Origin: Chloroflexota bacterium
GTDB taxonomy: Bacteria; Chloroflexota; Anaerolineae; Anaerolineales; E44-bin32
Direction of reading: 5' to 3'
DNA: 64,000 nt
Assembly: GCA_022561385.1 (NCBI GenBank)
Contig: JADFRG010000003.1
Coordinates: 66,049 to 130,048 of the forward strand
Of the stretch, positions 1-64,000 are shown piece after piece. Each line of letters begins with the position of its first letter. Position 1 is the stretch's first letter. The notes beneath the pieces were generated by a model. That model worked only from the letters and a program-made list of their open reading frames with translations, had not been told where the DNA came from and ran no database searches. A program made the position numbers and the translations under genes.

Positions 1-493
1 CCTCTTCAAAAGGTTCGGCCGGGACGCCCATTACAACCGAGCCAAACATCTGGACCAGTCGGCGGTAGGCGTCCTGTACAAAACGCTCGTCCTGGGTCTG
101 CTCGGTCAATTTATCCGCAGTTCCGTCGTTTAGACCGATGTTGAGTACGGTGTCCATCATTCCCGGCATGGAAAACTTGGCGCCGGAACGGCAGGAGACA
201 AGCAGTGGATCCGCCGGGTCGCCGAATTTTCTCCCGGTTGCTTTTTCAGTGGCCGCCATGGCCACCAGGACCTGATCCCACATCTCGTCCGGAAACGTAT
301 TGTCTTGCGCAAGATAGGCGTTGCAGGCCTCGGTCGTGACAACAAAACCCGGCGGGACCGGAATTTGCAATCGAGTCATATCGGCCAGATTGGCTCCTTT
401 GCCGCCCAGGAGGCCTCGCACACCCTCCCAATCTCCGGCCGCCTGCTCGGCCATCTCGACTTCCTCGAATCGATAAACCCATTGGTTTGCCAT
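1..493 (-). CDS. ppdK: pyruvate, phosphate dikinase, N-terminal part (gene runs off left edge)
   Basis: Own translation from ATG at 493..491: MANQWVYRFEEVEMAEQAAGDWEGVRGLLGGKGANLADMTRLQIPVPPGFVVTTEACNAYL...SCRSGAKFSMPGMMDTVLNIGLND. The LLGGKGANL, PVPPGF and SMPGMMDT motifs are typical of the PPDK N-terminus. Absent from the ORF track because there is no stop inside the window. Confidence 0.85.
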   Translation of the reverse strand, partial: MANQWVYRFEEVEMAEQAAGDWEGVRGLLGGKGANLADMTRLQIPVPPGFVVTTEACNAYLAQDNTFPDEMWDQVLVAMAATEKATGRKFGDPADPLLVSCRSGAKFSMPGMMDTVLNIGLNDGTADKLTEQTQDERFVQDAYRRLVQMFGSVVMGVPAEPFEE

Positions 494-586
494 ATTCACT
501 TCATCCTATCTTGAGACACGGTAAGGACGCGTGTCTGAATCGCACAATATTACAACGAAAGCACTAAGGCGTGAACGGAGGAACGT

Positions 587-795
587 GTGGTGTCCGCTCG
601 CGTCGGTCCGGCAACCGCTTATTCGAGTGTGGTGGGTACTATGAGCGCGGTGTTGGCCCGTGTTTGTCCGGTGAGCGCAGGTCCGACCGTGGTGAGTCTA
701 GCCGGATTGGCGTCCAGCCCGCGTTTGTCTGGCAAGCGCGTGGTCCGGCCGTGGTGGGTCTGGCTGGCCTCGGTCGGGCCCGCGTGGGTCCGGTT
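587..795. repeat. degenerate tandem repeat, about 60-62 bp unit, 3-4 copies, in the intergenic region upstream of ppdK
   Basis: GTGGTG anchors at 587, 629, 689 and 751. Units share GTGGTG.GT....GCCCG.GTTTGTC.GG..AGCGC..GGTCCG.CC. Confidence 0.45.
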
Positions 796-1171
796 AACTT
801 TCGATCGGAAGGCCGATCTGGATCTCGTTACCCTCGATCCGGACCGGGTAGGCGGGGATATCCACGATGGCGGGGAGGGTCAGCACGCGACCATTGCGGA
901 TATCAAACTTGGCCCCATGTCGAGGGCAAGCGATTTCATACTCGTCGACCTCGCCCTCTGCGACAGGGCCGTCGTCGTGCGAGCATACGTCCGCGATCGC
1001 GTAATAGAGACCCGCGATGTTGAATACCGCGATCGGCTCGTCGTCGATGTCGACGATCAATCTCTCTCCGTCGCCCAGTTCGCCTACCTCCGCGACCGTG
1101 ACATATTCTAGATTTTCGGCGTCAACTTCTATGTAGTTATACATGTCGGTGTGCCCCATGCTGGTGCCCAT
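794..1171 (-). CDS. Rieske [2Fe-2S] ferredoxin-type protein, last gene of the suf operon
   Basis: CSH-x16-CPRH Rieske motif (CSHDDGPVAEGEVDEYEIACPRHG). Alternative start at ATG 1144 (MYNYIEV). Confidence 0.8.
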   Translation of the reverse strand: MGTSMGHTDMYNYIEVDAENLEYVTVAEVGELGDGERLIVDIDDEPIAVFNIAGLYYAIADVCSHDDGPVAEGEVDEYEIACPRHGAKFDIRNGRVLTLPAIVDIPAYPVRIEGNEIQIGLPIES

Positions 1172-1172
1172 G

Positions 1173-1197
1173 CTAGGGCCCTAAGATCGGGCCCTAG
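1173..1197. other. perfect 9-bp inverted repeat hairpin between sufU and the Rieske gene
   Basis: CTAGGGCCC-taagatc-GGGCCCTAG, immediately upstream of the first in-frame ATG of the Rieske ORF. Confidence 0.5.
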
Positions 1198-1251
1198 TAA
1201 AAACCGCCGGCGCTCACCGACGGAATAGGTTCAACTGTCGCGGCATGAGGG

Positions 1252-1650
1252 TTAGAGCGAGGCCAGCTCCTCCTCAAGCTCGTCCAGACCGTACACCCCG
1301 GCCTTGAGCACCTTAAGCGAGAGCAGCGCACACTTCATACGCACCGGGCCCAAATCGATTCCAAGCATTTCGATCAACTCGTCCTTGGTGTACGACTTTA
1401 CCTCCTCGAGCGACATGCCTACGACCCGCTCGGTTAGCAAATCGGCCGCGGCCTGAGATATGGCGCAGCCATCTCCCGAAAAAGCGGCCTCATTAATACG
1501 CCCTTCATCGTCCACTCGCAAATCGATGCGAATGCGATCTCCACACAGCGGGTTGTCGTCCTCATAGGTGTAATCATGAGGATCCAGACGGCCCCGCATT
1601 TGGGGATTCTTGTATCGATCAATGATTTGTTCGCGGTATAGATCGTCCAC
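1252..1650 (-). CDS. sufU: SufU/IscU-type Fe-S cluster assembly scaffold / sulfur acceptor
   Basis: NPLCGD, GDGCAISQA and KCALL motifs. 4 nt downstream of sufS. Confidence 0.85.
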   Translation of the reverse strand: MDDLYREQIIDRYKNPQMRGRLDPHDYTYEDDNPLCGDRIRIDLRVDDEGRINEAAFSGDGCAISQAAADLLTERVVGMSLEEVKSYTKDELIEMLGIDLGPVRMKCALLSLKVLKAGVYGLDELEEELASL

Positions 1651-1653
1651 TGG

Positions 1654-2901
1654 CTAGGCGAAAACCTTCTTGACATCGTACAGCCCCTCAATCAGGCTGT
1701 CGATTTCGTCAGACGTATTGTACAGATAAAAGGAGGCACGCGTGGTTGCCGGCAATCCAAGTTTTTCGTGGAGTGGCATCGCACAGTGATGGCCCGCGCG
1801 AACCGCAACCCCTCGCCGATCCAGGATTTCGGCTATGTCGTGCGGGTGGGCATCCGAGAGGGTAAAGGCGGCCACGGCGCCTTTATGTTCTGCTGCAGGC
1901 CCATAGATGCGGACTCCCGGGACTTCTTCCAATTGATCCAATGCGCGCTCGATCATCTCCTGCTCGTGCTGCCGGATCGCCGGCATGCCCAGATTTGATA
2001 TGTAATCGACCGCGGCACCGAAGCCCACCGCCTGCGCGATCGGTGGCGTCCCGGCCTCGAACTTGCTGGGCAGCTCCGTCACGGTAAACGAGTCGAACTG
2101 CACACGTTTGATCATCTCACCGCCGCCCATGAACGGTGGCATCTCTTCCAGCAGCTCCCGCCGCCCGTAAAGCGCCCCGATGCCGGTGGGACCGCACATC
2201 TTATGGGCCGAGAAGACCAGGAAATCGACGTCTAACTCGGCGACGTTCACGGCCATATGCGGCACCGATTGTGCGCCATCTACAAGCACAACCGCGCCCG
2301 CGCCATGCGCCATTTCCGTCATCCGTGCCACCGGATTGATCGTCCCAAGCACGTTCGACATCTGCGTAAAACCCACCAGTTTTGGCCCCTGCTCGAGCAT
2401 TTGGCCGTACCGCTCGAGGTCGATGCGGTGATCTTCGGTCATCGGAGCGTAATCTATCGTAAAGCCAAGTTCGGCGGCCAGCATCTGCCAGGGGACGATG
2501 TTGGAATGGTGCTCCATCTGCGTGAGCAGCACCCGATCTCCGTCCTGGAGATTCGCGCGGCCCCAGCTGTGGGCAACCAAATTGATGGCTTCGGTCGCAT
2601 TCCGAGTAAATATGAGTTGCCGCGGCGACTCCGCGCCCACAAACCGCGCCACTTTCTCCCGCGCCGACTCAAAGGCCGCCGTAGCTTCCTCCGCCAGGGT
2701 ATGGATCCCGCGGTGGACATTCGCGTACTCCGTTTCGTAGAAACGCGACATGGCGTGGATCACCTGGGACGGCTTCTGGGAGCTGGCCGCTGAATCAAGG
2801 TAGACCAGCGGGACCCCCTCCTTGATTTCGCGCCCCAAGATCGGGAAATCCTTTCGAATGGCGCCGACGTCCAGCGTGTTATTGGTTTGAGGGGTTGCCA
2901 C
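1654..2901 (-). CDS. sufS: cysteine desulfurase, SufS type
   Basis: 415 aa. PLP-lysine context FSAHKMCGPTGIG and active-site RAGHHCA. Lies in the suf operon. Confidence 0.9.
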   Translation of the reverse strand: MATPQTNNTLDVGAIRKDFPILGREIKEGVPLVYLDSAASSQKPSQVIHAMSRFYETEYANVHRGIHTLAEEATAAFESAREKVARFVGAESPRQLIFTRNATEAINLVAHSWGRANLQDGDRVLLTQMEHHSNIVPWQMLAAELGFTIDYAPMTEDHRIDLERYGQMLEQGPKLVGFTQMSNVLGTINPVARMTEMAHGAGAVVLVDGAQSVPHMAVNVAELDVDFLVFSAHKMCGPTGIGALYGRRELLEEMPPFMGGGEMIKRVQFDSFTVTELPSKFEAGTPPIAQAVGFGAAVDYISNLGMPAIRQHEQEMIERALDQLEEVPGVRIYGPAAEHKGAVAAFTLSDAHPHDIAEILDRRGVAVRAGHHCAMPLHEKLGLPATTRASFYLYNTSDEIDSLIEGLYDVKKVFA

Positions 2902-2951
2902 TTCAGTGAAGCCTCTAGAATCTCTCGTTTGAGGACCGAGATCTGGACTGG

Positions 2952-3251
2952 TTATTTGCTCTTCATGCGCTTCGCGCCCTTCGCGACTCGACGCTTCTTT
3001 GATTTCTGGATCTTATCGCTGTCCTGTCGGGTCCACAGCACCCGATCGGGCACCATCCAGCCATCGGTCAGGTAAACGTCCTGATTGAACTGGACCGCCA
3101 CCATTTTATAATCCGCCTGAACCACGACCCCCTGGAGCCAATCGTTGACGCGCTGCTCGCCCTGCATATGATCGCATAAGATCTCAACCAGGTCTCCGAC
3201 GTCATATTTTCGAGGTTCTACGGTTGTGGCGGCTGTGTTTTCTGATGCCAT
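2952..3251 (-). CDS. hypothetical 99-aa protein with Lys/Arg-rich C-terminal tail, embedded in the suf operon
   Basis: ORF lies between sufD and sufS on the same strand. Tail is KIQKSKKRRVAKGAKRMKSK. No family recognised. Confidence 0.55.
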   Translation of the reverse strand: MASENTAATTVEPRKYDVGDLVEILCDHMQGEQRVNDWLQGVVVQADYKMVAVQFNQDVYLTDGWMVPDRVLWTRQDSDKIQKSKKRRVAKGAKRMKSK

Positions 3252-3287
3252 TAGGCCCTTATCCTCTACGGTTCGTCTCGTAACCTA

Positions 3288-4622
3288 TTAGACGCGAGGG
3301 CCGAGCTTCTTGTCAATCATTTTCTCGAATTGACTTCGGACGCTCTCGAGCGAAATGCGCTTCATGACTTCCGCGAAAAAGCCCTCCACCAGCAGGCGTT
3401 CGGCCTGTTCGCGCACCATTCCACGCGACATTAGATAAAAGATCGGTTCTTCTTCGAGCTGACTGACGGTGGCCCCATGCGTACAGCGGACGTCGTCCGC
3501 CAGAATTTCAAGCCCTGGAATGGAATCGGCTCGTGCCTGCTTGCTGAGTATCAGATTACGGTTGGCCTGATATCCATCCGTACGCTGGGCGTCAGGTGCG
3601 ACATAAATCATGCCCTGCCATACCGACCGGCTTCGATCGACCAACGCTCCTTTGAACAACAGGTCACTGGACGTGTTCGGAGCCAGGTGGTTCTGCTGCG
3701 TATCGTGATCCAGATGCTGAGTGCCATCCGCAAAGTAGAACCCGGTCCAGCGGCCCTGGGCACCCCGCCCGTCCAACGATAGTTCTGAGAAGTTTTTTGT
3801 GAGGTGGCTGCCCACCGCGCCAAAGATCCAATCTATCTGCCCGTCACGTCCTACGCGGGCCCGCTCATGGGTGAAATTCCATACATGATCGCCCCAGTCC
3901 TGGACCTCCACAAATGTGAGATGAGCGCCCTGGCTGACAATAACTTCCACGATTCCGGCGTGTAACGACGCTTGCTCGCCCCCGGGGGAGGCCATTTCAT
4001 GCACCACCGTGGCGGAGGCGCCCTCATCGACCACAATCAATACCCGGCTGAAGACCGCCAGCTCGCTGCCCGGCGCCCAGAGGGTGGAATATAGCGGCAC
4101 TTCGAGCTGCACACCGGCGGGTATGTACACCAGCACGCCATCCGTGGCCAATGCCGCAGCCAGCGCGGAAAACTTGCCCTCATCGTCAGGAACCACCGAG
4201 CCAAGATACTTCCGCAGGAGCTCCGAATGTTCCCCTATTGCCGTCCCCCAATCGGCGAATACCACTCGCTCATCCGTGATTTGGTCTAGATTGTCCAGTT
4301 TGGGATCGTGGCCGGGGCGCAACAGAAGCGACGGTCCGGGTCTGGACAACCCTGGATCCACGCGCCCATTGTCGCTAGGTTTGGCCGCGAAGCGATCGGC
4401 CGGCATACTGCGTAGATCTGTCCGCCTCCAGGGCTCGTCTTTAACCGTCGGTACGGGGAGCGATTCCCAGGCCTTCCAGGCCTCCACGCGCCGCTCCCTC
4501 AGCCATTTCGGCTCATTGAGCCGCTCGGAAGCCTGGGCCACCTGTTCATCAGAAAATTGAAACTCGGCCGCGGTCGACCGCCGAACGATTCTCTTGCGTT
4601 TCACTTTTGGTTCACTACTCAT
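3288..4622 (-). CDS. sufD: Fe-S cluster assembly protein SufD
   Basis: 444 aa, SufB/SufD family C-terminal beta-helix region (RCTHGATVSQLEEEPIFYLMSRG). Position after sufB. Confidence 0.85.
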   Translation of the reverse strand: MSSEPKVKRKRIVRRSTAAEFQFSDEQVAQASERLNEPKWLRERRVEAWKAWESLPVPTVKDEPWRRTDLRSMPADRFAAKPSDNGRVDPGLSRPGPSLLLRPGHDPKLDNLDQITDERVVFADWGTAIGEHSELLRKYLGSVVPDDEGKFSALAAALATDGVLVYIPAGVQLEVPLYSTLWAPGSELAVFSRVLIVVDEGASATVVHEMASPGGEQASLHAGIVEVIVSQGAHLTFVEVQDWGDHVWNFTHERARVGRDGQIDWIFGAVGSHLTKNFSELSLDGRGAQGRWTGFYFADGTQHLDHDTQQNHLAPNTSSDLLFKGALVDRSRSVWQGMIYVAPDAQRTDGYQANRNLILSKQARADSIPGLEILADDVRCTHGATVSQLEEEPIFYLMSRGMVREQAERLLVEGFFAEVMKRISLESVRSQFEKMIDKKLGPRV

Positions 4623-4717
4623 ATCTCAGTTCCATGCGAAGAGCCGGCTTCCGCCGGCCCCAGGTGAATCTGCAGTCAGGCATCTGACTAAACATTCGGG
4701 CCCGGACTTCGAAGGTG

Positions 4718-6130
4718 TTAACCGATGGAGCCTTCCATCTGCAGTTGGATCAAACGGTTCATCTCCACCGCATATTCCATGGGCAACTCGCGCACCAAAG
4801 GTTCAATGAAGCCTGAGACCACCATGGTGATCGCTTCCTCTTCCGATAAGCCACGGCTCTTCAAATAGAAAAGCTGCTCCTCGCCGATCTTGCTGACCGA
4901 GGCCTCGTGTCCGACGCTGACATCGCTTTCGTCAATTTCAATGGACGGATAGGTGTCGGAGCGGGACTCATCATCCAGCAGCAGCGCATCGCAAACGACA
5001 TTGGAGCGCGATCCTACGGCGTTTTTGTGGATCTTAAGCAAACCCCGGTAGGAAGCGCGCCCACCATCCTTGCTGATTGACTTCGACGTGATACGGCTGG
5101 TCGTCCTAGGCGCTACATGGATGACCTTGCCGCCTGTATCCTGATGCTGACCCTTGCCCGCGAATGCCATAGACAAGATCCCGCCGTAGGCTCCCTCGCC
5201 CACCAGGTAGCAGGAGGGGTACTTCATTGTCAGCTGGCTGCCCAGGTTGGCGTCCACCCATTCGTGTTTGGCGTTTTCGTGAACAATCGCCCGCTGGGTG
5301 ACTAAGTTGTAAACGTTAACCGACCAGTTCTGGATGGTTGTGTAGCGCGAGCGGGCGTTCTTTTTGACCACGATCTCAATGACGCCACTGTGAAAAGAAT
5401 CAGTGGTGTAGATCGGGGCCGTGCACCCTTCTACGTAGTGAACCTCGGCGCCCTCTTCGATGATGATCAGCGTGCGCTCGAACTGGCCGAGATTGGCCGT
5501 GTTCATGCGGAAGTAAGCCTGCAGTGGAAGCTCCACCTTTATGCCGGCAGGTATATAAACGAACGATCCGCCGGACCAGACCGCGCCATTCAACGCCGCG
5601 AACTTGTTGTCCGTGTGGGGAATGACGGTCCCAAAATATTCCCGGAAGAGATCCTCGTGATTCTTCAGTCCATCCTCGATGCTGACGAAGATAACCCCCA
5701 GCTCATCCAGGTGCTTCTGGATGCTGTGGTACACCATTTCCGATTCGTATTGCGCCCCGACGCCTGCCAGGAACTTCTGCTCCGCCTCCGGGATGCCAAG
5801 CTTTTCGAAGGTGGCCTTGATCGTGTCATCCACGTCGTCCCAGGATTTGCTCTCGGAATCCGTAGGTTTGACGTAGTAGTAGATGTTGTCGAGATCCATA
5901 CGGCTGAGGTCCCCGCCCCATGTCGGCATGGGCCGCTCAAAGAAGTGATCCAGCGCCTTCAATCGGAACTCCAGCATCCATTCCGGCTCTTCCTTCATGG
6001 CCGATATCTGTCGCACGACCTCCTTATCGAGCCCTTTGCGGGTCTTAAACACAGATACGTCGGGATCGCTGAACCCGTATTTGTACGTGTCCATCCCGTC
6101 TAGCTGTTTGAGATCTGCGGGTGTGGCCAT
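4718..6130 (-). CDS. sufB: Fe-S cluster assembly protein SufB
   Basis: 470 aa, highly conserved SufB sequence ([28 protein letters not shown]). Confidence 0.95.
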
Positions 6131-6132
6131 GT

Positions 6133-6891
6133 CTAAACCTCCATTATCTTTTCGTACCCTACTTCTTCCAGATGTTTTGCGAGATCCGGCCCGCCGGATT
6201 TGTGGATCCGGCCGGCAAGGAGAATGTGGACGAAATCGGGCTTGATGTAGTTCAGGATACGCTGATAGTGAGTAATAATGAGGATTCCAAGGTCTTCGCC
6301 GACGAGTGCGCTGATTCCCTTCGCCACGATGCGCACCGCGTCGATATCCAGTCCGGAATCCGTCTCGTCCAGGATGGCAATTTCGGGCTCCAAAGTAGCG
6401 AGCTGCAGGATCTCGGCCCGCTTCTTTTCCCCTCCGGAAAATCCGTCGTTCAGAAATCGTCCGGCGAACTCGTGCGGGATTTTTAGCAAATCCATCTTGC
6501 CCTTGAGCATCTCCCGAAACTCAGGTACCGGGATCTTGTTAGCATTTCCATTCTCGCCCGTGCGGCGGGCGTTGATCGCCATACGAAGGAAATTGGCTAC
6601 TGAAACCCCCGGGATCGCCACCGGATACTGAAAAGCCAGAAACAGACCCATGCGGGACCGCTCGTCAGGCGACCGTCCCAGGATGCTCTCGCCTTTGAAG
6701 ATCACCTCGCCCTCGGTCACTTCATAGGCGGGGTGACCCATCAAGATATTCGCCAGGGTCGATTTTCCGGCCCCATTGGGGCCCATCAAGGCGTGGATCT
6801 CACCCTGTTTAACCGTAAGATTTACACCCTTGAGAATTTCCTTGCCCTCGATTGAGGCATGTAGATTCTTGATTTCTAGCGTGACAGAAAT
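6133..6891 (-). CDS. sufC: Fe-S cluster assembly ATPase SufC, probably with a non-canonical ATT start
   Basis: Walker [10 protein letters not shown], signature FSGGEKKR, Walker [11 protein letters not shown]. The conserved N-terminus (I)[34 protein letters not shown] lies upstream of the track ATG (6789). In-frame stop at 6906..6904, no ATG/GTG/TTG in between. AAGGAG at 6904..6899 plus a 7-nt spacer leads to ATT at 6891. Confidence 0.9.
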
Positions 6892-7079
6892 TGGATTGCT
6901 CCTTTAAGCACGAACGCGGACGGATTATAGCACGCCGTATAATATTCGTCAATATTCTTTGAAAAATTACCCTCGGGAGAGGTTTACGCCGTAGAATGCT
7001 CGCCGCAGATCGATTTCGACCTTGTTTTCGACCTACTGGCGATATTCCGGACTAATAATTATAGGAAAAATCTGATTTA

Positions 7080-7109
7080 TTGACCTCGGTGCGTATGGGG
7101 TGTTATACT
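7080..7109 (+). promoter_or_regulatory. candidate sigma-70-type promoter of sufR (near-leaderless)
   Basis: TTGACC (7080-7085), 18-nt spacer, TATACT (7104-7109). ATG of sufR at 7119. Confidence 0.35.
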
Positions 7110-7118
7110 CCCCATATC

Positions 7119-7757
7119 ATGGGATCCCCTACACGTGAGGTCATCCTGCGGAGGCTGAAGGAGCAGGCAAAGTGCTCCGTCAACGATCTGGCAGAAGCCG
7201 CCGAGGTTTCGCCCGTGTCCGTGCGCCACCACATTACCGCCTTACTGGCACAAGATTTGGTGGTGTCGGAAGAAGTCAAACACGGCGTGGGTCGGCCCTA
7301 TCACGTGTTTTCTCTGACTGAAAAGGCGTTTGACCTCTATCCCGGGCAATATTTCAAGTTGACCAACCGGTTGCTCGATGAGATCAAAGATCACGTGTCA
7401 GAGGATCTCGTAACCGAGCTGTTCACCGGGGTGGCGAATGCCATGGCGGTCCAGTATGCGTCCCAGCTGGAGGGTCTGTCCCTGGAGGAGCGCCTGCCTC
7501 GCTTAATGGTTATGCTTAGCGAAGAAGGATTTGACGCAGATTATGAGTGGCGAGGGGATGAAGTGATCATCCGCGAACTCGGATGCCCCTATCTTCAGAT
7601 CGGCCGCAAGCACCCCGAGGTCTGCGCAGTGGATACTGGTTTTATCGCCACCGCGCTCGACCTGCCCGCGGAGCGCATCAATTGCCTGTTGGACGGCGAC
7701 ACGCATTGCACCTTCAGCTTGAAGGTGCCAAGCCGCAAGGAGGAACTTCCCGCATGA
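7119..7757 (+). CDS. sufR: SufR-like winged-helix (ArsR/DeoR-type) regulator with C-terminal Cys cluster
   Basis: N-terminal wHTH (SVNDLAEAAEVSPVSVRHHITAL). C-terminal C-x12-C-x19-C-x7-C. Divergent from the suf operon. Confidence 0.75.
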   Translation: MGSPTREVILRRLKEQAKCSVNDLAEAAEVSPVSVRHHITALLAQDLVVSEEVKHGVGRPYHVFSLTEKAFDLYPGQYFKLTNRLLDEIKDHVSEDLVTELFTGVANAMAVQYASQLEGLSLEERLPRLMVMLSEEGFDADYEWRGDEVIIRELGCPYLQIGRKHPEVCAVDTGFIATALDLPAERINCLLDGDTHCTFSLKVPSRKEELPA

Positions 7758-8098
7758 GCGAAGATGAAGCACCGGGTGTGATCTGGGAAGCGGATTCCAC
7801 CGACCCCGAGAAGTCCGAAGAGGTTCGGCAAGCGCTGCGCCAAGTGATGGATCCAGAGATCGGTCTCAGTGTGATCGAGCTGGGGTTGATCCGTGACCTG
7901 ACCATCCAAGAATCCGGACAACACGTTAAGATGATCATGACCACTCCCTTTTGCCCGTACGGACCCGCCCTTCTGGAGTCCGCCCGCGCCAAGGCGGAGG
8001 AGGCCACTGGAGCGACCACCACTATCGAGATGGCGATGGATGCGTGGGATCCGAGCATGATGGAAGACGGCGCGGGCGCCGAGTGGGGATTGTTCTAG
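7754..8098 (+). CDS. DUF59 / SufT-like Fe-S assembly protein
   Basis: ATGA start/stop overlap with sufR. MDPEIGLSVIELGLIRDL...TTPFCPYGP is typical of DUF59 (MIP18 family). Confidence 0.8.
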   Translation: MSEDEAPGVIWEADSTDPEKSEEVRQALRQVMDPEIGLSVIELGLIRDLTIQESGQHVKMIMTTPFCPYGPALLESARAKAEEATGATTTIEMAMDAWDPSMMEDGAGAEWGLF

Positions 8099-8126
8099 GC
8101 GGTCGACCCCAGGCAAGAGAATACGC

Positions 8127-8161
8127 AAAAGGCCGATAGTAAGCTCTCTCGGCCTTTTTTT
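8127..8161 (+). terminator. intrinsic terminator after the DUF59 gene (A-tract upstream, possibly bidirectional)
   Basis: aaaaGGCCGA-12 nt loop-TCGGCCttttttt. Confidence 0.6.
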
Positions 8162-8246
8162 GTGTACCCTGTTCCGCCCCGCGATCCACGCTGGGAAGCG
8201 GAATCTTTTCATTAGTACGGGGTATTGCAGATACGAACTGAGAATT

Positions 8247-8543
8247 TCAGGCGCCGAGCGCCTTGGATTGGTCTCGCCGGCGCTCCATGATGCCGATGAG
8301 CCCCAGCAGGCCCAGCAGGAGGCGGATCGCAAATCCAAGCGCGCTGGCAATAAAAATCACGAGCGAGGCCAAGATGAGTATCAGGATCCAGGGAGAGAAC
8401 ACCTGATCCCCCTTGATTGTCACCAGCCGCCCCCGCAGTTCGCTCACAAATATGGGGCTCGGCTCAACCGGTACGAGCGATTCGGCGAGCAGTTTTTCGA
8501 TCCGCTTGCGATTTAGGCGCTGACGAATTCCACCCATCTGCAT
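8247..8543 (-). CDS. small single-pass membrane protein, putative anti-sigma partner
   Basis: 98 aa with a hydrophobic segment WILILILASLVIFIASALGFAIRLLLGLLGLIG. Starts 4 nt after the ECF sigma stop. Confidence 0.5.
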   Translation of the reverse strand: MQMGGIRQRLNRKRIEKLLAESLVPVEPSPIFVSELRGRLVTIKGDQVFSPWILILILASLVIFIASALGFAIRLLLGLLGLIGIMERRRDQSKALGA

Positions 8544-8549
8544 GTTTTC

Positions 8550-9125
8550 CTAACTCGATCTCCCGTTAACTTCGTCTTCCATGGTCTTGATCTGATCACG
8601 CAGCGAATTGAGGGTTCGATGATACAGACTCTTGATCGCGCCCTCGGTCCGGCCCATGATCTGTCCGATTTCGGCGTTCGGCAACCGCTCGACAAACTTC
8701 AAGATAAGCAGCTGCTGCCGTTCGGGAGGCAGTTTCCTGACCACCTGCAGGAGCATCTGGTTCTGCTCCTCGGCCATAGCCAATGCCTCGGGATGCGTAA
8801 TTGCGGCGGTATCGGGCACATGGTCCTCAAGCGGAACAACCGGGCGGCGGCGGCGGTCGCGATGCCAGTTCGCGACCAGATTGTGCGCGATCCGATATAA
8901 CCACGCCGAATAAGGCACACCCTGGTTCTGGTAGTTTCCCACGTGCCTGAGTGCGCGCTGGAAGACGCGCGCGGTCAGGTCTTCGGCGTCTTGATAATCC
9001 CCGGTGCGATAAAAGATGTAGTTGTATATCCGCGTGACGTGTCGATTGTAGAGTTCACCGAACGCTTCCGGCTCGGTTGCCGCACGGCTAACGAGTTCTA
9101 TCTCATCGCTTTCGCGGAGCGTCAT
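8550..9125 (-). CDS. ECF-type RNA polymerase sigma factor
   Basis: Sigma-70 region 2 (YNYIFYRTGDYQDAEDLTARVF...WLYRIAHNLVANW) and region 4 HTH (LPNAEIGQIMGRTEGAIKSLYHRTL). Confidence 0.85.
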   Translation of the reverse strand: MTLRESDEIELVSRAATEPEAFGELYNRHVTRIYNYIFYRTGDYQDAEDLTARVFQRALRHVGNYQNQGVPYSAWLYRIAHNLVANWHRDRRRRPVVPLEDHVPDTAAITHPEALAMAEEQNQMLLQVVRKLPPERQQLLILKFVERLPNAEIGQIMGRTEGAIKSLYHRTLNSLRDQIKTMEDEVNGRSS

Positions 9126-9287
9126 GGCACCATTCGCCCCGCTCCACCCACTTCTCTAAAACAAACCCCGACTGTCACGACTCGTTACCTTTAAGTCACA
9201 CCCTTTTGGTCCTCCTGCATATGGAGGGGCGCGCAGTATAGCACAGCGGTTATACTGCAAGCGCTTGCCATAGGATGCACTCCGCGC

Positions 9288-12110
9288 ATGCAAACCCTCG
9301 TTGCGCTAGACATCGAAACCACCGGATTAGACCCCGTAACGGACGCTATTATCGAGATCGGCGCCATCCGCTTTCGCGATTCGCGTGAGGATGGCGAGTG
9401 GAGCCGGCTGGTAAATCCCGGACGACCTCTCTCGCCCTTCATCTCGCGACTGACGGGGATCACCGACGAGATGTTATCGGAAGCACCCAGAATTACAGAA
9501 GTTCTGGCATCGCTCGAGTCCTTTGTGGGGGAGGATCCGATCGTGGGCCACCGGGTCGAGTTCGATCTTGGTTTTCTTCGCCGCAAGGGCTTGTTCGGCG
9601 CCAACTTTCCGCTCGATACTTACGACCTGGCGGCGGTTGTTTTGCCGGATGCCGGGCGCTACAGCCTGGGCGCGTTGGCTAGCCTCCTGAAGGTGCCCTC
9701 GAAAAGCGCACACCGCGCGCTGGACGATGCCAGAACCACCATGCAAGTCTTTCAGCGCCTGTACGATCGCGTGATGGAGCTCCCCTACCCCCTGATAAAG
9801 GTACTAAGCGAGATGGCCGAGCCGATCGAATGGGGCACCGGTTGGGTTTTTGAGGCGGCACTGGACCAGATTGCCGAAGCGGGCGAAGATATGCCGGAAA
9901 CCGGTCGACTCCAGTTTGCCTCATTCGCCTCTCCTCCGACCACAAAACGTGCTTTATCCCCGGCTGACTCGCCGTCCGGTATGGACACCGAGGAACTTGC
10001 GGCGCTTATCGAGCCCGGGGGCGCGCTCGCAGAGGCGATCGAGGGGTATGAACATCGTACGCAGCAAGTTCAGATGCTCAGGGCGGTAAGCGAGGCGTTA
10101 TCGGAAAGTCGCCACTTATTGGTTGAAGCGGGGACGGGGACCGGGAAATCAATGGCTTATCTTATTCCCAGCCTCGAGTGGGCGGAGGCGACCGGATTCC
10201 GGGTGTTGATATCCACGAACACCATCAACCTTCAAGATCAACTGATACACAAGGACATTCCAGATCTACAGAGGGCGCTCGGAAAAGACTATCGGGCCGC
10301 GGTGCTCAAAGGGCGGAGGAATTACCTCTGTCCACGCCGGCTTTCCGCAATCACTCACCTGGGTCCCCGCAACTCGGAAGAGGCGCGGGTCCTGGCAAAG
10401 ATACTAGTCTGGCTGGTCCGCGGGGGTACCGGCGATGTCAGCGAGATCAACATCCGCGGCCCGGTGGAGGCCGCCATCTGGTCTCGACTGTCTGCAGACT
10501 ACGAAGACTGCAGCATGGAAGCCTGTCTGCAGCATACCGGCGGGACCTGCCCCTATTATCGATCCCGTCGGGAGGCGGAAGCCGCGCATGTGGTCATCGT
10601 CAACCATGCACTGCTCCTGGCGGATATCACCACCGGAAACCGCGTGATCCCGGACTATAAATACCTGATTATTGACGAGGGACACCATTTGGAATCGGCG
10701 ACGACACGCGGCCTTCGTTTTGATGTCACGGAGGCCGATCTGATTCGGGTGCTGCGGGAGCTCTCGGGAACCACGATCCGGCGCGTACTCAACCTGGCCA
10801 AGCAGGCTCTCCCGGCCGATCAGTTTGCGGAATTTCGACCTGTAGCAACCACCGTTACCGAGTCCGCGCGCGAGGCTCAACAGTTGACAGCCGGTTTCTT
10901 CGAGCGGCTAACAGAGTTCCTGGACCGCAGACGGGACGGCCGCCCAGTTGGCCGCTACGGTCAACAGGAACGGATATTGCCGTCCACGCGTACGCTCCCC
11001 TTCTGGAGCGAAGTCGAGATCGGATGGGACGAGCTTCGCAGCCCGCTCTCCAAAGTCCTGGATTCTCTGCAGCGTATCGTCTCTGCCTCGGAGGAGATCG
11101 GCGAGCGCGGCCTCGATGCGCCAGCGGAAGGCCCGCTGCAATTCTTGGAGGCCGGCTTATCGGAGGATCTGGCAGTAAGCTTGCGCGCCCTGGCCGATGA
11201 TCTCGCCGAGATCATTTCCAATCTGGACGAGCTGATTTTTGAAGCCGATCCTCAGCGAATTTATTGGCTTGAGCTGCAGCTGGAACCGGGTCGCCTGTCT
11301 ATGCACGCTGCCCCGCTGGATGTCGGGCCCCTGGTCGAGAAGTATCTTTGGCACGAGAAGGAATCGGTGATCCTCACCTCGGCCACCCTGACCACCGCCG
11401 GGGAGTTCGACTACATTCGGCGTCGCCTCAACGCGGACGATGCTGACGAGCTGTCCCTGGGTTCACCCTTCGACTATGAGAGCTCAACCCTCCTGTATCT
11501 GATCGATGACATACCGGAGCCCAAGGAGAACCGGACCTATCAGGCGGCTCTCGAGCGCGGCCTGATCTCCCTTTGTCGGGCCACGGGCGGTCGCACGCTT
11601 GTGCTCTTCACCTCCAACATGCAACTCATGACCACCGCGCGGGCAATTTCCGCGCCACTCGCCGAGCAGGGCATCTTAGTGCTGGAGCAAAGCGCCGGAG
11701 CCTCCCGCCATGCACTGTTGGAGACTTTTCGATCCACCGAGCAAGCCGTACTCCTGGGTTCGAGATCTTTCTGGGAAGGGGTGGATATTCCGGGCGATGC
11801 TTTGTCGGTCCTGGCCATTGTGCGTCTTCCGTTCGATGTGCCCAGCGATCCGATTATCGCGGCCCGGGCCGAAACCTACGAGAACTCGTTCAGCGAATAC
11901 TCGTTGCCGGAGGCCATCCTTCGTTTTCGGCAGGGGTTCGGTCGCCTGATCCGTACGCGTGCCGACCGGGGGGTTGTTGTGAGCTTCGATTCCCGCTTGC
12001 TCACCAAGAGCTACGGCCGCGCCTTCATTGACTCCCTGCCACACATGACTCAGCACGTCGGTCCCCTGAGCGACCTCCCGGGGCGGGCGACGCGCTGGTT
12101 GGGGATCTAG
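9288..12110 (+). CDS. dinG: DnaQ-like 3'-5' exonuclease fused to a DinG-family ATP-dependent helicase
   Basis: Exo motifs DIETTGLD and HRALDDA. Helicase Walker A GTGTGKS and DEGHHL box. 940 aa. Confidence 0.85.
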   Translation: MQTLVALDIETTGLDPVTDAIIEIGAIRFRDSREDGEWSRLVNPGRPLSPFISRLTGITDEMLSEAPRITEVLASLESFVGEDPIVGHRVEFDLGFLRRKGLFGANFPLDTYDLAAVVLPDAGRYSLGALASLLKVPSKSAHRALDDARTTMQVFQRLYDRVMELPYPLIKVLSEMAEPIEWGTGWVFEAALDQIAEAGEDMPETGRLQFASFASPPTTKRALSPADSPSGMDTEELAALIEPGGALAEAIEGYEHRTQQVQMLRAVSEALSESRHLLVEAGTGTGKSMAYLIPSLEWAEATGFRVLISTNTINLQDQLIHKDIPDLQRALGKDYRAAVLKGRRNYLCPRRLSAITHLGPRNSEEARVLAKILVWLVRGGTGDVSEINIRGPVEAAIWSRLSADYEDCSMEACLQHTGGTCPYYRSRREAEAAHVVIVNHALLLADITTGNRVIPDYKYLIIDEGHHLESATTRGLRFDVTEADLIRVLRELSGTTIRRVLNLAKQALPADQFAEFRPVATTVTESAREAQQLTAGFFERLTEFLDRRRDGRPVGRYGQQERILPSTRTLPFWSEVEIGWDELRSPLSKVLDSLQRIVSASEEIGERGLDAPAEGPLQFLEAGLSEDLAVSLRALADDLAEIISNLDELIFEADPQRIYWLELQLEPGRLSMHAAPLDVGPLVEKYLWHEKESVILTSATLTTAGEFDYIRRRLNADDADELSLGSPFDYESSTLLYLIDDIPEPKENRTYQAALERGLISLCRATGGRTLVLFTSNMQLMTTARAISAPLAEQGILVLEQSAGASRHALLETFRSTEQAVLLGSRSFWEGVDIPGDALSVLAIVRLPFDVPSDPIIAARAETYENSFSEYSLPEAILRFRQGFGRLIRTRADRGVVVSFDSRLLTKSYGRAFIDSLPHMTQHVGPLSDLPGRATRWLGI

Positions 12111-12239
12111 TCGAACATCCCCGGCTGCTGCCTGGCCCCTTATACATCCCCTCTGGTCTCAAGAAGTCAACACAACGATCCGCCTGTCTCGAAATAAGGG
12201 CGACCGCTGCTGCCCAGCCGCGCTATAATCCGAGCCGCC

Positions 12240-12797
12240 ATGATTGACGTCAACGAACTTCGGAGCGGGATCACCTTCGAGTTGGACGGACAAATATACA
12301 AGGTGATCGAATACGCACATCACAAACCCGGTCGCGGCAAGGCCACCATTCGAACCAAAGTGCGCGATCTTCGCAGCGGCACGCTGTTGGAGAAAACCTT
12401 CAATTCCAGCGATCGGGTTCAGGATATCCGCCTCGACTATAGGACCGCCCAATATCTTTATCGCGAGGGCGATCTATTCACCTTCATGGACATCGATAAC
12501 TACGAACAGCCGACGCTCGACGCTTCGGTTCTCGGGGATGCGGTTCAGTACTTGACCGAGGGATTGGAAGTCAAACTAACTTTCAACGGCGATGAGCCGC
12601 TCGAAGTCGAATTGCCAACCGCGGTGGACCTCAAAGTTACAGAAGCCCAAACCGGCGTAAAGGGCGACACCGCCACGGGAGCCACAAAACTTGTTACCAC
12701 CGAAACCGGCGTCAAAGTGCAAGTTCCCCTGTTCGTCGAGGCCGGCAATACCATCCGAATCGACACTCGCAGCGGTGAGTATCTCACGCGTGTGTGA
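12240..12797 (+). CDS. efp: elongation factor P (Arg at loop tip: KPGRGKA)
   Basis: 185 aa, full-length EF-P similarity. The beta3-beta4 loop is HKPGRGKATIRTK, with R32 where E. coli has K34. Confidence 0.95.
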   Translation: MIDVNELRSGITFELDGQIYKVIEYAHHKPGRGKATIRTKVRDLRSGTLLEKTFNSSDRVQDIRLDYRTAQYLYREGDLFTFMDIDNYEQPTLDASVLGDAVQYLTEGLEVKLTFNGDEPLEVELPTAVDLKVTEAQTGVKGDTATGATKLVTTETGVKVQVPLFVEAGNTIRIDTRSGEYLTRV

Positions 12798-13012
12798 CGC
12801 TTCTCCTTAACCAGGGGCTAACACACCGCCAGCACACTCTTGCTATAATTTCCCCGGCTAGGAGTGGAAAGATTCTAGGACCAATCGGCATCAGTATTCG
12901 GTCCCGGCCCTCACCGGCGCTCGGTCGATCCGAGAGCCCGTCAGCGGCACACATGGGGGACTACATATTTCAGGCCCGCTAGACGGACCTGAAAGAATTG
13001 GGGTATTTGGCT

Positions 13013-13357
13013 ATGCGCACACCGGCAGGATCAGAGTGCCCGTACTATTATGAGGATTATCACCGCGGCCGGGAGCGGCAAGAGTGTCGTCTGATCAATG
13101 ATTCGCCCAACGGCGGGAGGTGGGCTCCGGACCTATGCGGAAAGTGCCACGTCCCGCGCATCGCCATGGCGAACGCCTGCCCTAATCTAGTGCTGGAAGC
13201 CAAGGCGAAATTGGGCGTGCTTGGATTTGGCCGAGGCGTGGCGGTTTCCTCTTCATGCCTGCACACCGCCAAGCCGGTGGAGGTACCGGAGATTGGATGT
13301 GGCCACTGTCACGAGTTTCTCGATTTTTCGGTCGGTAACGACCCCTCGCCTTCCTGA
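13013..13357 (+). CDS. Cys-rich hypothetical protein
   Basis: ORF with 9 Cys including CGKCH and CGHCH. Start at ATG 13013 is preferred over TTG 12998. Confidence 0.5.
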   Translation: MRTPAGSECPYYYEDYHRGRERQECRLINDSPNGGRWAPDLCGKCHVPRIAMANACPNLVLEAKAKLGVLGFGRGVAVSSSCLHTAKPVEVPEIGCGHCHEFLDFSVGNDPSPS

Positions 13358-13388
13358 GTTCACCTCAACCTGCTCTTAATTTGTTGCC

Positions 13389-15059
13389 TCAGTCCTTAGG
13401 CTTCTTGCCACCGCCGCGTCCGGATTTATTGCGTAAATCGGCGCGCACGCAGCTCCAGCTTCCTCCGCAAATGTCATCGTAGAGCGACTGAACTTCGGAT
13501 TCGCTTACTCCATACTGCTTGGCCAGACGTGCCGCAGTATTTTGCCCATGATCCGGATTGTCCTCGGAATGCGACTGGCTCCGCAGTTCTTTGCGAACGC
13601 AGCCCCAGTCTTGTGCGCACGTCCCATGGTAGAGATCGAGAACTTCCTGGTCGCTCACGTCATACCGCGCCGCCAGCTGATCGGCCGTTCGTTCGAGTCG
13701 CTCCTGGCCTCTGTTCGATCGGTCCTCTTCTCGGTCCGTTCGCTCCTCGTCTCGCACCTGCTCACGCGTATCTCGGATGCCGGTGTCCAGGACAGACATC
13801 CAGTCGCCGTCATCCGCCAGTCGCTGCGCCTTCCCAATCTCGCCCCAGCTGTAACCGGCGGTATGGGCCTCGGCGACTTGGATCCAATCGGAGTCGGACC
13901 GTTCGGCCAGCCGCGCGGCGTGGGTCAGCTCCTGGAGCGAAACACCTTCTGCTAGATAAGTATCGAGCTGATCCGGATCTAGCTCCAGGTCTTGAGCGGT
14001 GCGATAAAAACGCCCCAGCTCGCCCGGCGACATGCCGTCCCCCAATCGGGCGAGCGCGTCATCGAAATCGGCCTCATAGCGCAGGACCGAACGAACGGAA
14101 TGGCGAATCTCGCCGATCGTAGCATCGCCGCTGATCACGAGCCCGACCAGCTCGCGAATTCCATGTTCTCCAAGTAATTCGGCAAATCGATTGAGCTGGG
14201 TCAAGCCGCCCCAGCCGTTCCCGTCCAGTTTCCAGTCGCGGATTTCTTCCCAGGTGAGATCCTCGATGATCTGGGCTAACTTGTAAGCATGCCACAGGCG
14301 CCCAAAGCCGAGCTGGGATCCGGTCAGTCCTCCGCGGACCATGTCAAATATGTCCTCGCAGGTGTACAGCTGCTCCGCCTGGCTAGGAAAGAGCATGCTC
14401 ACGCCGTCTGCGATGCGCTGCGCCATTGGGTGACATGCCTCCTCATCCGGATCGATTACAACAATAGGAAGCGTGTCCGATCCCATCAGACCGCAATCGT
14501 CGGTTACCTGAACTGACGCCTGGTATTTCCCCACCGCGGTGTAGGTGAATGAAGCGGCTCCGCTCCCATCAGCCGGGTCGGCTGACCCGTCGCCGTCGAG
14601 ATCCCAAGTGAAGGCGTAAGGTCCGATCCCACCGCTGACCTCGGTTGAGAAATTCACCGTGGCCTGGCCATTCTCGAGAACAACCATAGGCGGGAAGGGC
14701 TCACTCGTGAGCGTGACGACCGGCCCGTCGATAACGATCGTCCCGGTGACCTCCGCCGTGGCGTTAGCGGAGTCGGTGGACGACAGCGTCCAAACGTACT
14801 CCCCAGACGCGGGGTACATGTGGTCCACTGTGACCGGAAAGCCGTCGATGTCGGTCTGAAGGGGAATATCCTCATCACCGAAGCCCCAACTCAGGTTGTA
14901 CGGGCCGGTGCCCCCTTCGGCAGTAGCCGTCAGAGTAGCCTTGTCGCAGCTTACGGACGTTTCCACCCGCAGGCTAAACCCATCCTGCGCCGCTGCGGAA
15001 GCTGGGGCTAGCACCAGCATGATTGTCAGTACACCTGCAATCAGACGATGAGTGAGCAT
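13389..15059 (-). CDS. secreted PKD-domain protein with helical repeat region and twin Cys-containing C-terminal repeats
   Basis: Signal peptide MLTHRLIAGVLTIMLVLAPASAAAQ. PKD-like motifs (WGFGDED, WDLDGDGSAD...YTAVGKYQASVQVTDDCG). Two C-terminal repeats of pattern Y(D/G)VS.xEV..LY...C...W.CVR..LR. Confidence 0.7.
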   Translation of the reverse strand: MLTHRLIAGVLTIMLVLAPASAAAQDGFSLRVETSVSCDKATLTATAEGGTGPYNLSWGFGDEDIPLQTDIDGFPVTVDHMYPASGEYVWTLSSTDSANATAEVTGTIVIDGPVVTLTSEPFPPMVVLENGQATVNFSTEVSGGIGPYAFTWDLDGDGSADPADGSGAASFTYTAVGKYQASVQVTDDCGLMGSDTLPIVVIDPDEEACHPMAQRIADGVSMLFPSQAEQLYTCEDIFDMVRGGLTGSQLGFGRLWHAYKLAQIIEDLTWEEIRDWKLDGNGWGGLTQLNRFAELLGEHGIRELVGLVISGDATIGEIRHSVRSVLRYEADFDDALARLGDGMSPGELGRFYRTAQDLELDPDQLDTYLAEGVSLQELTHAARLAERSDSDWIQVAEAHTAGYSWGEIGKAQRLADDGDWMSVLDTGIRDTREQVRDEERTDREEDRSNRGQERLERTADQLAARYDVSDQEVLDLYHGTCAQDWGCVRKELRSQSHSEDNPDHGQNTAARLAKQYGVSESEVQSLYDDICGGSWSCVRADLRNKSGRGGGKKPKD

Positions 15060-15246
15060 TTCAAATCCTCCTATATGCGACGCGGGTTTTGTTCTACACA
15101 GGCTAACGGGGGATGATGGCGGCCGTTACACATGCGTTCAGTACCTTCGGACTATCGCCGGCAACTCGATCGTTGCGGGTATTCGGCCCTATTTACGGGC
15201 GGCGATACCCGTATGTCTGGTCGCTTAGCAGTTGCAGTGCTCGTGC

Positions 15247-16668
15247 TTACGGTGTCGGTGTGCAGTAGTTCGGGTGTCCCGGGTCTTCCTTGCATTTCTT
15301 CGGGTTCTCAGTGGGCGCTGCCGTAGGTGGAGGCGGAGTGTCGGTCGGCGCGGGTGGCAGAGTGTTTGTCGGCAGCAGCGTGGCGGTGGGCGGAGGTGGA
15401 GTGTCGGTCGTTGGCGGAGGCGTATCTGACGCAGGTAGGGTAGCGCTGGGGAGAGGCGTCGCAGTGGCGGCAAGTGCCTCGTCCGTCGCCAGAGCCGACG
15501 ACGCTGTGGTCGGATCCTGGTTCGCTTGAGCGGGCTGGCTCGCCGCGACCTCTGGCGATGGGTCCATTTCCGGCGGGAGGACCTCCCCGGTGTCGTTCCC
15601 GGAAGGTTCGATCAGCGAGGGGTCCTGCGTGGGCAGTGGAACACCAGCTTCCAGAGAATGGGGGGCATCCGCGGAATCGGTCGCTTTGGTAAGCCGTTCG
15701 CCGGGCAGTTTTATCAGGCCGGCCGAATAGGCGGGGATAGTCCCCGCGAGCCCCAGCAGCAGGATCAGCACGGCGGCCAAACCAGGTCGAAGACGGCGAG
15801 AACGCCTGATCGGCGCCGGCTTGGGTTTCGGATCGACAACGGGTTGCACGGTACCGAGTGCGATCTGGAGTGCCCGATTGGCCTCAGCAACCGACGCGAA
15901 TCGATGAGAGGGTTCAACCGAAATAGCCTTTGCCAGTACCCGCGAGGCTCGTTCGTTTAGGTCGGATTGATTCGCTCGACTGTGCCCCTCAACCGATCGC
16001 TCTCGCAGTGCTGCCAGCGCCTGTCCCGCAGGGTTGCCCGAAAGCAGCTCCAGGGCCAGAACGCCGAAGGAGTATTGGTCTGAGGCCGGGGTGGCAGGCT
16101 GGCCAGCGGTTATCTCGGGCGCGCGGTAGATTTCCCGCTCGCCAGATGAATGGAGAGATTGAACGGCCGATTGACCGAGACCGATTAGTCTTAGATCCCC
16201 GCTCTCCTCATCGAAGAGCAGTTGCGATGGATCCAGCGCCCCATGGTGAACACCGTGGGCGTGGGCATACTCAAGGACTTCTGCTAGCTCCTTCACAAGC
16301 ACCTCCGGAAGGAGCGAGGAGGCTAGCCCCGCTTCGAGCCGATCGGATAAGCTTCCGGCCGTGTAGTAGGGCACCACGATGTACGGGTGGCCCTCAACAA
16401 CGCCTGATGCCAGGGTCGGCGGCACCCGCGCATGCCGCAGCCTGGAAACGGCATTCAGGCCGCTACGCAACCGTGACAATGTGTCGCTGGCGCTTGAGGA
16501 CAGCGAAAAGACCTTGACAGCCACTGGATTCTGGCCGCCCTGTGAGTCGGCCAGGTACACCCGCGCGCCCGACCTGCCCCTCGGCTCTTGAAGCGTAGCG
16601 CCGGCCGGTCCATGGATCAGCTCAACGATCCGATATCCATGGATGGTTTGTCCAAGCAAACTGGCCAT
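15247..16668 (-). CDS. membrane-anchored Hanks-type pseudokinase with Pro/Thr-rich extracellular tail
   Basis: Kinase fold is recognisable (VAVKVF, YRAPE, DQYSFGVLALELLSG). The catalytic HRDLKPxN is HHGALDPSQ, DFG is GLG, and the Gly loop is degenerate. TM segment LAAVLILLLGLAGTIPAY. Tail carries PTDTPPPPTA-type repeats. Confidence 0.7.
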   Translation of the reverse strand: MASLLGQTIHGYRIVELIHGPAGATLQEPRGRSGARVYLADSQGGQNPVAVKVFSLSSSASDTLSRLRSGLNAVSRLRHARVPPTLASGVVEGHPYIVVPYYTAGSLSDRLEAGLASSLLPEVLVKELAEVLEYAHAHGVHHGALDPSQLLFDEESGDLRLIGLGQSAVQSLHSSGEREIYRAPEITAGQPATPASDQYSFGVLALELLSGNPAGQALAALRERSVEGHSRANQSDLNERASRVLAKAISVEPSHRFASVAEANRALQIALGTVQPVVDPKPKPAPIRRSRRLRPGLAAVLILLLGLAGTIPAYSAGLIKLPGERLTKATDSADAPHSLEAGVPLPTQDPSLIEPSGNDTGEVLPPEMDPSPEVAASQPAQANQDPTTASSALATDEALAATATPLPSATLPASDTPPPTTDTPPPPTATLLPTNTLPPAPTDTPPPPTAAPTENPKKCKEDPGHPNYCTPTP

Positions 16669-17006
16669 CTCGATTCTGAAGCGCTTTCCTCACGCGAAGC
16701 TGTGCAACCCGATCCCGCACCATAGGGGTCACGGCTGCCCCGCGCTTGCGCAGAGCTTCGGGGGCGATGATAAGAATGACGTCCGTTTCCTATTCCCTAG
16801 AACCGGGGGTGTGAGGTAGCGTTACAGAGCGCGCGCATGACCTATATCCCAGCGTCAAGGTGACCATTGAAACGGGACGCTCGACGGGAACCTGGCTTCA
16901 GAGCGACCGGCCTCCGCAAATGCATGTAATGCATGTATTGGGCTAACGGGCTAGCACGATCCGCGCCCGCCTTCGGGTGTAACAGATCGTCCGGCACATC
17001 GTTGTC

Positions 17007-17558
17007 ATGAGCAAAGTCGAGATTCCTTCACCCAGCGACGCCGAACTCATCGCCCGTGCTCAATCCGGGGATGAGGAGGCTTTCGGAGATTTATATGTAC
17101 GGTATCTCGATCCGATTTATCGTTACCTTCGAATCAAAGTCGATGAAGCCGCGGACGCGGAGGACCTTTGTGAGGCAGTTTTCTTGCGCACGTTCGAAGC
17201 CTTAGACCGATATCAAGAGCGCGGCCACCCTTTTTCTGCCTACCTGTATCAGGTAGCGCGCAGTCAGCTGGCCGATTTCTACCGGACGCATGTAGTCGGT
17301 GTTGACCTCGAGCAGGTACCGGAACCTGCCGCCGAGGATGCGGATCCGGAGGCCACCTATGCGCAGCATGAGCAGGCGCTGGATGCCGTTCGATCGCTGG
17401 GCAAATTGCGTGAAGACTATCAGGAGGTAATTCGGTTGCGGGTCGTCCTTGAGCTTCCAACTTCGACGGTGGCGTTATGGATGGATCGAAGCCCGGGCGC
17501 GGTGCGGGTGCTGCTGCACCGTGCCCTGATCGAGCTACGAAAGGAACTCGATGAGTAA
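17007..17558 (+). CDS. ECF-type RNA polymerase sigma factor
   Basis: Region 2 (FGDLYVRYLDPIYRYLRIKV...AYLYQVARSQLADFYR) and region 4 (LPTSTVALWMDRSPGAVRVLLHRAL). Confidence 0.85.
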   Translation: MSKVEIPSPSDAELIARAQSGDEEAFGDLYVRYLDPIYRYLRIKVDEAADAEDLCEAVFLRTFEALDRYQERGHPFSAYLYQVARSQLADFYRTHVVGVDLEQVPEPAAEDADPEATYAQHEQALDAVRSLGKLREDYQEVIRLRVVLELPTSTVALWMDRSPGAVRVLLHRALIELRKELDE

Positions 17559-18468
17559 GATGGAGCCCGACGTTCTCGATCGCTGCCTGCTTCGGATTCA
17601 GAGCGGCCAGGCGACGCTTGAAGAATGTCTTATTGATAATCCTGAGCATGCCCAGGAACTCGAGGCGCTCCTTCGAGTCGCGGCAGTGACACGCGCACAA
17701 TTGACCCCTGCGGGGCCTTCGCCGGCATTTCGAATAAATTCCCCCAAGAGAGTGATGAATCTGGCCAGGGCGCGGCGGAAGGCATCCGTAATGGCACCTC
17801 GAAGTCGCCCCAAGATAACCCGGCAGCCGGCTTTCCGTCTGGTCGGTGCCCTGGTCGCCGTGGCACTGCTTGTTGGAAGTGTGGGAGTCGCCTACGCGTC
17901 GGCTGACGCGCTCCCCGGGGACAATTTGTACGGCATCAAACGTGGGCTTGAGCGTGCGGCACTGGTCGTCAGCCTCAGCGCGGAGGGCGATGCCGAGCTC
18001 TGGCTGGAACAGGCCGACCGAAGAATCGCCGAGGTGGAAGAGCTGGTGCGGCGTGGGCGCGGGAAAGATGTCGGGCTCGCGCTGGCAGGCTACGAGAATG
18101 CGGTGCGCGAGGGATTGGAGATCGCCTCCGAGCAGGGCGTCGGCCTGAGCGATCTCGGCGCTGCGCTCAGCAAACATGAGCAGACGCTGATCGAGGTGTT
18201 GGAGAAAGCTCCCGAACAGGCAGCTCCGGCCCTCAGCCGCGCGCTTGAGCGCTCAAAGTCCGGGCGGGAAGAGATTAAGCAGATCCGGAAGGAGGGTCAG
18301 CACCCAAGCGACCCGACTCCTGGGCCGCAGAAGAAGACTCCTAAGCCGAAAAAGGAAGCGACCGAACTTCCTCCAGGCCAGCAGAAAATAGATGAAGCGC
18401 GGGAACGCGGCTTGCCCGCCGGCCAACTCAAGAAGACTGAGACGGCAAAATCGAACGGGTCTGATTGA
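17551..18468 (+). CDS. putative anti-sigma factor, single TM, DUF5667-like extracytoplasmic helical domain
   Basis: 8-nt overlap with the sigma gene. TM segment FRLVGALVAVALLVGSVGVAYA. PGDNLYGIKRGLE is typical of DUF5667 (recognised from memory). Confidence 0.6.
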   Translation: MSKMEPDVLDRCLLRIQSGQATLEECLIDNPEHAQELEALLRVAAVTRAQLTPAGPSPAFRINSPKRVMNLARARRKASVMAPRSRPKITRQPAFRLVGALVAVALLVGSVGVAYASADALPGDNLYGIKRGLERAALVVSLSAEGDAELWLEQADRRIAEVEELVRRGRGKDVGLALAGYENAVREGLEIASEQGVGLSDLGAALSKHEQTLIEVLEKAPEQAAPALSRALERSKSGREEIKQIRKEGQHPSDPTPGPQKKTPKPKKEATELPPGQQKIDEARERGLPAGQLKKTETAKSNGSD

Positions 18469-18852
18469 GGCGTGAGGCCGACCTTCGCTGAGGGCCTCGG
18501 CAGCGAACGTAGTTGTGTTTGCGCTCCCTCTTCCCGCGTACCAGACAGAGCAATCGCAGCGCCCCAGTTCCGCGGAGATTTTGGTGACATGTCGGTCAGG
18601 CATCACCTTGAACGACGCGTGAGCGGCCAACCTGCAAGCCATTGGTACCAGTCCTGGATTGACGGGGTCGGACTGTCAGCCCGGTCGCCCTCTGGGCCCA
18701 GGGATCTGCCTTCTCCACAGTGCCTCACTCGCTGCATGAAATGAGATCAGGATGTGCGGCGGCTGGGCTGGTCAACCGGGCGTAGGCATCTACTCCTCGT
18801 TCCACCGTCGGCCGGAGCGCGGCGGAGGCCTAGAGGAGTTCACGGAGTGAAG

Positions 18853-19962
18853 TCAGGATTCAATCTTCATACTGGGCTCATAGAGGCAGAGAGGGTCGCT
18901 TCCCAGGTAATTGCCGGTCTTCGCATAGGCTCGGGCCCGCGACCCCCCACAAATGCCATTGAATTCGCATCTTCCGCATTTGCCCCGATAGTTAATGGTG
19001 TCCCGAATGCTCCTGAACAGCTCGGAGTTGCGGTAGATTTCTACAGGACTGGATTTCCGAACGTTTCCAGCCGACAGGGGCAGAAAACCGGAAGGATAGA
19101 CCTCGCCGGCGTGAGAGATGAACATGATCCCGTTACCATCGCGCACGCCAAATCCCATCCCTATGGGGCTGCGCCAGATACTGGCGGCATCCTGCCCCTC
19201 CATTCCCATCTTTAACCAAGCCACGCGTCGGAAGTGGTGTGCCTCAGTCGTCGCGATCACAAACGGCGCTTCCTTGGAAAGGGCATAGAGCCACTCAAGC
19301 AACGTTTCGCACTGAGCAGGGCTGATCTCGTTCAGCAGGCGTCCACGGCCAACCGGAATCAGAAAGAAGAGGCTCCAGCGTATGATCCCCAAATTTTTGA
19401 CCAACGCATAGATCTGGGGGAGGTCTTTCAGCGTATCCGCCGTGATCAGCGTGTTAATCTGAAGGTGAAGTCCTGCTTCACGGGCAAGATTCGCGGCCCG
19501 GATCGTCCACTCGAAGCAGCCCGGTACCCCACGAAACGCATCGTGTTTTTCTGAAGTAGAACCGTCAAGGCTCAGAGAGATACTGCGAACACCACTGACC
19601 CCCAGTCGACGGATGCCAGCCTGTGCTAATTTGTGCGTGCCGCTTGGGGCGACTGACATGCGCATCTTCAGGCTAGCCCCGTACTCTACCAAGTCGAACA
19701 AGCTGGGAAACTTCATTGGATCGCCGCCGGTGAATACCAGGTGGGGTGCGGGTTCGCCGAATGAGTGGAGCTGCCTCATCAACACTTTGGCTTCGGACAA
19801 GCTCAATTCGCGCGGGTCACGCCAGTCAATCGCCTCAGCCCGACAATGTTTGCAAGCAAGATCACACGCTCGGGTAAGCTCCCAGTAGATGAGTAAAGGG
19901 GCCTCAGAGAAGGTCCGTTCACCAATCTCCTCCTGACTCTCAGTTATCAGCGAAGGATTCAT
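18853..19962 (-). CDS. radical SAM enzyme with C-terminal SPASM/twitch-like Cys cluster
   Basis: CDLACKHC (CxxxCxxC). C-terminal CGRCEFNGICGGSRARAYA...PLC. Start is ATG 19962 (MNPSLITE) or TTG 19995. Confidence 0.85.
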   Translation of the reverse strand: MNPSLITESQEEIGERTFSEAPLLIYWELTRACDLACKHCRAEAIDWRDPRELSLSEAKVLMRQLHSFGEPAPHLVFTGGDPMKFPSLFDLVEYGASLKMRMSVAPSGTHKLAQAGIRRLGVSGVRSISLSLDGSTSEKHDAFRGVPGCFEWTIRAANLAREAGLHLQINTLITADTLKDLPQIYALVKNLGIIRWSLFFLIPVGRGRLLNEISPAQCETLLEWLYALSKEAPFVIATTEAHHFRRVAWLKMGMEGQDAASIWRSPIGMGFGVRDGNGIMFISHAGEVYPSGFLPLSAGNVRKSSPVEIYRNSELFRSIRDTINYRGKCGRCEFNGICGGSRARAYAKTGNYLGSDPLCLYEPSMKIES

Positions 19963-20075
19963 TTGCAATCGATACCTCTGGCGCGGCTGCTCCAAAATTG
20001 CCCGTCACAGAGGAAGCTAAAGCCTCGGGAGGCACACCCACAGGCAGTGGGGGCATTTGGCGGAGCAAAAGGCAT
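19959..20075 (-). CDS. 38-codon Cys-rich small ORF overlapping the radical SAM ATG (candidate substrate peptide, speculative)
   Basis: Own translation: MPFAPPNAPTACGCASRGFSFLCDGQFWSSRARGIDCK. Its TGA overlaps ATG 19962 as ATGA. No strong SD. Confidence 0.25.
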   Translation of the reverse strand: MPFAPPNAPTACGCASRGFSFLCDGQFWSSRARGIDCK

Positions 20076-20091
20076 TGCACCGGGTTGAAGT

Positions 20092-20214
20092 TTAGCGACA
20101 AAAGCAGTCAGGCCGAAGGTCCAGGCGAGCAATTAGGAAGAGAATGATGTGTCTGAGACGCATGACGCGGGGATGTGAAGAAGATGGGCGCAGGTAATTG
20201 GCAATCTTGCTCAT
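20092..20214 (-). CDS. 40-codon small ORF upstream of the Cys-rich ORF (speculative)
   Basis: Own translation: MSKIANYLRPSSSHPRVMRLRHIILFLIARLDLRPDCFCR. GGAGGA lies 12 nt upstream. Confidence 0.12.
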   Translation of the reverse strand: MSKIANYLRPSSSHPRVMRLRHIILFLIARLDLRPDCFCR

Positions 20215-20586
20215 GGTTTCAAGGATTCCTCCATGGGCCCCCGACCTATCCCTCGGCGGTCCAATTGTCATCCATTGTAGGCTCTTCCAGCCTGCCGAGG
20301 CAGTGACATTATTCCTCTGGAGATATGTGCGATGTCATAGCGCGTCACCGTCTTCGGGTTTTACAGAGCCGGCACTTGGGCAGATCATCCAGGGGCCACA
20401 TCGAGAATCAGCAGCATCTTGAGGTGGTTTCATCTGTCTAAGGAATTGTCTTAGGTTGCATCGATCTGATAGACATGCCCGGAATCTCGAATCCCAATAG
20501 ACCGATCCATCTCAAAACGGTGTTTCTTCTCGGCCGTGGGCACAGCCAGTGAGGAGCCTACCGTAGCTGATTCGCCAATGGAATAG

Positions 20587-21442
20587 ATGGTAAGCTCCCG
20601 CGGCCGCTGAGATCAAGACCTTCTGGGCTGCGCTCTACGAGACCGATTTTGCACGTCTGCTGCTGGGAGAATCGTTTCACGCAGGCGGTCTTGAGCTGAC
20701 CGAGAGACCGGGGAACCTGCTCGATCTTCGTCTCGGACAGCGGGTGCTGGATGTCGCCTCCGGCACAGGTGCCAGTGCGGTTTTCCTGGCAGAGAGTTTC
20801 GGATGGGAGGTCGTGGGCACCGACTATAGTGCAGAACTCGTGGGCCAGGCGCGACGGCGCGCCCGAGAGGCTGGCCTGGGTCATCTCGTACGGTTCGAGC
20901 TTGGGGATTCGGAGAGTTCGCCCTTTCCGGACGGCGCCTTCGAGGCTCCGATTTGCCAATGCTACTTCTGCACCTTTCCAGATAAACACACTGCGGCTCG
21001 GGAGTTCGCGCGCGTGCTCAGGTCGTAAGGGCAAGTGGGGTTGAGGGACGTCACGCGGACCGGCCCCCTTCCGCCAGAACTATCCCGTCTCTTGGCCCAG
21101 ATCGTTTGCCTCGCGGAGGCGCCCTCTGATCGTTATGCGGCTCTGCTCGAGGAGGCCGGCTTTGGAATTGATCGGATCGAGATGCACGCGGAGGCCCTCA
21201 GATTGATGGTCAGAAATGTGCAAGCCAGGCTGCTTGGGGCAGATTTAATTCCCAAGGTAAAGAATATTGAATTACCAGGAGTTGACCTTGGACAGGCCAA
21301 GAGTGTTGCAGCCAGCGCAGCCGGTCCTGCGCTTTGGCGCTCAGATCGATTGGTCGGTTTCGGGAGAAGTAGTAGCCTGTCCTGCCTGCGCCAGTGCCCG
21401 CAGGCACAGGTGGGCGGACAGTCCAAGGAATGCCTTGGGTAG
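20587..21442 (+). pseudogene. decayed paralog of the ArsM-like methyltransferase at 32425..33225
   Basis: Visually about 80-85% nt identity over about 800 bp to the intact copy, in inverted orientation. Lesions: 4-nt deletion after the start (ATGGTAAGCTCC|CGCGG versus GTGATAACTTCCGCCCCCGCGG), TCC to TFW, in-frame TAA at 21026-21028, diverged 3' end. Confidence 0.75.
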
Positions 21443-21951
21443 TCCAACTATCCGCATTGGGGCCTCCTAGATTATCGGTTAACTTAAGGATGGCCCCAAT
21501 CTCTTTTCCCAGCTACTGTCTCACACGCATCTGAACCTAATCACTGCTGAGGTGCGACTTCAGGCGAAGTTTGTCGTGTAGGAAAAGCTGAGTCCGGATG
21601 GAAACGCAATCTACGTCTTGGACAATGTGAAGGGGTTGTCTAAAAAGTACCTTAGACAGCCCCTCGGCTTGACCGTACCGGTACACCGCCATCGAAGCGT
21701 GATTTGTTCGCGCTTGTCCAGGTCTATCGTGGAGTTCCAGGTGCAGATGCTGTGGGTGACGCTGATCCCCTCGGCCTGGGCTTCCCTGTCGGTGCGTCCT
21801 TCAACGTCAGAGGAGCCTTCGACTGCCGGCGGCAGTTCCTCGGGAACAGTGGCCTGGACTGAGGAACGGAATGGGCTGCCTCCCGGCAGCCCATGTAATC
21901 CGCTACAATTCTGACCCCTCGCGCTACTCTGTTACCTCACAAGGTGGTGCG

Positions 21952-22254
21952 CTACTTACAGAACCCGTTCTCTAGGGTTACTTCGTCCCAAGTCAGCCCG
22001 TCGGCCGTCACGTTGGTGACGGTGGTCGTGTAGCATCCCGACTTGGCGTTCTTCAAGCAAAAGGTCACGGTGCCGTCTGTGCCCGTCGTGCCGGTGCCCG
22101 AAGTAAGCAAGGAGCCGCCAAGGTTAAGATCAATGGAGACGGAAGCGCCCGCGACCGGCTGACCAGAGTCATCCACGAGGGCCACAGTGATGTTTAGGTG
22201 CCTATCGTTGCTCTTGCCGCCTTCGGTAGTGTAAGTGATCGAATCAACGCTCAC
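21952..22254 (-). CDS. Ig-like (Big_1/invasin-like) domain fragment, probably a gene remnant
   Basis: 100 aa from a GTG start with no signal peptide. The frame stays open upstream to about 22340 without ATG. Sequence has a Gly/Thr-rich beta-sandwich character. Confidence 0.35.
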   Translation of the reverse strand: MSVDSITYTTEGGKSNDRHLNITVALVDDSGQPVAGASVSIDLNLGGSLLTSGTGTTGTDGTVTFCLKNAKSGCYTTTVTNVTADGLTWDEVTLENGFCK

Positions 22255-22505
22255 CGTCGAGGCGGGAGCGCCGTCGCTCTTCCAGACCCGGACACTTGCC
22301 GCGCTGCTGGGTGCCGCGCATTCTTCGCTTGAAGCTCAATTAGGAACTGATTTGGCGACGTTGCCGGATCAGCCGGGATTTTCAGAGCGATGAAGCGCTT
22401 CTGCGCATTTCAGGTGCACATTGCACCATCAGGCCATGATCGGGATGCCTTGACAGTCTCCACCAATACGTGTTAACTTCTACAACCACAATCAAATAGG
22501 AAAAG

Positions 22506-22613
<108 letters not shown>

Positions 22614-22629
22614 ATGGTTATTAGACTCT

Positions 22630-22662
22630 GACCTCTCCAATCTTACGGCGGAGGTCTTTTTT
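22630..22662 (+). terminator. riboswitch expression-platform intrinsic terminator
   Basis: GACCTCTCC-loop-GGCGGAGGTC followed by TTTTTT, 36 nt before the ATG at 22698. Confidence 0.7.
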
Positions 22663-22697
22663 GTTGGACGGGATGGGAGCCCCGGAGGAGGACTCTC

Positions 22698-23912
22698 ATG
22701 GCAACACTCCCGTCGCAGACGGATCGAACACCAAGGCTCTCAACGGAAGCCGTGCACGCAGGCGAGAACAGGCCCTACCCGCACCACGCCCTGACCCTGC
22801 CCATCTTCGACACGTCGACATATACCTTTGAGAACACGGCAGACCTTCGTCAATTCATGGAAGCCCGCATGTGGGGGCTGGCGGAGGGACGGGTGGAGTA
22901 TGGGCGTTATGGCAACCCCACCATCTTCGAGGTCGAGGCCCGTGTGGCGGCGCTGTCGGGCGGCGAGGCGGCGGTTCTCATGTCTTCCGGTATGGCCGCC
23001 GTCACAAGCACGTTGCTCTCACTGCTCTATGCAGGAGATCACCTGGTGATCACGGACGATTCGTACCGGCGCACCCGGCAATTTTGTTTGACTTTCCTCA
23101 AGCGCTGGGGGATCGAGTGTTCGGTGGTCCCGGCCGGAGACCTGGAGCAGCTGGAGGCCGCCATCCGTCCCGAAACCAAAGTCATCGTCTCCGAGTCGCC
23201 AACCAACCCCTACATGCGGGTCCTGGATCTCGAGCGCCTGGTGGCTATCGCGAAGCGTCACAAGGTCAAGACCCTAATCGACAGCACTTTCGCAACCCCC
23301 ATCAATCAGCGGCCGCTCGAATTTGGCGTAGACCTGGTGGTGGATTCGGCTACGAAGTACCTCGGTGGCCACAATGATCTTCTGGCCGGGGCAGTAGTGG
23401 GTTCAGAATCGCTGATGGCCATGATTCGGCAGAACCAATGGGTCCTGGGAGCCGTATGCGATCCGCATACCGCCTACCTGATCCAACGCGGGCTCAAGAC
23501 ATTGGCACTCCGCGTTCATCAACAGAACACGAGCGCCATGAAGGTGGCCGAATTCCTGGAGGCCCAGGCCGGGGTCAGTCGCGTTTGGTATCCTGGACTG
23601 CGTTCTCATCCGGATCATGATATTGCCCGCCAGCAAATGGATGGTTTCGGAGGGGTAGTAAGTTTCGAGCTTGAGGGCGATCTGGAAACTACCAGCCGAT
23701 TCATTGATGCGGTTAAGCTCCCGCTCATCGCCTCCAGCCTGGGAGGGGTGGAGACGCTGATCGAGCAGCCGGCGCTCATGTCGTACTTCGAACTTTCCAG
23801 CGAAGAGCGGATGGAGATCGGCATCAAGGACAATCTCGTCCGGCTGGCAATTGGGATCGAGAGTCCGGAGGACTTGATAGCCGACCTGGCGGAGGCGCTT
23901 AAGGTTGTGTGA
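22698..23912 (+). CDS. Cys/Met-metabolism PLP enzyme (cystathionine gamma-synthase / gamma-lyase family)
   Basis: 404 aa. PLP-lysine motif [14 protein letters not shown]. Sits under a SAM-I riboswitch. Confidence 0.85.
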
Positions 23913-24074
23913 GGAGGACTAACGCTTGGGGTCAGCGCCGATCGATCGAGGGCTCTCCGGATCGTTTGACGTGGACCAATGCCAGTTTACGCTGAGCCGT
24001 GTCCCGATCCCACCAGGGATCGTTAACGACAATTACAGTTAGCCGTGCCCCCGAATTTTTCCCCCAACCTGGGA

Positions 24075-25448
24075 TTACCGCCGGCTCAAGATCTCCTCGG
24101 CGGCCTTCAACTGGTCCCTGACGGCACTGGGTGCGGTGCCGCCCAAGCTGCTCCTGCGCTCTAACGCCGCTTCAACGTCGAAGACCTCGACCACATCCTG
24201 CTCGAAGCGGCCATCCAGCACCCGCAGCTCTTGCAGGGGAACCTGGTCCAACGCGACCTGTTTCTCATCCGCCACTCTCACCACCCTGCCCGCGACGGCA
24301 TGCGCCTCTCTAAACGGCAGCCCTTTCCCAACCAGGTAATCCGCCAGATCGGTCGACAGCATGTCGGGCGTGATTGCGGCCGCCATCCGAGAGGGATGCA
24401 GCTGCAGCGTCCCGATCAGGCCGGTTAATACCGGCAAGACCTCGAGCAACGTGTCGTGAGCGTCGAAAACCGGCGGCTTGTCTTCCTGCAAGTCGTTGTC
24501 GTAAGCGGATGGCAGGCCTTTGAGGGTCGTCAGCAATCCGGTCAGATGGCCGACCAGGCGTCCGGCTTTGGCGCGGGTCAGCTCCAGGGCGCCGGGATTC
24601 CGCTTTTGGGGCATCAGGCTGGAGCCACTTGTGTAGCCCTCGTCGAGCTCGACGAATCCATATTCAGGGCCGCTGTATAAGATCAGCCCTTCCGCGTGGC
24701 GGCTGAGGTTCACCCCCAGCATCGCGGCCGCGAACAGGTACTCCACTGCGAAATCCCGGTCGGAGATCGCGTCGATACTGTTTGGACTGACCGAATCGAA
24801 GCCCAAATCGTCAGCGATCGCCTGGCGGTCGATCGGGTAAGCCGTGCCGGCCAGGGCCGCGGAGCCCAGAGGTAATACCGAAGCGGAAGCGCGTGCCAGG
24901 GCGAAACGGTCTCTGCTGCGGATGAGCGGCCAGAAGGCTGAGAGCATCCAGTGGCCCCAGGTGACCGGCTGTGCCGGCCGCATGTGCGTGTAACCCGGCA
25001 TCGGCAGGTCGACGCCGGCCCGTGCGCTCTGGACCATGGCCCTGGCCAGATCCAGAATCGCGACCTCGATCCGGTCGCAAGCGCGCATCACCCACAAGCG
25101 GAAATCGGTCGCCACTTGATCGTTCCGGCTGCGGCCGGTATGCAGTTTGCCGGCCACCGGACCTACCTGCTCGGTGAGCAGACGCTCGACGGCGGTGTGG
25201 ATATCTTCGTCGGTCGGGAGCGGTTCAAAGGCGGGGTCCGCGAGCGTTCCGCGAACTTCTTCTAACCCTGCGACGAGGGCTTCGACTTCGGATTCGGTCA
25301 GCACCCGCGCGCGGCCGAGCGCGCGAGCCCATGCCAGGCTGGCATCGACGTCCTCGCCATAAAGGCGGCGGTCGAACGAGAAGCTGTCGCTGAGTCGAGA
25401 AAATGCCGCGTCCGGCTCTTTTCCCATGCGACTTCCCCATAACCTCAT
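24075..25448 (-). CDS. argH: argininosuccinate lyase
   Basis: 457 aa. Fumarate-lyase signature GSSLMPQKRNP. Lies in the arg operon. Confidence 0.95.
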   Translation of the reverse strand: MRLWGSRMGKEPDAAFSRLSDSFSFDRRLYGEDVDASLAWARALGRARVLTESEVEALVAGLEEVRGTLADPAFEPLPTDEDIHTAVERLLTEQVGPVAGKLHTGRSRNDQVATDFRLWVMRACDRIEVAILDLARAMVQSARAGVDLPMPGYTHMRPAQPVTWGHWMLSAFWPLIRSRDRFALARASASVLPLGSAALAGTAYPIDRQAIADDLGFDSVSPNSIDAISDRDFAVEYLFAAAMLGVNLSRHAEGLILYSGPEYGFVELDEGYTSGSSLMPQKRNPGALELTRAKAGRLVGHLTGLLTTLKGLPSAYDNDLQEDKPPVFDAHDTLLEVLPVLTGLIGTLQLHPSRMAAAITPDMLSTDLADYLVGKGLPFREAHAVAGRVVRVADEKQVALDQVPLQELRVLDGRFEQDVVEVFDVEAALERRSSLGGTAPSAVRDQLKAAEEILSRR

Positions 25449-25463
25449 GCAGCTTACCCTCCG

Positions 25464-26684
25464 TTACGTTCGATATTCCGCATTGATCGACACATACTCG
25501 TGGGTCAGGTCGCAGGTCCAGACGGTGGCGGACGCCTCACCTTGCCCTAAGTCAAGCCGCAGGGTGATCTCCGGCTCAGCCAGGATCTTGGTGGCCTCGG
25601 CTTCTTCCCAGTCGGCCGCTTCGCCGGCCCGAACCAGCTGAAGCTCCCCCACGCCATCGCTGCTGATCCACAGCCCGAGTTGGCTGGGATCGAGCTCCAG
25701 GCCGGCGCGGCCGGCCGCGGCCAGCACCCGCCCCCAATTTGGATCTCCTCCGGCCAGAGCCGTCTTCACCAACGGAGAGGTGGCAATGGTTTTTGCGACT
25801 CGCACCGCGCCGGCTTCATCCTGCGCGCCCACCACCAACAATGTCACGAACTTCGAGGCGCCCTCCCCGTCTCGCACAATCGCGTGTGCAAGCGACAGGC
25901 AAACCTTATCGAGCGCCTCCGAGAAGCGCGCCACGCTAACCTCATCCTTCACCTCCACCCCGCTGGCGCCGTTGGTGAGGATCAGGACGCTGTCGTTGGT
26001 GCTGGTATCGCCATCTACCGAAATACGATTGAATGAACGATCCACTGCGCTACGCAGCAGCCGCTGCAAAACCGGCGCAGCGATGTTCGCGTCGCTAGTG
26101 AGCACCGCCAACAGGGTGGCCATGTCGGGATGGATCATTCCCGAGCCCTTAGCCATACCTCCGATCGTGATCGGTCCTCCAGGCAACTCCACTCGAACCG
26201 CAACCTGCTTGGAGCGGGTATCGGTGGTCATGATCGCCTCGGCGGCAGCTGTGCCGTTCTCCTTGGAAAGTTTCGCGTAGGACTGGCGAATGCCCACTTC
26301 CAGCTTCTTTACATCCAGCTGCTCGCCGATCAGGCCCGTGGAGAGCACCAGCACCTGCTCGGGGTTGCAGTTCAAGCTCTCGGCGGTGAGGCGCTGCATC
26401 TCGCGCGCGGCCTCCAGTCCGGCGGGGCCGGTGCACGCGTTGGCAACGCCAGAATTTGTGACGACGGCCCGGTACCGATCCGAATGGGTCTGGAGCGTCT
26501 CGCGGTCGAGGGTCACGGGCGCGGCCGGCAGTTGATTGCGGGTGAACACACCCGCGCCGCTGCAATCTCGCTGAGATACAACCAGTGCCAGATCCGGGGC
26601 GCCGGACGATTTTAAGCCGCAGGCGCTGGCCGCGGCCTCAAATCCCAGCGGGGCGGTTACTCCGCCGTCGGGGACAATCTGCAT
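25464..26684 (-). CDS. argJ: bifunctional ornithine acetyltransferase / N-acetylglutamate synthase
   Basis: 406 aa. Autoprocessing site context ATLLAVLTSDA. Full-length ArgJ similarity. Confidence 0.95.
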   Translation of the reverse strand: MQIVPDGGVTAPLGFEAAASACGLKSSGAPDLALVVSQRDCSGAGVFTRNQLPAAPVTLDRETLQTHSDRYRAVVTNSGVANACTGPAGLEAAREMQRLTAESLNCNPEQVLVLSTGLIGEQLDVKKLEVGIRQSYAKLSKENGTAAAEAIMTTDTRSKQVAVRVELPGGPITIGGMAKGSGMIHPDMATLLAVLTSDANIAAPVLQRLLRSAVDRSFNRISVDGDTSTNDSVLILTNGASGVEVKDEVSVARFSEALDKVCLSLAHAIVRDGEGASKFVTLLVVGAQDEAGAVRVAKTIATSPLVKTALAGGDPNWGRVLAAAGRAGLELDPSQLGLWISSDGVGELQLVRAGEAADWEEAEATKILAEPEITLRLDLGQGEASATVWTCDLTHEYVSINAEYRT

Positions 26685-26697
26685 TTCCGAAGGCCTC

Positions 26698-27942
26698 TCA
26701 ATCGCGTTGGACCGCGAGCTCGGGGGACGTGGAAGGGTCCTGTTCCGTCAGCGCCCGCACCTTCATCTGCAATCCGAAAAGGTCGATGAAGCCCTTCGCG
26801 TCGCGTTGATCATACACATCGTCGGCGCCGAAGGTGGCCAAATCCTCGCGGTAGAGGCTGTATGGGCTGGAGCGCGCAACGGCCGCTGCGCTGCCTTTAT
26901 AGAGCTTGACGCGCACCCATCCCGTCAGCGTTTCCTGGGATTCCGCTATGAAGGTCCCCAACGCGTGCCTTAAGGGAGTGAACCATTTGCCGTAGTAGAT
27001 CAACTCGGCATATCGAAGCGCGATCAACTCCTTGAAGTGAAGCATGTCTCGATCGAGGCAGATCGATTCGAGATCCTGATGGGCGACCGAGAGGATGGTC
27101 CCACCGGGGGTTTCGTAGACGCCGCGCGACTTCAGGCCCACCAGTCGATTTTCGACCATGTCCACCCGACCGATTCCGTGACGCGCACCCAGGGTATTCA
27201 GCTTTTCGATCAAGGCGGAAGGTCCGAGCTCCTCCCCATCCACTGAGGAAGGCACGCCTTGCCTAAAACCGATCTCCACCATCTGAGGCTGATCCGGCGC
27301 ATCTTCGGGGGAGGCGGTCCACTGAAACGGAGATTCCTCCGGCTCCTTCGCCGGATCTTCGAGCGGACCCCCCTCATGCGAGAAATGCCACAGATTGCGA
27401 TCGCGACTGTAAATGGAACGTGTGGTGGCCGAGACGGGGATGTTTTTCAGTTCCGCATACTCCAGCGCATCTTCCCGGGAGCGGATTTCCCACTCCCGCC
27501 AGGGAGCGATCACCTTGAGTTTCGGGGCAAGCGCCTTATACGTCAATTCAAACCGCACCTGATCATTGCCCTTGCCGGTGCAGCCGTGGGCAAGCGCATC
27601 GGCGCCCTCCTGAACCGCGGTGGCCGCCTGCCACTTGGCGATCAGCGGCCGCGCAATGGCGGTCCCTAACAAATACTTGTGCTCGTAGACCGCGCCGGAT
27701 TGCAGCATGGGAAAGAGGAAATCGCGTGCAAACTCTTCCCGAAGGTCTACCTGAACCAATTTGCTGGCGCCGCTTGCGACGGCCTTCTCCTCCAGCCCGG
27801 CCAGTTCCTCGCCCTGCCCGACATCCGCGGTGAAGCAGATCACTTCGCAATCGTATTTCTCACGCAACCAGGGAACGATGACGGAGGTGTCGAGCCCTCC
27901 TGAATACGCCAGTACTACTTTATGGATATCTGATTTCGACAC
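26698..27942 (-). CDS. argG: argininosuccinate synthase
   Basis: 414 aa. [12 protein letters not shown]-binding motif. Confidence 0.95.
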
Positions 27943-27974
27943 GGAAACCTCCTAGTCGAACAAATAGCTCGGCG

Positions 27975-28442
27975 TCATGCGGCATTCAAATTCATGACAA
28001 CCGCCACTTCGTCGCAGTGATCCTGTATCGGGCAGAGTCGGCAGTCGCGCCACACTTTTTCAGGAAAACGCGGCGCCAGGCTGAGCTCGAATCCGAGCTT
28101 CTGGAAAAAACCCATGGCGCGGGTCAGGGCAAATAGTGTGTACACCCCGCGATCACGCGCCTCTTCGATGAGCGCTTGTCCAATCGCCATGCCCAGGCCG
28201 TTATGTTGGGACTCTGTGGACACCGCCAGGGAACGGACTTCGGTCAACGTCGAGGTGTACTGGACGAGCGAGCCGCAGGCCTGAACGGCATTACCCTGAA
28301 TTGCAACTACCCAATCATCTAAGCTCGATGCGATTTCACTGCGAGTACGGGGCAGCAGCTCGCCGTCTTTTGCGTAGCTCGCAACTAGATCAGCGATCCC
28401 CGGAACGTCGCGCGGCACCGCCCTGCGGATCTCAGTCTCCAT
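27975..28442 (-). CDS. GNAT acetyltransferase, short N-acetylglutamate-synthase-like
   Basis: GNAT motif A (RSLAVSTESQHNGLGMAIGQALIEEA). Inside the arg operon. Start METEIRR at 28442 overlaps the argD end by 11 nt. Confidence 0.7.
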   Translation of the reverse strand: METEIRRAVPRDVPGIADLVASYAKDGELLPRTRSEIASSLDDWVVAIQGNAVQACGSLVQYTSTLTEVRSLAVSTESQHNGLGMAIGQALIEEARDRGVYTLFALTRAMGFFQKLGFELSLAPRFPEKVWRDCRLCPIQDHCDEVAVVMNLNAA

Positions 28443-29634
28443 CGACCCGCCCCAACATGTTCCAATTTTCGGCCAGTACCTGCAGCCCGGCATCGATCTC
28501 TTCAGGAGAGATGGTCAGCGGCGGGCAAATTCGCAAGACCTCTTCGCCGGCGCTGATCACGATCAGACCACCCTGCCGGGCGGCTTCGATCAACGGCTTG
28601 ACCGGCCCATTTCCCTGCATGCCGAGCAATAAGCCGCGCCCTCGCAGCTCGACGATTCGTTCTTCGCCAAGCGCAAGCAGGCCCGCACGCATTTTCTGGC
28701 CGTTATTTTCCACCTGCTGAAGAAATTCCGGACGACTGACTTCATCGAATACGGCACTTGCCACAGTGCATATAAGCGGGCCGGCCGCGAAGGTGCTTCC
28801 ATGATCCCCGGGTTCGATAGCCGAGGCGATCGGATCGGTGACCAGAGTGGCTCCGATGGGCAATCCACCCGCCAGCGGCTTCGCCAGGGTCATGATGTCG
28901 GGTGTGACTCCGGTCCACTCGTGCGCCCAGAGTCGGCCGGTGCGCCCCAGGCCGCATTGCACCTCATCGAAAACCAACAGGGCATGGTGCTGATCACACA
29001 GCGCGCGCAGCCCAGCCAGGAACTCCGGATCGGCCATGTACACACCGCGCTCGCCCTGGATCGGCTCGACAAATACTGCACACACTCGATCGCTGATCGC
29101 GCGTTCGGCCGTGGCCAGATCGTTGTAGGGGACAAACGTCACGCCCGGGACGAGCGGCTCAAAGGGTCGCCGGTAGGCCGGTTTGTGGGTCAGGGACAGG
29201 GCGCCCATCGTGCGGCCGTGGAACGAGCCCTCGAAGGCGATGACCTCGGCCTTGCCCTCCCCGTGGTTGAGTCCAGCCCATTTGCGGGAAAACTTAAGTG
29301 CGGCCTCGTTGGCCTCGGCGCCACTGTTGGAAAAGAAGACCCGGTCGGCGAAGGAGCTCTCCACCAATCGGCGTGCCAATTCGACCTGCGGCTCCGTATG
29401 GAACAGATTGCTGACGTGGGTCAATCTCCCGCCCTGTACCTGCAATGCCTCGAGCCAACTCGGATGGGCGTGGCCGAGCGCGTTGACGGCGATGCCGGCC
29501 GCGAAGTCGAGATAACGCTTGCCTTCGGCATCGAAGAGGTAGCTTCCCTCTCCGCGCGTGAAAACCACCGGCGGACGGTTGTAGGTATGAACCAGATAGC
29601 GGGATTCGGCCTGGATGACCTGCTCGGTATCCAT
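28432..29634 (-). CDS. argD: acetylornithine aminotransferase
   Basis: 400 aa class-III aminotransferase (FDEVQCGLGRTG, TLAKPLAGG). Confidence 0.9.
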   Translation of the reverse strand: MDTEQVIQAESRYLVHTYNRPPVVFTRGEGSYLFDAEGKRYLDFAAGIAVNALGHAHPSWLEALQVQGGRLTHVSNLFHTEPQVELARRLVESSFADRVFFSNSGAEANEAALKFSRKWAGLNHGEGKAEVIAFEGSFHGRTMGALSLTHKPAYRRPFEPLVPGVTFVPYNDLATAERAISDRVCAVFVEPIQGERGVYMADPEFLAGLRALCDQHHALLVFDEVQCGLGRTGRLWAHEWTGVTPDIMTLAKPLAGGLPIGATLVTDPIASAIEPGDHGSTFAAGPLICTVASAVFDEVSRPEFLQQVENNGQKMRAGLLALGEERIVELRGRGLLLGMQGNGPVKPLIEAARQGGLIVISAGEEVLRICPPLTISPEEIDAGLQVLAENWNMLGRVDGD

Positions 29635-29637
29635 GGG

Positions 29638-30402
29638 TTAGGACCCGCTCGCGGTAAGCAGCGTGCCTTCGCCCGCGGCCAGGCCGGGAAGGTCTACGAT
29701 TCTCACCTGCGACACTCCGCCGCGAAGCGCCTCCGATCCGGCGCGCACTTTGGGGACCATCCCCGCGCGGATCTCGTTCCTGGCGATCAAGCTCTCAGTC
29801 TGACCAATTTCGAGCTGGGGCACGATCCGGCCCGAGCGGTGCACACCTGAAACATCCGACACAAACGCCAGCTCGTGGGCTCCCATCGCCTCGGCGATGG
29901 CCCCGGCGATGTTATCCGCGTTGACGTTATAGATCTGGCCGTCCAGGCCGAGCGAAAGCGGCGATATAACCGGGAGCAGCCCGGCTTCGAGCAGGCTGTA
30001 AAGCAATTCGGTCTCGACTTTGACTATCTCGCCAACCTGTCCCAGGTCCTCGGTGGGGTGATTCAGCTTGCGAACGCGTACCAAACCTGCGTCGAAGCCG
30101 CTCAGGCCAATGGTCTTGATTCCCTTCCGCATCAGCGCCGTTACCAGCTCCGCTCTCAATTCGCCGCAGAGCACCATCAGCGCCGCGCGCATGGCCTCCG
30201 GACCCGTGCGGCGCATCCCTTGTACCCTCTCCGGCTCCGAACCCAGAAGAAGCTGAATTTCGTCTACGGCCTGGCCTCCGCCGTGGACCAGGATCATCGG
30301 CGACGGCAACTCGGCAATCACGCCAGCCAACTGCTCTCGAAATTCCGGCTGGTCCAGTTTGTTCCCGCCGACCTTGATGACTCGCAACGGCATTTTATCC
30401 AC
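29638..30402 (-). CDS. argB: acetylglutamate kinase
   Basis: 254 aa amino-acid kinase fold (VIKVGGN, LVHGGG). Confidence 0.9.
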   Translation of the reverse strand: MDKMPLRVIKVGGNKLDQPEFREQLAGVIAELPSPMILVHGGGQAVDEIQLLLGSEPERVQGMRRTGPEAMRAALMVLCGELRAELVTALMRKGIKTIGLSGFDAGLVRVRKLNHPTEDLGQVGEIVKVETELLYSLLEAGLLPVISPLSLGLDGQIYNVNADNIAGAIAEAMGAHELAFVSDVSGVHRSGRIVPQLEIGQTESLIARNEIRAGMVPKVRAGSEALRGGVSQVRIVDLPGLAAGEGTLLTASGS

Positions 30403-30408
30403 CGGGCT

Positions 30409-31413
30409 CTAGAGCAATCCGGTGGTTTCCTCCAGTCCGAAAACGACGTTCATGTTCTGTATCGCCTGTCCGGCCGCGCCCTTTCGGAGGTTGTCGATCG
30501 CGGCCGTGATCACGAGCATTCCGTCGACTTCGGTCATGCCGATCACACATCGATTGCTGTAGTTGACCTGACGCAGGGTCGCCACCTCGCCCAGAGGGAG
30601 GATCGTGATGAACGGTTCCTCCGCGTACGTCTCAAGGTAGAGATGATGCACCTGCGACTCGACCCAGCCTGAACGCAGCGGGACGTACAGGGTGGAAAGT
30701 AGTCCGCGCGGGATGGGCACGAGGTGCGGGCTGAAGATCAGCCTGAGGTCCGAATCGCCCCAGCGGGCCAGCATCGTCTCCATCTCGGGCAGATGTCGGT
30801 GTGCACGCCCAATGCTGTAGGGACGCAGGTCCTCCGCTACCTCTACAAACTGTGTCGCCAATTTGGGCGTGCGGCCTGCTCCGGACACGCCGGATTTAGC
30901 GTCCACGATCACTCGTCCGCCGACCACAGATTCGAGCAGCAGCGGATATAGAGCGAGCAGCACCGAGGTCGGATAACATCCAGGGTTGGCTACCAGACGG
31001 GCGTCAGGCAGCCGCTCCCGTTCGGTTTCGGTCAGTCCGTAGACCGCTTCGTCGAGCAGTTCCGGGGCAGGATGGCGCTGCCCGTACCATTTCTGGTAAA
31101 GCTCCGGGTCTGCCAGGCGAAAGTCGGCGCTGAGGTCGATCACGCGGGTGCCCTCTTGCAGCGCCTCCGCGGCCACTTCGGCCGACTGCCCATTCGGGAG
31201 ACAGAGAAACACCAGATCCACGTCTTCGATGGGGGCCTGCACCGGATCGATGAGATTGATATCTGGAGCTCCGGGGAAGACCTTCGCCAGGCTCTGATCT
31301 GGACTGGATCGGGAAGTTGCGAATTTGAGCCGGACCTGATCGTGGCGGCCGAGCAACCGGATCAACTCCGCTCCGGTGTAGCCGGTCGCACCCAGAACTC
31401 CAACCTCGATCAT
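30409..31413 (-). CDS. argC: N-acetyl-gamma-glutamyl-phosphate reductase
   Basis: 334 aa. GATGYTG NAD-binding motif and active-site PGCYPTS. Confidence 0.95.
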   Translation of the reverse strand: MIEVGVLGATGYTGAELIRLLGRHDQVRLKFATSRSSPDQSLAKVFPGAPDINLIDPVQAPIEDVDLVFLCLPNGQSAEVAAEALQEGTRVIDLSADFRLADPELYQKWYGQRHPAPELLDEAVYGLTETERERLPDARLVANPGCYPTSVLLALYPLLLESVVGGRVIVDAKSGVSGAGRTPKLATQFVEVAEDLRPYSIGRAHRHLPEMETMLARWGDSDLRLIFSPHLVPIPRGLLSTLYVPLRSGWVESQVHHLYLETYAEEPFITILPLGEVATLRQVNYSNRCVIGMTEVDGMLVITAAIDNLRKGAAGQAIQNMNVVFGLEETTGLL

Positions 31414-31433
31414 GCTGACTCCTATAAATGAAA

Positions 31434-31461
31434 CCGCCAGACCTCGTTGCCGGTCTGGCGG
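31434..31461 (-). terminator. perfect 10-bp stem hairpin plus T-rich tract 20 nt upstream of argC ATG (terminator of the upstream operon or a 5'-UTR attenuator)
   Basis: Minus strand: CCGCCAGACC-ggcaacga-GGTCTGGCGG followed by TTTCATTTAT, then AGGAG and ATG. Confidence 0.4.
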
Positions 31462-31672
31462 GGATTGCGTGCGAATGGTAGTAGCTACTCAGGCAGCCCC
31501 AGAGTCCAGACCAAGGATCCAGTATGGTCGACGATCACGTGGCTGAGGGGCTACGGGCAGTTTCATCGTTGGGAAAGCATATACGATGCCCCCGGCCTTG
31601 TCAACACAACGACCATTTTGTCTGCACCATTGGGTTGGGGCGTGCTTCCGATGTCTCGGGCCGACCTCCCAA

Positions 31673-32359
31673 CTATGCATCGACCAGTCGCCTCGCCTGC
31701 CGGAAGACATTGTGAAACATGGAGCGCGTGAGCCGGCCGGTGAAGGTGTTCTGCTGACTGGGATGGTAGCTCACCAGTAGGTGCAGGCCATCCGGGAGGG
31801 TGCTCAGTGCGCCGTGGGCGAACTTAGGTTTCGGCCGCGGGAGTTCCCCTCCGGCTCCGGCCCAGGCTACCAGGAACCCATCGAAAGCGATCTTGCCCAG
31901 GCAAAGCACAACCCGCAGATGTCGAAGCGCGGCCAGTTCACGAATCAGGAACGTGCGGCAGGTCTCTTTCTCAATTCGACTGGGCTTGTTTGCCGGAGGC
32001 GCACAATGTACGACGGCGGTGATGTAGGCGTCCTTGGGTTTGAGCTCGTGGTCGGTTGTGGCGGAGGGCGATCGATTGGAGAAGTCGTAACGATACATGG
32101 CCTCGAACAGCCATTCCCCGCTGCGATCACCGGTGAACATCCTTCCGGTTCGATTCCCGCCGTGCGCTGCAGGAGCCAGGCCGACAATCATGAGCCTCGC
32201 CTGAGGGTCCCCAAGAGACGGCACCGGCCGGCCCCAGTAGGTTTGGTCGGCAAATCGCCTGGTTTTTCGGGCCGCGATGTCTTCCCGATGGGCCACCAGG
32301 CGTGGGCAGGCGCGGCATCCAATAACTTCTTCCCGGATGGCGGCAAGATCAGATTTCAT
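31673..32359 (-). CDS. uracil-DNA glycosylase, family 5 (UDGb)-like
   Basis: CRACPRL and GLAPAAHGGNRTGRMFTGD motifs. Start is ATG 32359 (MKSDLAAIREE) or TTG 32422. Confidence 0.8.
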   Translation of the reverse strand: MKSDLAAIREEVIGCRACPRLVAHREDIAARKTRRFADQTYWGRPVPSLGDPQARLMIVGLAPAAHGGNRTGRMFTGDRSGEWLFEAMYRYDFSNRSPSATTDHELKPKDAYITAVVHCAPPANKPSRIEKETCRTFLIRELAALRHLRVVLCLGKIAFDGFLVAWAGAGGELPRPKPKFAHGALSTLPDGLHLLVSYHPSQQNTFTGRLTRSMFHNVFRQARRLVDA

Positions 32360-32424
32360 TTTGGGCCGTTCAATTGGAGGCACAGACGGAATATTTCGCG
32401 TACGCGGCCGGTTCGCATGCAACG

Positions 32425-33225
32425 TTAAGGCAGCGTTGCCATCAGCAATCCATAACCAAGCGTGCCTTCTTCGATCGTCCTGGCCGCGCTTGCCGCCACA
32501 ATTCTGGCTTCTTCGAAATCAACCCCTGGTATTTCGAGCTTTTTTACTTTGAATATCAACTCGGCGCCGAGCAGACTGGCGCGCACGTTTCTAACCGTCG
32601 TTTCAAGCACTTCCGGATGCGGCTCGATGTGATCAATTCTAAAGCCGGCTTCTTCGAGCAGGGCCGCATAACGATCCGAGGGAAGCGCCTCTGAGATGCA
32701 CACGATCTGGGCCAGGAGCCCGGATAATTCTGGCGGAAGCGGGCCCGACCGCGTGACGTCACTCAAGCCCACTCGACCTCCGGCTCTGAGCACGCGCGCA
32801 AACTCCCCGGCCGCAGTGTGTTTGTCTGGGAAGGTACAGAATGAACATTCACAAATTAGGGCATCGAAACTGCCGTCCGGAAAGGGCAATTTCTCGGAAT
32901 CTCCGAGTTCGAACCGCACGAGATGAGCCAGGCCGGCCTCTTGGGCGCGCCGTCGCGCCTGGCCCACGAGTTCTTCACTGTAGTCGATACCCACGACCTC
33001 GCATCCGAATTTCTCTGCCAGGTAAACCGCGCTCGCACCTGTGCCGGAGGCAACATCCAGCACCCGCTGTCCGGGGCGAAGATCGAGCAATTTCCCCAAC
33101 CTTTCGGTGAGCTCGAGACCGCCCGGGTGAAACGATTCTCCCAGCAGCAGTCGCGCCCAATCGCTCTCGTAAAGCGCGGCACAGCAGGTCTTGATCTCGG
33201 CGGCCGCGGGGGCGGAAGTTATCAC
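32425..33225 (-). CDS. class I SAM-dependent methyltransferase, ArsM-like with conserved Cys sets
   Basis: SAM motif I VLDVASGTGASAV. Cys sets TCC (N-terminal), ICECSFCTF and VCISEA align by eye with ArsM NCVINL and VGCLAG regions. GGRVGLSDVTRSGPLPPEL...YAALLEEAGF resembles ArsM GGRFAVSDVV...YVAKLAAAGF. Start GTG 33225 overlaps the radical SAM stop (GTGA). Confidence 0.75.
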   Translation of the reverse strand: MITSAPAAAEIKTCCAALYESDWARLLLGESFHPGGLELTERLGKLLDLRPGQRVLDVASGTGASAVYLAEKFGCEVVGIDYSEELVGQARRRAQEAGLAHLVRFELGDSEKLPFPDGSFDALICECSFCTFPDKHTAAGEFARVLRAGGRVGLSDVTRSGPLPPELSGLLAQIVCISEALPSDRYAALLEEAGFRIDHIEPHPEVLETTVRNVRASLLGAELIFKVKKLEIPGVDFEEARIVAASAARTIEEGTLGYGLLMATLP

Positions 33226-34760
33226 TTGCCTGCACCATTCAAATTGAAGGAGAAGGTCAGGGGTTCGGGATCGAATGCAAGCCCTTCCTGCTCGGCCTTC
33301 CGTCGCGATCGCTGGCGCTGCGCCAGCTGCTGGCGGGTCTGCTCCCGGTAGCCGATATTGTTGTAGGCACAGAAGGGGATCTGCTTGCCATCCGGCAGCA
33401 GGATTACCTTGCAGCACTTCATTACATTCTTTTGGTTGAAGGTCCAGGGGTCAAGGAAATCCTGGAGGGCGATCATGAACACGTGATCCGTGATGGCCGC
33501 GAGCTCCGACTCCTCCAGCAGGTCGCAGATGGAGCAGGAGAGTGCGAAGTCGCGCCCCGACTTTTCCGTTCCCGGGACGGCCGAGGAAGACCAAAGCGCC
33601 TCGAGCGTGGTCTGGATCGTCTCGGCGCTAAACTCACCGAGATCCGGCACGATCCGATTTGACACATAGTCAAGGTAGTCCTCGACCTTTAGGAAACGTG
33701 GCAGAGGCAGGACCGTCTCACCCTCGACATAGGCATAAGTCATCGAGTTACAGGTGGGGAAGCAGCAAGGGACCGGGAAGAAGTCTTTCTCCACAAAAAG
33801 CCCATCCGTCTGCGCTTCAATCAACTTGATAATGTCAGGGTTCGTCATTCGAGTCAGCGGGTCATGGTCCTCATGACGGCCTGAGTGAAATGCAGGTTGA
33901 AATGTGATCCCGCGGACCGCTGGATGTTTCAGCCCAAATCTGACGATCTCGCCTAGCTCATGCTCATTGACATCTCGCTCAACCGCCGGCACGAGAATGA
34001 CCGTACAGCCGATCTCCGCCAGCCGATCCAGTGCGCGCAGCTTCTGATCCAGAATATCGGCCTCGCCCCTTAGGATGCGGTAGGTTTCCGACTCGAAGCC
34101 GTCAAACTGAAAATAGATTGCGGGGCGCGGATCGATCCCGGCCAGCTGCTCGAGAAATCCGTCGTCATCGGCGATGCGTTTGCCGTTGGTATTGAGCATA
34201 ACGCGTCGGATATTCCGACGGGTGGCAGCCTCCAGCATCGGGATGATGTCTGGATGGATCGTGGGTTCCCCTCCCGAAAACTGAACCGCCTCCGGTTGTC
34301 CCTCGGTTTCCACGAAGTGATCCAGGATTCCTTCCACTTCCTCTAGCGTGAGATTGAAACCCACGCCGGCGTCCGCAAAGCAGAGCGGGCAATCCATGTT
34401 GCATGCGGTATTTACCTCGATGATGCCCAAGCAAGCATGCTGTTGATGGTCGGGGCAGAGACCGCAGTCGTGCGGGCAGCCGTGAACGATATCGGTCGAA
34501 AACTTAAGCGGAATCGTGCCCGGTTTGTTGTAACGCGCGGAGCCCACGTAGGCCTCGGCGTCTCCATAGATCAGCGCCTCGAAGGGTCCATGCTCCGGAC
34601 AGCGCTTCCGCATGTAGACCTTGTCGTCACGCAGCAGAATGTGAGCATCGATCACCCGCCGGCAGACCGGGCAGATGCTGCGCGTGAGCTCAAAAAATAC
34701 GGAATCCGAATCTTGCTTTACTGTGTTGGGCGAAGGTGAGATCATCAAAGGGGTGTCCAT
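33222..34760 (-). CDS. multi-cluster radical SAM enzyme with N-terminal zinc-ribbon (COG1964 / Tes-MJ0619-like architecture)
   Basis: 512 aa. N-terminal CPVCRR...KRCPEHGPF, extra cluster motif GCPHDCGLCPDHQQHAC, radical SAM motif CNMDCPLC. Confidence 0.8.
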   Translation of the reverse strand: MDTPLMISPSPNTVKQDSDSVFFELTRSICPVCRRVIDAHILLRDDKVYMRKRCPEHGPFEALIYGDAEAYVGSARYNKPGTIPLKFSTDIVHGCPHDCGLCPDHQQHACLGIIEVNTACNMDCPLCFADAGVGFNLTLEEVEGILDHFVETEGQPEAVQFSGGEPTIHPDIIPMLEAATRRNIRRVMLNTNGKRIADDDGFLEQLAGIDPRPAIYFQFDGFESETYRILRGEADILDQKLRALDRLAEIGCTVILVPAVERDVNEHELGEIVRFGLKHPAVRGITFQPAFHSGRHEDHDPLTRMTNPDIIKLIEAQTDGLFVEKDFFPVPCCFPTCNSMTYAYVEGETVLPLPRFLKVEDYLDYVSNRIVPDLGEFSAETIQTTLEALWSSSAVPGTEKSGRDFALSCSICDLLEESELAAITDHVFMIALQDFLDPWTFNQKNVMKCCKVILLPDGKQIPFCAYNNIGYREQTRQQLAQRQRSRRKAEQEGLAFDPEPLTFSFNLNGAGK

Positions 34761-34896
34761 TCTTTAACTCCGACTAACTGTAGTGAAATCCGCTATGGCT
34801 GGGTGTGAGCGCCCATACAACAAAGGACCTACGATAATGTTGCCTGCCCCAGCCGAGCTGCTTCTCGGTAGAATCCGTTTCTGGAAGGCGGGGAGT

Positions 34897-34970
34897 CACT
34901 CGCGAGGCTCGTACTAAAAGCAGACACTCGTGAGGCGCGTGCTCCAAGCAAACATTCGCGGGCCTCGTAC
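34897..34970. repeat. 2.6 copies of a 28-bp direct repeat (18-bp core plus 10-bp spacer) in the divergent intergenic region
   Basis: Cores: cactcgcgaggctcgtac (34897), cactcgtgaggcgcgtgc (34925), cattcgcgggcctcgtac (34953). Each pair is 15/18 identical. Spacers are taaaagcaga and tccaagcaaa. Confidence 0.6.
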
Positions 34971-35031
34971 AGCCGGCCGGAACTCGCCGGCCGGGCACCG
35001 TTGGATATCATGCCGAAAAGGACCTCATCCA

Positions 35032-36483
35032 TTGGTAGCTGAATCAGAACCCCGGAAACTAAAGATAGTGCAATCTCTGGTTTTTTACCCGCGCGGCGGC
35101 AGCGCTCAAGTCGTACGCTACTTATCGCGGGCGCTAATCGACCTGGGCCACCAGGTGCACCTGGCGACGGGTTCGCTGAGCGACGGGGACCCGGAGCATG
35201 AGGCGAGCAGGTTTTACGGCGATATCCCGCTCACCATGGTCGACTACACGGAGGCCTGGCGAGGGTTCAAGGAGGGCAGAAACCCCATTTCTCCGGAATG
35301 GGATGCGCCATTTCATCCGAGTTATGAGGACAAGGCGGGCGTACCCGACCGGGCATTCTACAAGGTCAATTCCGATGAATACGCCGCGCTCCGCCGTTCC
35401 TGGGAAGCTCTGTTTCAGGATATCAAGCGGCGCTTCCAGCCGGACCTGATCCATCTGCATCATTTGAACCACATGCACCTGGCCGCGGCGGAGGTTTACC
35501 GGGAGCTGCCAAGAGCGAGCCAGCTGCACGGCACCGAGATCAAGATGTTGGAGAACCTCGCCAACCTGGAAGAGGAGAAGCTTGAGGAGGCCCCCTTCCG
35601 AAGCTTATGGCGAGGGATCATGACCGAGGCCGCCCAATCGGTGAAGCATTTCTTTGCCATCAGCCCCGACGTCCGCCAACGGGGAATGACCGAATTCGGA
35701 CTTGAAGACCAGGACCTCACCGTCATACCTAATGGGGTGGATATTTCGCTCTTCAAACCACGCGGCTGGACGGACACCAAGAAATTGGACTTCTTACGAC
35801 AGATCCTGCTGGAGCAGCCGCGTGGCTGGGATGAGAGCGGCGTGGCCGGGAGTGTGGGTTATTCGGAGAGTGACCTGAAGCGTTTTGGCACCGCTTCGGG
35901 TGGCCTCAAGCCCCTGCTAATGTTTGTCGGTCGCTTTCTTGACTTCAAACGCGTCCCGCTGTTAATTGAAGCGGTGGCTGATGTCAACGCTCGGTTCGAA
36001 ATGGGTGATGAATGGCCTCCCTTCAACCTGCTCGTTTGGGGCGGGATGCCCGGCGAATGGGAAGGGCGGCACCCTTACACGGTTGCACGCGAATTAGGGC
36101 TCACGAACGTATTCTTTACCGGGTGGTTACCGCATGCAATCCTGTCGAAAGGGCTCAATCTAGCCGACGTGTTCGTCGCGCCTTCCTATTATGAGCCGTT
36201 CGGCCAGGTGTTCCTTGAGGCGATGGCGTCCGGAATGCCGGTGATCGCCACTCGCAGCGGAGGCCCAACCAGCTTTGTCCTTGATACTGGGCCAAATGCG
36301 AATGGCTGGTTCGCGGAGGTGGACGATGTTCAGTCTCTGGCGGAAACCCTGTATTCGGCGCTCGAGGATGGCCCGGAGAGAAGTCGGCGGGGAGCTAACG
36401 CGCTGGAGCTGGTTCGGAAGGAATATAGCTGGGCGGGAATCGCAAGGCATTATGTTGCCGCCTACCGCCAACTGATCGAGTGA
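35032..36483 (+). CDS. GT4-family (GT-B) glycosyltransferase
   Basis: EPFGQVFLEAMASGMPVIATRSGGP motif. N-terminus is LKIVQSLVFYPRGGS. Start uncertain: TTG 35032 or GTG 35068, since the track start 34930 covers the repeat region. Confidence 0.8.
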   Translation: MVAESEPRKLKIVQSLVFYPRGGSAQVVRYLSRALIDLGHQVHLATGSLSDGDPEHEASRFYGDIPLTMVDYTEAWRGFKEGRNPISPEWDAPFHPSYEDKAGVPDRAFYKVNSDEYAALRRSWEALFQDIKRRFQPDLIHLHHLNHMHLAAAEVYRELPRASQLHGTEIKMLENLANLEEEKLEEAPFRSLWRGIMTEAAQSVKHFFAISPDVRQRGMTEFGLEDQDLTVIPNGVDISLFKPRGWTDTKKLDFLRQILLEQPRGWDESGVAGSVGYSESDLKRFGTASGGLKPLLMFVGRFLDFKRVPLLIEAVADVNARFEMGDEWPPFNLLVWGGMPGEWEGRHPYTVARELGLTNVFFTGWLPHAILSKGLNLADVFVAPSYYEPFGQVFLEAMASGMPVIATRSGGPTSFVLDTGPNANGWFAEVDDVQSLAETLYSALEDGPERSRRGANALELVRKEYSWAGIARHYVAAYRQLIE

Positions 36484-36758
36484 CGGCAGTTGGCGAGCGT
36501 CCGTACACAGTTCGAGCCTACTGGCAGCAAACAATTGTGTGCTAATTTATATTTTCGAGGATTAATCCCGGCGCCTCCCAACCCGCGACTTTGCGATGCG
36601 CGTCAAGGCGGGAAGCGCCTTGCAGCAGTCTGGCTCAGTTCATGATGGCTATGCGCAGTCGAATTCGCCGGCGGTCCACAACCGGCCATCCGTCGGCCTT
36701 CGCTGCCACCGCGCTCCAGACCCAAGTCGAAGAGTCACGGTTAGGCCTTACCTAACGA

Positions 36759-36788
36759 TTGACAAGCCGTGCCTCACGCGCGTAGAGT
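36759..36788 (+). promoter_or_regulatory. candidate promoter giving a leaderless kinase mRNA
   Basis: TTGACA (36759-36764), 18-nt spacer, TAGAGT (36783-36788). ATG at 36796, 7 nt after the -10. Confidence 0.4.
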
Positions 36789-36795
36789 GACCCCA

Positions 36796-37854
36796 ATGAA
36801 CATCGCACGTTATGAGGTTTTCGAACAACTCGGCCGAGGCGGAATGGCCACGGTGTATCGCGCTCGCGATCCGCGGTTCAAACGCCAGGTGGCGATCAAG
36901 TTGCTGCCGCGTGAATTCCTGCACGACCCAAATTTCAAGGCCCGCTTCGTGCGAGAAGCTCAGACCGTCGCGCGGCTAGAACATCCCGCCATCGTGCCGG
37001 TTCACGACTTCGGCGAACATGAGGGCCAGCCGTACCTGGTCATGCGGCATATGGGAGGTGGCTCCCTGGCCGATTGGATCGAGCGCGGCCCTTTGCGCGT
37101 TGAGGAGGCGGCCGCCGTCGTTATGCGGGTGGCCGCCGCACTGGACTATGCACACGGTCGGGGCGTGATCCATCGCGACCTGAAGCCAGGAAATATCCTC
37201 TTCGACGAGGCCGGCCATGCCTACCTGGCCGATTTCGGAATCGCCCAGTTGGCGGAGGCCACCCTGGCACTCACCAAGAGCGGGGTCTACATCGGGACAC
37301 CCGCCTACATGAGCCCCGAGCAGGTGCGTGGTGATCTCGAGCTCGATGGACGCAGCGACGTCTATGCGCTTGGCATCATCCTTTTCGAAATGCTCACCGG
37401 GAGGCAACCTTACACGGCCGACACGCCTGCTAAGCTCATGATGAAACATGTGCTGGACCCGGTTCCAAGCCTTCGTGACCTCGACCCGGCGCAACTGCCG
37501 GCCGCCGATCAGATCGTGGCACAGGCCATGGCCAAGGACCGGGAGGAGCGCTTTGCGGGCGCGGCCGAGCTCGGTGAAGCGGTTGGATCCTTAGTCGGAG
37601 ACACTTCCTCCCAGCTCATTGCCGAGCGTCCGATCACCGGTGTGGGAAAACCGCCACGTCGCGCGAGCTTGCGCCACCGCTGGTCGTGGATTCTGGCCGG
37701 CCTGCTACTGCTCGGCACGGTAGGCGGCGCACTTGCGATGGGAGCGGCCGCGCGCGGCGAAACCAACGCCGGATACCGCGCCTGCGCTTGTAATAGCCAC
37801 GGAGACCGAGGTCCCCTCATCGACCCCGACGGTTGTGCCCAGCCATACTCCTGA
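36796..37854 (+). CDS. Hanks-type Ser/Thr protein kinase with TM segment (reading frame breaks just after the TM)
   Basis: GRGGMATVY, VAIKLL, HRDLKPGNILF, DFG and SPE all present. TM segment WILAGLLLLGTVGGALAMGAAA. Confidence 0.85.
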   Translation: MNIARYEVFEQLGRGGMATVYRARDPRFKRQVAIKLLPREFLHDPNFKARFVREAQTVARLEHPAIVPVHDFGEHEGQPYLVMRHMGGGSLADWIERGPLRVEEAAAVVMRVAAALDYAHGRGVIHRDLKPGNILFDEAGHAYLADFGIAQLAEATLALTKSGVYIGTPAYMSPEQVRGDLELDGRSDVYALGIILFEMLTGRQPYTADTPAKLMMKHVLDPVPSLRDLDPAQLPAADQIVAQAMAKDREERFAGAAELGEAVGSLVGDTSSQLIAERPITGVGKPPRRASLRHRWSWILAGLLLLGTVGGALAMGAAARGETNAGYRACACNSHGDRGPLIDPDGCAQPYS

Positions 37855-38281
37855 GCCCACCATGGGTAATCCCGGACCGATCTGGGCCCAGATGATGCAG
37901 GATGCGGCTTGCCGCGCCGGGCCGGGAACCGTGTATGAGATTCTGGGTTATGTCGCCGCCGGCCAGTCTGCCCTAACTTACGGGACGGATCTTGAAGGGG
38001 ACTGGTGGTGGATCCAATCCCCGGACGGCTCGCGCAGGTGCTGGATTTCCAATTTACTGGTTTCGTTTCAGAGCAATCTGCCAGAAGTTCCGATCCTGAC
38101 CCCCGAACCGACGCCGCGCGAACTTCCTGCGACCGCGACCGAGGCCCCGCCTCCACCCCCGGCCCCGACCGCGACCTTCACTCTTGTGCCGCCACCGCCG
38201 GGACCGACCTTCACACCCACGCAGGCCGGTACACTCGAATTCCCTGAATGTGGCTCACCTGCTCCGGAGATCTGCCCGTAA
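37733..38281 (+). CDS. PT-linker plus SH3b-like extracellular domain ORF, probably the frameshifted continuation of the kinase
   Basis: In the +1 frame relative to the kinase: KPTPDTAPALVIATETEVPSSTPTVVPSHTPEPT...CRAGPGTVYEILGYVAAGQSALTYGTDLEGDWWWIQSPDGSRRCWIS. No signal peptide or SD of its own. Confidence 0.5.
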   Translation: MRWERPRAAKPTPDTAPALVIATETEVPSSTPTVVPSHTPEPTMGNPGPIWAQMMQDAACRAGPGTVYEILGYVAAGQSALTYGTDLEGDWWWIQSPDGSRRCWISNLLVSFQSNLPEVPILTPEPTPRELPATATEAPPPPPAPTATFTLVPPPPGPTFTPTQAGTLEFPECGSPAPEICP

Positions 38282-38420
38282 TAGAGCCAGCGTTCTCCCA
38301 GCAGCCGCCAGGAATTAGGTCGAGGCGCTTCGCAGCGCGTGGGAGGTTGAGAGCACGGTCGCGTGTAGTACGACCGTCCAATTCACACAGCCACCCGATC
38401 GCGAGCCATAATGGGTTGGC

Positions 38421-38984
38421 ATGAGCAGCAAGCGGTTTCGTCTCGGAATGTTCGTCATCTCCGGCGTACTATTGTGCGCGGTTGGCGGCTACCTTGCCGT
38501 TTCATGGCCGCACTTGGCCGAAGAGGGGAGCGAGGTGACGCCGGCTCGCTATTCGGCCATACAACGACGCTGGGCGGCCAAGGGTCCCTATCACTACCGG
38601 CTCCTGGCGAGCTACCACTATGACATTGTGGGTGGATGTTCTGACGACGTCGAAGTGATGAACGAGAGAGTGATCCGCACCTATCGGACCGACTGCGGGA
38701 GTCCCGGATTCCTCACAGTCTCGAAGATCTATGACATGTTTCAGGACTTCGTCGGACAAGAGAGCACTCGTCCCCTGGCCAGCGATCGGTGCAATTATTA
38801 TTACGTCAACGCGAACTTTGACCGCGCGACCGGGTATCCCCGCTACTTGAAAAGCCAGCTCATCTCGGCACCGACCCGAGGGCAGTACTTCTCGCTCGAG
38901 CGGTCCTCCAGCGTTCAGAGCTGTTTGGCGATCGGGCCGCCGAGGCTCACCGCCACGATCCAATCACTCACGCCACTCGACTAG
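38421..38984 (+). CDS. membrane-anchored hypothetical protein
   Basis: 187 aa with N-terminal TM segment FVISGVLLCAVGGYLAV. 4 Cys in the ectodomain. Confidence 0.6.
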   Translation: MSSKRFRLGMFVISGVLLCAVGGYLAVSWPHLAEEGSEVTPARYSAIQRRWAAKGPYHYRLLASYHYDIVGGCSDDVEVMNERVIRTYRTDCGSPGFLTVSKIYDMFQDFVGQESTRPLASDRCNYYYVNANFDRATGYPRYLKSQLISAPTRGQYFSLERSSSVQSCLAIGPPRLTATIQSLTPLD

Positions 38985-39054
38985 CGCATATATGATGCTC
39001 GCATTCGTCGAGAACAAATTGGCCGCCCCCAGCATGTGAGTCTCGACCCCCTAC

Positions 39055-39459
39055 CTAGGAGCCGCTCGACACCTTCGAAATTGCGTCCTCGACTACGTCT
39101 TCCAGAGCTCCAGCCGATTGGGGCCCGAAGGCGCGCCAGAGCACATCCCCTTGAGGATCTAGGATTACATAGCTGGGATGACCGGGTAGGCCATAATGTT
39201 GGAAGACGCTCCTACCCTGACCCGAGGCCGCGTCAAGAGCGCGTATTTCTACCTGATCGCCGAATGTTGATTCCAGCCCGTTCACGACGGGCGTCATTTG
39301 CTCTCACTGAAATCAACCCTCGGTATAGAAGTAAAGGAAGGTCGGCTTGTCTGGTGCTGGGGTGATCGGTGTGGATGAATTGGCCGATGCACACCCGGTA
39401 AGCAGCAGCGCCACCAGGGTCAGGCTGACCGCGGCAACTTTTTTCTTCGGGATATCCAT
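39055..39459 (-). CDS. thioredoxin-fold lipoprotein with two in-frame TGA at the CxxC positions (candidate UxxU selenoprotein)
   Basis: The two track ORFs (39313..39501 and 39055..39297) are in the same frame. The junction reads TTC TAT ACC GAG GGT TGA TTT CAG TGA GAG CAA ATG ACG CCC, i.e. FYTEG-*-FQ-*-EQMTPVVNGLE, aligning with Trx xxFWAxWCxxCxxxxPxxxxL. Lipobox LLTGC. Cis-Pro region LPGHPSYVILD. Start is 39459 (MDIPKKK) or 39501. Confidence 0.65.
39276..39292 (-). other. SECIS-like hairpin downstream of the two TGA codons
   Basis: GCCCGU-CGUGA-ACGGGC: 6-bp stem with a GU-containing loop. Begins 11 nt after the second TGA (39306..39304) and 20 nt after the first (39315..39313). Confidence 0.35.
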
Positions 39460-39623
39460 CACGATAATTCTAACCGGTTGTTCAGGCCTCCAAACCCGCA
39501 CCTTCGATCGGATCGGTGACCCTAACCCCTGACCGCGGCATAAACTACTAGGTGAAAAACCTTACTCCGCGTAATAGAGAAATATGTTAATAATGAGCTC
39601 TGATTAGAAGAGAGGAGAGTGCC

Positions 39624-40253
39624 ATGCCTTCAGAGAAAAAGACAAAGAAGGTCAGTCGAAAACAACTTCAAGCGGAAAAAAAGCAGCGAGCTGCGCGTCG
39701 CAGAAATTGGCTTTGGGGGCTAGGGGCGGTAATCGTATTGTTCGTAGGATATTCCTTTGCCAGCTCCGGGGCCGGGCCCAAACCTGGTATCACGGAAGGG
39801 CTTTCTGATGAAGAGATAGCTGCCTTGCCCGCTGCCCCAGTAGTAGGCGCTCGTGCGCCCGACTTTACGATTTTAGATGTAGAGGACAACTCCTTTACGT
39901 TAAGCGAGGTCTTGGGAAAACCCACTGCCATCATGTTTTTCCACACTTGGTGACAGCCTTGTAATCAGAGTGCCCCCGCGTTGCGGCGGGCCGAAGTGGA
40001 GTTTGGGGACGACCTAACGATCCTATTTGTTGATGAACAAGAGCCGTTGGATGCGGTGCTTGAGTTTGCTGATAAATATGGGCTTACGAGCACATTCCTG
40101 ATGGATCGGTCCGGTGCCGTCGGTTTTAGTTATCGCCTGACCTCGACACCCACGACCTATTTCCTGGATCCGAGCGGGGTCGTGCAGGACATCCGGATCG
40201 GTGCAGTGAGTTACAGTTGGCTGGAGAAAAATGTGGAAAGAAGCCTGCAGTGA
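39624..40253 (+). CDS. membrane-anchored TlpA/ResA-like thiol:disulfide oxidoreductase with in-frame TGA at the first Cys of CxxC (candidate UxxC selenoprotein)
   Basis: Track ORFs 39624..39953 and 39981..40253 share a frame. The junction is CAC ACT TGG TGA CAG CCT TGT AAT, i.e. FFHTW-*-QPC-NQSAPAL, matching FWxxWCxPCxxExPxL. GARAPDF upstream and YRLTSTPTTYFLDPSGVV downstream. Confidence 0.7.
39972..39991 (+). other. SECIS-like hairpin downstream of TGA 39951-39953
   Basis: GCCCCCGC-GUU-GCGG(C)GGGC: 8 bp with one bulged C and a GU in the loop. Starts 18 nt after the TGA. Confidence 0.35.
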
Positions 40254-40850
40254 TTCAGGATCAGTCTCGACATTCGCGTTAAGCCCAAAGCGGCCAACGG
40301 ACGATAACCCGCAACCTCCTCCCCCCTCACTTTAAGCGCCTATCTCCTCTCTGCGCGTTGATGACTTCGGTCGCCGGACTGGCTGACATAAAGGCCGCCC
40401 CAACTGCGTGAGAAAGGAACACTCCGAAATGCGTCTACAAGAGCGACGAATAACATAATAATTTTCGGTCTGACCCCCCGAGCCAGGTTCAGACAAAGAT
40501 CTGACATGGGCCTGCTTCGCAGCTCGCCAGCTATGATCGCCCGATCTGGGGAAGTGCCTGGGGAGACGAAAGCCTCCTTGTCATTGAATCGTTGAAGTAA
40601 GTCGGTCGATGAGAGGAGCTTTGTCACTTTCAATGCCCTGTATCCATTCCGACAATATAGATGGAGCTTATCGGTATAGGTGACGGCCCGGGCAAAAGGC
40701 AAGGCTTCAGGTTCTTGACCACGGCGGTAAGCCTTCTTCGAAGGCTTCGCCGAACCTTATCTTTCAACTGGAGGAGTCAGCTCCTGTCCGGTAGTTCGGC
40801 TTAGTGCGGGTTTTCCAAACCAGGCGACCCATGGGCCGTGGGCGACGCTA

Positions 40851-41690
40851 TTGAGTGGACAAGTGAATACCTTCTCCTTGCGGCCCGCCGCCATATTGGG
40901 AGGCGTGCTGGTTTTGGCATCCCTGGTTGTGCTCAGCCTGATCTGGGCCACATCTGCGCGTAGGTCCGGATCCAATGGCCAGCTCATTTACTTCAATGCC
41001 ACAAATGATCGCGGTGAGCTCCTCACCTATCGAGGAGGCCCTGATGTCATCGGCCCAGGCATGATGGGCACACGTCTCAGCTGCGCTTCCTGTCACGGCC
41101 AGGAAGCAAGGGGTGGCGTGCACATGATGCACATGCGGGTAATGGACGCGCCCGATATCCGCTGGTCGGTTTTAGCCGGCGAGGTTGGAGAAGAGCACGC
41201 CAGCGAAGGCGACCCCGAAGACGAGCATACGGAAGCGCATGCCGGCTACGATCTAGTGAATTTCCGCATGGCGGTAGTGGAAGGCCAGCATCCGAACGGC
41301 GAGCGGCTGAACGCTGAAATGCCACGCTGGCAGATCGGCGACGGCGATCTGAAAGACTTGGCAGAATTCTTGAGATCCCCACCGTTGCTAGAGAAAGGAG
41401 TGCTTATGATGCCTGGAGGTTTTTTCGGAGGCGGAGGATGGATCATCTTCCCCATCATTGGAGTCGTCGTCATGATGGTATTCATGTTCATGATGATGAG
41501 CCGACGGGGAGGTATGATGAGCCGACGGGGAGGTTTCGGGTCTAGTCGAGACGACTATGGCCGAAGCCCCCGAGGCCACAACACCGAGATGGGTGAGACG
41601 GAAACGCCGCTCTCGATCCTGAAAAGCAGGTATGCCCGAGGCGAAATCAGCAAAGACGAATATGCGGAGATGAAGAGCGAGCTACAGTAG
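40851..41690 (+). CDS. membrane-anchored c-type cytochrome domain read through in-frame into a SHOCT-domain membrane module
   Basis: N-terminal TM, heme motif CASCH, then (no stop) MMPGGFFGGGGWIIFPIIGVVVMMVFMFMMM...SILKSRYARGEISKDEYAEMKSELQ (SHOCT). Confidence 0.7.
   Translation: MSGQVNTFSLRPAAILGGVLVLASLVVLSLIWATSARRSGSNGQLIYFNATNDRGELLTYRGGPDVIGPGMMGTRLSCASCHGQEARGGVHMMHMRVMDAPDIRWSVLAGEVGEEHASEGDPEDEHTEAHAGYDLVNFRMAVVEGQHPNGERLNAEMPRWQIGDGDLKDLAEFLRSPPLLEKGVLMMPGGFFGGGGWIIFPIIGVVVMMVFMFMMMSRRGGMMSRRGGFGSSRDDYGRSPRGHNTEMGETETPLSILKSRYARGEISKDEYAEMKSELQ
41406..41690 (+). CDS. possible independently translated SHOCT-domain small membrane protein (nested in the cytochrome ORF)
   Basis: AAAGGAG (41394-41400), 5-nt spacer, ATGATG at 41406, in-frame. 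The 94-aa product has the usual stand-alone SHOCT protein architecture. Confidence 0.45.
   Translation: MMPGGFFGGGGWIIFPIIGVVVMMVFMFMMMSRRGGMMSRRGGFGSSRDDYGRSPRGHNTEMGETETPLSILKSRYARGEISKDEYAEMKSELQ
41493..41534 (+). repeat. perfect 21-bp tandem duplication inside the SHOCT module
   Basis: atgatgagccgacggggaggt twice, encoding MMSRRGG twice. Confidence 0.9.
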
Positions 41691-42269
41691 GGTAGCTCGC
41701 TTTGGATCATCTTAGAGCGGTAGACTCTATTGCTCTTTGTCTCCTGCTCGCTATTCATTGCTGCCAGGGGCCTCTGATCGCCCGGTCACTTCCCCACCCC
41801 CTCCCGGGGGCCACGAAATCCAAGACTGGAACCTGAAACCTGATTGGTTTTGGGGGCTGCAAAGCGTCGCCTCGCGGCTCAGGATGAAGTCTTCAAGGGT
41901 GACTAATACCGTGCCAATTTTGGGTTCTGGCGCCCCCGCTACGTTCGAACAAGATCCAACGCGTGGTCGCATTACACCGTCCCAAAAAGCGGAAGATATA
42001 ATCCCTCGACCGGGACCTGCGTGCCTGTACTCGATAGAGTGCGCCCGCCAGGGTGTTCTGCCCCACCCAGAATCGGGGCCGAGCCAAGCGCGAGCGGTTG
42101 ATCACATTCATTCAGCAGCAGTTCCCGCAGAGCCTGCCGAGGCTGCGGCTCGAGGGCGAGTGTGTCGTAACCGCGGGCACTAGAATTGGGCTGGCGCGGG
42201 CCTGTTTCGGAAGGCGGCCTGGCCGATGGGCGAAACGAGATCATCGGCAAATGACAGAGGGAGGGAAAC

Positions 42270-42563
42270 GTGGGACGGCAAGAAACGATTGAGAAATTGA
42301 AAAACGAGCTGGATGAGCTCAACGAGAAGCTAGATTCACTGGAGGCCACGGGCGAGAAGATCAGTGCCGACGTGAAGTCAGCCTACACGGAGCAAATGGC
42401 GGCGCTGCGCGGACGGAAGGACAAGCTCGCCGAGAAACTCGGCGAAGCAGAGCGCGCAGGCATGGACCTCTGGGAAAGGGTGGCGGGCGATTTTGAGATC
42501 GCGCGAGCCGCGCTCGAAGCCGGCATCACGGAGTTGCGGGCACAGTATAAAGATCAGAAATAG
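42270..42563 (+). CDS. small coiled-coil hypothetical protein
   Basis: GTG start preceded by GAGGGAGGG. 97 aa, heptad-like with E/K/L-rich sequence. Confidence 0.5.
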   Translation: MGRQETIEKLKNELDELNEKLDSLEATGEKISADVKSAYTEQMAALRGRKDKLAEKLGEAERAGMDLWERVAGDFEIARAALEAGITELRAQYKDQK

Positions 42564-42596
42564 ATCGAGGGGCCGACATGCCGTGCCGCAACCCTC

Positions 42597-42853
42597 TTAG
42601 TCAGGGGAGAACGCGTAACACCATGCCACACCCTCCAAAACCGTCTCGCCATCGGCGCGTGTCACGGTGATCGCCAGCTCGGTAACCGGCTTGGATTCGT
42701 GTACGCTGAGAACTTTGGCCTCCGCGGTGACCGTATCACCGATAAAAACCGGGGCCGTGAACCGCCAATCCTGGCTGAGGAAGACGGTACCGGGCCCGGG
42801 CAGGTCTTCGGCCACAAGAGCATGAAGCAGGCCGGTCGTCAGGCCGCCTTGCA
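42597..42853 (-). pseudogene. 3' fragment of a MaoC-like dehydratase gene (left copy of the 255-bp direct repeat)
   Basis: 42599-42853 versus 46947-47201: 252/255 identical by my alignment, with no indels. It covers only the last ~80 codons of the gene at 46936..47349. Confidence 0.85.
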
Positions 42854-42967
42854 GGACAGCTCGAGTTGGGAAGTCATGGCCCAGACCTAATCGGTGGCGC
42901 GAATAGGCGGCGGGGGGAGCCTAAGGCTGGCTGGATTACGTCGGAACATAGCCGAGGCGGAGATCAC

Positions 42968-43960
42968 TCAATACCGAAATTCATGCACGAGCGCCAAGGT
43001 TTGAGGTCCGATTGTTCCCTCAACCATCTCGACCAACTCTCCGTCAATCCATACCCCCACTACGAATTCCTGCTCGACCTCGTTCCCGCAAGTTGCATAG
43101 TAATCCACGATCACCTGATAATTGCCTGAGGGCGCCGTGCCAGCCTTCCAGAAGATGCTCTCCAGCGGCTCGGTTGTCGCCGTGAGACAAGAACCATTGG
43201 CTTCGTATTCCAGCAAGCCCCCAGTCAACGACCGAGGATTTTCGAAGTAGATCTCCTCCTCTCGCGGATCAATTACGTGCAAATCCAAATCTGCAACAGA
43301 CTGCCAAAGAAGAGAAACCACCAGATCTCCGGTTACCTCAATCTCACCTGCCCTTGATCGCAAGGCAGCGGACCGTGGGATGGATGTCGGCTGCGGAGTC
43401 GGCAGCGATGTCGGGGTGGGGCTCGGAGGGGGTTGCACGCCACCGCAGGCAAGTGCGATCTCATAGTTCACCCCTGAATCGTCGCTGATCAGCGTGAAGC
43501 TGTAGGTTGCCCGTCTCGGCAGCAGGAAACTTCGCGTGTCCGAAGAACTTGCCCCACCGCGGGCATGAATCAGGCTCTCATCTTCGAGCTGAAGATCGAA
43601 CTGCAGGTCGGAACTGTCGCTTGCGCTGAGGTAATGCACAGAGAGCACATCCCCCGGCTCGCCCTCAATCTGCCAGGTGACGTTGCTGTGGGGAAGGAGC
43701 TCATGACGGATGGACTGGCCACAAGGCAAAATTAAAGGCAGCAAAGGCTCAGACGATGGGGTGGCGGTTTGAGGTTCGTCTCCCAAGGTGCCGCTAGAAA
43801 ACTTCCCGCTGGTCTCCTGTGAAGGACCCGCTGAAGTTGAGACGGTTACTGCAAGTAGCCCCGCTGAGAGAGCCATGCAAGCCGCCAGGCCCGCCAGCCC
43901 GGCAAGGCCTCCCGCGAGCAGAACGGGGGTGCTGCGGGCACGATCGGAGGTCCGCAGCAC
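42968..43960 (-). CDS. membrane-anchored/secreted hypothetical protein with DUF2135 (YfaP)-like C-terminal domain
   Basis: TM segment near the N-terminus, PT linker. C-terminal LDLHVIDPREEEIYFENPRSLTGGLLEYEANGSC resembles the DUF2135 motif (from memory). Confidence 0.6.
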   Translation of the reverse strand: MLRTSDRARSTPVLLAGGLAGLAGLAACMALSAGLLAVTVSTSAGPSQETSGKFSSGTLGDEPQTATPSSEPLLPLILPCGQSIRHELLPHSNVTWQIEGEPGDVLSVHYLSASDSSDLQFDLQLEDESLIHARGGASSSDTRSFLLPRRATYSFTLISDDSGVNYEIALACGGVQPPPSPTPTSLPTPQPTSIPRSAALRSRAGEIEVTGDLVVSLLWQSVADLDLHVIDPREEEIYFENPRSLTGGLLEYEANGSCLTATTEPLESIFWKAGTAPSGNYQVIVDYYATCGNEVEQEFVVGVWIDGELVEMVEGTIGPQTLALVHEFRY

Positions 43961-44003
43961 CCGGTAAAGTCCGAGACTGAATTTGATGTTTTGCCCTCAG
44001 GCG

Positions 44004-44582
44004 CTACTTCGTGGATATGTTTGCGGTCACCTTGCTGGGTCGCTCCGCCTTTAGCTTGGCAACCTGTCGGCCGTTGTCACGCCAGGCTTCGGCCACCATA
44101 GGGGCCGAGTATGTGTAGAAAACCTCGCGAACGGGCTCCTTGATCAGAAAGAGCAGAATGACAACATCCACCCCAGCCGTCAGAGCGTACGTCGCAATCG
44201 AGCCGAGCCCCAGACCGAGTACAGCGAGCCAGTTGGGAGCAAGCGATCCGATGCCGAGCGCGACCGCGCCGGCCTGGCCGAAGAGCCCGCCGATGATCCC
44301 AAGCAGGGCCAGGAACACGGCTCCCATTCGAGCCGAGTTCCTCATCTTCACCAGGTCTCTCCCAGTAACGGCATAGAGGCTAACGAGCAGCAGGCTCAGT
44401 AGCGTGCCGATGATCGGCAGGAAGAGCTTCTGAGCTAGTCCCGTCGAGCCATCGCTGAGTATCGGCAGAATGGCATAGACGATGATGGCCACCGCACCGA
44501 TCAGGTAGGCGATCGCCATCAGGAAATGATAAGCCGAGGCGAGGCTTACCTGGTCGTGAATGACTCTATCTTTGGTGTTCAT
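44004..44582 (-). CDS. polytopic membrane protein (about 4 TM)
   Basis: 192 aa with four long hydrophobic segments. Confidence 0.7.
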   Translation of the reverse strand: MNTKDRVIHDQVSLASAYHFLMAIAYLIGAVAIIVYAILPILSDGSTGLAQKLFLPIIGTLLSLLLVSLYAVTGRDLVKMRNSARMGAVFLALLGIIGGLFGQAGAVALGIGSLAPNWLAVLGLGLGSIATYALTAGVDVVILLFLIKEPVREVFYTYSAPMVAEAWRDNGRQVAKLKAERPSKVTANISTK

Positions 44583-44611
44583 TTTGGTTCTCTCCTTTGC
44601 GCTAGGGTCGG

Positions 44612-46390
44612 TCAGTGCAACGGCGAAATCATGAGGTCATCGCCGAAAGTCGGATAAGCAAAATCTGTTGCTCCGCTGCCGATGGTCGCGAGCTGTGAAT
44701 CGGCGAGCTCCGTCAACCCAATCGGCGCGGACTTCGAGCTCGGATCCTGATCGGAAGGTGCTGGGATGGTGAGCAAGTATCCGACCGGCAGAATCGTCGA
44801 ATCGTTGAGGGCGTTCACCCGCAGGATGTCATCCGCAGTGGTCCTGTGCTGGTCGGCAATCGCTGGAAGGGTATCGCCCGCCCTGACGGTGTACGAGGCC
44901 ACAGAGGGCGACCAAGCGGCCAAGTCGGTTCGCCTGAGCACATCGAACCCGCCAAGACCGGTCCGGCGGCGCCAGCTCCCGCAGTTTTCACAGGTACTGC
45001 GCAGCACCCCTGCGTCTGGATCCATCGGGTCGTACAGCAGAACCCGTTCGATCCAAAAATCCCCATTTGCCTGTTCTTGATTTGTGACTGTGTAGCTACG
45101 GCCATCGCCATCCACTTCAGTGACGACGAACATATGCGAGAAGGCGCCACGGCCTGAGTACGTGAAAAGAAAGTCGCCGGGATAAAGCGGCCACTCCGAG
45201 AAATCAAAGCGCTCAATCGATTGGGTGAACCGGTGGATTCGGTATTGGTCGCTCGGGAACAGGGACCATGGCCGGCCGTTAGTGAGGGGATCGGCCAGCC
45301 AGTAATTGGCGAGGTCGGTGACCGGCCCGGCCGCGCTTGGCAGAAGCCCGGCGTGCTGAAGAATGGCTGCGGCCAGCGGCCCACACATGTTGGACGGATC
45401 CTCATATCCATACCGTTGAAAACCAATCGCCCGTGCGACTTGTTGGGTCTCTTCCCGAGAGCCGGTAACAAATTTCTGGGCTGTCGTGCGGAGCCTGTCC
45501 TGCCAGCCCAATAAATCCTGTGAAGGCTTGGTCTGCAGCTCGCGAAGGTCGCCGAATCCGGCTTCGCGCATCCAACTGCATATAATCGGCCCGCCGTGTG
45601 GGTCTGTGGCGCCGGCCGAATCGAAGTAGCCCTTCCTTCCGGCGAAATACCCATACTTGCCCAGCAGTTGGTCGAGTGCCTGTCTCGAAAGTTCTCTATC
45701 GCCTATGGCCACCGCGTGAACATGGATTTCGGAGCCGGGGTAGAGCTCGTCCTCATCACGCAGCCAGGCCGCAAAACCCGCGGCTCGAAGCGCTCTAACA
45801 ACCCCCTCGATCTCACCATAGAGGACCCGTTGCGTTTGAGGATGCTTGACCGAAATATCCAGAACCCCGCGGTCACGATGCGGGTCTGGCATTGGGAGCT
45901 TGCCAGGGTGATCGATGGAGACGATCGCGGTTTCCGTCAGATCGATGGACCCGCCGTAGATCTGCCCGGCCTGTTGAAGCATCCCAAAGGTGCGAACGCT
46001 CAGCACCCGTTCTCCTACTTGGACCGGGGAATAATCCTCCACAGGGGAGCCGCAGCCGGCCGGTTCGAATCTGGCTGTCACGGCAGTAAAGGGGACTAGC
46101 TCCTCCAAGGAAGACGGCTCGGCTTGGGGCGGGCCATCGGAATTGGAATGGGTGGTTACAGCAGCCGGAACAAGTGGCACGATCGGCTGGGATTGGGTGA
46201 TTGAAGATAAAGGCGTCCGGGTGAGCGATGGGTCGTCCTGGCCATCCGCTTCTGATGGCGCATTTTCGGGCGCGATCGTGGTGATCGCAACCGCCACGGC
46301 AAGCACAACAAAGATCGCTTTCACCATGGAAAGCAGGATCGCCGAAGCGATCAGAGGCAGACGGAGATCGGCGTTGCCGACGATTAGCAT
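44612..46390 (-). CDS. membrane-anchored multidomain cell-wall protein with C-terminal LysM
   Basis: TM at the N-terminus. LysM is YTVRAGDTLPAIADQHRTTADDILRVNALNDSTILPVGYLLTIP. The central region has a Cys/His pair (NMCGPLAAA ... FSHMFVVTEVD) suggestive of a papain-like/NlpC-type peptidase, which is unverified. Confidence 0.7.
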   Translation of the reverse strand: MLIVGNADLRLPLIASAILLSMVKAIFVVLAVAVAITTIAPENAPSEADGQDDPSLTRTPLSSITQSQPIVPLVPAAVTTHSNSDGPPQAEPSSLEELVPFTAVTARFEPAGCGSPVEDYSPVQVGERVLSVRTFGMLQQAGQIYGGSIDLTETAIVSIDHPGKLPMPDPHRDRGVLDISVKHPQTQRVLYGEIEGVVRALRAAGFAAWLRDEDELYPGSEIHVHAVAIGDRELSRQALDQLLGKYGYFAGRKGYFDSAGATDPHGGPIICSWMREAGFGDLRELQTKPSQDLLGWQDRLRTTAQKFVTGSREETQQVARAIGFQRYGYEDPSNMCGPLAAAILQHAGLLPSAAGPVTDLANYWLADPLTNGRPWSLFPSDQYRIHRFTQSIERFDFSEWPLYPGDFLFTYSGRGAFSHMFVVTEVDGDGRSYTVTNQEQANGDFWIERVLLYDPMDPDAGVLRSTCENCGSWRRRTGLGGFDVLRRTDLAAWSPSVASYTVRAGDTLPAIADQHRTTADDILRVNALNDSTILPVGYLLTIPAPSDQDPSSKSAPIGLTELADSQLATIGSGATDFAYPTFGDDLMISPLH

Positions 46391-46622
46391 AAGCCCGGTG
46401 TTGACCCGGTCGAGAAATGAAATGCCCGCTGTCCCTTACCGACAACGGGCCACTCCAGACCGCGATCAAGGTAGCACGAGATCCGACCTCGCAGCCTTAC
46501 ACTTGATTAACAGCCCGCCAGATCTGCCCTACAGATGGGGTGGGGGATCCCGACTTCAGGGCGGGCCTCCGACAACCACGGCCTTAATGCGGACGATGAT
46601 TTCCCTAAGATCTAGGAGGGGG

Positions 46623-46742
46623 AGGTTTTTGGTCCAGGCGAGACGACTATGATCGAAGCCCCCGGAGCCTCAACACCGAGAGGGGTGAGACCGAAACGCC
46701 GCTTTCGATCCTGGAAAAGTGGTATACAAAAGGCGAGATCAG
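46623..46742 (+). pseudogene. remnant of a SHOCT-module C-terminus (diverged copy of 41531-41650)
   Basis: GGFWSRRDDYDRSPRSLNTERGETETPLSILEKWYTKGEI versus GGFGSSRDDYGRSPRGHNTEMGETETPLSILKSRYARGEI. No start, and the frame decays after it. Confidence 0.6.
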
Positions 46743-46935
46743 GGCCTGCATGCCCCCGTCGGGGTATCCCGGCAGGCTCGAATTCGTGTGCTGTGAGGCC
46801 TGCAGTATTAGCAGAAAGGCGACTGCGCCGGCGCCTTCCCGGCCGGGGGAAGTGCCGAAATTCACGCGTGCCTTAGGGTCACCGCTCTGAACACCGTCCC
46901 CCGACCCAAGATCAATGAGTCTCGAATGCCGAGCG

Positions 46936-47349
46936 TCATCCCACCGAGTCAGGGGAGAACGTGTAACACCATGCCACACCCTCCAAGACCGTCTCGCCAT
47001 CGGCGCGTGTCACGGTGATCGCCAGCTCGGTAACCGGCTTGGATTCGTGTACGCTGAGAACTTTGGCCTCCGCGGTGACCGTATCACCGATAAAAACCGG
47101 GGCCGTGAACCGCCAATCCTGGCTGAGGAAGACGGTGCCGGGCCCGGGCAGGTCTTCGGCCACAAGAGCATGAAGCAGGCCGGTCGTCAGGCCGCCTTGC
47201 ACCACTAATTTCCCAAACCGAGTGCCGGCCGCAAATTGCGCGTCAAAGTGCAGAGGATTACGGTCCCCTGTCAGCTCAGAATATGAGAGCACGTGCTCGG
47301 TTGTGAAGGTATTGCTTCGCCGAGCGGTCTGACCCACGTAAATATCCAT
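46936..47349 (-). CDS. MaoC-like (R)-specific enoyl-CoA hydratase / hotdog-fold dehydratase
   Basis: 137 aa. SELTGDRNPLHFD...FGKLVVQGG motif. Confidence 0.85.
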   Translation of the reverse strand: MDIYVGQTARRSNTFTTEHVLSYSELTGDRNPLHFDAQFAAGTRFGKLVVQGGLTTGLLHALVAEDLPGPGTVFLSQDWRFTAPVFIGDTVTAEAKVLSVHESKPVTELAITVTRADGETVLEGVAWCYTFSPDSVG

Positions 47350-47389
47350 CCCACATCACCTTTCTAACAACGGGTCGGATTGGGTGAGT

Positions 47390-48628
47390 CTATCCGCGGC
47401 CCACGGCCAGTCGTTCTGCGGCCGGTAACCGGCGCAACGCGAGCATCCCCCAAATACCTACCGCAGGCCCAATCGCAAGGAACGCAAAAGCCCATTCCCA
47501 GCCGATCCAAGAAACAAGACTTGGGATCAAGCGGATCGTGAAGAGCGTCAGGAGAAAGCCCATGCTGGTTTGAAGCGTCAATGAGGTTCCAACATACCGC
47601 TGGTCGGTGAGCTCGCTTACGCTTGCCGAGAATTGGGCGGAGTCGGCCACTACTGCGAATCCCCACACCAGGCTCAGCGCGATCAGCGGTATGGGTGGTC
47701 CGCCAAATAAGAGGCCGACAATCAGGCAGCACGCGCCACTAATTCCCATTAGCAGCGAAGTAATGACCGTCCTACCCATCCGGTCAGCGAGCAGACCGGC
47801 AAGCAAGCTCCCGAGAGCGCCGGCTGCGAAGACTGCAAAGGAAACCAGGCCGGCAAAGCGAGCGTCCAGACCAATCGAGGCAAAGCTGGCCACCAAAAAA
47901 ATCGGGAGCCAGGCCCACATGGCAAAGAGCTCCCACATGTGGCCCAAATAACCAAGGTTGGCGAGCATGATTTCGCGTTTGCGCAGGATCACGCCCACAT
48001 GACGCCAGTTGAAGTGCGGCGCCGGCGCCGCAAAGGGTCCCTCCCGAATGAAAAGCGCCGAGACGATACATCCGACCGCGGCCAGTGCCGCCGACAGATA
48101 AAGCGTAAAGGTCCAGTGCCCAAGCCCTCCGGCGGCGTTAAGCAGGTGCGGCGCACCCGATCCGAGTGTGAGCGCACCCACCAACAGACCAATCCCGAGC
48201 CCGCGGTCGGATTTGGTCCAGGTGGCCATGATCTTCATTCCGACCGGATAGACACCGGCTAGGACCAACCCCGTCAAGAAGCGAAGCAACAATGCGAGGC
48301 CCAAACCCTGGGCCAATATCGGAATCAACGCGGTTGCCAGGGCCGCAAGCCCGGCTGAGATCGACATCATCCAGCGCGAGGGCAGCCGATCGGCCAGGCC
48401 GAGCAGCGCCGAGCCGAAAGCCCCCACAACAAAGCCAATCTGAACCGACATCGTCAGCCAGGCACGCCCTGAGTCGTTCAGCCTCCAGACTTGAGTCAGT
48501 TGCGGCACTACCGCGGAAGCTGAAAACCACACCGACATGCTCAGCAGCGTGGCCACAGACAACAGCAACAGCGTGGGCCGCTTGCCGACGACCAGGGCTA
48601 GGCGAGGTCGAGCTAGTACTTTGCCCAG
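47390..48628 (-). CDS. MFS transporter
   Basis: About 12 hydrophobic segments. The track start is TTG 48568. The frame stays open upstream and GAAGGAGG plus an 8-nt spacer precedes CTG 48628 (MGKVLARPRLALVVGKRPTLLLL), so the start is uncertain. Confidence 0.75.
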   Translation of the reverse strand: MGKVLARPRLALVVGKRPTLLLLSVATLLSMSVWFSASAVVPQLTQVWRLNDSGRAWLTMSVQIGFVVGAFGSALLGLADRLPSRWMMSISAGLAALATALIPILAQGLGLALLLRFLTGLVLAGVYPVGMKIMATWTKSDRGLGIGLLVGALTLGSGAPHLLNAAGGLGHWTFTLYLSAALAAVGCIVSALFIREGPFAAPAPHFNWRHVGVILRKREIMLANLGYLGHMWELFAMWAWLPIFLVASFASIGLDARFAGLVSFAVFAAGALGSLLAGLLADRMGRTVITSLLMGISGACCLIVGLLFGGPPIPLIALSLVWGFAVVADSAQFSASVSELTDQRYVGTSLTLQTSMGFLLTLFTIRLIPSLVSWIGWEWAFAFLAIGPAVGIWGMLALRRLPAAERLAVGRG

Positions 48629-48691
48629 GTAGGACGCCTCCTTCTCTCCGCGTTCAGTGATTGGAACCCGGCACCACCCAGTTTCGATTGG

Positions 48692-50746
48692 CTATTTGAG
48701 GGTCTCTGTGTTGTCGCCCTGAACCATCTGGCGAATCTGTTCCACCACTTCGGGGTTGGCCAACGTGGTGACATCGCCGATATCCCTGGCGTCAGAGATG
48801 GCCGCCAGGACGCGGCGCATGATCTTTCCGGACCGCGTCTTCGGCATATCAGGCACGATATGCACACGTTTGGGTCGAGCAATCTTCCCAATCTCCGTCT
48901 CGATCGCGGCCACCACCGCCTCCTGAATCTTCTTGCTCGGCTTGTATTCAGGTTTCAGTGAGATGTAGGCGTCCGGTACGCGCCCCTTGATATCATCCGC
49001 CATTGGCACAACGGCTGCTTCCGCAACTTCTGGAACTAACAAACACGCCGACTCGAGTTCTTTCGTGCCCAATCGATGTCCGGCGACGTTGATCACGTCA
49101 TCAACCCTGCCCAAAATCCGATAGTAGCCATCGTCGGCCTGAATTGCGGCGTCTCCCGTGAAGTAGGGCCAGTCTCTCCAGTCTTTGCTCTCCGGGTTCC
49201 TGCAGTATTTCTCGTAGTAGGTTGAGACGTACCGCTTGCGGTCCCCCCAGATCGTCTCGAACCCCCCCGGCCAGGGGTTCTGAATGCAGATGTTTCCCGC
49301 CTTCCCCGAACCGCGTTCGATCACACTGCCGTCCTCGTCATAGATGATGGGATGGATGCCCGGCATCCCCGGGCCCGCACTCCCAGGCTTCATCGGATGG
49401 ATGGCCGGCATCGTGCTGCAGAGGAAGCCTCCCGTCTCGGTTTGCCAGTAAGTGTCCACGATCACCGCTTTGCCTTTGCCAACGGAGTGGTAATACCATC
49501 GCCAGACCTCCGGCTCGATCGGTTCGCCAACGGTGGTCATGTGCTTAAATTGGAACTGGTACTTACCAGGTTCGTCCGGACCGGCCTTCCTGAGCATCCG
49601 GATCGTTGTCGGCGCCGTGTGAAATATGTTGACCCCCAATCTCTCGGCGATCCTCCACGTTCGCCCGGCGTCCGGATAGGTCGGTACTCCCTCATACATT
49701 ACGGAAGTGGCCGCCAGCGAAAGCGGCCCGTACACGATGTAAGAATGGCCCGTAATCCATCCGATATCCGCCATGCACCAATACACATCTTCGGGGTGGA
49801 TATCCTGCACATATTTCGAGGTGCCCGCAACATATGCAAGGTAACCGCCCGTATTGTGTTGACAGCCTTTCGGCTTCCCCGTGGTACCGCTCGTGTACAT
49901 CAGGAAGAGCGGCGCTTCGGCCGGCATGGATACGGGTTCGATGCGGGCGCCGAGATAGTTGGGAAGCAGCTCGTCCACGAAGAAGTCCCGGCCCTTTACC
50001 ATCTTTGACTTCGAGACGTATTGTCCGGGGTACCGCCGCCAGACCAACACCTTGTCGACGACCTGACCTTCGTTACCGGCCACCTGAACTGCTTCGTCCG
50101 ACTTCACCTTGTGGTCAAGTAAATCGCCCGCGCGATGGTAGCCGTCCATCGTTATCAGAATTCGAGAACCCGAGTCCGCGATCCGTTCGCCGCACGACTT
50201 GCCACTGAACCCTCCGAAGACTTCGGAATGAATTACACCCAGCCGGGCGCAGGCGAGCATGGTGATGGGCAGCTCGGGGACCATGGGCAGGTGCAGCGTC
50301 ACCCGGTCGCCGGCCTTGAGGCCCGCAAAGTCCTGGAGCAGCGCCGCGAGCTCATTCACCCTGACGTAGAGCTCTTGGTAGGTGAGGGCCACATCCGCTT
50401 CTTCCTCCGGCTCCGGCACCCAGATGATGGCGGCCTTATTCCGGTGGTTTGGGAGGTGACGGTCGACGCAGTTGTAGCAGGCATTGATCCGCCCGCCCAC
50501 AAACCAACGCCAGCTGGGGGCGTTGCTGGTGTCGAGAGTCGTATGCCAGTACTTGTCCCACGTAAGTAAGTCTGCGTATTCTTTGAAACACTCGGGAAAG
50601 TTTCCGAGCCGAAATCGGTCGAACACCGCCTGATCGGTCTGATTGGCCTGGGCGATGAATTCCGCCGGTGGGTAGAAATACTCCTCTTCCTGCCAGTGAG
50701 CAGCGATTTCGGCTTCGCTAACTTCGATGCCTTCCTTATCGCTCAT
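48692..50746 (-). CDS. acs: AMP-forming acetyl-CoA (short-chain acyl-CoA) synthetase
   Basis: 684 aa. AMP-binding motif YTSGTTGKPKG, YWQTETGG, and C-terminal PKTRSGKIMRR. Confidence 0.92.
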   Translation of the reverse strand: MSDKEGIEVSEAEIAAHWQEEEYFYPPAEFIAQANQTDQAVFDRFRLGNFPECFKEYADLLTWDKYWHTTLDTSNAPSWRWFVGGRINACYNCVDRHLPNHRNKAAIIWVPEPEEEADVALTYQELYVRVNELAALLQDFAGLKAGDRVTLHLPMVPELPITMLACARLGVIHSEVFGGFSGKSCGERIADSGSRILITMDGYHRAGDLLDHKVKSDEAVQVAGNEGQVVDKVLVWRRYPGQYVSKSKMVKGRDFFVDELLPNYLGARIEPVSMPAEAPLFLMYTSGTTGKPKGCQHNTGGYLAYVAGTSKYVQDIHPEDVYWCMADIGWITGHSYIVYGPLSLAATSVMYEGVPTYPDAGRTWRIAERLGVNIFHTAPTTIRMLRKAGPDEPGKYQFQFKHMTTVGEPIEPEVWRWYYHSVGKGKAVIVDTYWQTETGGFLCSTMPAIHPMKPGSAGPGMPGIHPIIYDEDGSVIERGSGKAGNICIQNPWPGGFETIWGDRKRYVSTYYEKYCRNPESKDWRDWPYFTGDAAIQADDGYYRILGRVDDVINVAGHRLGTKELESACLLVPEVAEAAVVPMADDIKGRVPDAYISLKPEYKPSKKIQEAVVAAIETEIGKIARPKRVHIVPDMPKTRSGKIMRRVLAAISDARDIGDVTTLANPEVVEQIRQMVQGDNTETLK

Positions 50747-51578
50747 AAAAGGTCCCTCCTGTCGGCCCGATCTGATAGTTTACAAGATGAGTTTGCTAAT
50801 GTATGGATCGAATCGGATCTGCAGATCCGTCTGAGTTCCCTCACATTTGTACAACATTTGTCTCGTTTTTGAGAGGCGGGAGCATATCCAGCTCGCTTCT
50901 GCGAGCTCGTCATCGGAGACATGGCCACGATGATCCCAGCGGTCCTGGCGACCGCCATCCCGGTCACTGTAGCCAGGGTGATGATCATGGTGTTCACGCC
51001 GATCATCTGGAGTTGCGAGCGCAGATCAACCGTGACCAGGGCGGTTAGAGGTCGCAGCAATTAAAATAGAACTCAAATCTCAGATAGCCTCCCCGGGCCG
51101 GTGTGTCAGGGGTTCGCCTTCGTGAGTGTTCTGGAGGACAGGAACTTGGGAACACGAAAATGAGCACATTATTCGTGGCTCCTGAAGGCATCGCTCAAAA
51201 TTTGAACATAAGGTATGAAATGGCGCTCATTTTGAGCGGCCATGAGTAAAATGCATTGCACTGTGTCATAGGTCATGAAGCGGGGGGACCAAGCTCGCTT
51301 CAGGCGATTTAGCGACGAAACCGATCCATGATCCGCGGGCGTTTGGGGATCTAGCCGAATCCCATCGCCATGAGTTGACTGTTCACTGCTCTGGACCCAT
51401 AAAGAAGAAGATGAGGATTGCCGCGAGCCACGGACGCTTCATAAGTCACCTCCAAAGGATTTGATCACTATATTGTTTAACTGTCCAAGCTGGCGAAACT
51501 GTTCGGTCTACATCCACCAATCTGCATCGCACGAGCGCCTTGAGGGTCCATAACATTTACAATCCACACTTGGAAAAA

Positions 51579-51610
51579 AGGACAGGACCGACCGTCTATG
51601 TGTCCGTCCT
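51579..51610 (-). terminator. orphan intrinsic terminator oriented on the minus strand
   Basis: Minus strand: AGGACGGAC-13 nt loop-GTCCTGTCCT followed by TTTTTT. No minus-strand gene lies upstream of it. Confidence 0.4.
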
Positions 51611-51728
51611 ACCCAGCTGCGGCGTCAACGAGCGGCAGCTCCTCGGCCCGCCTCATGAAATCTGGGGCGCAGAGTCGGAGACCCATAGACTCTTGATCAT
51701 TCGCAGTCCATAGAGGAGGTTCACACAC

Positions 51729-52730
51729 ATGCCTAGCTTTGCGATCGCTACCAAGGGAGCATTGCTGCTTGTTCGGCAGGGAAATGTCGAACAGCATCTG
51801 CAGGGGCTGGCGCCCGAGTCGATTTCCCTCGATGAGACCGACCCAACCCGACAGTATGTTGGGACCTCGGGCAACGGTCTATGGCGCAGCAGCGACACCG
51901 GCCGCAGTTGGGAGCCGGCGGGCGCAGGCATTCCGCATAGCGAGATCACGGCAGTGGCGGTCGAGCGAGCAGGTGATGCGCGCCCTGGAGTCGTTTACGC
52001 CGGGACCGAACCCAGCACGCTCTCCCGCTCCGATGACGCAGGAGAGACCTGGCGCGAGTTGACGGCGCTCATGGACCTGCCCTCAGCCACCAGTTGGAGC
52101 TTCCCACCCAAACCCGAGACTCATCATGTGCGCTGGATCGAGGTCGATCCTACGGTCGAAGGAAGGCTGTACGTGGCAATCGAGGCCGGCGCGCTGGTTC
52201 GGTCGACCGACGGCGGCGACACCTGGCAAGACCGCGTAAGCGGCGGACCGATCGACACGCACACCGCGGCCACCCACCCAGCAGCGAGCGGACGTTTGTA
52301 TTCGGCTGCAGGAGACGGTTACTTCGAGAGCGATGATGGCGGGGATAGCTGGTCGCGACCAATGGATGGCCTACAACATGGCTACTTGGTCGGCGTGGCG
52401 GTGGATCCCGGGGACCCCGATACGGTGGTGGTTTCCGGCGCCTCAGGTCCGTATCTGGCATATCGGCCGAGCAATGCTGAGGCCTATATGTACCGAAGGA
52501 TGGGTGGGCGGCCATTTGAGCTGGCAATGGAAGGTTTGCCAAACGGGCGGGGCACTGTGGCCAGCCGGCTTGCGACGCGTGCGGATGAACCGGGCGTCTT
52601 CTACGCCGCCAACAATCACGGGCTGTTCCGCTCAAAGGACGGTGGGGTGAGCTGGAAGGCGCTCGAGATCGCGTGGCCAGATGGCGTGTTCCGCCGCGGC
52701 GTGGATGCTTTGATCGCCTTTCTTGAGTAG
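51729..52730 (+). CDS. BNR/Asp-box repeat beta-propeller protein (Ycf48-like)
   Basis: Repeated S-x-D-x-G-x-(S/T)-W boxes (SSDTGRSW, SDDAGETW, STDGGDTW, SDDGGDSW, SKDGGVSW). SD GAGGAGG. Confidence 0.75.
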   Translation: MPSFAIATKGALLLVRQGNVEQHLQGLAPESISLDETDPTRQYVGTSGNGLWRSSDTGRSWEPAGAGIPHSEITAVAVERAGDARPGVVYAGTEPSTLSRSDDAGETWRELTALMDLPSATSWSFPPKPETHHVRWIEVDPTVEGRLYVAIEAGALVRSTDGGDTWQDRVSGGPIDTHTAATHPAASGRLYSAAGDGYFESDDGGDSWSRPMDGLQHGYLVGVAVDPGDPDTVVVSGASGPYLAYRPSNAEAYMYRRMGGRPFELAMEGLPNGRGTVASRLATRADEPGVFYAANNHGLFRSKDGGVSWKALEIAWPDGVFRRGVDALIAFLE

Positions 52731-53551
52731 GGCGCCGCAGGGCCCGCTATTCATCAAATCGGCGGCGGGGGCCTTGCGCCACTAGTAGAAGGAGCCTTCC
52801 CGCCTGCTCAAGAGTTCATACGCTCTCTTGAGGGCCTGGCTGCGGTTCCACACCGGCCGTTGACCTTGATTTTCCATTTCGCGCGCAAAGGAGAATCGGC
52901 CTTGACTCTCCGCCTAAGTGAACGCGAACGGACCGGTTCAAGCGGTAACTAAGGGATTTGTAAATCTCATATCCGACCAGAGCCAGAAGCCAAACCTCAT
53001 CTTCCTTCCACAGCCGGTGACCATCCACATCCTGGAACGCCGGCTTTGGCAGTCGCCGTGAGACTGCAAGTCCCATATCAAACTCATGAACGGCCATTTA
53101 ATTTCCCGGCATCGCGCCCACGCAAGCGTCAAGAAGATTGCCGCAAATAAAACACCAAAGCATCAGAACGCAATGAACGGGAACAGCTCGGCAATTAGGT
53201 CAGTCACTTTTCAGAAGCCGGTGCGAGCACCTCTCCAATTATGGTGAGGTCGCTGCCTGATTGCCAAGCCTAAGAAATCCAAGTATGCCTCTGGCTCGAA
53301 GATGTTCCAGATTTCCACTGGGCGATAATCCTGGTCGCAGCGAAACTCTCCGCTACTCCCGTTATGCATGAACCGCCACCCGAGCAAGACAAAAAAGGCG
53401 TAAAGCCCCCGCTCGAGAGTGGGGCTCTGCGTTTTTCGCAGCTTCCTGACCGCTTGACAAGAGAGGGGGAGCGGTGGACCGTCTGAAATCCGTCGGCATT
53501 CCCAAATCGCTCGGCAACAGCCGAGCGGTCGGTTCGAAACTCGCACACCGT

Positions 53552-53570
53552 ATTCTTGACCGATCGGTAA
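53552..53570 (+). promoter_or_regulatory. TetR-operator-like inverted repeat overlapping a -35 box (copy 3)
   Basis: ATTCTTGACCGATCGGTAA. TTGACC, 17 nt, then TACAGT at 53579-53584. Confidence 0.5.
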
Positions 53571-53607
53571 AAATAAGATACAGTTTGGCCTCTCTCCGCT
53601 AGATCAA

Positions 53608-53652
53608 ATGGCGCGAACTGTGGATTGTGACCCCGATCGAGCTTTGGTTTGA
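53608..53652 (+). pseudogene. 14-codon remnant of a tetR 5' end (MARTVDCDPDRALV*)
   Basis: Part of the 53552-53647 segment, which is about 85% identical (my alignment) to the reverse complement of 59685-59781 (tetR promoter plus MARTKEFDPARALES). Confidence 0.55.
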
Positions 53653-53691
53653 ATCTAGCCTTCAGGCAACTGTGACGAGAAAGGACACACC

Positions 53692-54177
53692 ATGCAACCA
53701 TCCAATCCGACGGACCTGGCCTACTGTTTCGCCTACGGCATCGACGCTGTTGGCAGAGGGGATTTCGATCGAGGCGTCGCCATGTGGGAGGAGTGTCTTG
53801 CCGAGGACTACTCGTTCAAGTTCACCTTCTACCCTGGTGGGCCTTCGGTGGAGTGCCCTGGACCTGACTGCCCGGTTCAGGAGTACGAGAGCCTTGCACA
53901 GCTGCGGGCTCAATTTGCACAGGGCAATTTCAAGCAAGAAGGATACACGGCCACGCAGCATCAGATGTTGAACGTCGAGCTTAGAAGTCAAGACGGGAAT
54001 GAAGCGGAAGTTTTTGCCTACATTCAGGCGAATCATTTCCTCCCCGACGGCGTTATTCACATCTTTTGGGGTGACTACTCCATCAAATGCGTCGAGAAGG
54101 TTGGGCGTTGGCGAGTGCAGCGTGAGGAGATCACAGGCACCTCCTTCTTGAAATTCCAGGGCTCACAAGTCGGCTGA
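53692..54177 (+). CDS. SnoaL/NTF2-like fold protein
   Basis: 161 aa. The pattern is typical of the SnoaL_4/NTF2-like family (recognition by eye). SD GAAAGGA. Confidence 0.65.
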   Translation: MQPSNPTDLAYCFAYGIDAVGRGDFDRGVAMWEECLAEDYSFKFTFYPGGPSVECPGPDCPVQEYESLAQLRAQFAQGNFKQEGYTATQHQMLNVELRSQDGNEAEVFAYIQANHFLPDGVIHIFWGDYSIKCVEKVGRWRVQREEITGTSFLKFQGSQVG

Positions 54178-54279
54178 TCAGGAGCCGACAACTCGTCTCT
54201 TATTCAGTACATAGGTGGCTACTCAATGGGGCGCATCCGCGCGGCAACGGTGGCACGGTCGGGCGGATGCCTTCAAGCC

Positions 54280-54846
54280 TCATGTATTGGGAAACAACCA
54301 CCTGCGGAAGAAGCGCGTGATCCAGGGCATCACCCAATAAGTGGCCAAAGTGGCCACGATGCTGACCGTCACGAGGGTGCCCAGCGCTGGCGGAAACTGG
54401 GTGGTGTCGGCAACCCATCGGCCAATCACGAGGATAAGAGGATAGAGACCGACGACGGTGAGGATGGCCATCTTGTATCGTGCTGGACGCCCTGGCGATC
54501 GCTGTACGGCCGGCGGCGTGAACCACCCCTCCAAGCCATGGGCCTCCTCCAAAACCGGCTCACCCTCGGTCAACTCCATGGATTGCTCCACGATGCTTGC
54601 TCGCTCCGATGACGCGCGCCACAGGGAGTAACGGTCGAAGCTGTCAAAACGAAGGATGATGACATAAGTCGGGTGGCTTGGGTCAACGGGCCGGACGACG
54701 TCCATCCCGACGTACCCTTCGAAACCAGACACCACACCCCTTATCTCATCGATCCAGGCCTCAAACTCGGCTACGCGGTCGGGCTTCACTCGACGCGTGA
54801 TGCCGACCGAGATCGGATCCGGATCATTCAGTCCATCGGTATTCAT
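54280..54846 (-). CDS. ABM (antibiotic biosynthesis monooxygenase)-like domain protein with C-terminal TM pair
   Basis: 188 aa with an N-terminal ferredoxin-like ABM pattern (VKPDRVAEFEAWIDEIRGVVSGFEGYVGMDVVRP...YVIILRFDS). Two C-terminal TM segments. Confidence 0.65.
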   Translation of the reverse strand: MNTDGLNDPDPISVGITRRVKPDRVAEFEAWIDEIRGVVSGFEGYVGMDVVRPVDPSHPTYVIILRFDSFDRYSLWRASSERASIVEQSMELTEGEPVLEEAHGLEGWFTPPAVQRSPGRPARYKMAILTVVGLYPLILVIGRWVADTTQFPPALGTLVTVSIVATLATYWVMPWITRFFRRWLFPNT

Positions 54847-55043
54847 GGTTCGCTGCCTTTCTGTACCCGTAGGATACGCAAGCGGCTCGGCCAGAAAACC
54901 GCCGCCGATTCACGGCCGATCCAGTCAAGTCCCGCCCATAGACGTACTCTGCTGAGGGGCGGGATGTCAGACGTGTACTTAGTTGGCATAACATCGCCGG
55001 CCGTTACCGTGGCCTTAGGTCCTCCCGCGGATATAGCCATCGC

Positions 55044-55592
55044 CTAAAGACGCGTGTGACCCATGGCATCACAACGTATGTGGCAGCGGGCGCCACGATT
55101 CCCACAGTAAGCAGCGTCGAAAGCGCAAAGGGCACATCGACGGGGGAGTAGAAGGAGAATGAAACCGGTGGCCAGGATCAGCGGATAAAGCGTGCCAAAC
55201 GTCAGGATCGCCATTTTATGCCTCGGGGGAATGATTAGGTCGTCGTCCGGGGGCGCAAACCAAGATTCCAGACCATGCCGCCCCTGCAAAGCTGGCCGCG
55301 TAAGGCTGAATTCGTCGGCGAGCTCGATGAGTTTTGCCCGCTCCCGCGAGTTGTGCCAAAGAGCATATTTGTCGTGGCTATCAAATCGCAGAATCACCGT
55401 GTATCGCGGTGTTTTCCCGCGAGATAGCCGGGGCCGGACGACGTCCATGCCGGCGTAGCCATCAACAGCACTCAGCGCAGCCCTGACTTCCTGCAGCCAA
55501 CCTTCGAATTCATCGACGCGCTCCGGTTTGACGTCCCGTACGAGGGCCACAGAAACCGAATCACGATCCTTGAAGTCCTCCACACTCTCCAC
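55044..55592 (-). CDS. paralog of 54280..54846 with a 3' frameshift
   Basis: Same architecture up to KMAILTFGTLYPLILATGF. Downstream of the G5 run at 55142-55146, the conserved C-terminus (VAPAATYVVMPWVTRVFRRWLYP) is in another frame that ends at 55004. Confidence 0.65.
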   Translation of the reverse strand: MESVEDFKDRDSVSVALVRDVKPERVDEFEGWLQEVRAALSAVDGYAGMDVVRPRLSRGKTPRYTVILRFDSHDKYALWHNSRERAKLIELADEFSLTRPALQGRHGLESWFAPPDDDLIIPPRHKMAILTFGTLYPLILATGFILLLLPRRCALCAFDAAYCGNRGARCHIRCDAMGHTRL

Positions 55593-55883
55593 CTTTTCAA
55601 TTCGCCTTCCTGCCCGCCGGATAGATTACGCCCGCACCTCAAGTTTTCCTGAGCTGCACTTCGTCACCTGGGGATGTCAGGCCGTTGGCGCCGGCATCCT
55701 CTGAGCAGCGCGATGCTCCTGCGCATCGCCAGCCGCCCCTAGGCCGGAGCCAATTCGGGGTGCCGGCGGCCGCATGCATTTCAAGCGGGAATAGCATTGG
55801 CGGAAGGCTTTTTTGGCGCACTAAACACCCATGCCACATGCTTATGTTGGGGTCGCGAGCCTGCGACTGGCTAGGCTGCAGCG

Positions 55884-56279
55884 CTAGTTGTGATCATGCT
55901 CGACTTTGCGGATGGATCGATTTCCACCTTCGAGAGCGTCGGATTCCACGCCCCAACTCCAATGAGTATTGACCCGAATAACAATGATCTCTCGGCCATC
56001 CACTTCGTCGATCTCAGCAGTGCCATGGATCTTGATCCCGCGCGGTTTCCACGGAGAAACCGATGCGAGATCGTCGATTACCAGCGCGACCTTTGTATTG
56101 CCGCTGCTGACATTCTTGTACTTAAGCGTGGGCTTGAGCTTCAGGCCGGAAACGATGAACCGCCCACCCTCGAACTGGAAACCTACCGGGGAAACATCGG
56201 GCTGCATTGCCGAAGAAACGGTCGCGATCCGGGCCAACCGTTGGCTTGCCAAATAGGCTATTTCGTTGTCTGAAAACAT
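55884..56279 (-). CDS. PPOX-class (pyridoxamine 5'-phosphate oxidase family) probable F420/FMN-dependent protein
   Basis: MFSDNEIAYLASQRLARIATVS...PRGIKIHGTAE. SD AAAGGAG before ATG 56279. Confidence 0.75.
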   Translation of the reverse strand: MFSDNEIAYLASQRLARIATVSSAMQPDVSPVGFQFEGGRFIVSGLKLKPTLKYKNVSSGNTKVALVIDDLASVSPWKPRGIKIHGTAEIDEVDGREIIVIRVNTHWSWGVESDALEGGNRSIRKVEHDHN

Positions 56280-56322
56280 AAGCATCTCCTTTGATCGCGA
56301 GCCTCGTCCTGCAACCAGCAAG

Positions 56323-57441
56323 TCAAAACGGGCTTCGCACTCGTTGCTCCAACACTCCGATTGTCACAAGACCTGTCAGGGCGATTGCCAGCACCAGGAC
56401 GGTGCTCATTCCAATAGCCAGAACGATCGCGATCGCCATCACAACCATGGGCACGACTCGTGTCAGAGCTAAGGCACCCGTCGCCCTCCACAGAGCGATG
56501 GCCATGCCCCCAACAAACAAGGTTATCCCAAGCGCGAATGCAAGGGTCGCCGCCGGAGGAAGCGGTTCAGCCGCGTGTACAAGAATCGCTTCCATAGAAG
56601 TTGCATATGCAATGACACCGGCCAACATCAGAAAATGAATGAAGCTGTAGGAATCTCTAGCGATCATCGATCGCTTGGAACCTGGATTAGAAGCCAACGC
56701 TCGTTCGAGTGCCGGCTTGGCTCGCGCGAAGTAGCTCCACCAGAGCCCTCCGGTGACTGCAACCGAGAGCACCGCTACCAGCAGCAGTTGGCTGGTCCAG
56801 ATTGCGTCGGCGACGCCGACGGCAACCACCGTCAAGGTCTCGCCGATCGCTATGATCACGAACAGGCCGTGACGTTCGGCAAAGTGCTCAGGATGTATAT
56901 TCCAATCTTTAGCTTGGACACTTACGCCAGCGGCGATGATGTCTAAGAGGATCGCCAGCCCCCAAAGCCAATACTGGGCGACACCTCCAATGATTCCGCC
57001 GATCAATACGGCCGACAATCCGCCAGTCGATAGAACGATCCAGGTCCGAAGGGCCTGTCGCAGACTAGGATTTTCCAGGGAGACGAAAAACTGCAAAGTT
57101 AGACCCATCGTGCGCACTAATGCGTACGAGACGGCAAACAGGAGGGAGCGGTCCCCGAAGGCTTCCGGGACCGCCACGGCCACAAAAAGGGCCACCCCGG
57201 TCGTAATAAGGATACTGAGTTCAACGAGCGGGTGAGTCGTATCGGCCGCGTTCAGACTCCAGGTGAGTTGAGACCAGGTCCACCAGACCAGCCAGAATAT
57301 TAGGATCGACTGTCCTACGGCGATCCAATCGTGTCCTTCATTCAGGAGCTTAACGATTTGTGTTACAGAAAAGACGAATACAAGATCGAAGAATAGTTCA
57401 ACAAATGTAACCTTCTGATCTTCCGGGGATGTGATCGCCAT
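56323..57441 (-). CDS. LtrA (low temperature requirement A)-family membrane protein
   Basis: N-terminal VTFVELFFDLVFVFSVTQI. About 10 TM segments. Confidence 0.8.
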   Translation of the reverse strand: MAITSPEDQKVTFVELFFDLVFVFSVTQIVKLLNEGHDWIAVGQSILIFWLVWWTWSQLTWSLNAADTTHPLVELSILITTGVALFVAVAVPEAFGDRSLLFAVSYALVRTMGLTLQFFVSLENPSLRQALRTWIVLSTGGLSAVLIGGIIGGVAQYWLWGLAILLDIIAAGVSVQAKDWNIHPEHFAERHGLFVIIAIGETLTVVAVGVADAIWTSQLLLVAVLSVAVTGGLWWSYFARAKPALERALASNPGSKRSMIARDSYSFIHFLMLAGVIAYATSMEAILVHAAEPLPPAATLAFALGITLFVGGMAIALWRATGALALTRVVPMVVMAIAIVLAIGMSTVLVLAIALTGLVTIGVLEQRVRSPF

Positions 57442-57528
57442 ATTCCGACCCGCGCCTAGTGGTGCTGTGCCAACGATAGGGTCTTTAGCCTCATCTTGCT
57501 TTGCCTGATTTGAGGCAGCATGCGGCAG

Positions 57529-58164
57529 CTACTCTCCCAGGTCGGCGACATCTATCTTGCTCCCGGTGACAAAATTGTAGGAGTCCACAATCAGCTGCAG
57601 CACAGATTTCAACTCTTCGTGAGTCTGCGGCGTAAAGATCATCACTAGCCCGGGGACCCCGAGTTGATCCGCGATCGGCTGGGGTTCCGCCCATCCGGCA
57701 TCGACGGCCTCCCGGGCCCGATCCAGAGGAAGCGAGGCATGCAGGCTTCCGTCGGGGTGGATGTGGGCAAACTCGCGTCCGGAAACGATCTGGTCCTGAC
57801 GAACAATGGTCACGCTCTCGTTGATCCAGAGCCCGCGGGCACCAGGAAGCGAAAAGGTTGAGGGGCGATTTTCGACTCCGGGCAGCGCAAAAGCGCGTCG
57901 AAAAAGCTCTTCATTCACGTCCGGCACGGGGTCCACGCCGATCTGCTGGTGAGGAACCGATCCCGTGGTTTCCGGTCTCGGGCTTTGTCGTTCGGGTAGC
58001 GTGGGGTAGGTCATTATTGGCTCCTCTTCAGATTGAACCGTTGGGGGGGTACACGCAGCGACGCCCATTCCGATGATAAGGGCCCCTGCGAATATCCCCC
58101 AGTGCAAGTTTCTGATAGGTCGGCGGTGGGCCGACCGTTCAGCAACACTAGATGTTAAATTCAT
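57529..58164 (-). CDS. lipoprotein with luciferase-domain-like C-terminus (PF17648-like, from memory)
   Basis: AGGAG, 4-nt spacer, ATG 58164. Lipobox GMGVAAC. REFAHIHPDGSLHASLP motif. Confidence 0.5.
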   Translation of the reverse strand: MNLTSSVAERSAHRRPIRNLHWGIFAGALIIGMGVAACTPPTVQSEEEPIMTYPTLPERQSPRPETTGSVPHQQIGVDPVPDVNEELFRRAFALPGVENRPSTFSLPGARGLWINESVTIVRQDQIVSGREFAHIHPDGSLHASLPLDRAREAVDAGWAEPQPIADQLGVPGLVMIFTPQTHEELKSVLQLIVDSYNFVTGSKIDVADLGE

Positions 58165-58260
58165 TTCGCTCCTAGTATGCACAGCGGCCCCCAAAATCTC
58201 GTGACCGGAGGGTGTCCGGTAATTTGGCGGACACCCTCGCTTCAGGCAGATACAGGACGA

Positions 58261-58992
58261 TCATGAAGCCACGCGCGTCCGGCGCCACATGAGCACACCC
58301 ATGGTCAGCAGCCACAGCGTGAGAAAGCTGGAGAAGCTGGAAAACAGCATGCTGGTCACCAATACGGAGAGGCCGGTGTAGGCCTGCACGAATCCAGTGA
58401 TGAGTGACGCAGTCGCGAGGACAACGGCCACCCAGCCCAGCCACCGGGGATAATTATCACTGAACGCGACCCCAAGCCCGTAGAGCAGGAGCGTGACGCC
58501 GAAGAACACAATGATAAAGGTGCTGAAGAGACCGATGTCGATCTCCTCCATCATTTCGGCAATCGCTAAGGTTCCTGCGCCGGGTGCGGCAGCATAGGCG
58601 TCGTGCACGACCTTCGAGGTGATGCCGTCAAGGCCGATCAATACGACCCACAAACCGGTGCTAACTAGCGCGCTGACATAGCCAAACTCTGCCCACGCCG
58701 CGCCCGGCTGGCCGCTGATGGATTTACGCAGGGCGACCAGACCGCCGAGCAACAGCAGGCCGCTCACGAGAAGCACAAGGTGGTCGGTTAGCCAGATGTC
58801 GCTGGCGGCTACGGCCTCGATCTGTGCCTGTGTAATTTCAATGTTGGGTGAGCGCGCGTGCAAAATGTTGGCGACCATGAACAGCACCGCTCCGATGATG
58901 GCCGATACCGCCCCTATTCGGATGAGCGTTCGGTCGTCGGCAGCGCTGGATGCTCCATCGTCCAAGCTACCGGATGCATGGGATGCAGACAT
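58261..58992 (-). CDS. polytopic membrane protein (DUF4386-like)
   Basis: 243 aa with about 6 TM segments. Confidence 0.65.
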   Translation of the reverse strand: MSASHASGSLDDGASSAADDRTLIRIGAVSAIIGAVLFMVANILHARSPNIEITQAQIEAVAASDIWLTDHLVLLVSGLLLLGGLVALRKSISGQPGAAWAEFGYVSALVSTGLWVVLIGLDGITSKVVHDAYAAAPGAGTLAIAEMMEEIDIGLFSTFIIVFFGVTLLLYGLGVAFSDNYPRWLGWVAVVLATASLITGFVQAYTGLSVLVTSMLFSSFSSFLTLWLLTMGVLMWRRTRVAS

Positions 58993-59110
58993 TATCTTAT
59001 TGCTCCTTTTGCGGATCGTGTATTTACGGCCAAAGTACCGAGCGAGAATTCCACCGCGGCGAGTCTATTGGGCGGAGCCTCCTTTCGATTCTGATAAATC
59101 CTGTTGGTTA

Positions 59111-59132
59111 TTCTGACCAGTCGGTCAAGAAT
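59111..59132 (-). promoter_or_regulatory. TetR-operator-like inverted repeat (copy 1), upstream of the 58992 membrane-protein gene
   Basis: Minus strand: ATTCTTGACCGACTGGTCAGAA, i.e. TGACC-N4-GGTCA. Confidence 0.5.
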
Positions 59133-59145
59133 ATTGACAAAAAAA

Positions 59146-59724
59146 CTAATCGAGCACGGACAGTGTGGTTTCGACGATCCCCTCCAGGACTTGTCGGTCT
59201 CGCGTCGTTTTCGCCATTACGCGCAACCCAAACATGGAGTTGGTCAGATAGTTGGCAAGGGAGGTGATGTCACGTTCCGGGCGAATATCGCCCGTCCTTT
59301 GTCCGATAGCCAACAAACGGTAAAACGTCTCTTCATACTCTTTCCTACCTTCTTTGCCGATGGCTGCAAATTCTGCGTCATGGGGGGCCAGCTCCACGAT
59401 GGTGTTAACGAAGAAGCATCCCCGACACTGCTTATCGGCAACGGATATGTCGACTTTGTGGGCAAAGATCTCCGCGATGGTAGATTTGGCCGAGCCCAAA
59501 TTGTCATAAAAATCGGCGGGGGGTAAATTCAGTTTGAGATAGCGCTCTAGCGCCGCCAAATACAACGCGCGCTTGCTCCCGAAGGTGTCATACAGGCTGC
59601 CCTTCTGAATTCCCATGTGCTCGCAGAGTTCTCGGACGGAGGTAGCTTCATATCCCTGCAACCAGAACAGCTGCATGGCGCTTTCCAAAGCTCGAGCGGG
59701 GTCAAATTCTTTAGTTCGCGCCAT
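59146..59724 (-). CDS. TetR/AcrR-family transcriptional regulator
   Basis: 192 aa from MARTKEFDPARALESAMQLFWLQGYEATSVRELCEHMGIQKGSLYDTFGSKRALY (TetR HTH). The longer track ORF (to 60147) is an upstream open-frame artefact. Confidence 0.9.
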   Translation of the reverse strand: MARTKEFDPARALESAMQLFWLQGYEATSVRELCEHMGIQKGSLYDTFGSKRALYLAALERYLKLNLPPADFYDNLGSAKSTIAEIFAHKVDISVADKQCRGCFFVNTIVELAPHDAEFAAIGKEGRKEYEETFYRLLAIGQRTGDIRPERDITSLANYLTNSMFGLRVMAKTTRDRQVLEGIVETTLSVLD

Positions 59725-59760
59725 GGGATCTAGCGGTGAGAGGCCAACACTGTAACCTAT

Positions 59761-59782
59761 TGTGACCGACCGGTCAAGAATG
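59761..59782 (-). promoter_or_regulatory. TetR-operator-like inverted repeat (copy 2) overlapping the tetR -35
   Basis: Minus strand: ATTCTTGACCGGTCGGTCACA. TGACCG-N2-CGGTCA. TTGACC, 17 nt, then TACAGT. Confidence 0.55.
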
Positions 59783-59971
59783 CGGTGCGCGAGGATGGGA
59801 ACGCAGGGTCCCCGGGTCACGGATTTGCCTAATTTGTTGCCAGGAATCAGCGGCCGCGCCTGGCAAAGGCTTGGCTCAATCCGTCCGACACAATTTTTGT
59901 CTTTTGGCCGAGGGATTGTTCTAGGACGCGATTTGCCTCGGTCTAATACTTCGGTTGGGAGATCAGCCAGA

Positions 59972-60625
59972 CTAAGGAATTTTCCACTCCGATAGCGCCG
60001 CCTCAACTTCGGCACACGGTCGTAATTCCAAATCGCGTCGCAAATGACTTGGGCCGCCGGTTGGCGTCCCGGCACCCGGCGCAATCGCCAGGCACAGCGT
60101 TTCCGTGCCAGCATCGCGCAGCCGGATCCGCCCCTCCTCATATACAAAGCGCTGCCGCGGCTGGTCGGTGCACTCCTGAAGGCGAAGTTCAGCGCCCGCC
60201 TCGACGCTATCGGCCTCGACGCACAGCTGGTAGGCTTCCATATAGATTTGGCCCACCGATGGAAAATTGAATGTGAACGTTTCGTCTTCGGCGGCGCGTA
60301 GTTTACAGGTGTGCGCCTGGAGTGCGCCTTGTAAATTCAGGCTTAGGCCAGCCCCGGGAATATCAACGCAATAATATTCTGGCTCGTCTAAGGGATCTTG
60401 AAGTTGGATCAGACCCGCAGTAGAGGCCGGATCGCTTCCCGCTTGCCCAGAAGGTGATGGTTCTGTCGGCAAAGTGACTGCAGTCTGGCAGGCCGCCAGG
60501 CTGCCGCCAACTAGCAGATTAAGCACAGCCAAGCGCAGAATTCCGGCTTGACGCCCTTTCAAAAGCCGCTTGCCCAAATATATATCCCCGTTGTCTATGC
60601 GCAACAAAATCTCCCTCTCATCCAC
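59972..60625 (-). CDS. lipoprotein with ricin-type beta-trefoil-like Cys pattern
   Basis: Lipobox GGSLAAC. Three repeated C...C segments (YCVDIPG, QLCVEAD, TLCLAIAP). Family call is tentative. Confidence 0.5.
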   Translation of the reverse strand: MDEREILLRIDNGDIYLGKRLLKGRQAGILRLAVLNLLVGGSLAACQTAVTLPTEPSPSGQAGSDPASTAGLIQLQDPLDEPEYYCVDIPGAGLSLNLQGALQAHTCKLRAAEDETFTFNFPSVGQIYMEAYQLCVEADSVEAGAELRLQECTDQPRQRFVYEEGRIRLRDAGTETLCLAIAPGAGTPTGGPSHLRRDLELRPCAEVEAALSEWKIP

Positions 60626-61252
60626 CGTCGCCGACCGGAAGTAATACCACGATTCTAATCTGGAGCGACCTCGTATGATTTTAGGCGCCGGTCACCTGAT
60701 GGGCGGTTGGCATCCATCCTCCAAGAACACTCTGCTCCTTTATGGGTCATTTCGATCTATGGGTTGCAAACCAGTTTGTCCATCTAGGCTCGGACCACAA
60801 GGGTATTCAAAGTCGTTCCCACATTTCTCAAGATGAGAAACCGATTTCGACGTCCGCGCCAATATTCCTCAAGGTTGAGGAGAGGGAGAGTAATTTTTGA
60901 GCACGCCTATTGAAGGATGAGAATATCCCCAGCTGGGTTCGGTAAGAGAATCGGACGGTAACGGGCGGATACGAATTCCACAACGCTCTGAGAGCCATTC
61001 AAGGCGCGTTTTCGGGCTCACAGGTCATTTGATCCCTGCGAATCTAAAGATAAATCTCGCAATTAGCCGGGGAACCCCACTCCGGACAACCTCACCACGG
61101 ATCTCCAGACTGCGTCCTGCATGCTCCGGTCGTAGAAGTGCTCGTCTTGCTGGACCTCAAGCGTGCCGACCATCGCGCCGGGCGGACAAGGCGACTGTCG
61201 CGATCGACCGTTCCGCTGCCGACCGGCTAACAAGCCTGAATATAAGCTGGGA

Positions 61253-62437
61253 TTAGGGCGCCGCTGGCTCAAGAAGGCCTAGGGAGGCGCGCCACTCATG
61301 ATCCAAGACGTCCATGTTAAGAGCGTAGATTTGAAGGAGGGCGTCGTCGTAGGTGCTGCCTCCCTGGAAGACAGCCAGCAACTCCCGCATCTTCGCCCAG
61401 CCATAGGTATCGATCAGGTACGCCACCAAACTCTGGCTCTGGGCATAAGAGAGACTGGCTCCCAGGTGGCCGGCCGGGAAGCTGCTGCTGAGGCTCCGCA
61501 GCGTAATGAGAGTATCCTCTGCGGCTGCACGATCCAGCGCCGACTGCTGATACGGGGCCAGTGGCCCTTCGGCGTAGGTAGCCAACCCTTCATTCAGCCA
61601 GGGCGGCAGGCCTCCGAAGCAGTTAAAGGTAAGTTCCTGGATTAGCAGATGCGCCAGCTCATGGACCAACCCGCTGACTTCCTCCTCTGCACGCTCAGGT
61701 GAGATGGTGATCAGCAAGATGTTTTGGGATCCGAAGGCCAGGCCCCCAGTCCACTCCTGCGCAAAGAGGATGGCGCCTTGTACATCTTCTGCGTCTGCGT
61801 AGATGAAGGCCTGGATGGGCTGCACCAGATCACTCCCCAGCTCTAGAGAAGCGAGACCACCTGCCATAGCCTGGGCCAGCTCTGCGACGAAGTCCCTCCC
61901 GCCCGTGTACCAGTGCAGCGTGATGTTATCCTGGGTGAGGGACTGCCACTGGAACCGCTTATCCTCGTATTCCAGTTCTTGCCGGTGGCTTAGATAAGAG
62001 CGGCCTCCTTCGTCCTCGAACCGCCAGCGCCACCACACCACGGTCCCCGGGGGGATGGAGCCGGTCTTTTTCAGCTCCCATTCCCAGCTAAGCTCCACCT
62101 CAGTGTCCGGTTCGAAATCCAGACGTACGCTGGAATATTCTCTTGTGGCACAAGAGTAAACGTGATCAGTGCCAAATTCCAAGTCTACCTTCCGCAAGGG
62201 GAGGGCGCTGGATGCGCTCAAAATGAAGTCAATAGAATCCGGGAAGTCGATAGTGGCCTCGCTGGCAGCCAGCGTGACATCGGCATAGTCGAGCGTTGGG
62301 GCGGCTGTGGGAGTCGCGGCGAATGTGGAAGCAGGCGCGGGGGTAAGGATAGGCGCGGAGGTCGCGGTCCCGCATGCGATCGTCACCACCAAGCTGGCAA
62401 GGCCCAGCAATACCCTCGGCCTTATTGCGACCACCAT
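61253..62437 (-). CDS. lipoprotein zinc metallopeptidase, peptidase-MA-like
   Basis: Lipobox VVTIACG. HELAHLLIQE (HExxH) followed by NEGLATYAEG. Confidence 0.7.
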   Translation of the reverse strand: MVVAIRPRVLLGLASLVVTIACGTATSAPILTPAPASTFAATPTAAPTLDYADVTLAASEATIDFPDSIDFILSASSALPLRKVDLEFGTDHVYSCATREYSSVRLDFEPDTEVELSWEWELKKTGSIPPGTVVWWRWRFEDEGGRSYLSHRQELEYEDKRFQWQSLTQDNITLHWYTGGRDFVAELAQAMAGGLASLELGSDLVQPIQAFIYADAEDVQGAILFAQEWTGGLAFGSQNILLITISPERAEEEVSGLVHELAHLLIQELTFNCFGGLPPWLNEGLATYAEGPLAPYQQSALDRAAAEDTLITLRSLSSSFPAGHLGASLSYAQSQSLVAYLIDTYGWAKMRELLAVFQGGSTYDDALLQIYALNMDVLDHEWRASLGLLEPAAP

Positions 62438-62452
62438 CAGCCTCCCACTTTC

Positions 62453-64000
62453 TTAGCGTTCAATGGAGAGGTCCTGAAGAATCGGAATACCTATCGCCGA
62501 CAGCTCATAACCCTTCACGTATGGGCGCACCAGGACATAGCTGCGATTGTGCCAGAGCGGGACGGCGACCCAGTCGTCCAGGATGCGCCGCTCAATCTCC
62601 TGGTACAGGGCCATGCGGGCCTCGTGGTCCGGCTCCACTGCAGCTTCCTCCAGCAGGCTGTCCACCTCAGGATTGGAGTACCCAAAGTGATTTTCGTCGC
62701 TTTCGCTGTGGAACAGCACCTCCAGGAAGTTCTGCGGGTCTGGGTAGTCGGCGCACCAGCCGGTGGCCTCCAGAGGCAGCTCCTTGGCATCCCGCCGGTC
62801 AAGGTAGTCTTGCGGTTCGGGAAGTGACACCGCTTCCACCTCCACCCCTAGATATTCCTGCCACATCCAATGGAAGGCGTCGTCATGCGTGAAAGACACG
62901 ATGACGGGCAGGTTTTCCGCACCACCGTACCGAGATTGTTCCAGCAGGGCCCGGGCTTGAGACGGGTCGAAGGGAACCGGCGAGAGGGACGGGTTATGAC
63001 CGGGCATATCGGGAGGAACAATGCTGCTGGCCCGGTCTGGCATCCCCTTCAAGCTGACGGCCAGTAGCTTATCTATGTCCAACGCGAGAGCAAAGGCCTG
63101 GCGAACCTTGGGATCGTCAAAGGGTGGCATAGTTACGTTGAAGGCTAGATAGCTCGTACAGAACTGCGTGGCCACCTCCAGGCCGTTGCTGAGCGGATTG
63201 GCCGGGTCTTGAGCGCGCTCGATGTTAGAGGTGAATACAGGGACCAGATCAATCTCGCCCTGCTCATACATAATCATGGGGCGCCCCGCGAACAGGCGGT
63301 ACACGACGTGCGCCAGCTCGGGCACGCCGCCGTAGTATTGCTCATTTCGCTCCAGGACAAGCAACTCGTCTTTCTCCCACACCTTGAGCTTGAAGGGGCC
63401 GGTGCCATTGGGTGCATCGGTCCAGTCGTCGCCGGACTCCACGTTGTTCCGGTCGACCACGTAGGCGGTGGGGTAGGCCAACTTCTGGAGGAAGTAGGGC
63501 TTGGGCGCGTCAATGGTCACGCGAAGGGTCAAGTCGTCCAGCACCTGCAGGCCGGTTATCTCTGTCGCCTCTCCGTCTAGCTTCTCTTTTACCCCTAAAA
63601 TGTCGCCCAAGTAGGTGCGGGCTGTGGGCGATTCAATGGCCGGGTCGGCGGCGCGCTCCCACGCGTACTTGAAGTCGTGGGCCGTCAGCTGCTTGCCATC
63701 GTGGAAGAGCACGTCCGGGCGCAAGTGGAACGTGTACACAGTCCCACCGCCCGTCACCTCCCAGTCCCCAGCGATGTCCGGCACTACCCGCAGCTCTCGG
63801 TCCAGCCTGACCAAGCCGCTGAAAATTGCCCCGGGGACCCCCGCCGGGCTGCCGCGGTAGAGGGGTGGATCTAGCGTCAGGATCTCGCCTCCCCCTAAGA
63901 AGAGCGAGTCGTCTTGCGACGCGCCAAAGGGAGCGGGGGCTTCTAGCGTAAAGCTGGAGGCGAAGGCGTTAATGGCTCCAGCCAGCTGGTCGTATTCCGC
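62453..64000 (-). CDS. ABC transporter substrate-binding protein, family 5 (peptide/nickel, OppA/DppA-like), N-terminus beyond the right edge
   Basis: The frame stays open from 63814 to the window end (AEYDQLAGAINAFASSFTLEAPAPFGASQDDSLFLGGGEILTLDPPLYRGSPAGVPGAIFSGLVRLD). Family-5 SBP similarity throughout. Confidence 0.85.
   Translation of the reverse strand, partial: AEYDQLAGAINAFASSFTLEAPAPFGASQDDSLFLGGGEILTLDPPLYRGSPAGVPGAIFSGLVRLDRELRVVPDIAGDWEVTGGGTVYTFHLRPDVLFHDGKQLTAHDFKYAWERAADPAIESPTARTYLGDILGVKEKLDGEATEITGLQVLDDLTLRVTIDAPKPYFLQKLAYPTAYVVDRNNVESGDDWTDAPNGTGPFKLKVWEKDELLVLERNEQYYGGVPELAHVVYRLFAGRPMIMYEQGEIDLVPVFTSNIERAQDPANPLSNGLEVATQFCTSYLAFNVTMPPFDDPKVRQAFALALDIDKLLAVSLKGMPDRASSIVPPDMPGHNPSLSPVPFDPSQARALLEQSRYGGAENLPVIVSFTHDDAFHWMWQEYLGVEVEAVSLPEPQDYLDRRDAKELPLEATGWCADYPDPQNFLEVLFHSESDENHFGYSNPEVDSLLEEAAVEPDHEARMALYQEIERRILDDWVAVPLWHNRSYVLVRPYVKGYELSAIGIPILQDLSIER

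What the first reader, a model, noticed from the sequence alone, without database searches (positions are those of the whole stretch)
42599..47201. Three-gene envelope island bracketed by near-identical 255-bp direct repeats (partial maoC duplication)
Seen:
- 42599-42853 and 46947-47201 are direct repeats with 3 mismatches in 255 bp and no indels (offset 4348 bp).
- The right copy is the 3' end of the intact MaoC-like gene. The left copy is a truncated fragment.
- Between them lie three minus-strand genes: a DUF2135-like secreted protein, a 4-TM protein and a LysM multidomain wall protein.
- Also between them is a degraded SHOCT remnant.
- The layout is full SHOCT gene, maoC fragment, cargo, SHOCT fragment, full maoC. 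This is what single-crossover (Campbell-type) integration of a circular molecule carrying a homologous SHOCT-maoC segment would leave, or a duplication followed by an insertion.
- No integrase, transposase or tRNA was seen.
- The low divergence of the maoC repeats versus the strong divergence of the SHOCT copies implies at least two events or gene conversion.
- The repeats make the 4.3-kb segment excisable by homologous recombination.
Basis: partly seen in the sequence, partly recalled or inferred. Interest (0 to 1): 0.55.

Follow-up and report, generated by a model that had tools for sequence, protein, structure and literature searches.

The report
Cell-wall operon flanked by duplicated maoC end
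A three-gene cell-envelope operon sits inside a duplicated 3' end of a maoC-like gene in an uncultured Anaerolineae bacterium; it was put there by ordinary illegitimate recombination, not by a mobile element, and some assembled contigs lack it.

Summary
42599-42853 and 46947-47201 differ at 3 of 255 positions. In most related strains the repeat is 279 bp (42574-42853 / 46923-47201). At least eight independent metagenome assemblies span both copies with the same junctions, so this is not a misassembly.

- The intervening block (LysM protein, 4-TM protein, secreted 330-aa protein, decayed cytochrome-c/SHOCT gene, spacer "B") is one syntenic unit. In sister species (L097, L095; 87-89% DNA identity) it lies next to a DUF2652 gene, not maoC.
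- The SHOCT remnant belongs to this block. Two strains keep a much longer pseudogene there.
- The left joint (42853|42854) lies on a 12-nt microhomology. There is no integrase, transposase, tRNA, compositional anomaly, or phage or plasmid match.
- Four contigs show an uninterrupted sll1863-like gene to maoC "empty" allele. At least one of them may be a repeat collapse.
- Synonymous divergence of the cargo is about 4-fold lower than that of its flanks. One strain carries a 98.4%-identical block between flanks that are 82-93% identical. The block is therefore exchanged by homologous recombination.

Best reading: one illegitimate joint plus homologous recombination, followed by RecA-type exchange and loss. 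The Campbell circle model is only partly supported. This is an ordinary kind of strain-variable islet with a well-documented origin.

The parts
40851..41690 (+). Cytochrome-c / SHOCT membrane protein gene (copy U1). It is the resident paralogue of the decayed copy inside the island.
   Evidence: PF09851 SHOCT E=3e-9 and PF00034 at its cutoff. The gene is deleted in strain L106.
41864..42030 (+). Conserved non-coding pieces Z-A-(start of B) downstream of U1. In sister species the same A-B pieces lie upstream of the LysM operon.
   Evidence: blastn to L095 and L097 gives 73-81% identity. L103 and L106 also carry Z-A, followed directly by the sll1863-like gene.
42270..42563 (+). 97-aa coiled-coil gene of the sll1863 stress-protein family, convergent on maoC. 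It is the left neighbour of the insertion site.
   Evidence: NF052504 E=1.1e-17, 64 bits against a cutoff of 35. The exact protein occurs on 23+ contigs.
42574..42853 (-). Left repeat copy: a dead 3' remnant of maoC. The core is 42599-42853. The leftmost about 25 nt is a diverged 'type b' allele in this strain.
   Evidence: It lacks the hydratase motif. Its differences from the right copy are a mix of synonymous and non-synonymous changes, indicating relaxed constraint.
42842..42853 (.). Left novel joint J1 (42853|42854), lying on the 12-nt microhomology GGCC(G/T)CCTTGCA. This sequence is shared by maoC and by the sequence downstream of the operon in L097.
42854..42967 (-). 3' flank of the operon, homologous to L097. 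It contains the truncated start of a small ORF (MTSQLE..).
42968..43960 (-). 330-aa protein with an N-terminal hydrophobic anchor or signal sequence, a Pro/Thr linker and a C-terminal beta-rich domain. No family assignment.
   Evidence: No Pfam or NCBIfam hit; DUF2135 only at E=0.22. Hydropathy. 83-88% identical in L095 and L097.
44004..44582 (-). 192-aa integral membrane protein with 4-5 TM segments.
   Evidence: It always follows the LysM gene in relatives.
44612..46390 (-). 592-aa membrane-anchored LysM protein, probably a papain-like (CHAP / NlpC-P60-type) peptidoglycan hydrolase.
   Evidence: PF01476 E=3e-10; CHAP E=0.057. C336 and H419 are invariant in 41 homologues. AF2 model pLDDT 70.6, with only weak fold matches (E>=0.013) to CHAP, papain-like and NlpC/P60 enzymes.
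46391..46624 (-). Upstream region of the operon, conserved with sister species.
   Evidence: About 90% identity to L097 and 88% to L095.
46616..46742 (+). Remnant (U2) of a second cytochrome-c/SHOCT gene. In this strain only the last about 127 nt survive.
   Evidence: 83% identical to 41524-41650. L102 and L106 keep 5' and 3' parts, with frameshifts and a lost CxxCH motif.
46836..46905 (+). Spacer 'B', homologous to the sequence that follows 'A' upstream of the operon in L097 and L095. It is the last part of the block before maoC.
46923..47201 (-). Right repeat copy: the 3' end of the functional maoC gene.
46936..47349 (-). Intact MaoC-like (R)-hydratase gene, followed by the MFS transporter (47390-48568) and acetyl-CoA synthetase (48692-50746) genes.
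   Evidence: ACS-MFS-maoC synteny is also seen in a distant relative, L008.

Best explanation
This is a strain-variable chromosomal islet made without any mobile-element machinery.

A roughly 4.07-kb block contains the LysM / 4-TM / secreted-protein operon, its upstream region with a second cytochrome-c/SHOCT gene, and spacer B. In sister species this block is a neighbourhood of its own. Here it has been joined to position 279 (counted from the 3' boundary) of the maoC-like gene by an illegitimate crossover at a 12-nt microhomology (42842-42853).

The most economical route is a one-sided event of the homology-facilitated illegitimate recombination type. DNA with the arrangement operon - cytc/SHOCT - B - maoC - MFS recombined homologously on the maoC/MFS side. 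It recombined illegitimately on the other side with a chromosome arranged trx - cytc/SHOCT - sll1863-like - maoC - MFS. The recipient's own last 279 bp of maoC were left as a dead remnant (left copy). The incoming DNA supplied the intact gene end (right copy).

The now-redundant second cytc/SHOCT gene then decayed, to different degrees in different strains. Since then the block has been exchanged between lineages and can be deleted by RecA-type homologous recombination between flanks or between the two repeats.

Shown: the repeats, the microhomology joint, the synteny of the block in sister species, the long pseudogene in L102 and L106, the empty-type contigs, and the recombination tracts.

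Inferred: the direction of the event, the donor arrangement, and the enzymology.
For: 1. Eight independent assemblies span both repeat copies with identical junctions: L002, L085-L089, L098 and L106.
2. The window is homologous to L097 from 42842 to 46624, and again over spacer B at 46840-46895 (alignable to about 46905). The same operon in L095 and L097 lies beside DUF2652.
3. Homology to L097 ends exactly at the repeat boundary on GGCC(G/T)CCTTGCA.
4. L102 and L106 carry an 874-nt second cytc/SHOCT pseudogene. It is 71-73% (5' part) and 82-83% (3' part) identical to the resident gene, convergent on maoC. The order cytc/SHOCT then maoC therefore exists twice, as expected if two allelic arrangements of one neighbourhood recombined.
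5. Left-right identity is high in the conserved coding part but falls to 50-85% in the unconstrained C-terminal tail and 3' UTR. That tail is hypervariable in relatives.
6. Functional copies and empty alleles differ almost only synonymously. Left copies carry as many non-synonymous as synonymous differences.
7. There is no tRNA, integrase, transposase or GC anomaly, and no match in the viral, phage or plasmid collections.
8. Four-fold-site divergence between the window and L098 is 18/646 in the cargo, against 62/571 in MFS+ACS and 17/138 in trx plus the sll1863-like gene. L106 has a 98.4%-identical block between flanks that are 82-93% identical.
9. The trigger factor of the L095 organism is 82% identical to that of the window species, and the cargo proteins are 80-88% identical. 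The operon is therefore clade-inherited, not a recent foreign import.
Against: - The postulated donor arrangement (operon - cytc/SHOCT - B - maoC without a left maoC remnant) was not found in any contig.
- Only one relative (L097) reaches the left joint, so the microhomology rests on a single comparison.
- If the two maoC ends came from lineages whose cytc/SHOCT genes differ by 17-29%, more synonymous differences than the 3-11 per 255 nt seen would be expected. Later gene conversion or recombination has to be invoked.
- Extensive recombination among strains blurs polarity. L103 (empty) and L106 (island) share a 98.9%-identical right flank.
Confidence: 0.45

Rival explanations
1. Replicative copy-paste (FoSTeS/MMBIR-type template switching). 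A fork copying the 3' end of maoC switched at the 12-nt microhomology to the operon locus elsewhere in the same genome. It copied about 4.07 kb through spacer B, then switched back to just downstream of the maoC stop. This gives an insertion flanked by a 279-bp target duplication.
For: Microhomology at J1 and short AGATC/CGA similarity at the right joint. The boundaries of homology to L097 coincide with the inner ends of both repeats. The repeat includes 13 nt of 3' UTR that are nearly identical in 'type a' left copies and right copies. Complex insertions with microhomology junctions are documented for replicative mechanisms (PMC5120786, found; not read in detail).
Against: It leaves unexplained why the insertion landed about 1 kb from a paralogue of its passenger cytc/SHOCT gene, in the same order and orientation relative to maoC. 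It predicts initially identical copies, yet the tail region differs at 4-13 of 25 nt. No second operon copy was seen: every contig in the >=90% cluster that was fetched and that reaches the region downstream of the 330-aa gene carries J1.
Confidence: 0.25
2. Campbell-type integration. A circular molecule carrying the operon plus a maoC 3' segment integrated by a single homologous crossover in maoC. Such a circle could itself arise by recombination between the two repeats of an island-bearing genome.
For: Direct repeats exactly bracket the insert, and empty-type contigs exist that equal the predicted excision product or target. 279 bp at 95-99% identity is ample for RecA (established knowledge).
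Against: It does not explain the first joining of maoC to the operon, which is a microhomology joint. The SHOCT piece is not part of the crossover homology. The recombination tracts seen in L098, L102 and L106 end at different places inside and outside the island, as expected of linear double crossovers and not of whole-cassette integration. No circular junction can be tested here.
Confidence: 0.12
3. An old tandem segmental duplication of the cytc/SHOCT to maoC-3' unit within one genome. This was followed by insertion of the operon at the duplication joint, insertion of the sll1863-like gene in the left unit, decay of the right cytc/SHOCT copy, and gene conversion that keeps the maoC pieces alike.
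For: Two colinear units, cytc/SHOCT then maoC end. Differences between the copies cluster at the left edge, with a 220-nt perfect run in several strains, as conversion would give.
Against: The operon followed by A-B is syntenic in L095 and L097 without maoC, so the right cytc/SHOCT unit belongs with the operon. The model needs at least four extra events. Homology to L097 ends exactly at J1.
Confidence: 0.12
4. Assembly artefact: the repeat and the island's position are a mis-join of strain variants.
For: Short-read assemblies often break in the repeat (L001, L003, L004, L099-L101). One MAG holds both an 'empty' contig and a cargo contig overlapping it by exactly 55 nt.
Against: Eight assemblies from different studies and assemblers traverse both copies colinearly, including strains whose copies share no exact run longer than 67-80 nt.
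Confidence: 0.02

Closest known systems
Homology-facilitated illegitimate recombination (additive integration with one homologous anchor; described for Acinetobacter and Streptococcus pneumoniae transformation - own knowledge; the term occurs in PMC6382021)
   Same: One side is continuous homology (maoC-MFS-ACS). The other side is a joint at a short microhomology. No recombinase gene is present. The insert is several kb of chromosomal DNA from a relative.
   Different: The organism is an uncultured Anaerolineae with no evidence of competence. The donor arrangement was not observed. The illegitimate joint lies inside the anchor gene, so a 279-bp remnant duplicate results instead of a deletion.
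Microhomology-mediated replicative insertions or duplications (FoSTeS/MMBIR; tandem-duplication join points in bacteria)
   Same: A 12-nt microhomology at the novel joint, and an insertion flanked by a duplicated target segment.
   Different: No second copy of the inserted block was found. The edge of the duplicated segment is too diverged for a simple recent copy.
Campbell-type integration and excision of a circular DNA through a cloned homologous segment
   Same: Direct repeats of a gene fragment bracket the insert. The predicted excision product (empty site with one hybrid copy) is seen in contigs.
   Different: There is no replicon, no att site and no integrase. The origin of the maoC-operon joint is illegitimate, and the SHOCT remnant is cargo rather than crossover homology.
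Integrase-borne genomic islands / ICEs / prophage remnants
   Same: Strain-variable presence, a few kb of accessory-looking envelope genes, and flanking direct repeats.
   Different: No integrase, no tRNA target, no compositional skew, and repeats far longer than att cores. The cargo is a clade-conserved operon with vertical-like divergence.

Membership tests
Integrase-mediated genomic island / integrative element | Tyrosine or serine recombinase gene at one end | tested here: not met
   No such domain was found in the genes of 32-64 kb (Pfam; precomputed Pfam of neighbours).
Integrase-mediated genomic island / integrative element | Insertion at a tRNA/tmRNA gene with short att repeats | tested here: not met
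   No tRNA or tmRNA in 64 kb. The repeats are 279 bp of a protein-coding gene.
Integrase-mediated genomic island / integrative element | Foreign base composition | tested here: not met
   GC is 0.56-0.61 inside against 0.57-0.63 outside.
IS / composite transposon insertion | Transposase gene, terminal inverted repeats and a 2-14 bp target duplication | tested here: not met
   No transposase. No significant inverted repeats at the ends. The duplication is 279 bp.
Homology-facilitated illegitimate recombination product | Novel joint at a short microhomology on one side | tested here: met
   12-nt GGCC(G/T)CCTTGCA at 42842-42853 against L097 and maoC.
Homology-facilitated illegitimate recombination product | The other side is a homologous anchor shared by donor and recipient | tested here: inconclusive
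   maoC-MFS-ACS is continuous, and a second cytc/SHOCT to maoC order exists. No donor-type contig was found.
Homology-facilitated illegitimate recombination product | Uptake of exogenous DNA (competence) | not testable with these tools
   Only a 64-kb window is available and there is no experimental system.
Campbell-type integration of a circle | The insert is bracketed by direct repeats of the homologous segment | tested here: met
Campbell-type integration of a circle | Existence of the circular form, or a junction closing the insert on one repeat copy | not testable with these tools
   No reads are available. The short cargo contigs end in the repeat, but that is what any assembler produces.
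LysM-domain cell-wall proteins | LysM domain above the Pfam threshold | tested here: met
   PF01476, 40.3 bits against a cutoff of 20.9, residues 500-543. PDB LysM matches.
CHAP / NlpC-P60 papain-like peptidoglycan hydrolases | Catalytic Cys-His domain recognised by profile or fold | tested here: inconclusive
   CHAP E=0.057, below cutoff. C336 and H419 are invariant. Foldseek's best hits are E=0.013-0.3 to CHAP, papain-like and NlpC/P60 structures.
   12.1 bits against 22, with only 15 residues matched.
MaoC-like dehydratase | MaoC_dehydratas domain with the hydratase motif | tested here: met
   The full gene gives PF01575 at 79 bits, and the motif GDRNPLHFD is present. The left fragment covers only profile positions 76-115 and is below cutoff.

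The most novel reading that the evidence does not exclude
The islet may be an integrase-free cassette that moves only by host homologous recombination. It would loop out as a circle through its 279-bp maoC repeats. It would re-enter empty maoC alleles of other lineages, or be swapped by double crossover. A young allele of a cell-envelope operon could then be sweeping through otherwise 5-18% diverged lineages of an uncultured Anaerolineae population, perhaps under phage or surface selection.
Probability: 0.15. Interest if true: 0.5.

Novelty: new member of a known kind. Interest (0 to 1): 0.3.

Why it matters
It is a clean natural example of how a chromosome gains and loses a few genes with no mobile-element machinery. 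There is one microhomology joint, a leftover gene fragment that then serves as a recombination handle, and differential decay of a redundant passenger gene in different strains. For metagenomics it is also a caution. The 279-bp repeat makes assemblers either break the locus or skip the operon, so contigs that appear to lack these genes may be artefacts. The reduced synonymous divergence of the operon relative to its flanks marks it as a locus of recent gene flow in this population.

Tried and rejected
1. A genome-contig scan with the MFS protein returned only relatives at 72% identity or less. ACS-MFS-maoC synteny appears in L008, but there were no cargo, cytc/SHOCT or sll1863-like hits. These are too distant to serve as an outgroup.
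2. A metagenome-contig scan with the LysM protein gave two same-species contigs and 40-50% homologues without the two partner genes. No donor-type arrangement was found.
3. The viral contigs, phage and plasmid searches found nothing.
4. Z-A-B was tested as a dispersed repeat or structured RNA. The fold is no better than shuffles (z=+1.6). There is no Rfam hit. Copies occur only in the syntenic contexts.
5. The promoter and terminator scan did not exceed shuffles.
6. Polarity from flank phylogeny was rejected as unreliable because the strains are mosaics. L092 differs from the window clade by 0.2% on the left flank but by 2.7-4% from every strain on the right. L103 and L106 share the right flank but not the left.
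7. The maoC C-terminal tail was tested as a clock and rejected, because it is hypervariable in relatives.
8. The structure prediction of the LysM protein gave only weak fold matches.
9. The exact cytc/SHOCT protein of the window is not on record.
Full report
**Observation.**
42599-42853 and 46947-47201 differ at three positions (42614, 42639, 42789). The right end is sharp at 42853/47201, and 21-25 nt of weaker similarity lie to the left. The genes are as described:
- cytochrome-c/SHOCT gene, 40851-41690 (+)
- 97-aa sll1863-family gene, 42270-42563 (+)
- maoC 3' fragment, 42597-42815 (-)
- 330-aa, 192-aa and 592-aa genes on the minus strand
- SHOCT remnant, 46616-46742
- intact maoC, 46936-47349 (-), then the MFS and acetyl-CoA synthetase genes

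The fragment covers only the C-terminal third of the MaoC profile and lacks the hydratase motif. There is no tRNA in the window and no compositional step.

**Is it real?**
Exact-protein look-ups recovered many independent assemblies of the same species. The window probably comes from the 132-kb contig that encodes MCH7609460-63. L002, L085-L089, L098 and L106 each traverse both repeat copies colinearly with the window. They come from different studies and assemblers. In L098 and L106 the two copies share no exact run longer than 67-80 nt, so graph collapse cannot have produced them. In most strains the repeat is 279 nt (42574-42853 = 46923-47201) and includes the maoC stop codon plus 13 nt. 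The window, L002, L105 and, in part, L098 carry a different allele of the leftmost about 25 nt.

**What the insert is.**
- The LysM protein belongs to a large Anaerolineae family (169 hits).
- In relatives with 72-86% identical LysM proteins, the same three genes occur in the same order in other neighbourhoods. In L095 and L097 they lie beside a DUF2652 gene. In L096 they lie beside an ABC transporter.
- At the DNA level the window matches L097 from 42842 to 46624 (89%) and L095 from 42940 to 46626 (87%). After a replaced patch of about 215 nt, the match resumes over 46840-46895, alignable to about 46905. I call this stretch spacer B.
- In those relatives B is preceded by a piece, A, that in the window lies downstream of the resident cytc/SHOCT gene at 41951-42014.
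- In strains L102 and L106 the interval between the LysM upstream region and B is 874 nt rather than 247 nt. It contains the 5' part (71-73% identical) and the 3' part (82-83% identical) of a second cytc/SHOCT gene, with frameshifts and a lost CxxCH motif.

So the SHOCT remnant is the last trace of a whole second gene. That gene lay between the operon and maoC, in the same order and orientation as the resident copy. It travels with the operon and not with the maoC repeat.

**The joints.**
Homology to L097 ends exactly at the inner end of the left repeat. L097 reads ...GATTGGCCTCCTTGCA|GGACACCTCGAG..., and the window reads ...CAGGCCGCCTTGCA|GGACAGCTCGAG.... The functional maoC reads ...CAGGCCGCCTTGCA|CCACTAATTT.... 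The left joint therefore sits on a 12-nt microhomology with 11 of 12 matches. In L097 this microhomology is the ribosome-binding-site-like sequence in front of a small ORF. On the right, similarity to L097 fades around 46905. The stretch up to the repeat shares only AGATC and CGA with the spacer between the sll1863-like gene and maoC.

**Presence and absence.**
Four contigs join the sll1863-like gene directly to a full-length maoC: L092, L104, L105 and L103.
- The MAG of L105 also contains a 3.6-kb cargo contig (L119). It ends 55 nt into the repeat and overlaps L105 by exactly 55 nt. That empty contig may therefore be a skipped loop or a mixed population.
- L103 is a MEGAHIT contig (name prefix k141_) of a lineage 6-8% diverged from the window. 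Its maoC 3' part differs from functional alleles almost only synonymously: 5 synonymous against 1 non-synonymous. It is the best candidate for a true empty allele.
- Left copies show as many non-synonymous as synonymous differences: 9 against 7 in L098 and 6 against 6 in L106. This is as expected for dead remnants.

**Population signals.**
- Between the window and L098, four-fold degenerate sites differ at 18/646 in the three cargo genes and 2/85 in maoC. They differ at 62/571 in MFS+ACS and 17/138 in trx plus the sll1863-like gene. The low-divergence tract runs from about 42800 to about 47500.
- In L102 the tract ends inside the island, near 46400.
- In L106 the block 42258-46593 is 98.4% identical to the window. 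Its flanks are only 82-93% identical, and its resident cytc/SHOCT gene is deleted.
- L103 (empty) and L106 (island) share a 98.9%-identical right flank but have very different left flanks.

The lineages are thus recombination mosaics, and the operon coalesces more recently than its surroundings. Amino-acid changes in the operon are few (20 of 1117 codons between the window and L098), so it is functional.

**Origin.**
The trigger factor of the L095 organism is 82% identical to that of the window species. The cluster holding it contains MCH7610736.1 and the MAGs of L090, L092, L098, L102 and L105. This is similar to the 80-88% identity of the cargo proteins. The operon is therefore an inherited clade operon that sits in a derived position here. 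It is not a recent foreign import. No viral, phage or plasmid relative exists in the collections searched.

**Mechanism.**
All data fit illegitimate recombination without a dedicated recombinase. I prefer a one-sided event of the homology-facilitated illegitimate recombination type. A chromosome arranged trx - cytc/SHOCT - sll1863-like - maoC - MFS recombined with DNA arranged operon - cytc/SHOCT - B - maoC - MFS. The recombination was homologous on the maoC/MFS side and used the 12-nt microhomology on the other. This explains three things at once:
- the duplicated maoC end
- the colinear second cytc/SHOCT gene
- the sharp loss of left-right identity in the unconstrained C-terminal tail and 3' UTR, a tail that is hypervariable in relatives

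Its weaknesses are that the donor arrangement was not found and that the coding parts of the two copies are more alike than expected. Later conversion or recombination must be assumed.

The rivals fare as follows:
- Replicative template switching fits the joints. It leaves the neighbouring paralogue a coincidence and predicts a second operon copy that was not seen.
- A Campbell circle can explain spread and loss, but not the first joint.
- An old in-situ tandem duplication conflicts with the operon-A-B synteny in sister species.

**Cargo function.**
- The 592-aa protein has an N-terminal TM helix and a LysM domain (residues 500-543). Between them is a domain with invariant Cys336 and His419. 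That domain gives sub-threshold CHAP/Amidase_6 profile hits and weak fold matches to CHAP, papain-like and NlpC/P60 enzymes. It is probably a membrane-anchored peptidoglycan hydrolase (moderate confidence).
- The 192-aa protein has 4-5 TM segments.
- The 330-aa protein has an N-terminal hydrophobic segment and no family assignment. The DUF2135 label is not supported at threshold.

**Verdict.**
This is a genuine, reproducible, strain-variable islet, and its origin can be read from the sequence. It is a new example of a known kind of event rather than a new kind of element.

Noticed in passing
window 50881-61179: A second strain-variable block. L092 and L102 jump from 50880 straight to 61180, while L098 has at least the first 3 kb of the block. 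It encodes a BNR/sortilin-like protein, SnoaL_4, two ABM monooxygenases, LtrA, a luciferase-domain protein, DUF4386 and a TetR regulator. No mobility genes were seen.
   Followed up: partly
window 42015-42257: A 243-bp stretch between piece A and the sll1863-like gene is absent, with the same boundaries, in the divergent strains L103 and L106. It is an indel of unknown origin just left of the island.
   Followed up: partly
window 42574-42598: A cluster of 7-11 substitutions in about 25 nt (allele 'type b') distinguishes the left copy of the window, L002, L105 and, partly, L098 from other strains whose flanks differ by only 0.1%. It shortens the remnant ORF, and it shortens the L105 maoC product to 134 aa. 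It looks like a small imported or templated patch.
   Followed up: partly
window 41493-41534: A perfect 21-bp tandem duplication (ATGATGAGCCGACGGGGAGGT x2) inside the cytc/SHOCT gene, encoding MMSRRGG twice.
   Followed up: no
window 22506-22613 (+): A SAM (S-box) riboswitch, 87 bits, upstream of the 404-aa ORF at 22698-23912.
   Followed up: no
window 20594-21285 and about 32520-33213: An inverted pair of 82%-identical segments about 0.7 kb long, seen as a secondary blast hit of every locus that covers the CMAS-type methyltransferase gene. They are paralogous methyltransferase genes.
   Followed up: no
window about 38049-38207: Several strains (L089, L091, L093, L094) align in two pieces that overlap by about 55 nt here and have about 100 extra bases. 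This is a small copy-number or indel polymorphism in the left flank.
   Followed up: no
L098 15916-20993 versus window 36756 leftwards: Strain L098 has FGGY kinase, DAO oxidase and GDPD genes where the window has glycosyltransferase and radical-SAM genes. This is another strain-specific replacement left of the protein kinase gene.
   Followed up: no
L095 13510-13594; L096 (about 100 nt downstream of the third operon gene): A piece similar to window 41864-41950 ('Z') lies just downstream of the operon in L095 and L096. It is inverted relative to A-B, which lie upstream of the operon. Its role is unknown.
   Followed up: partly
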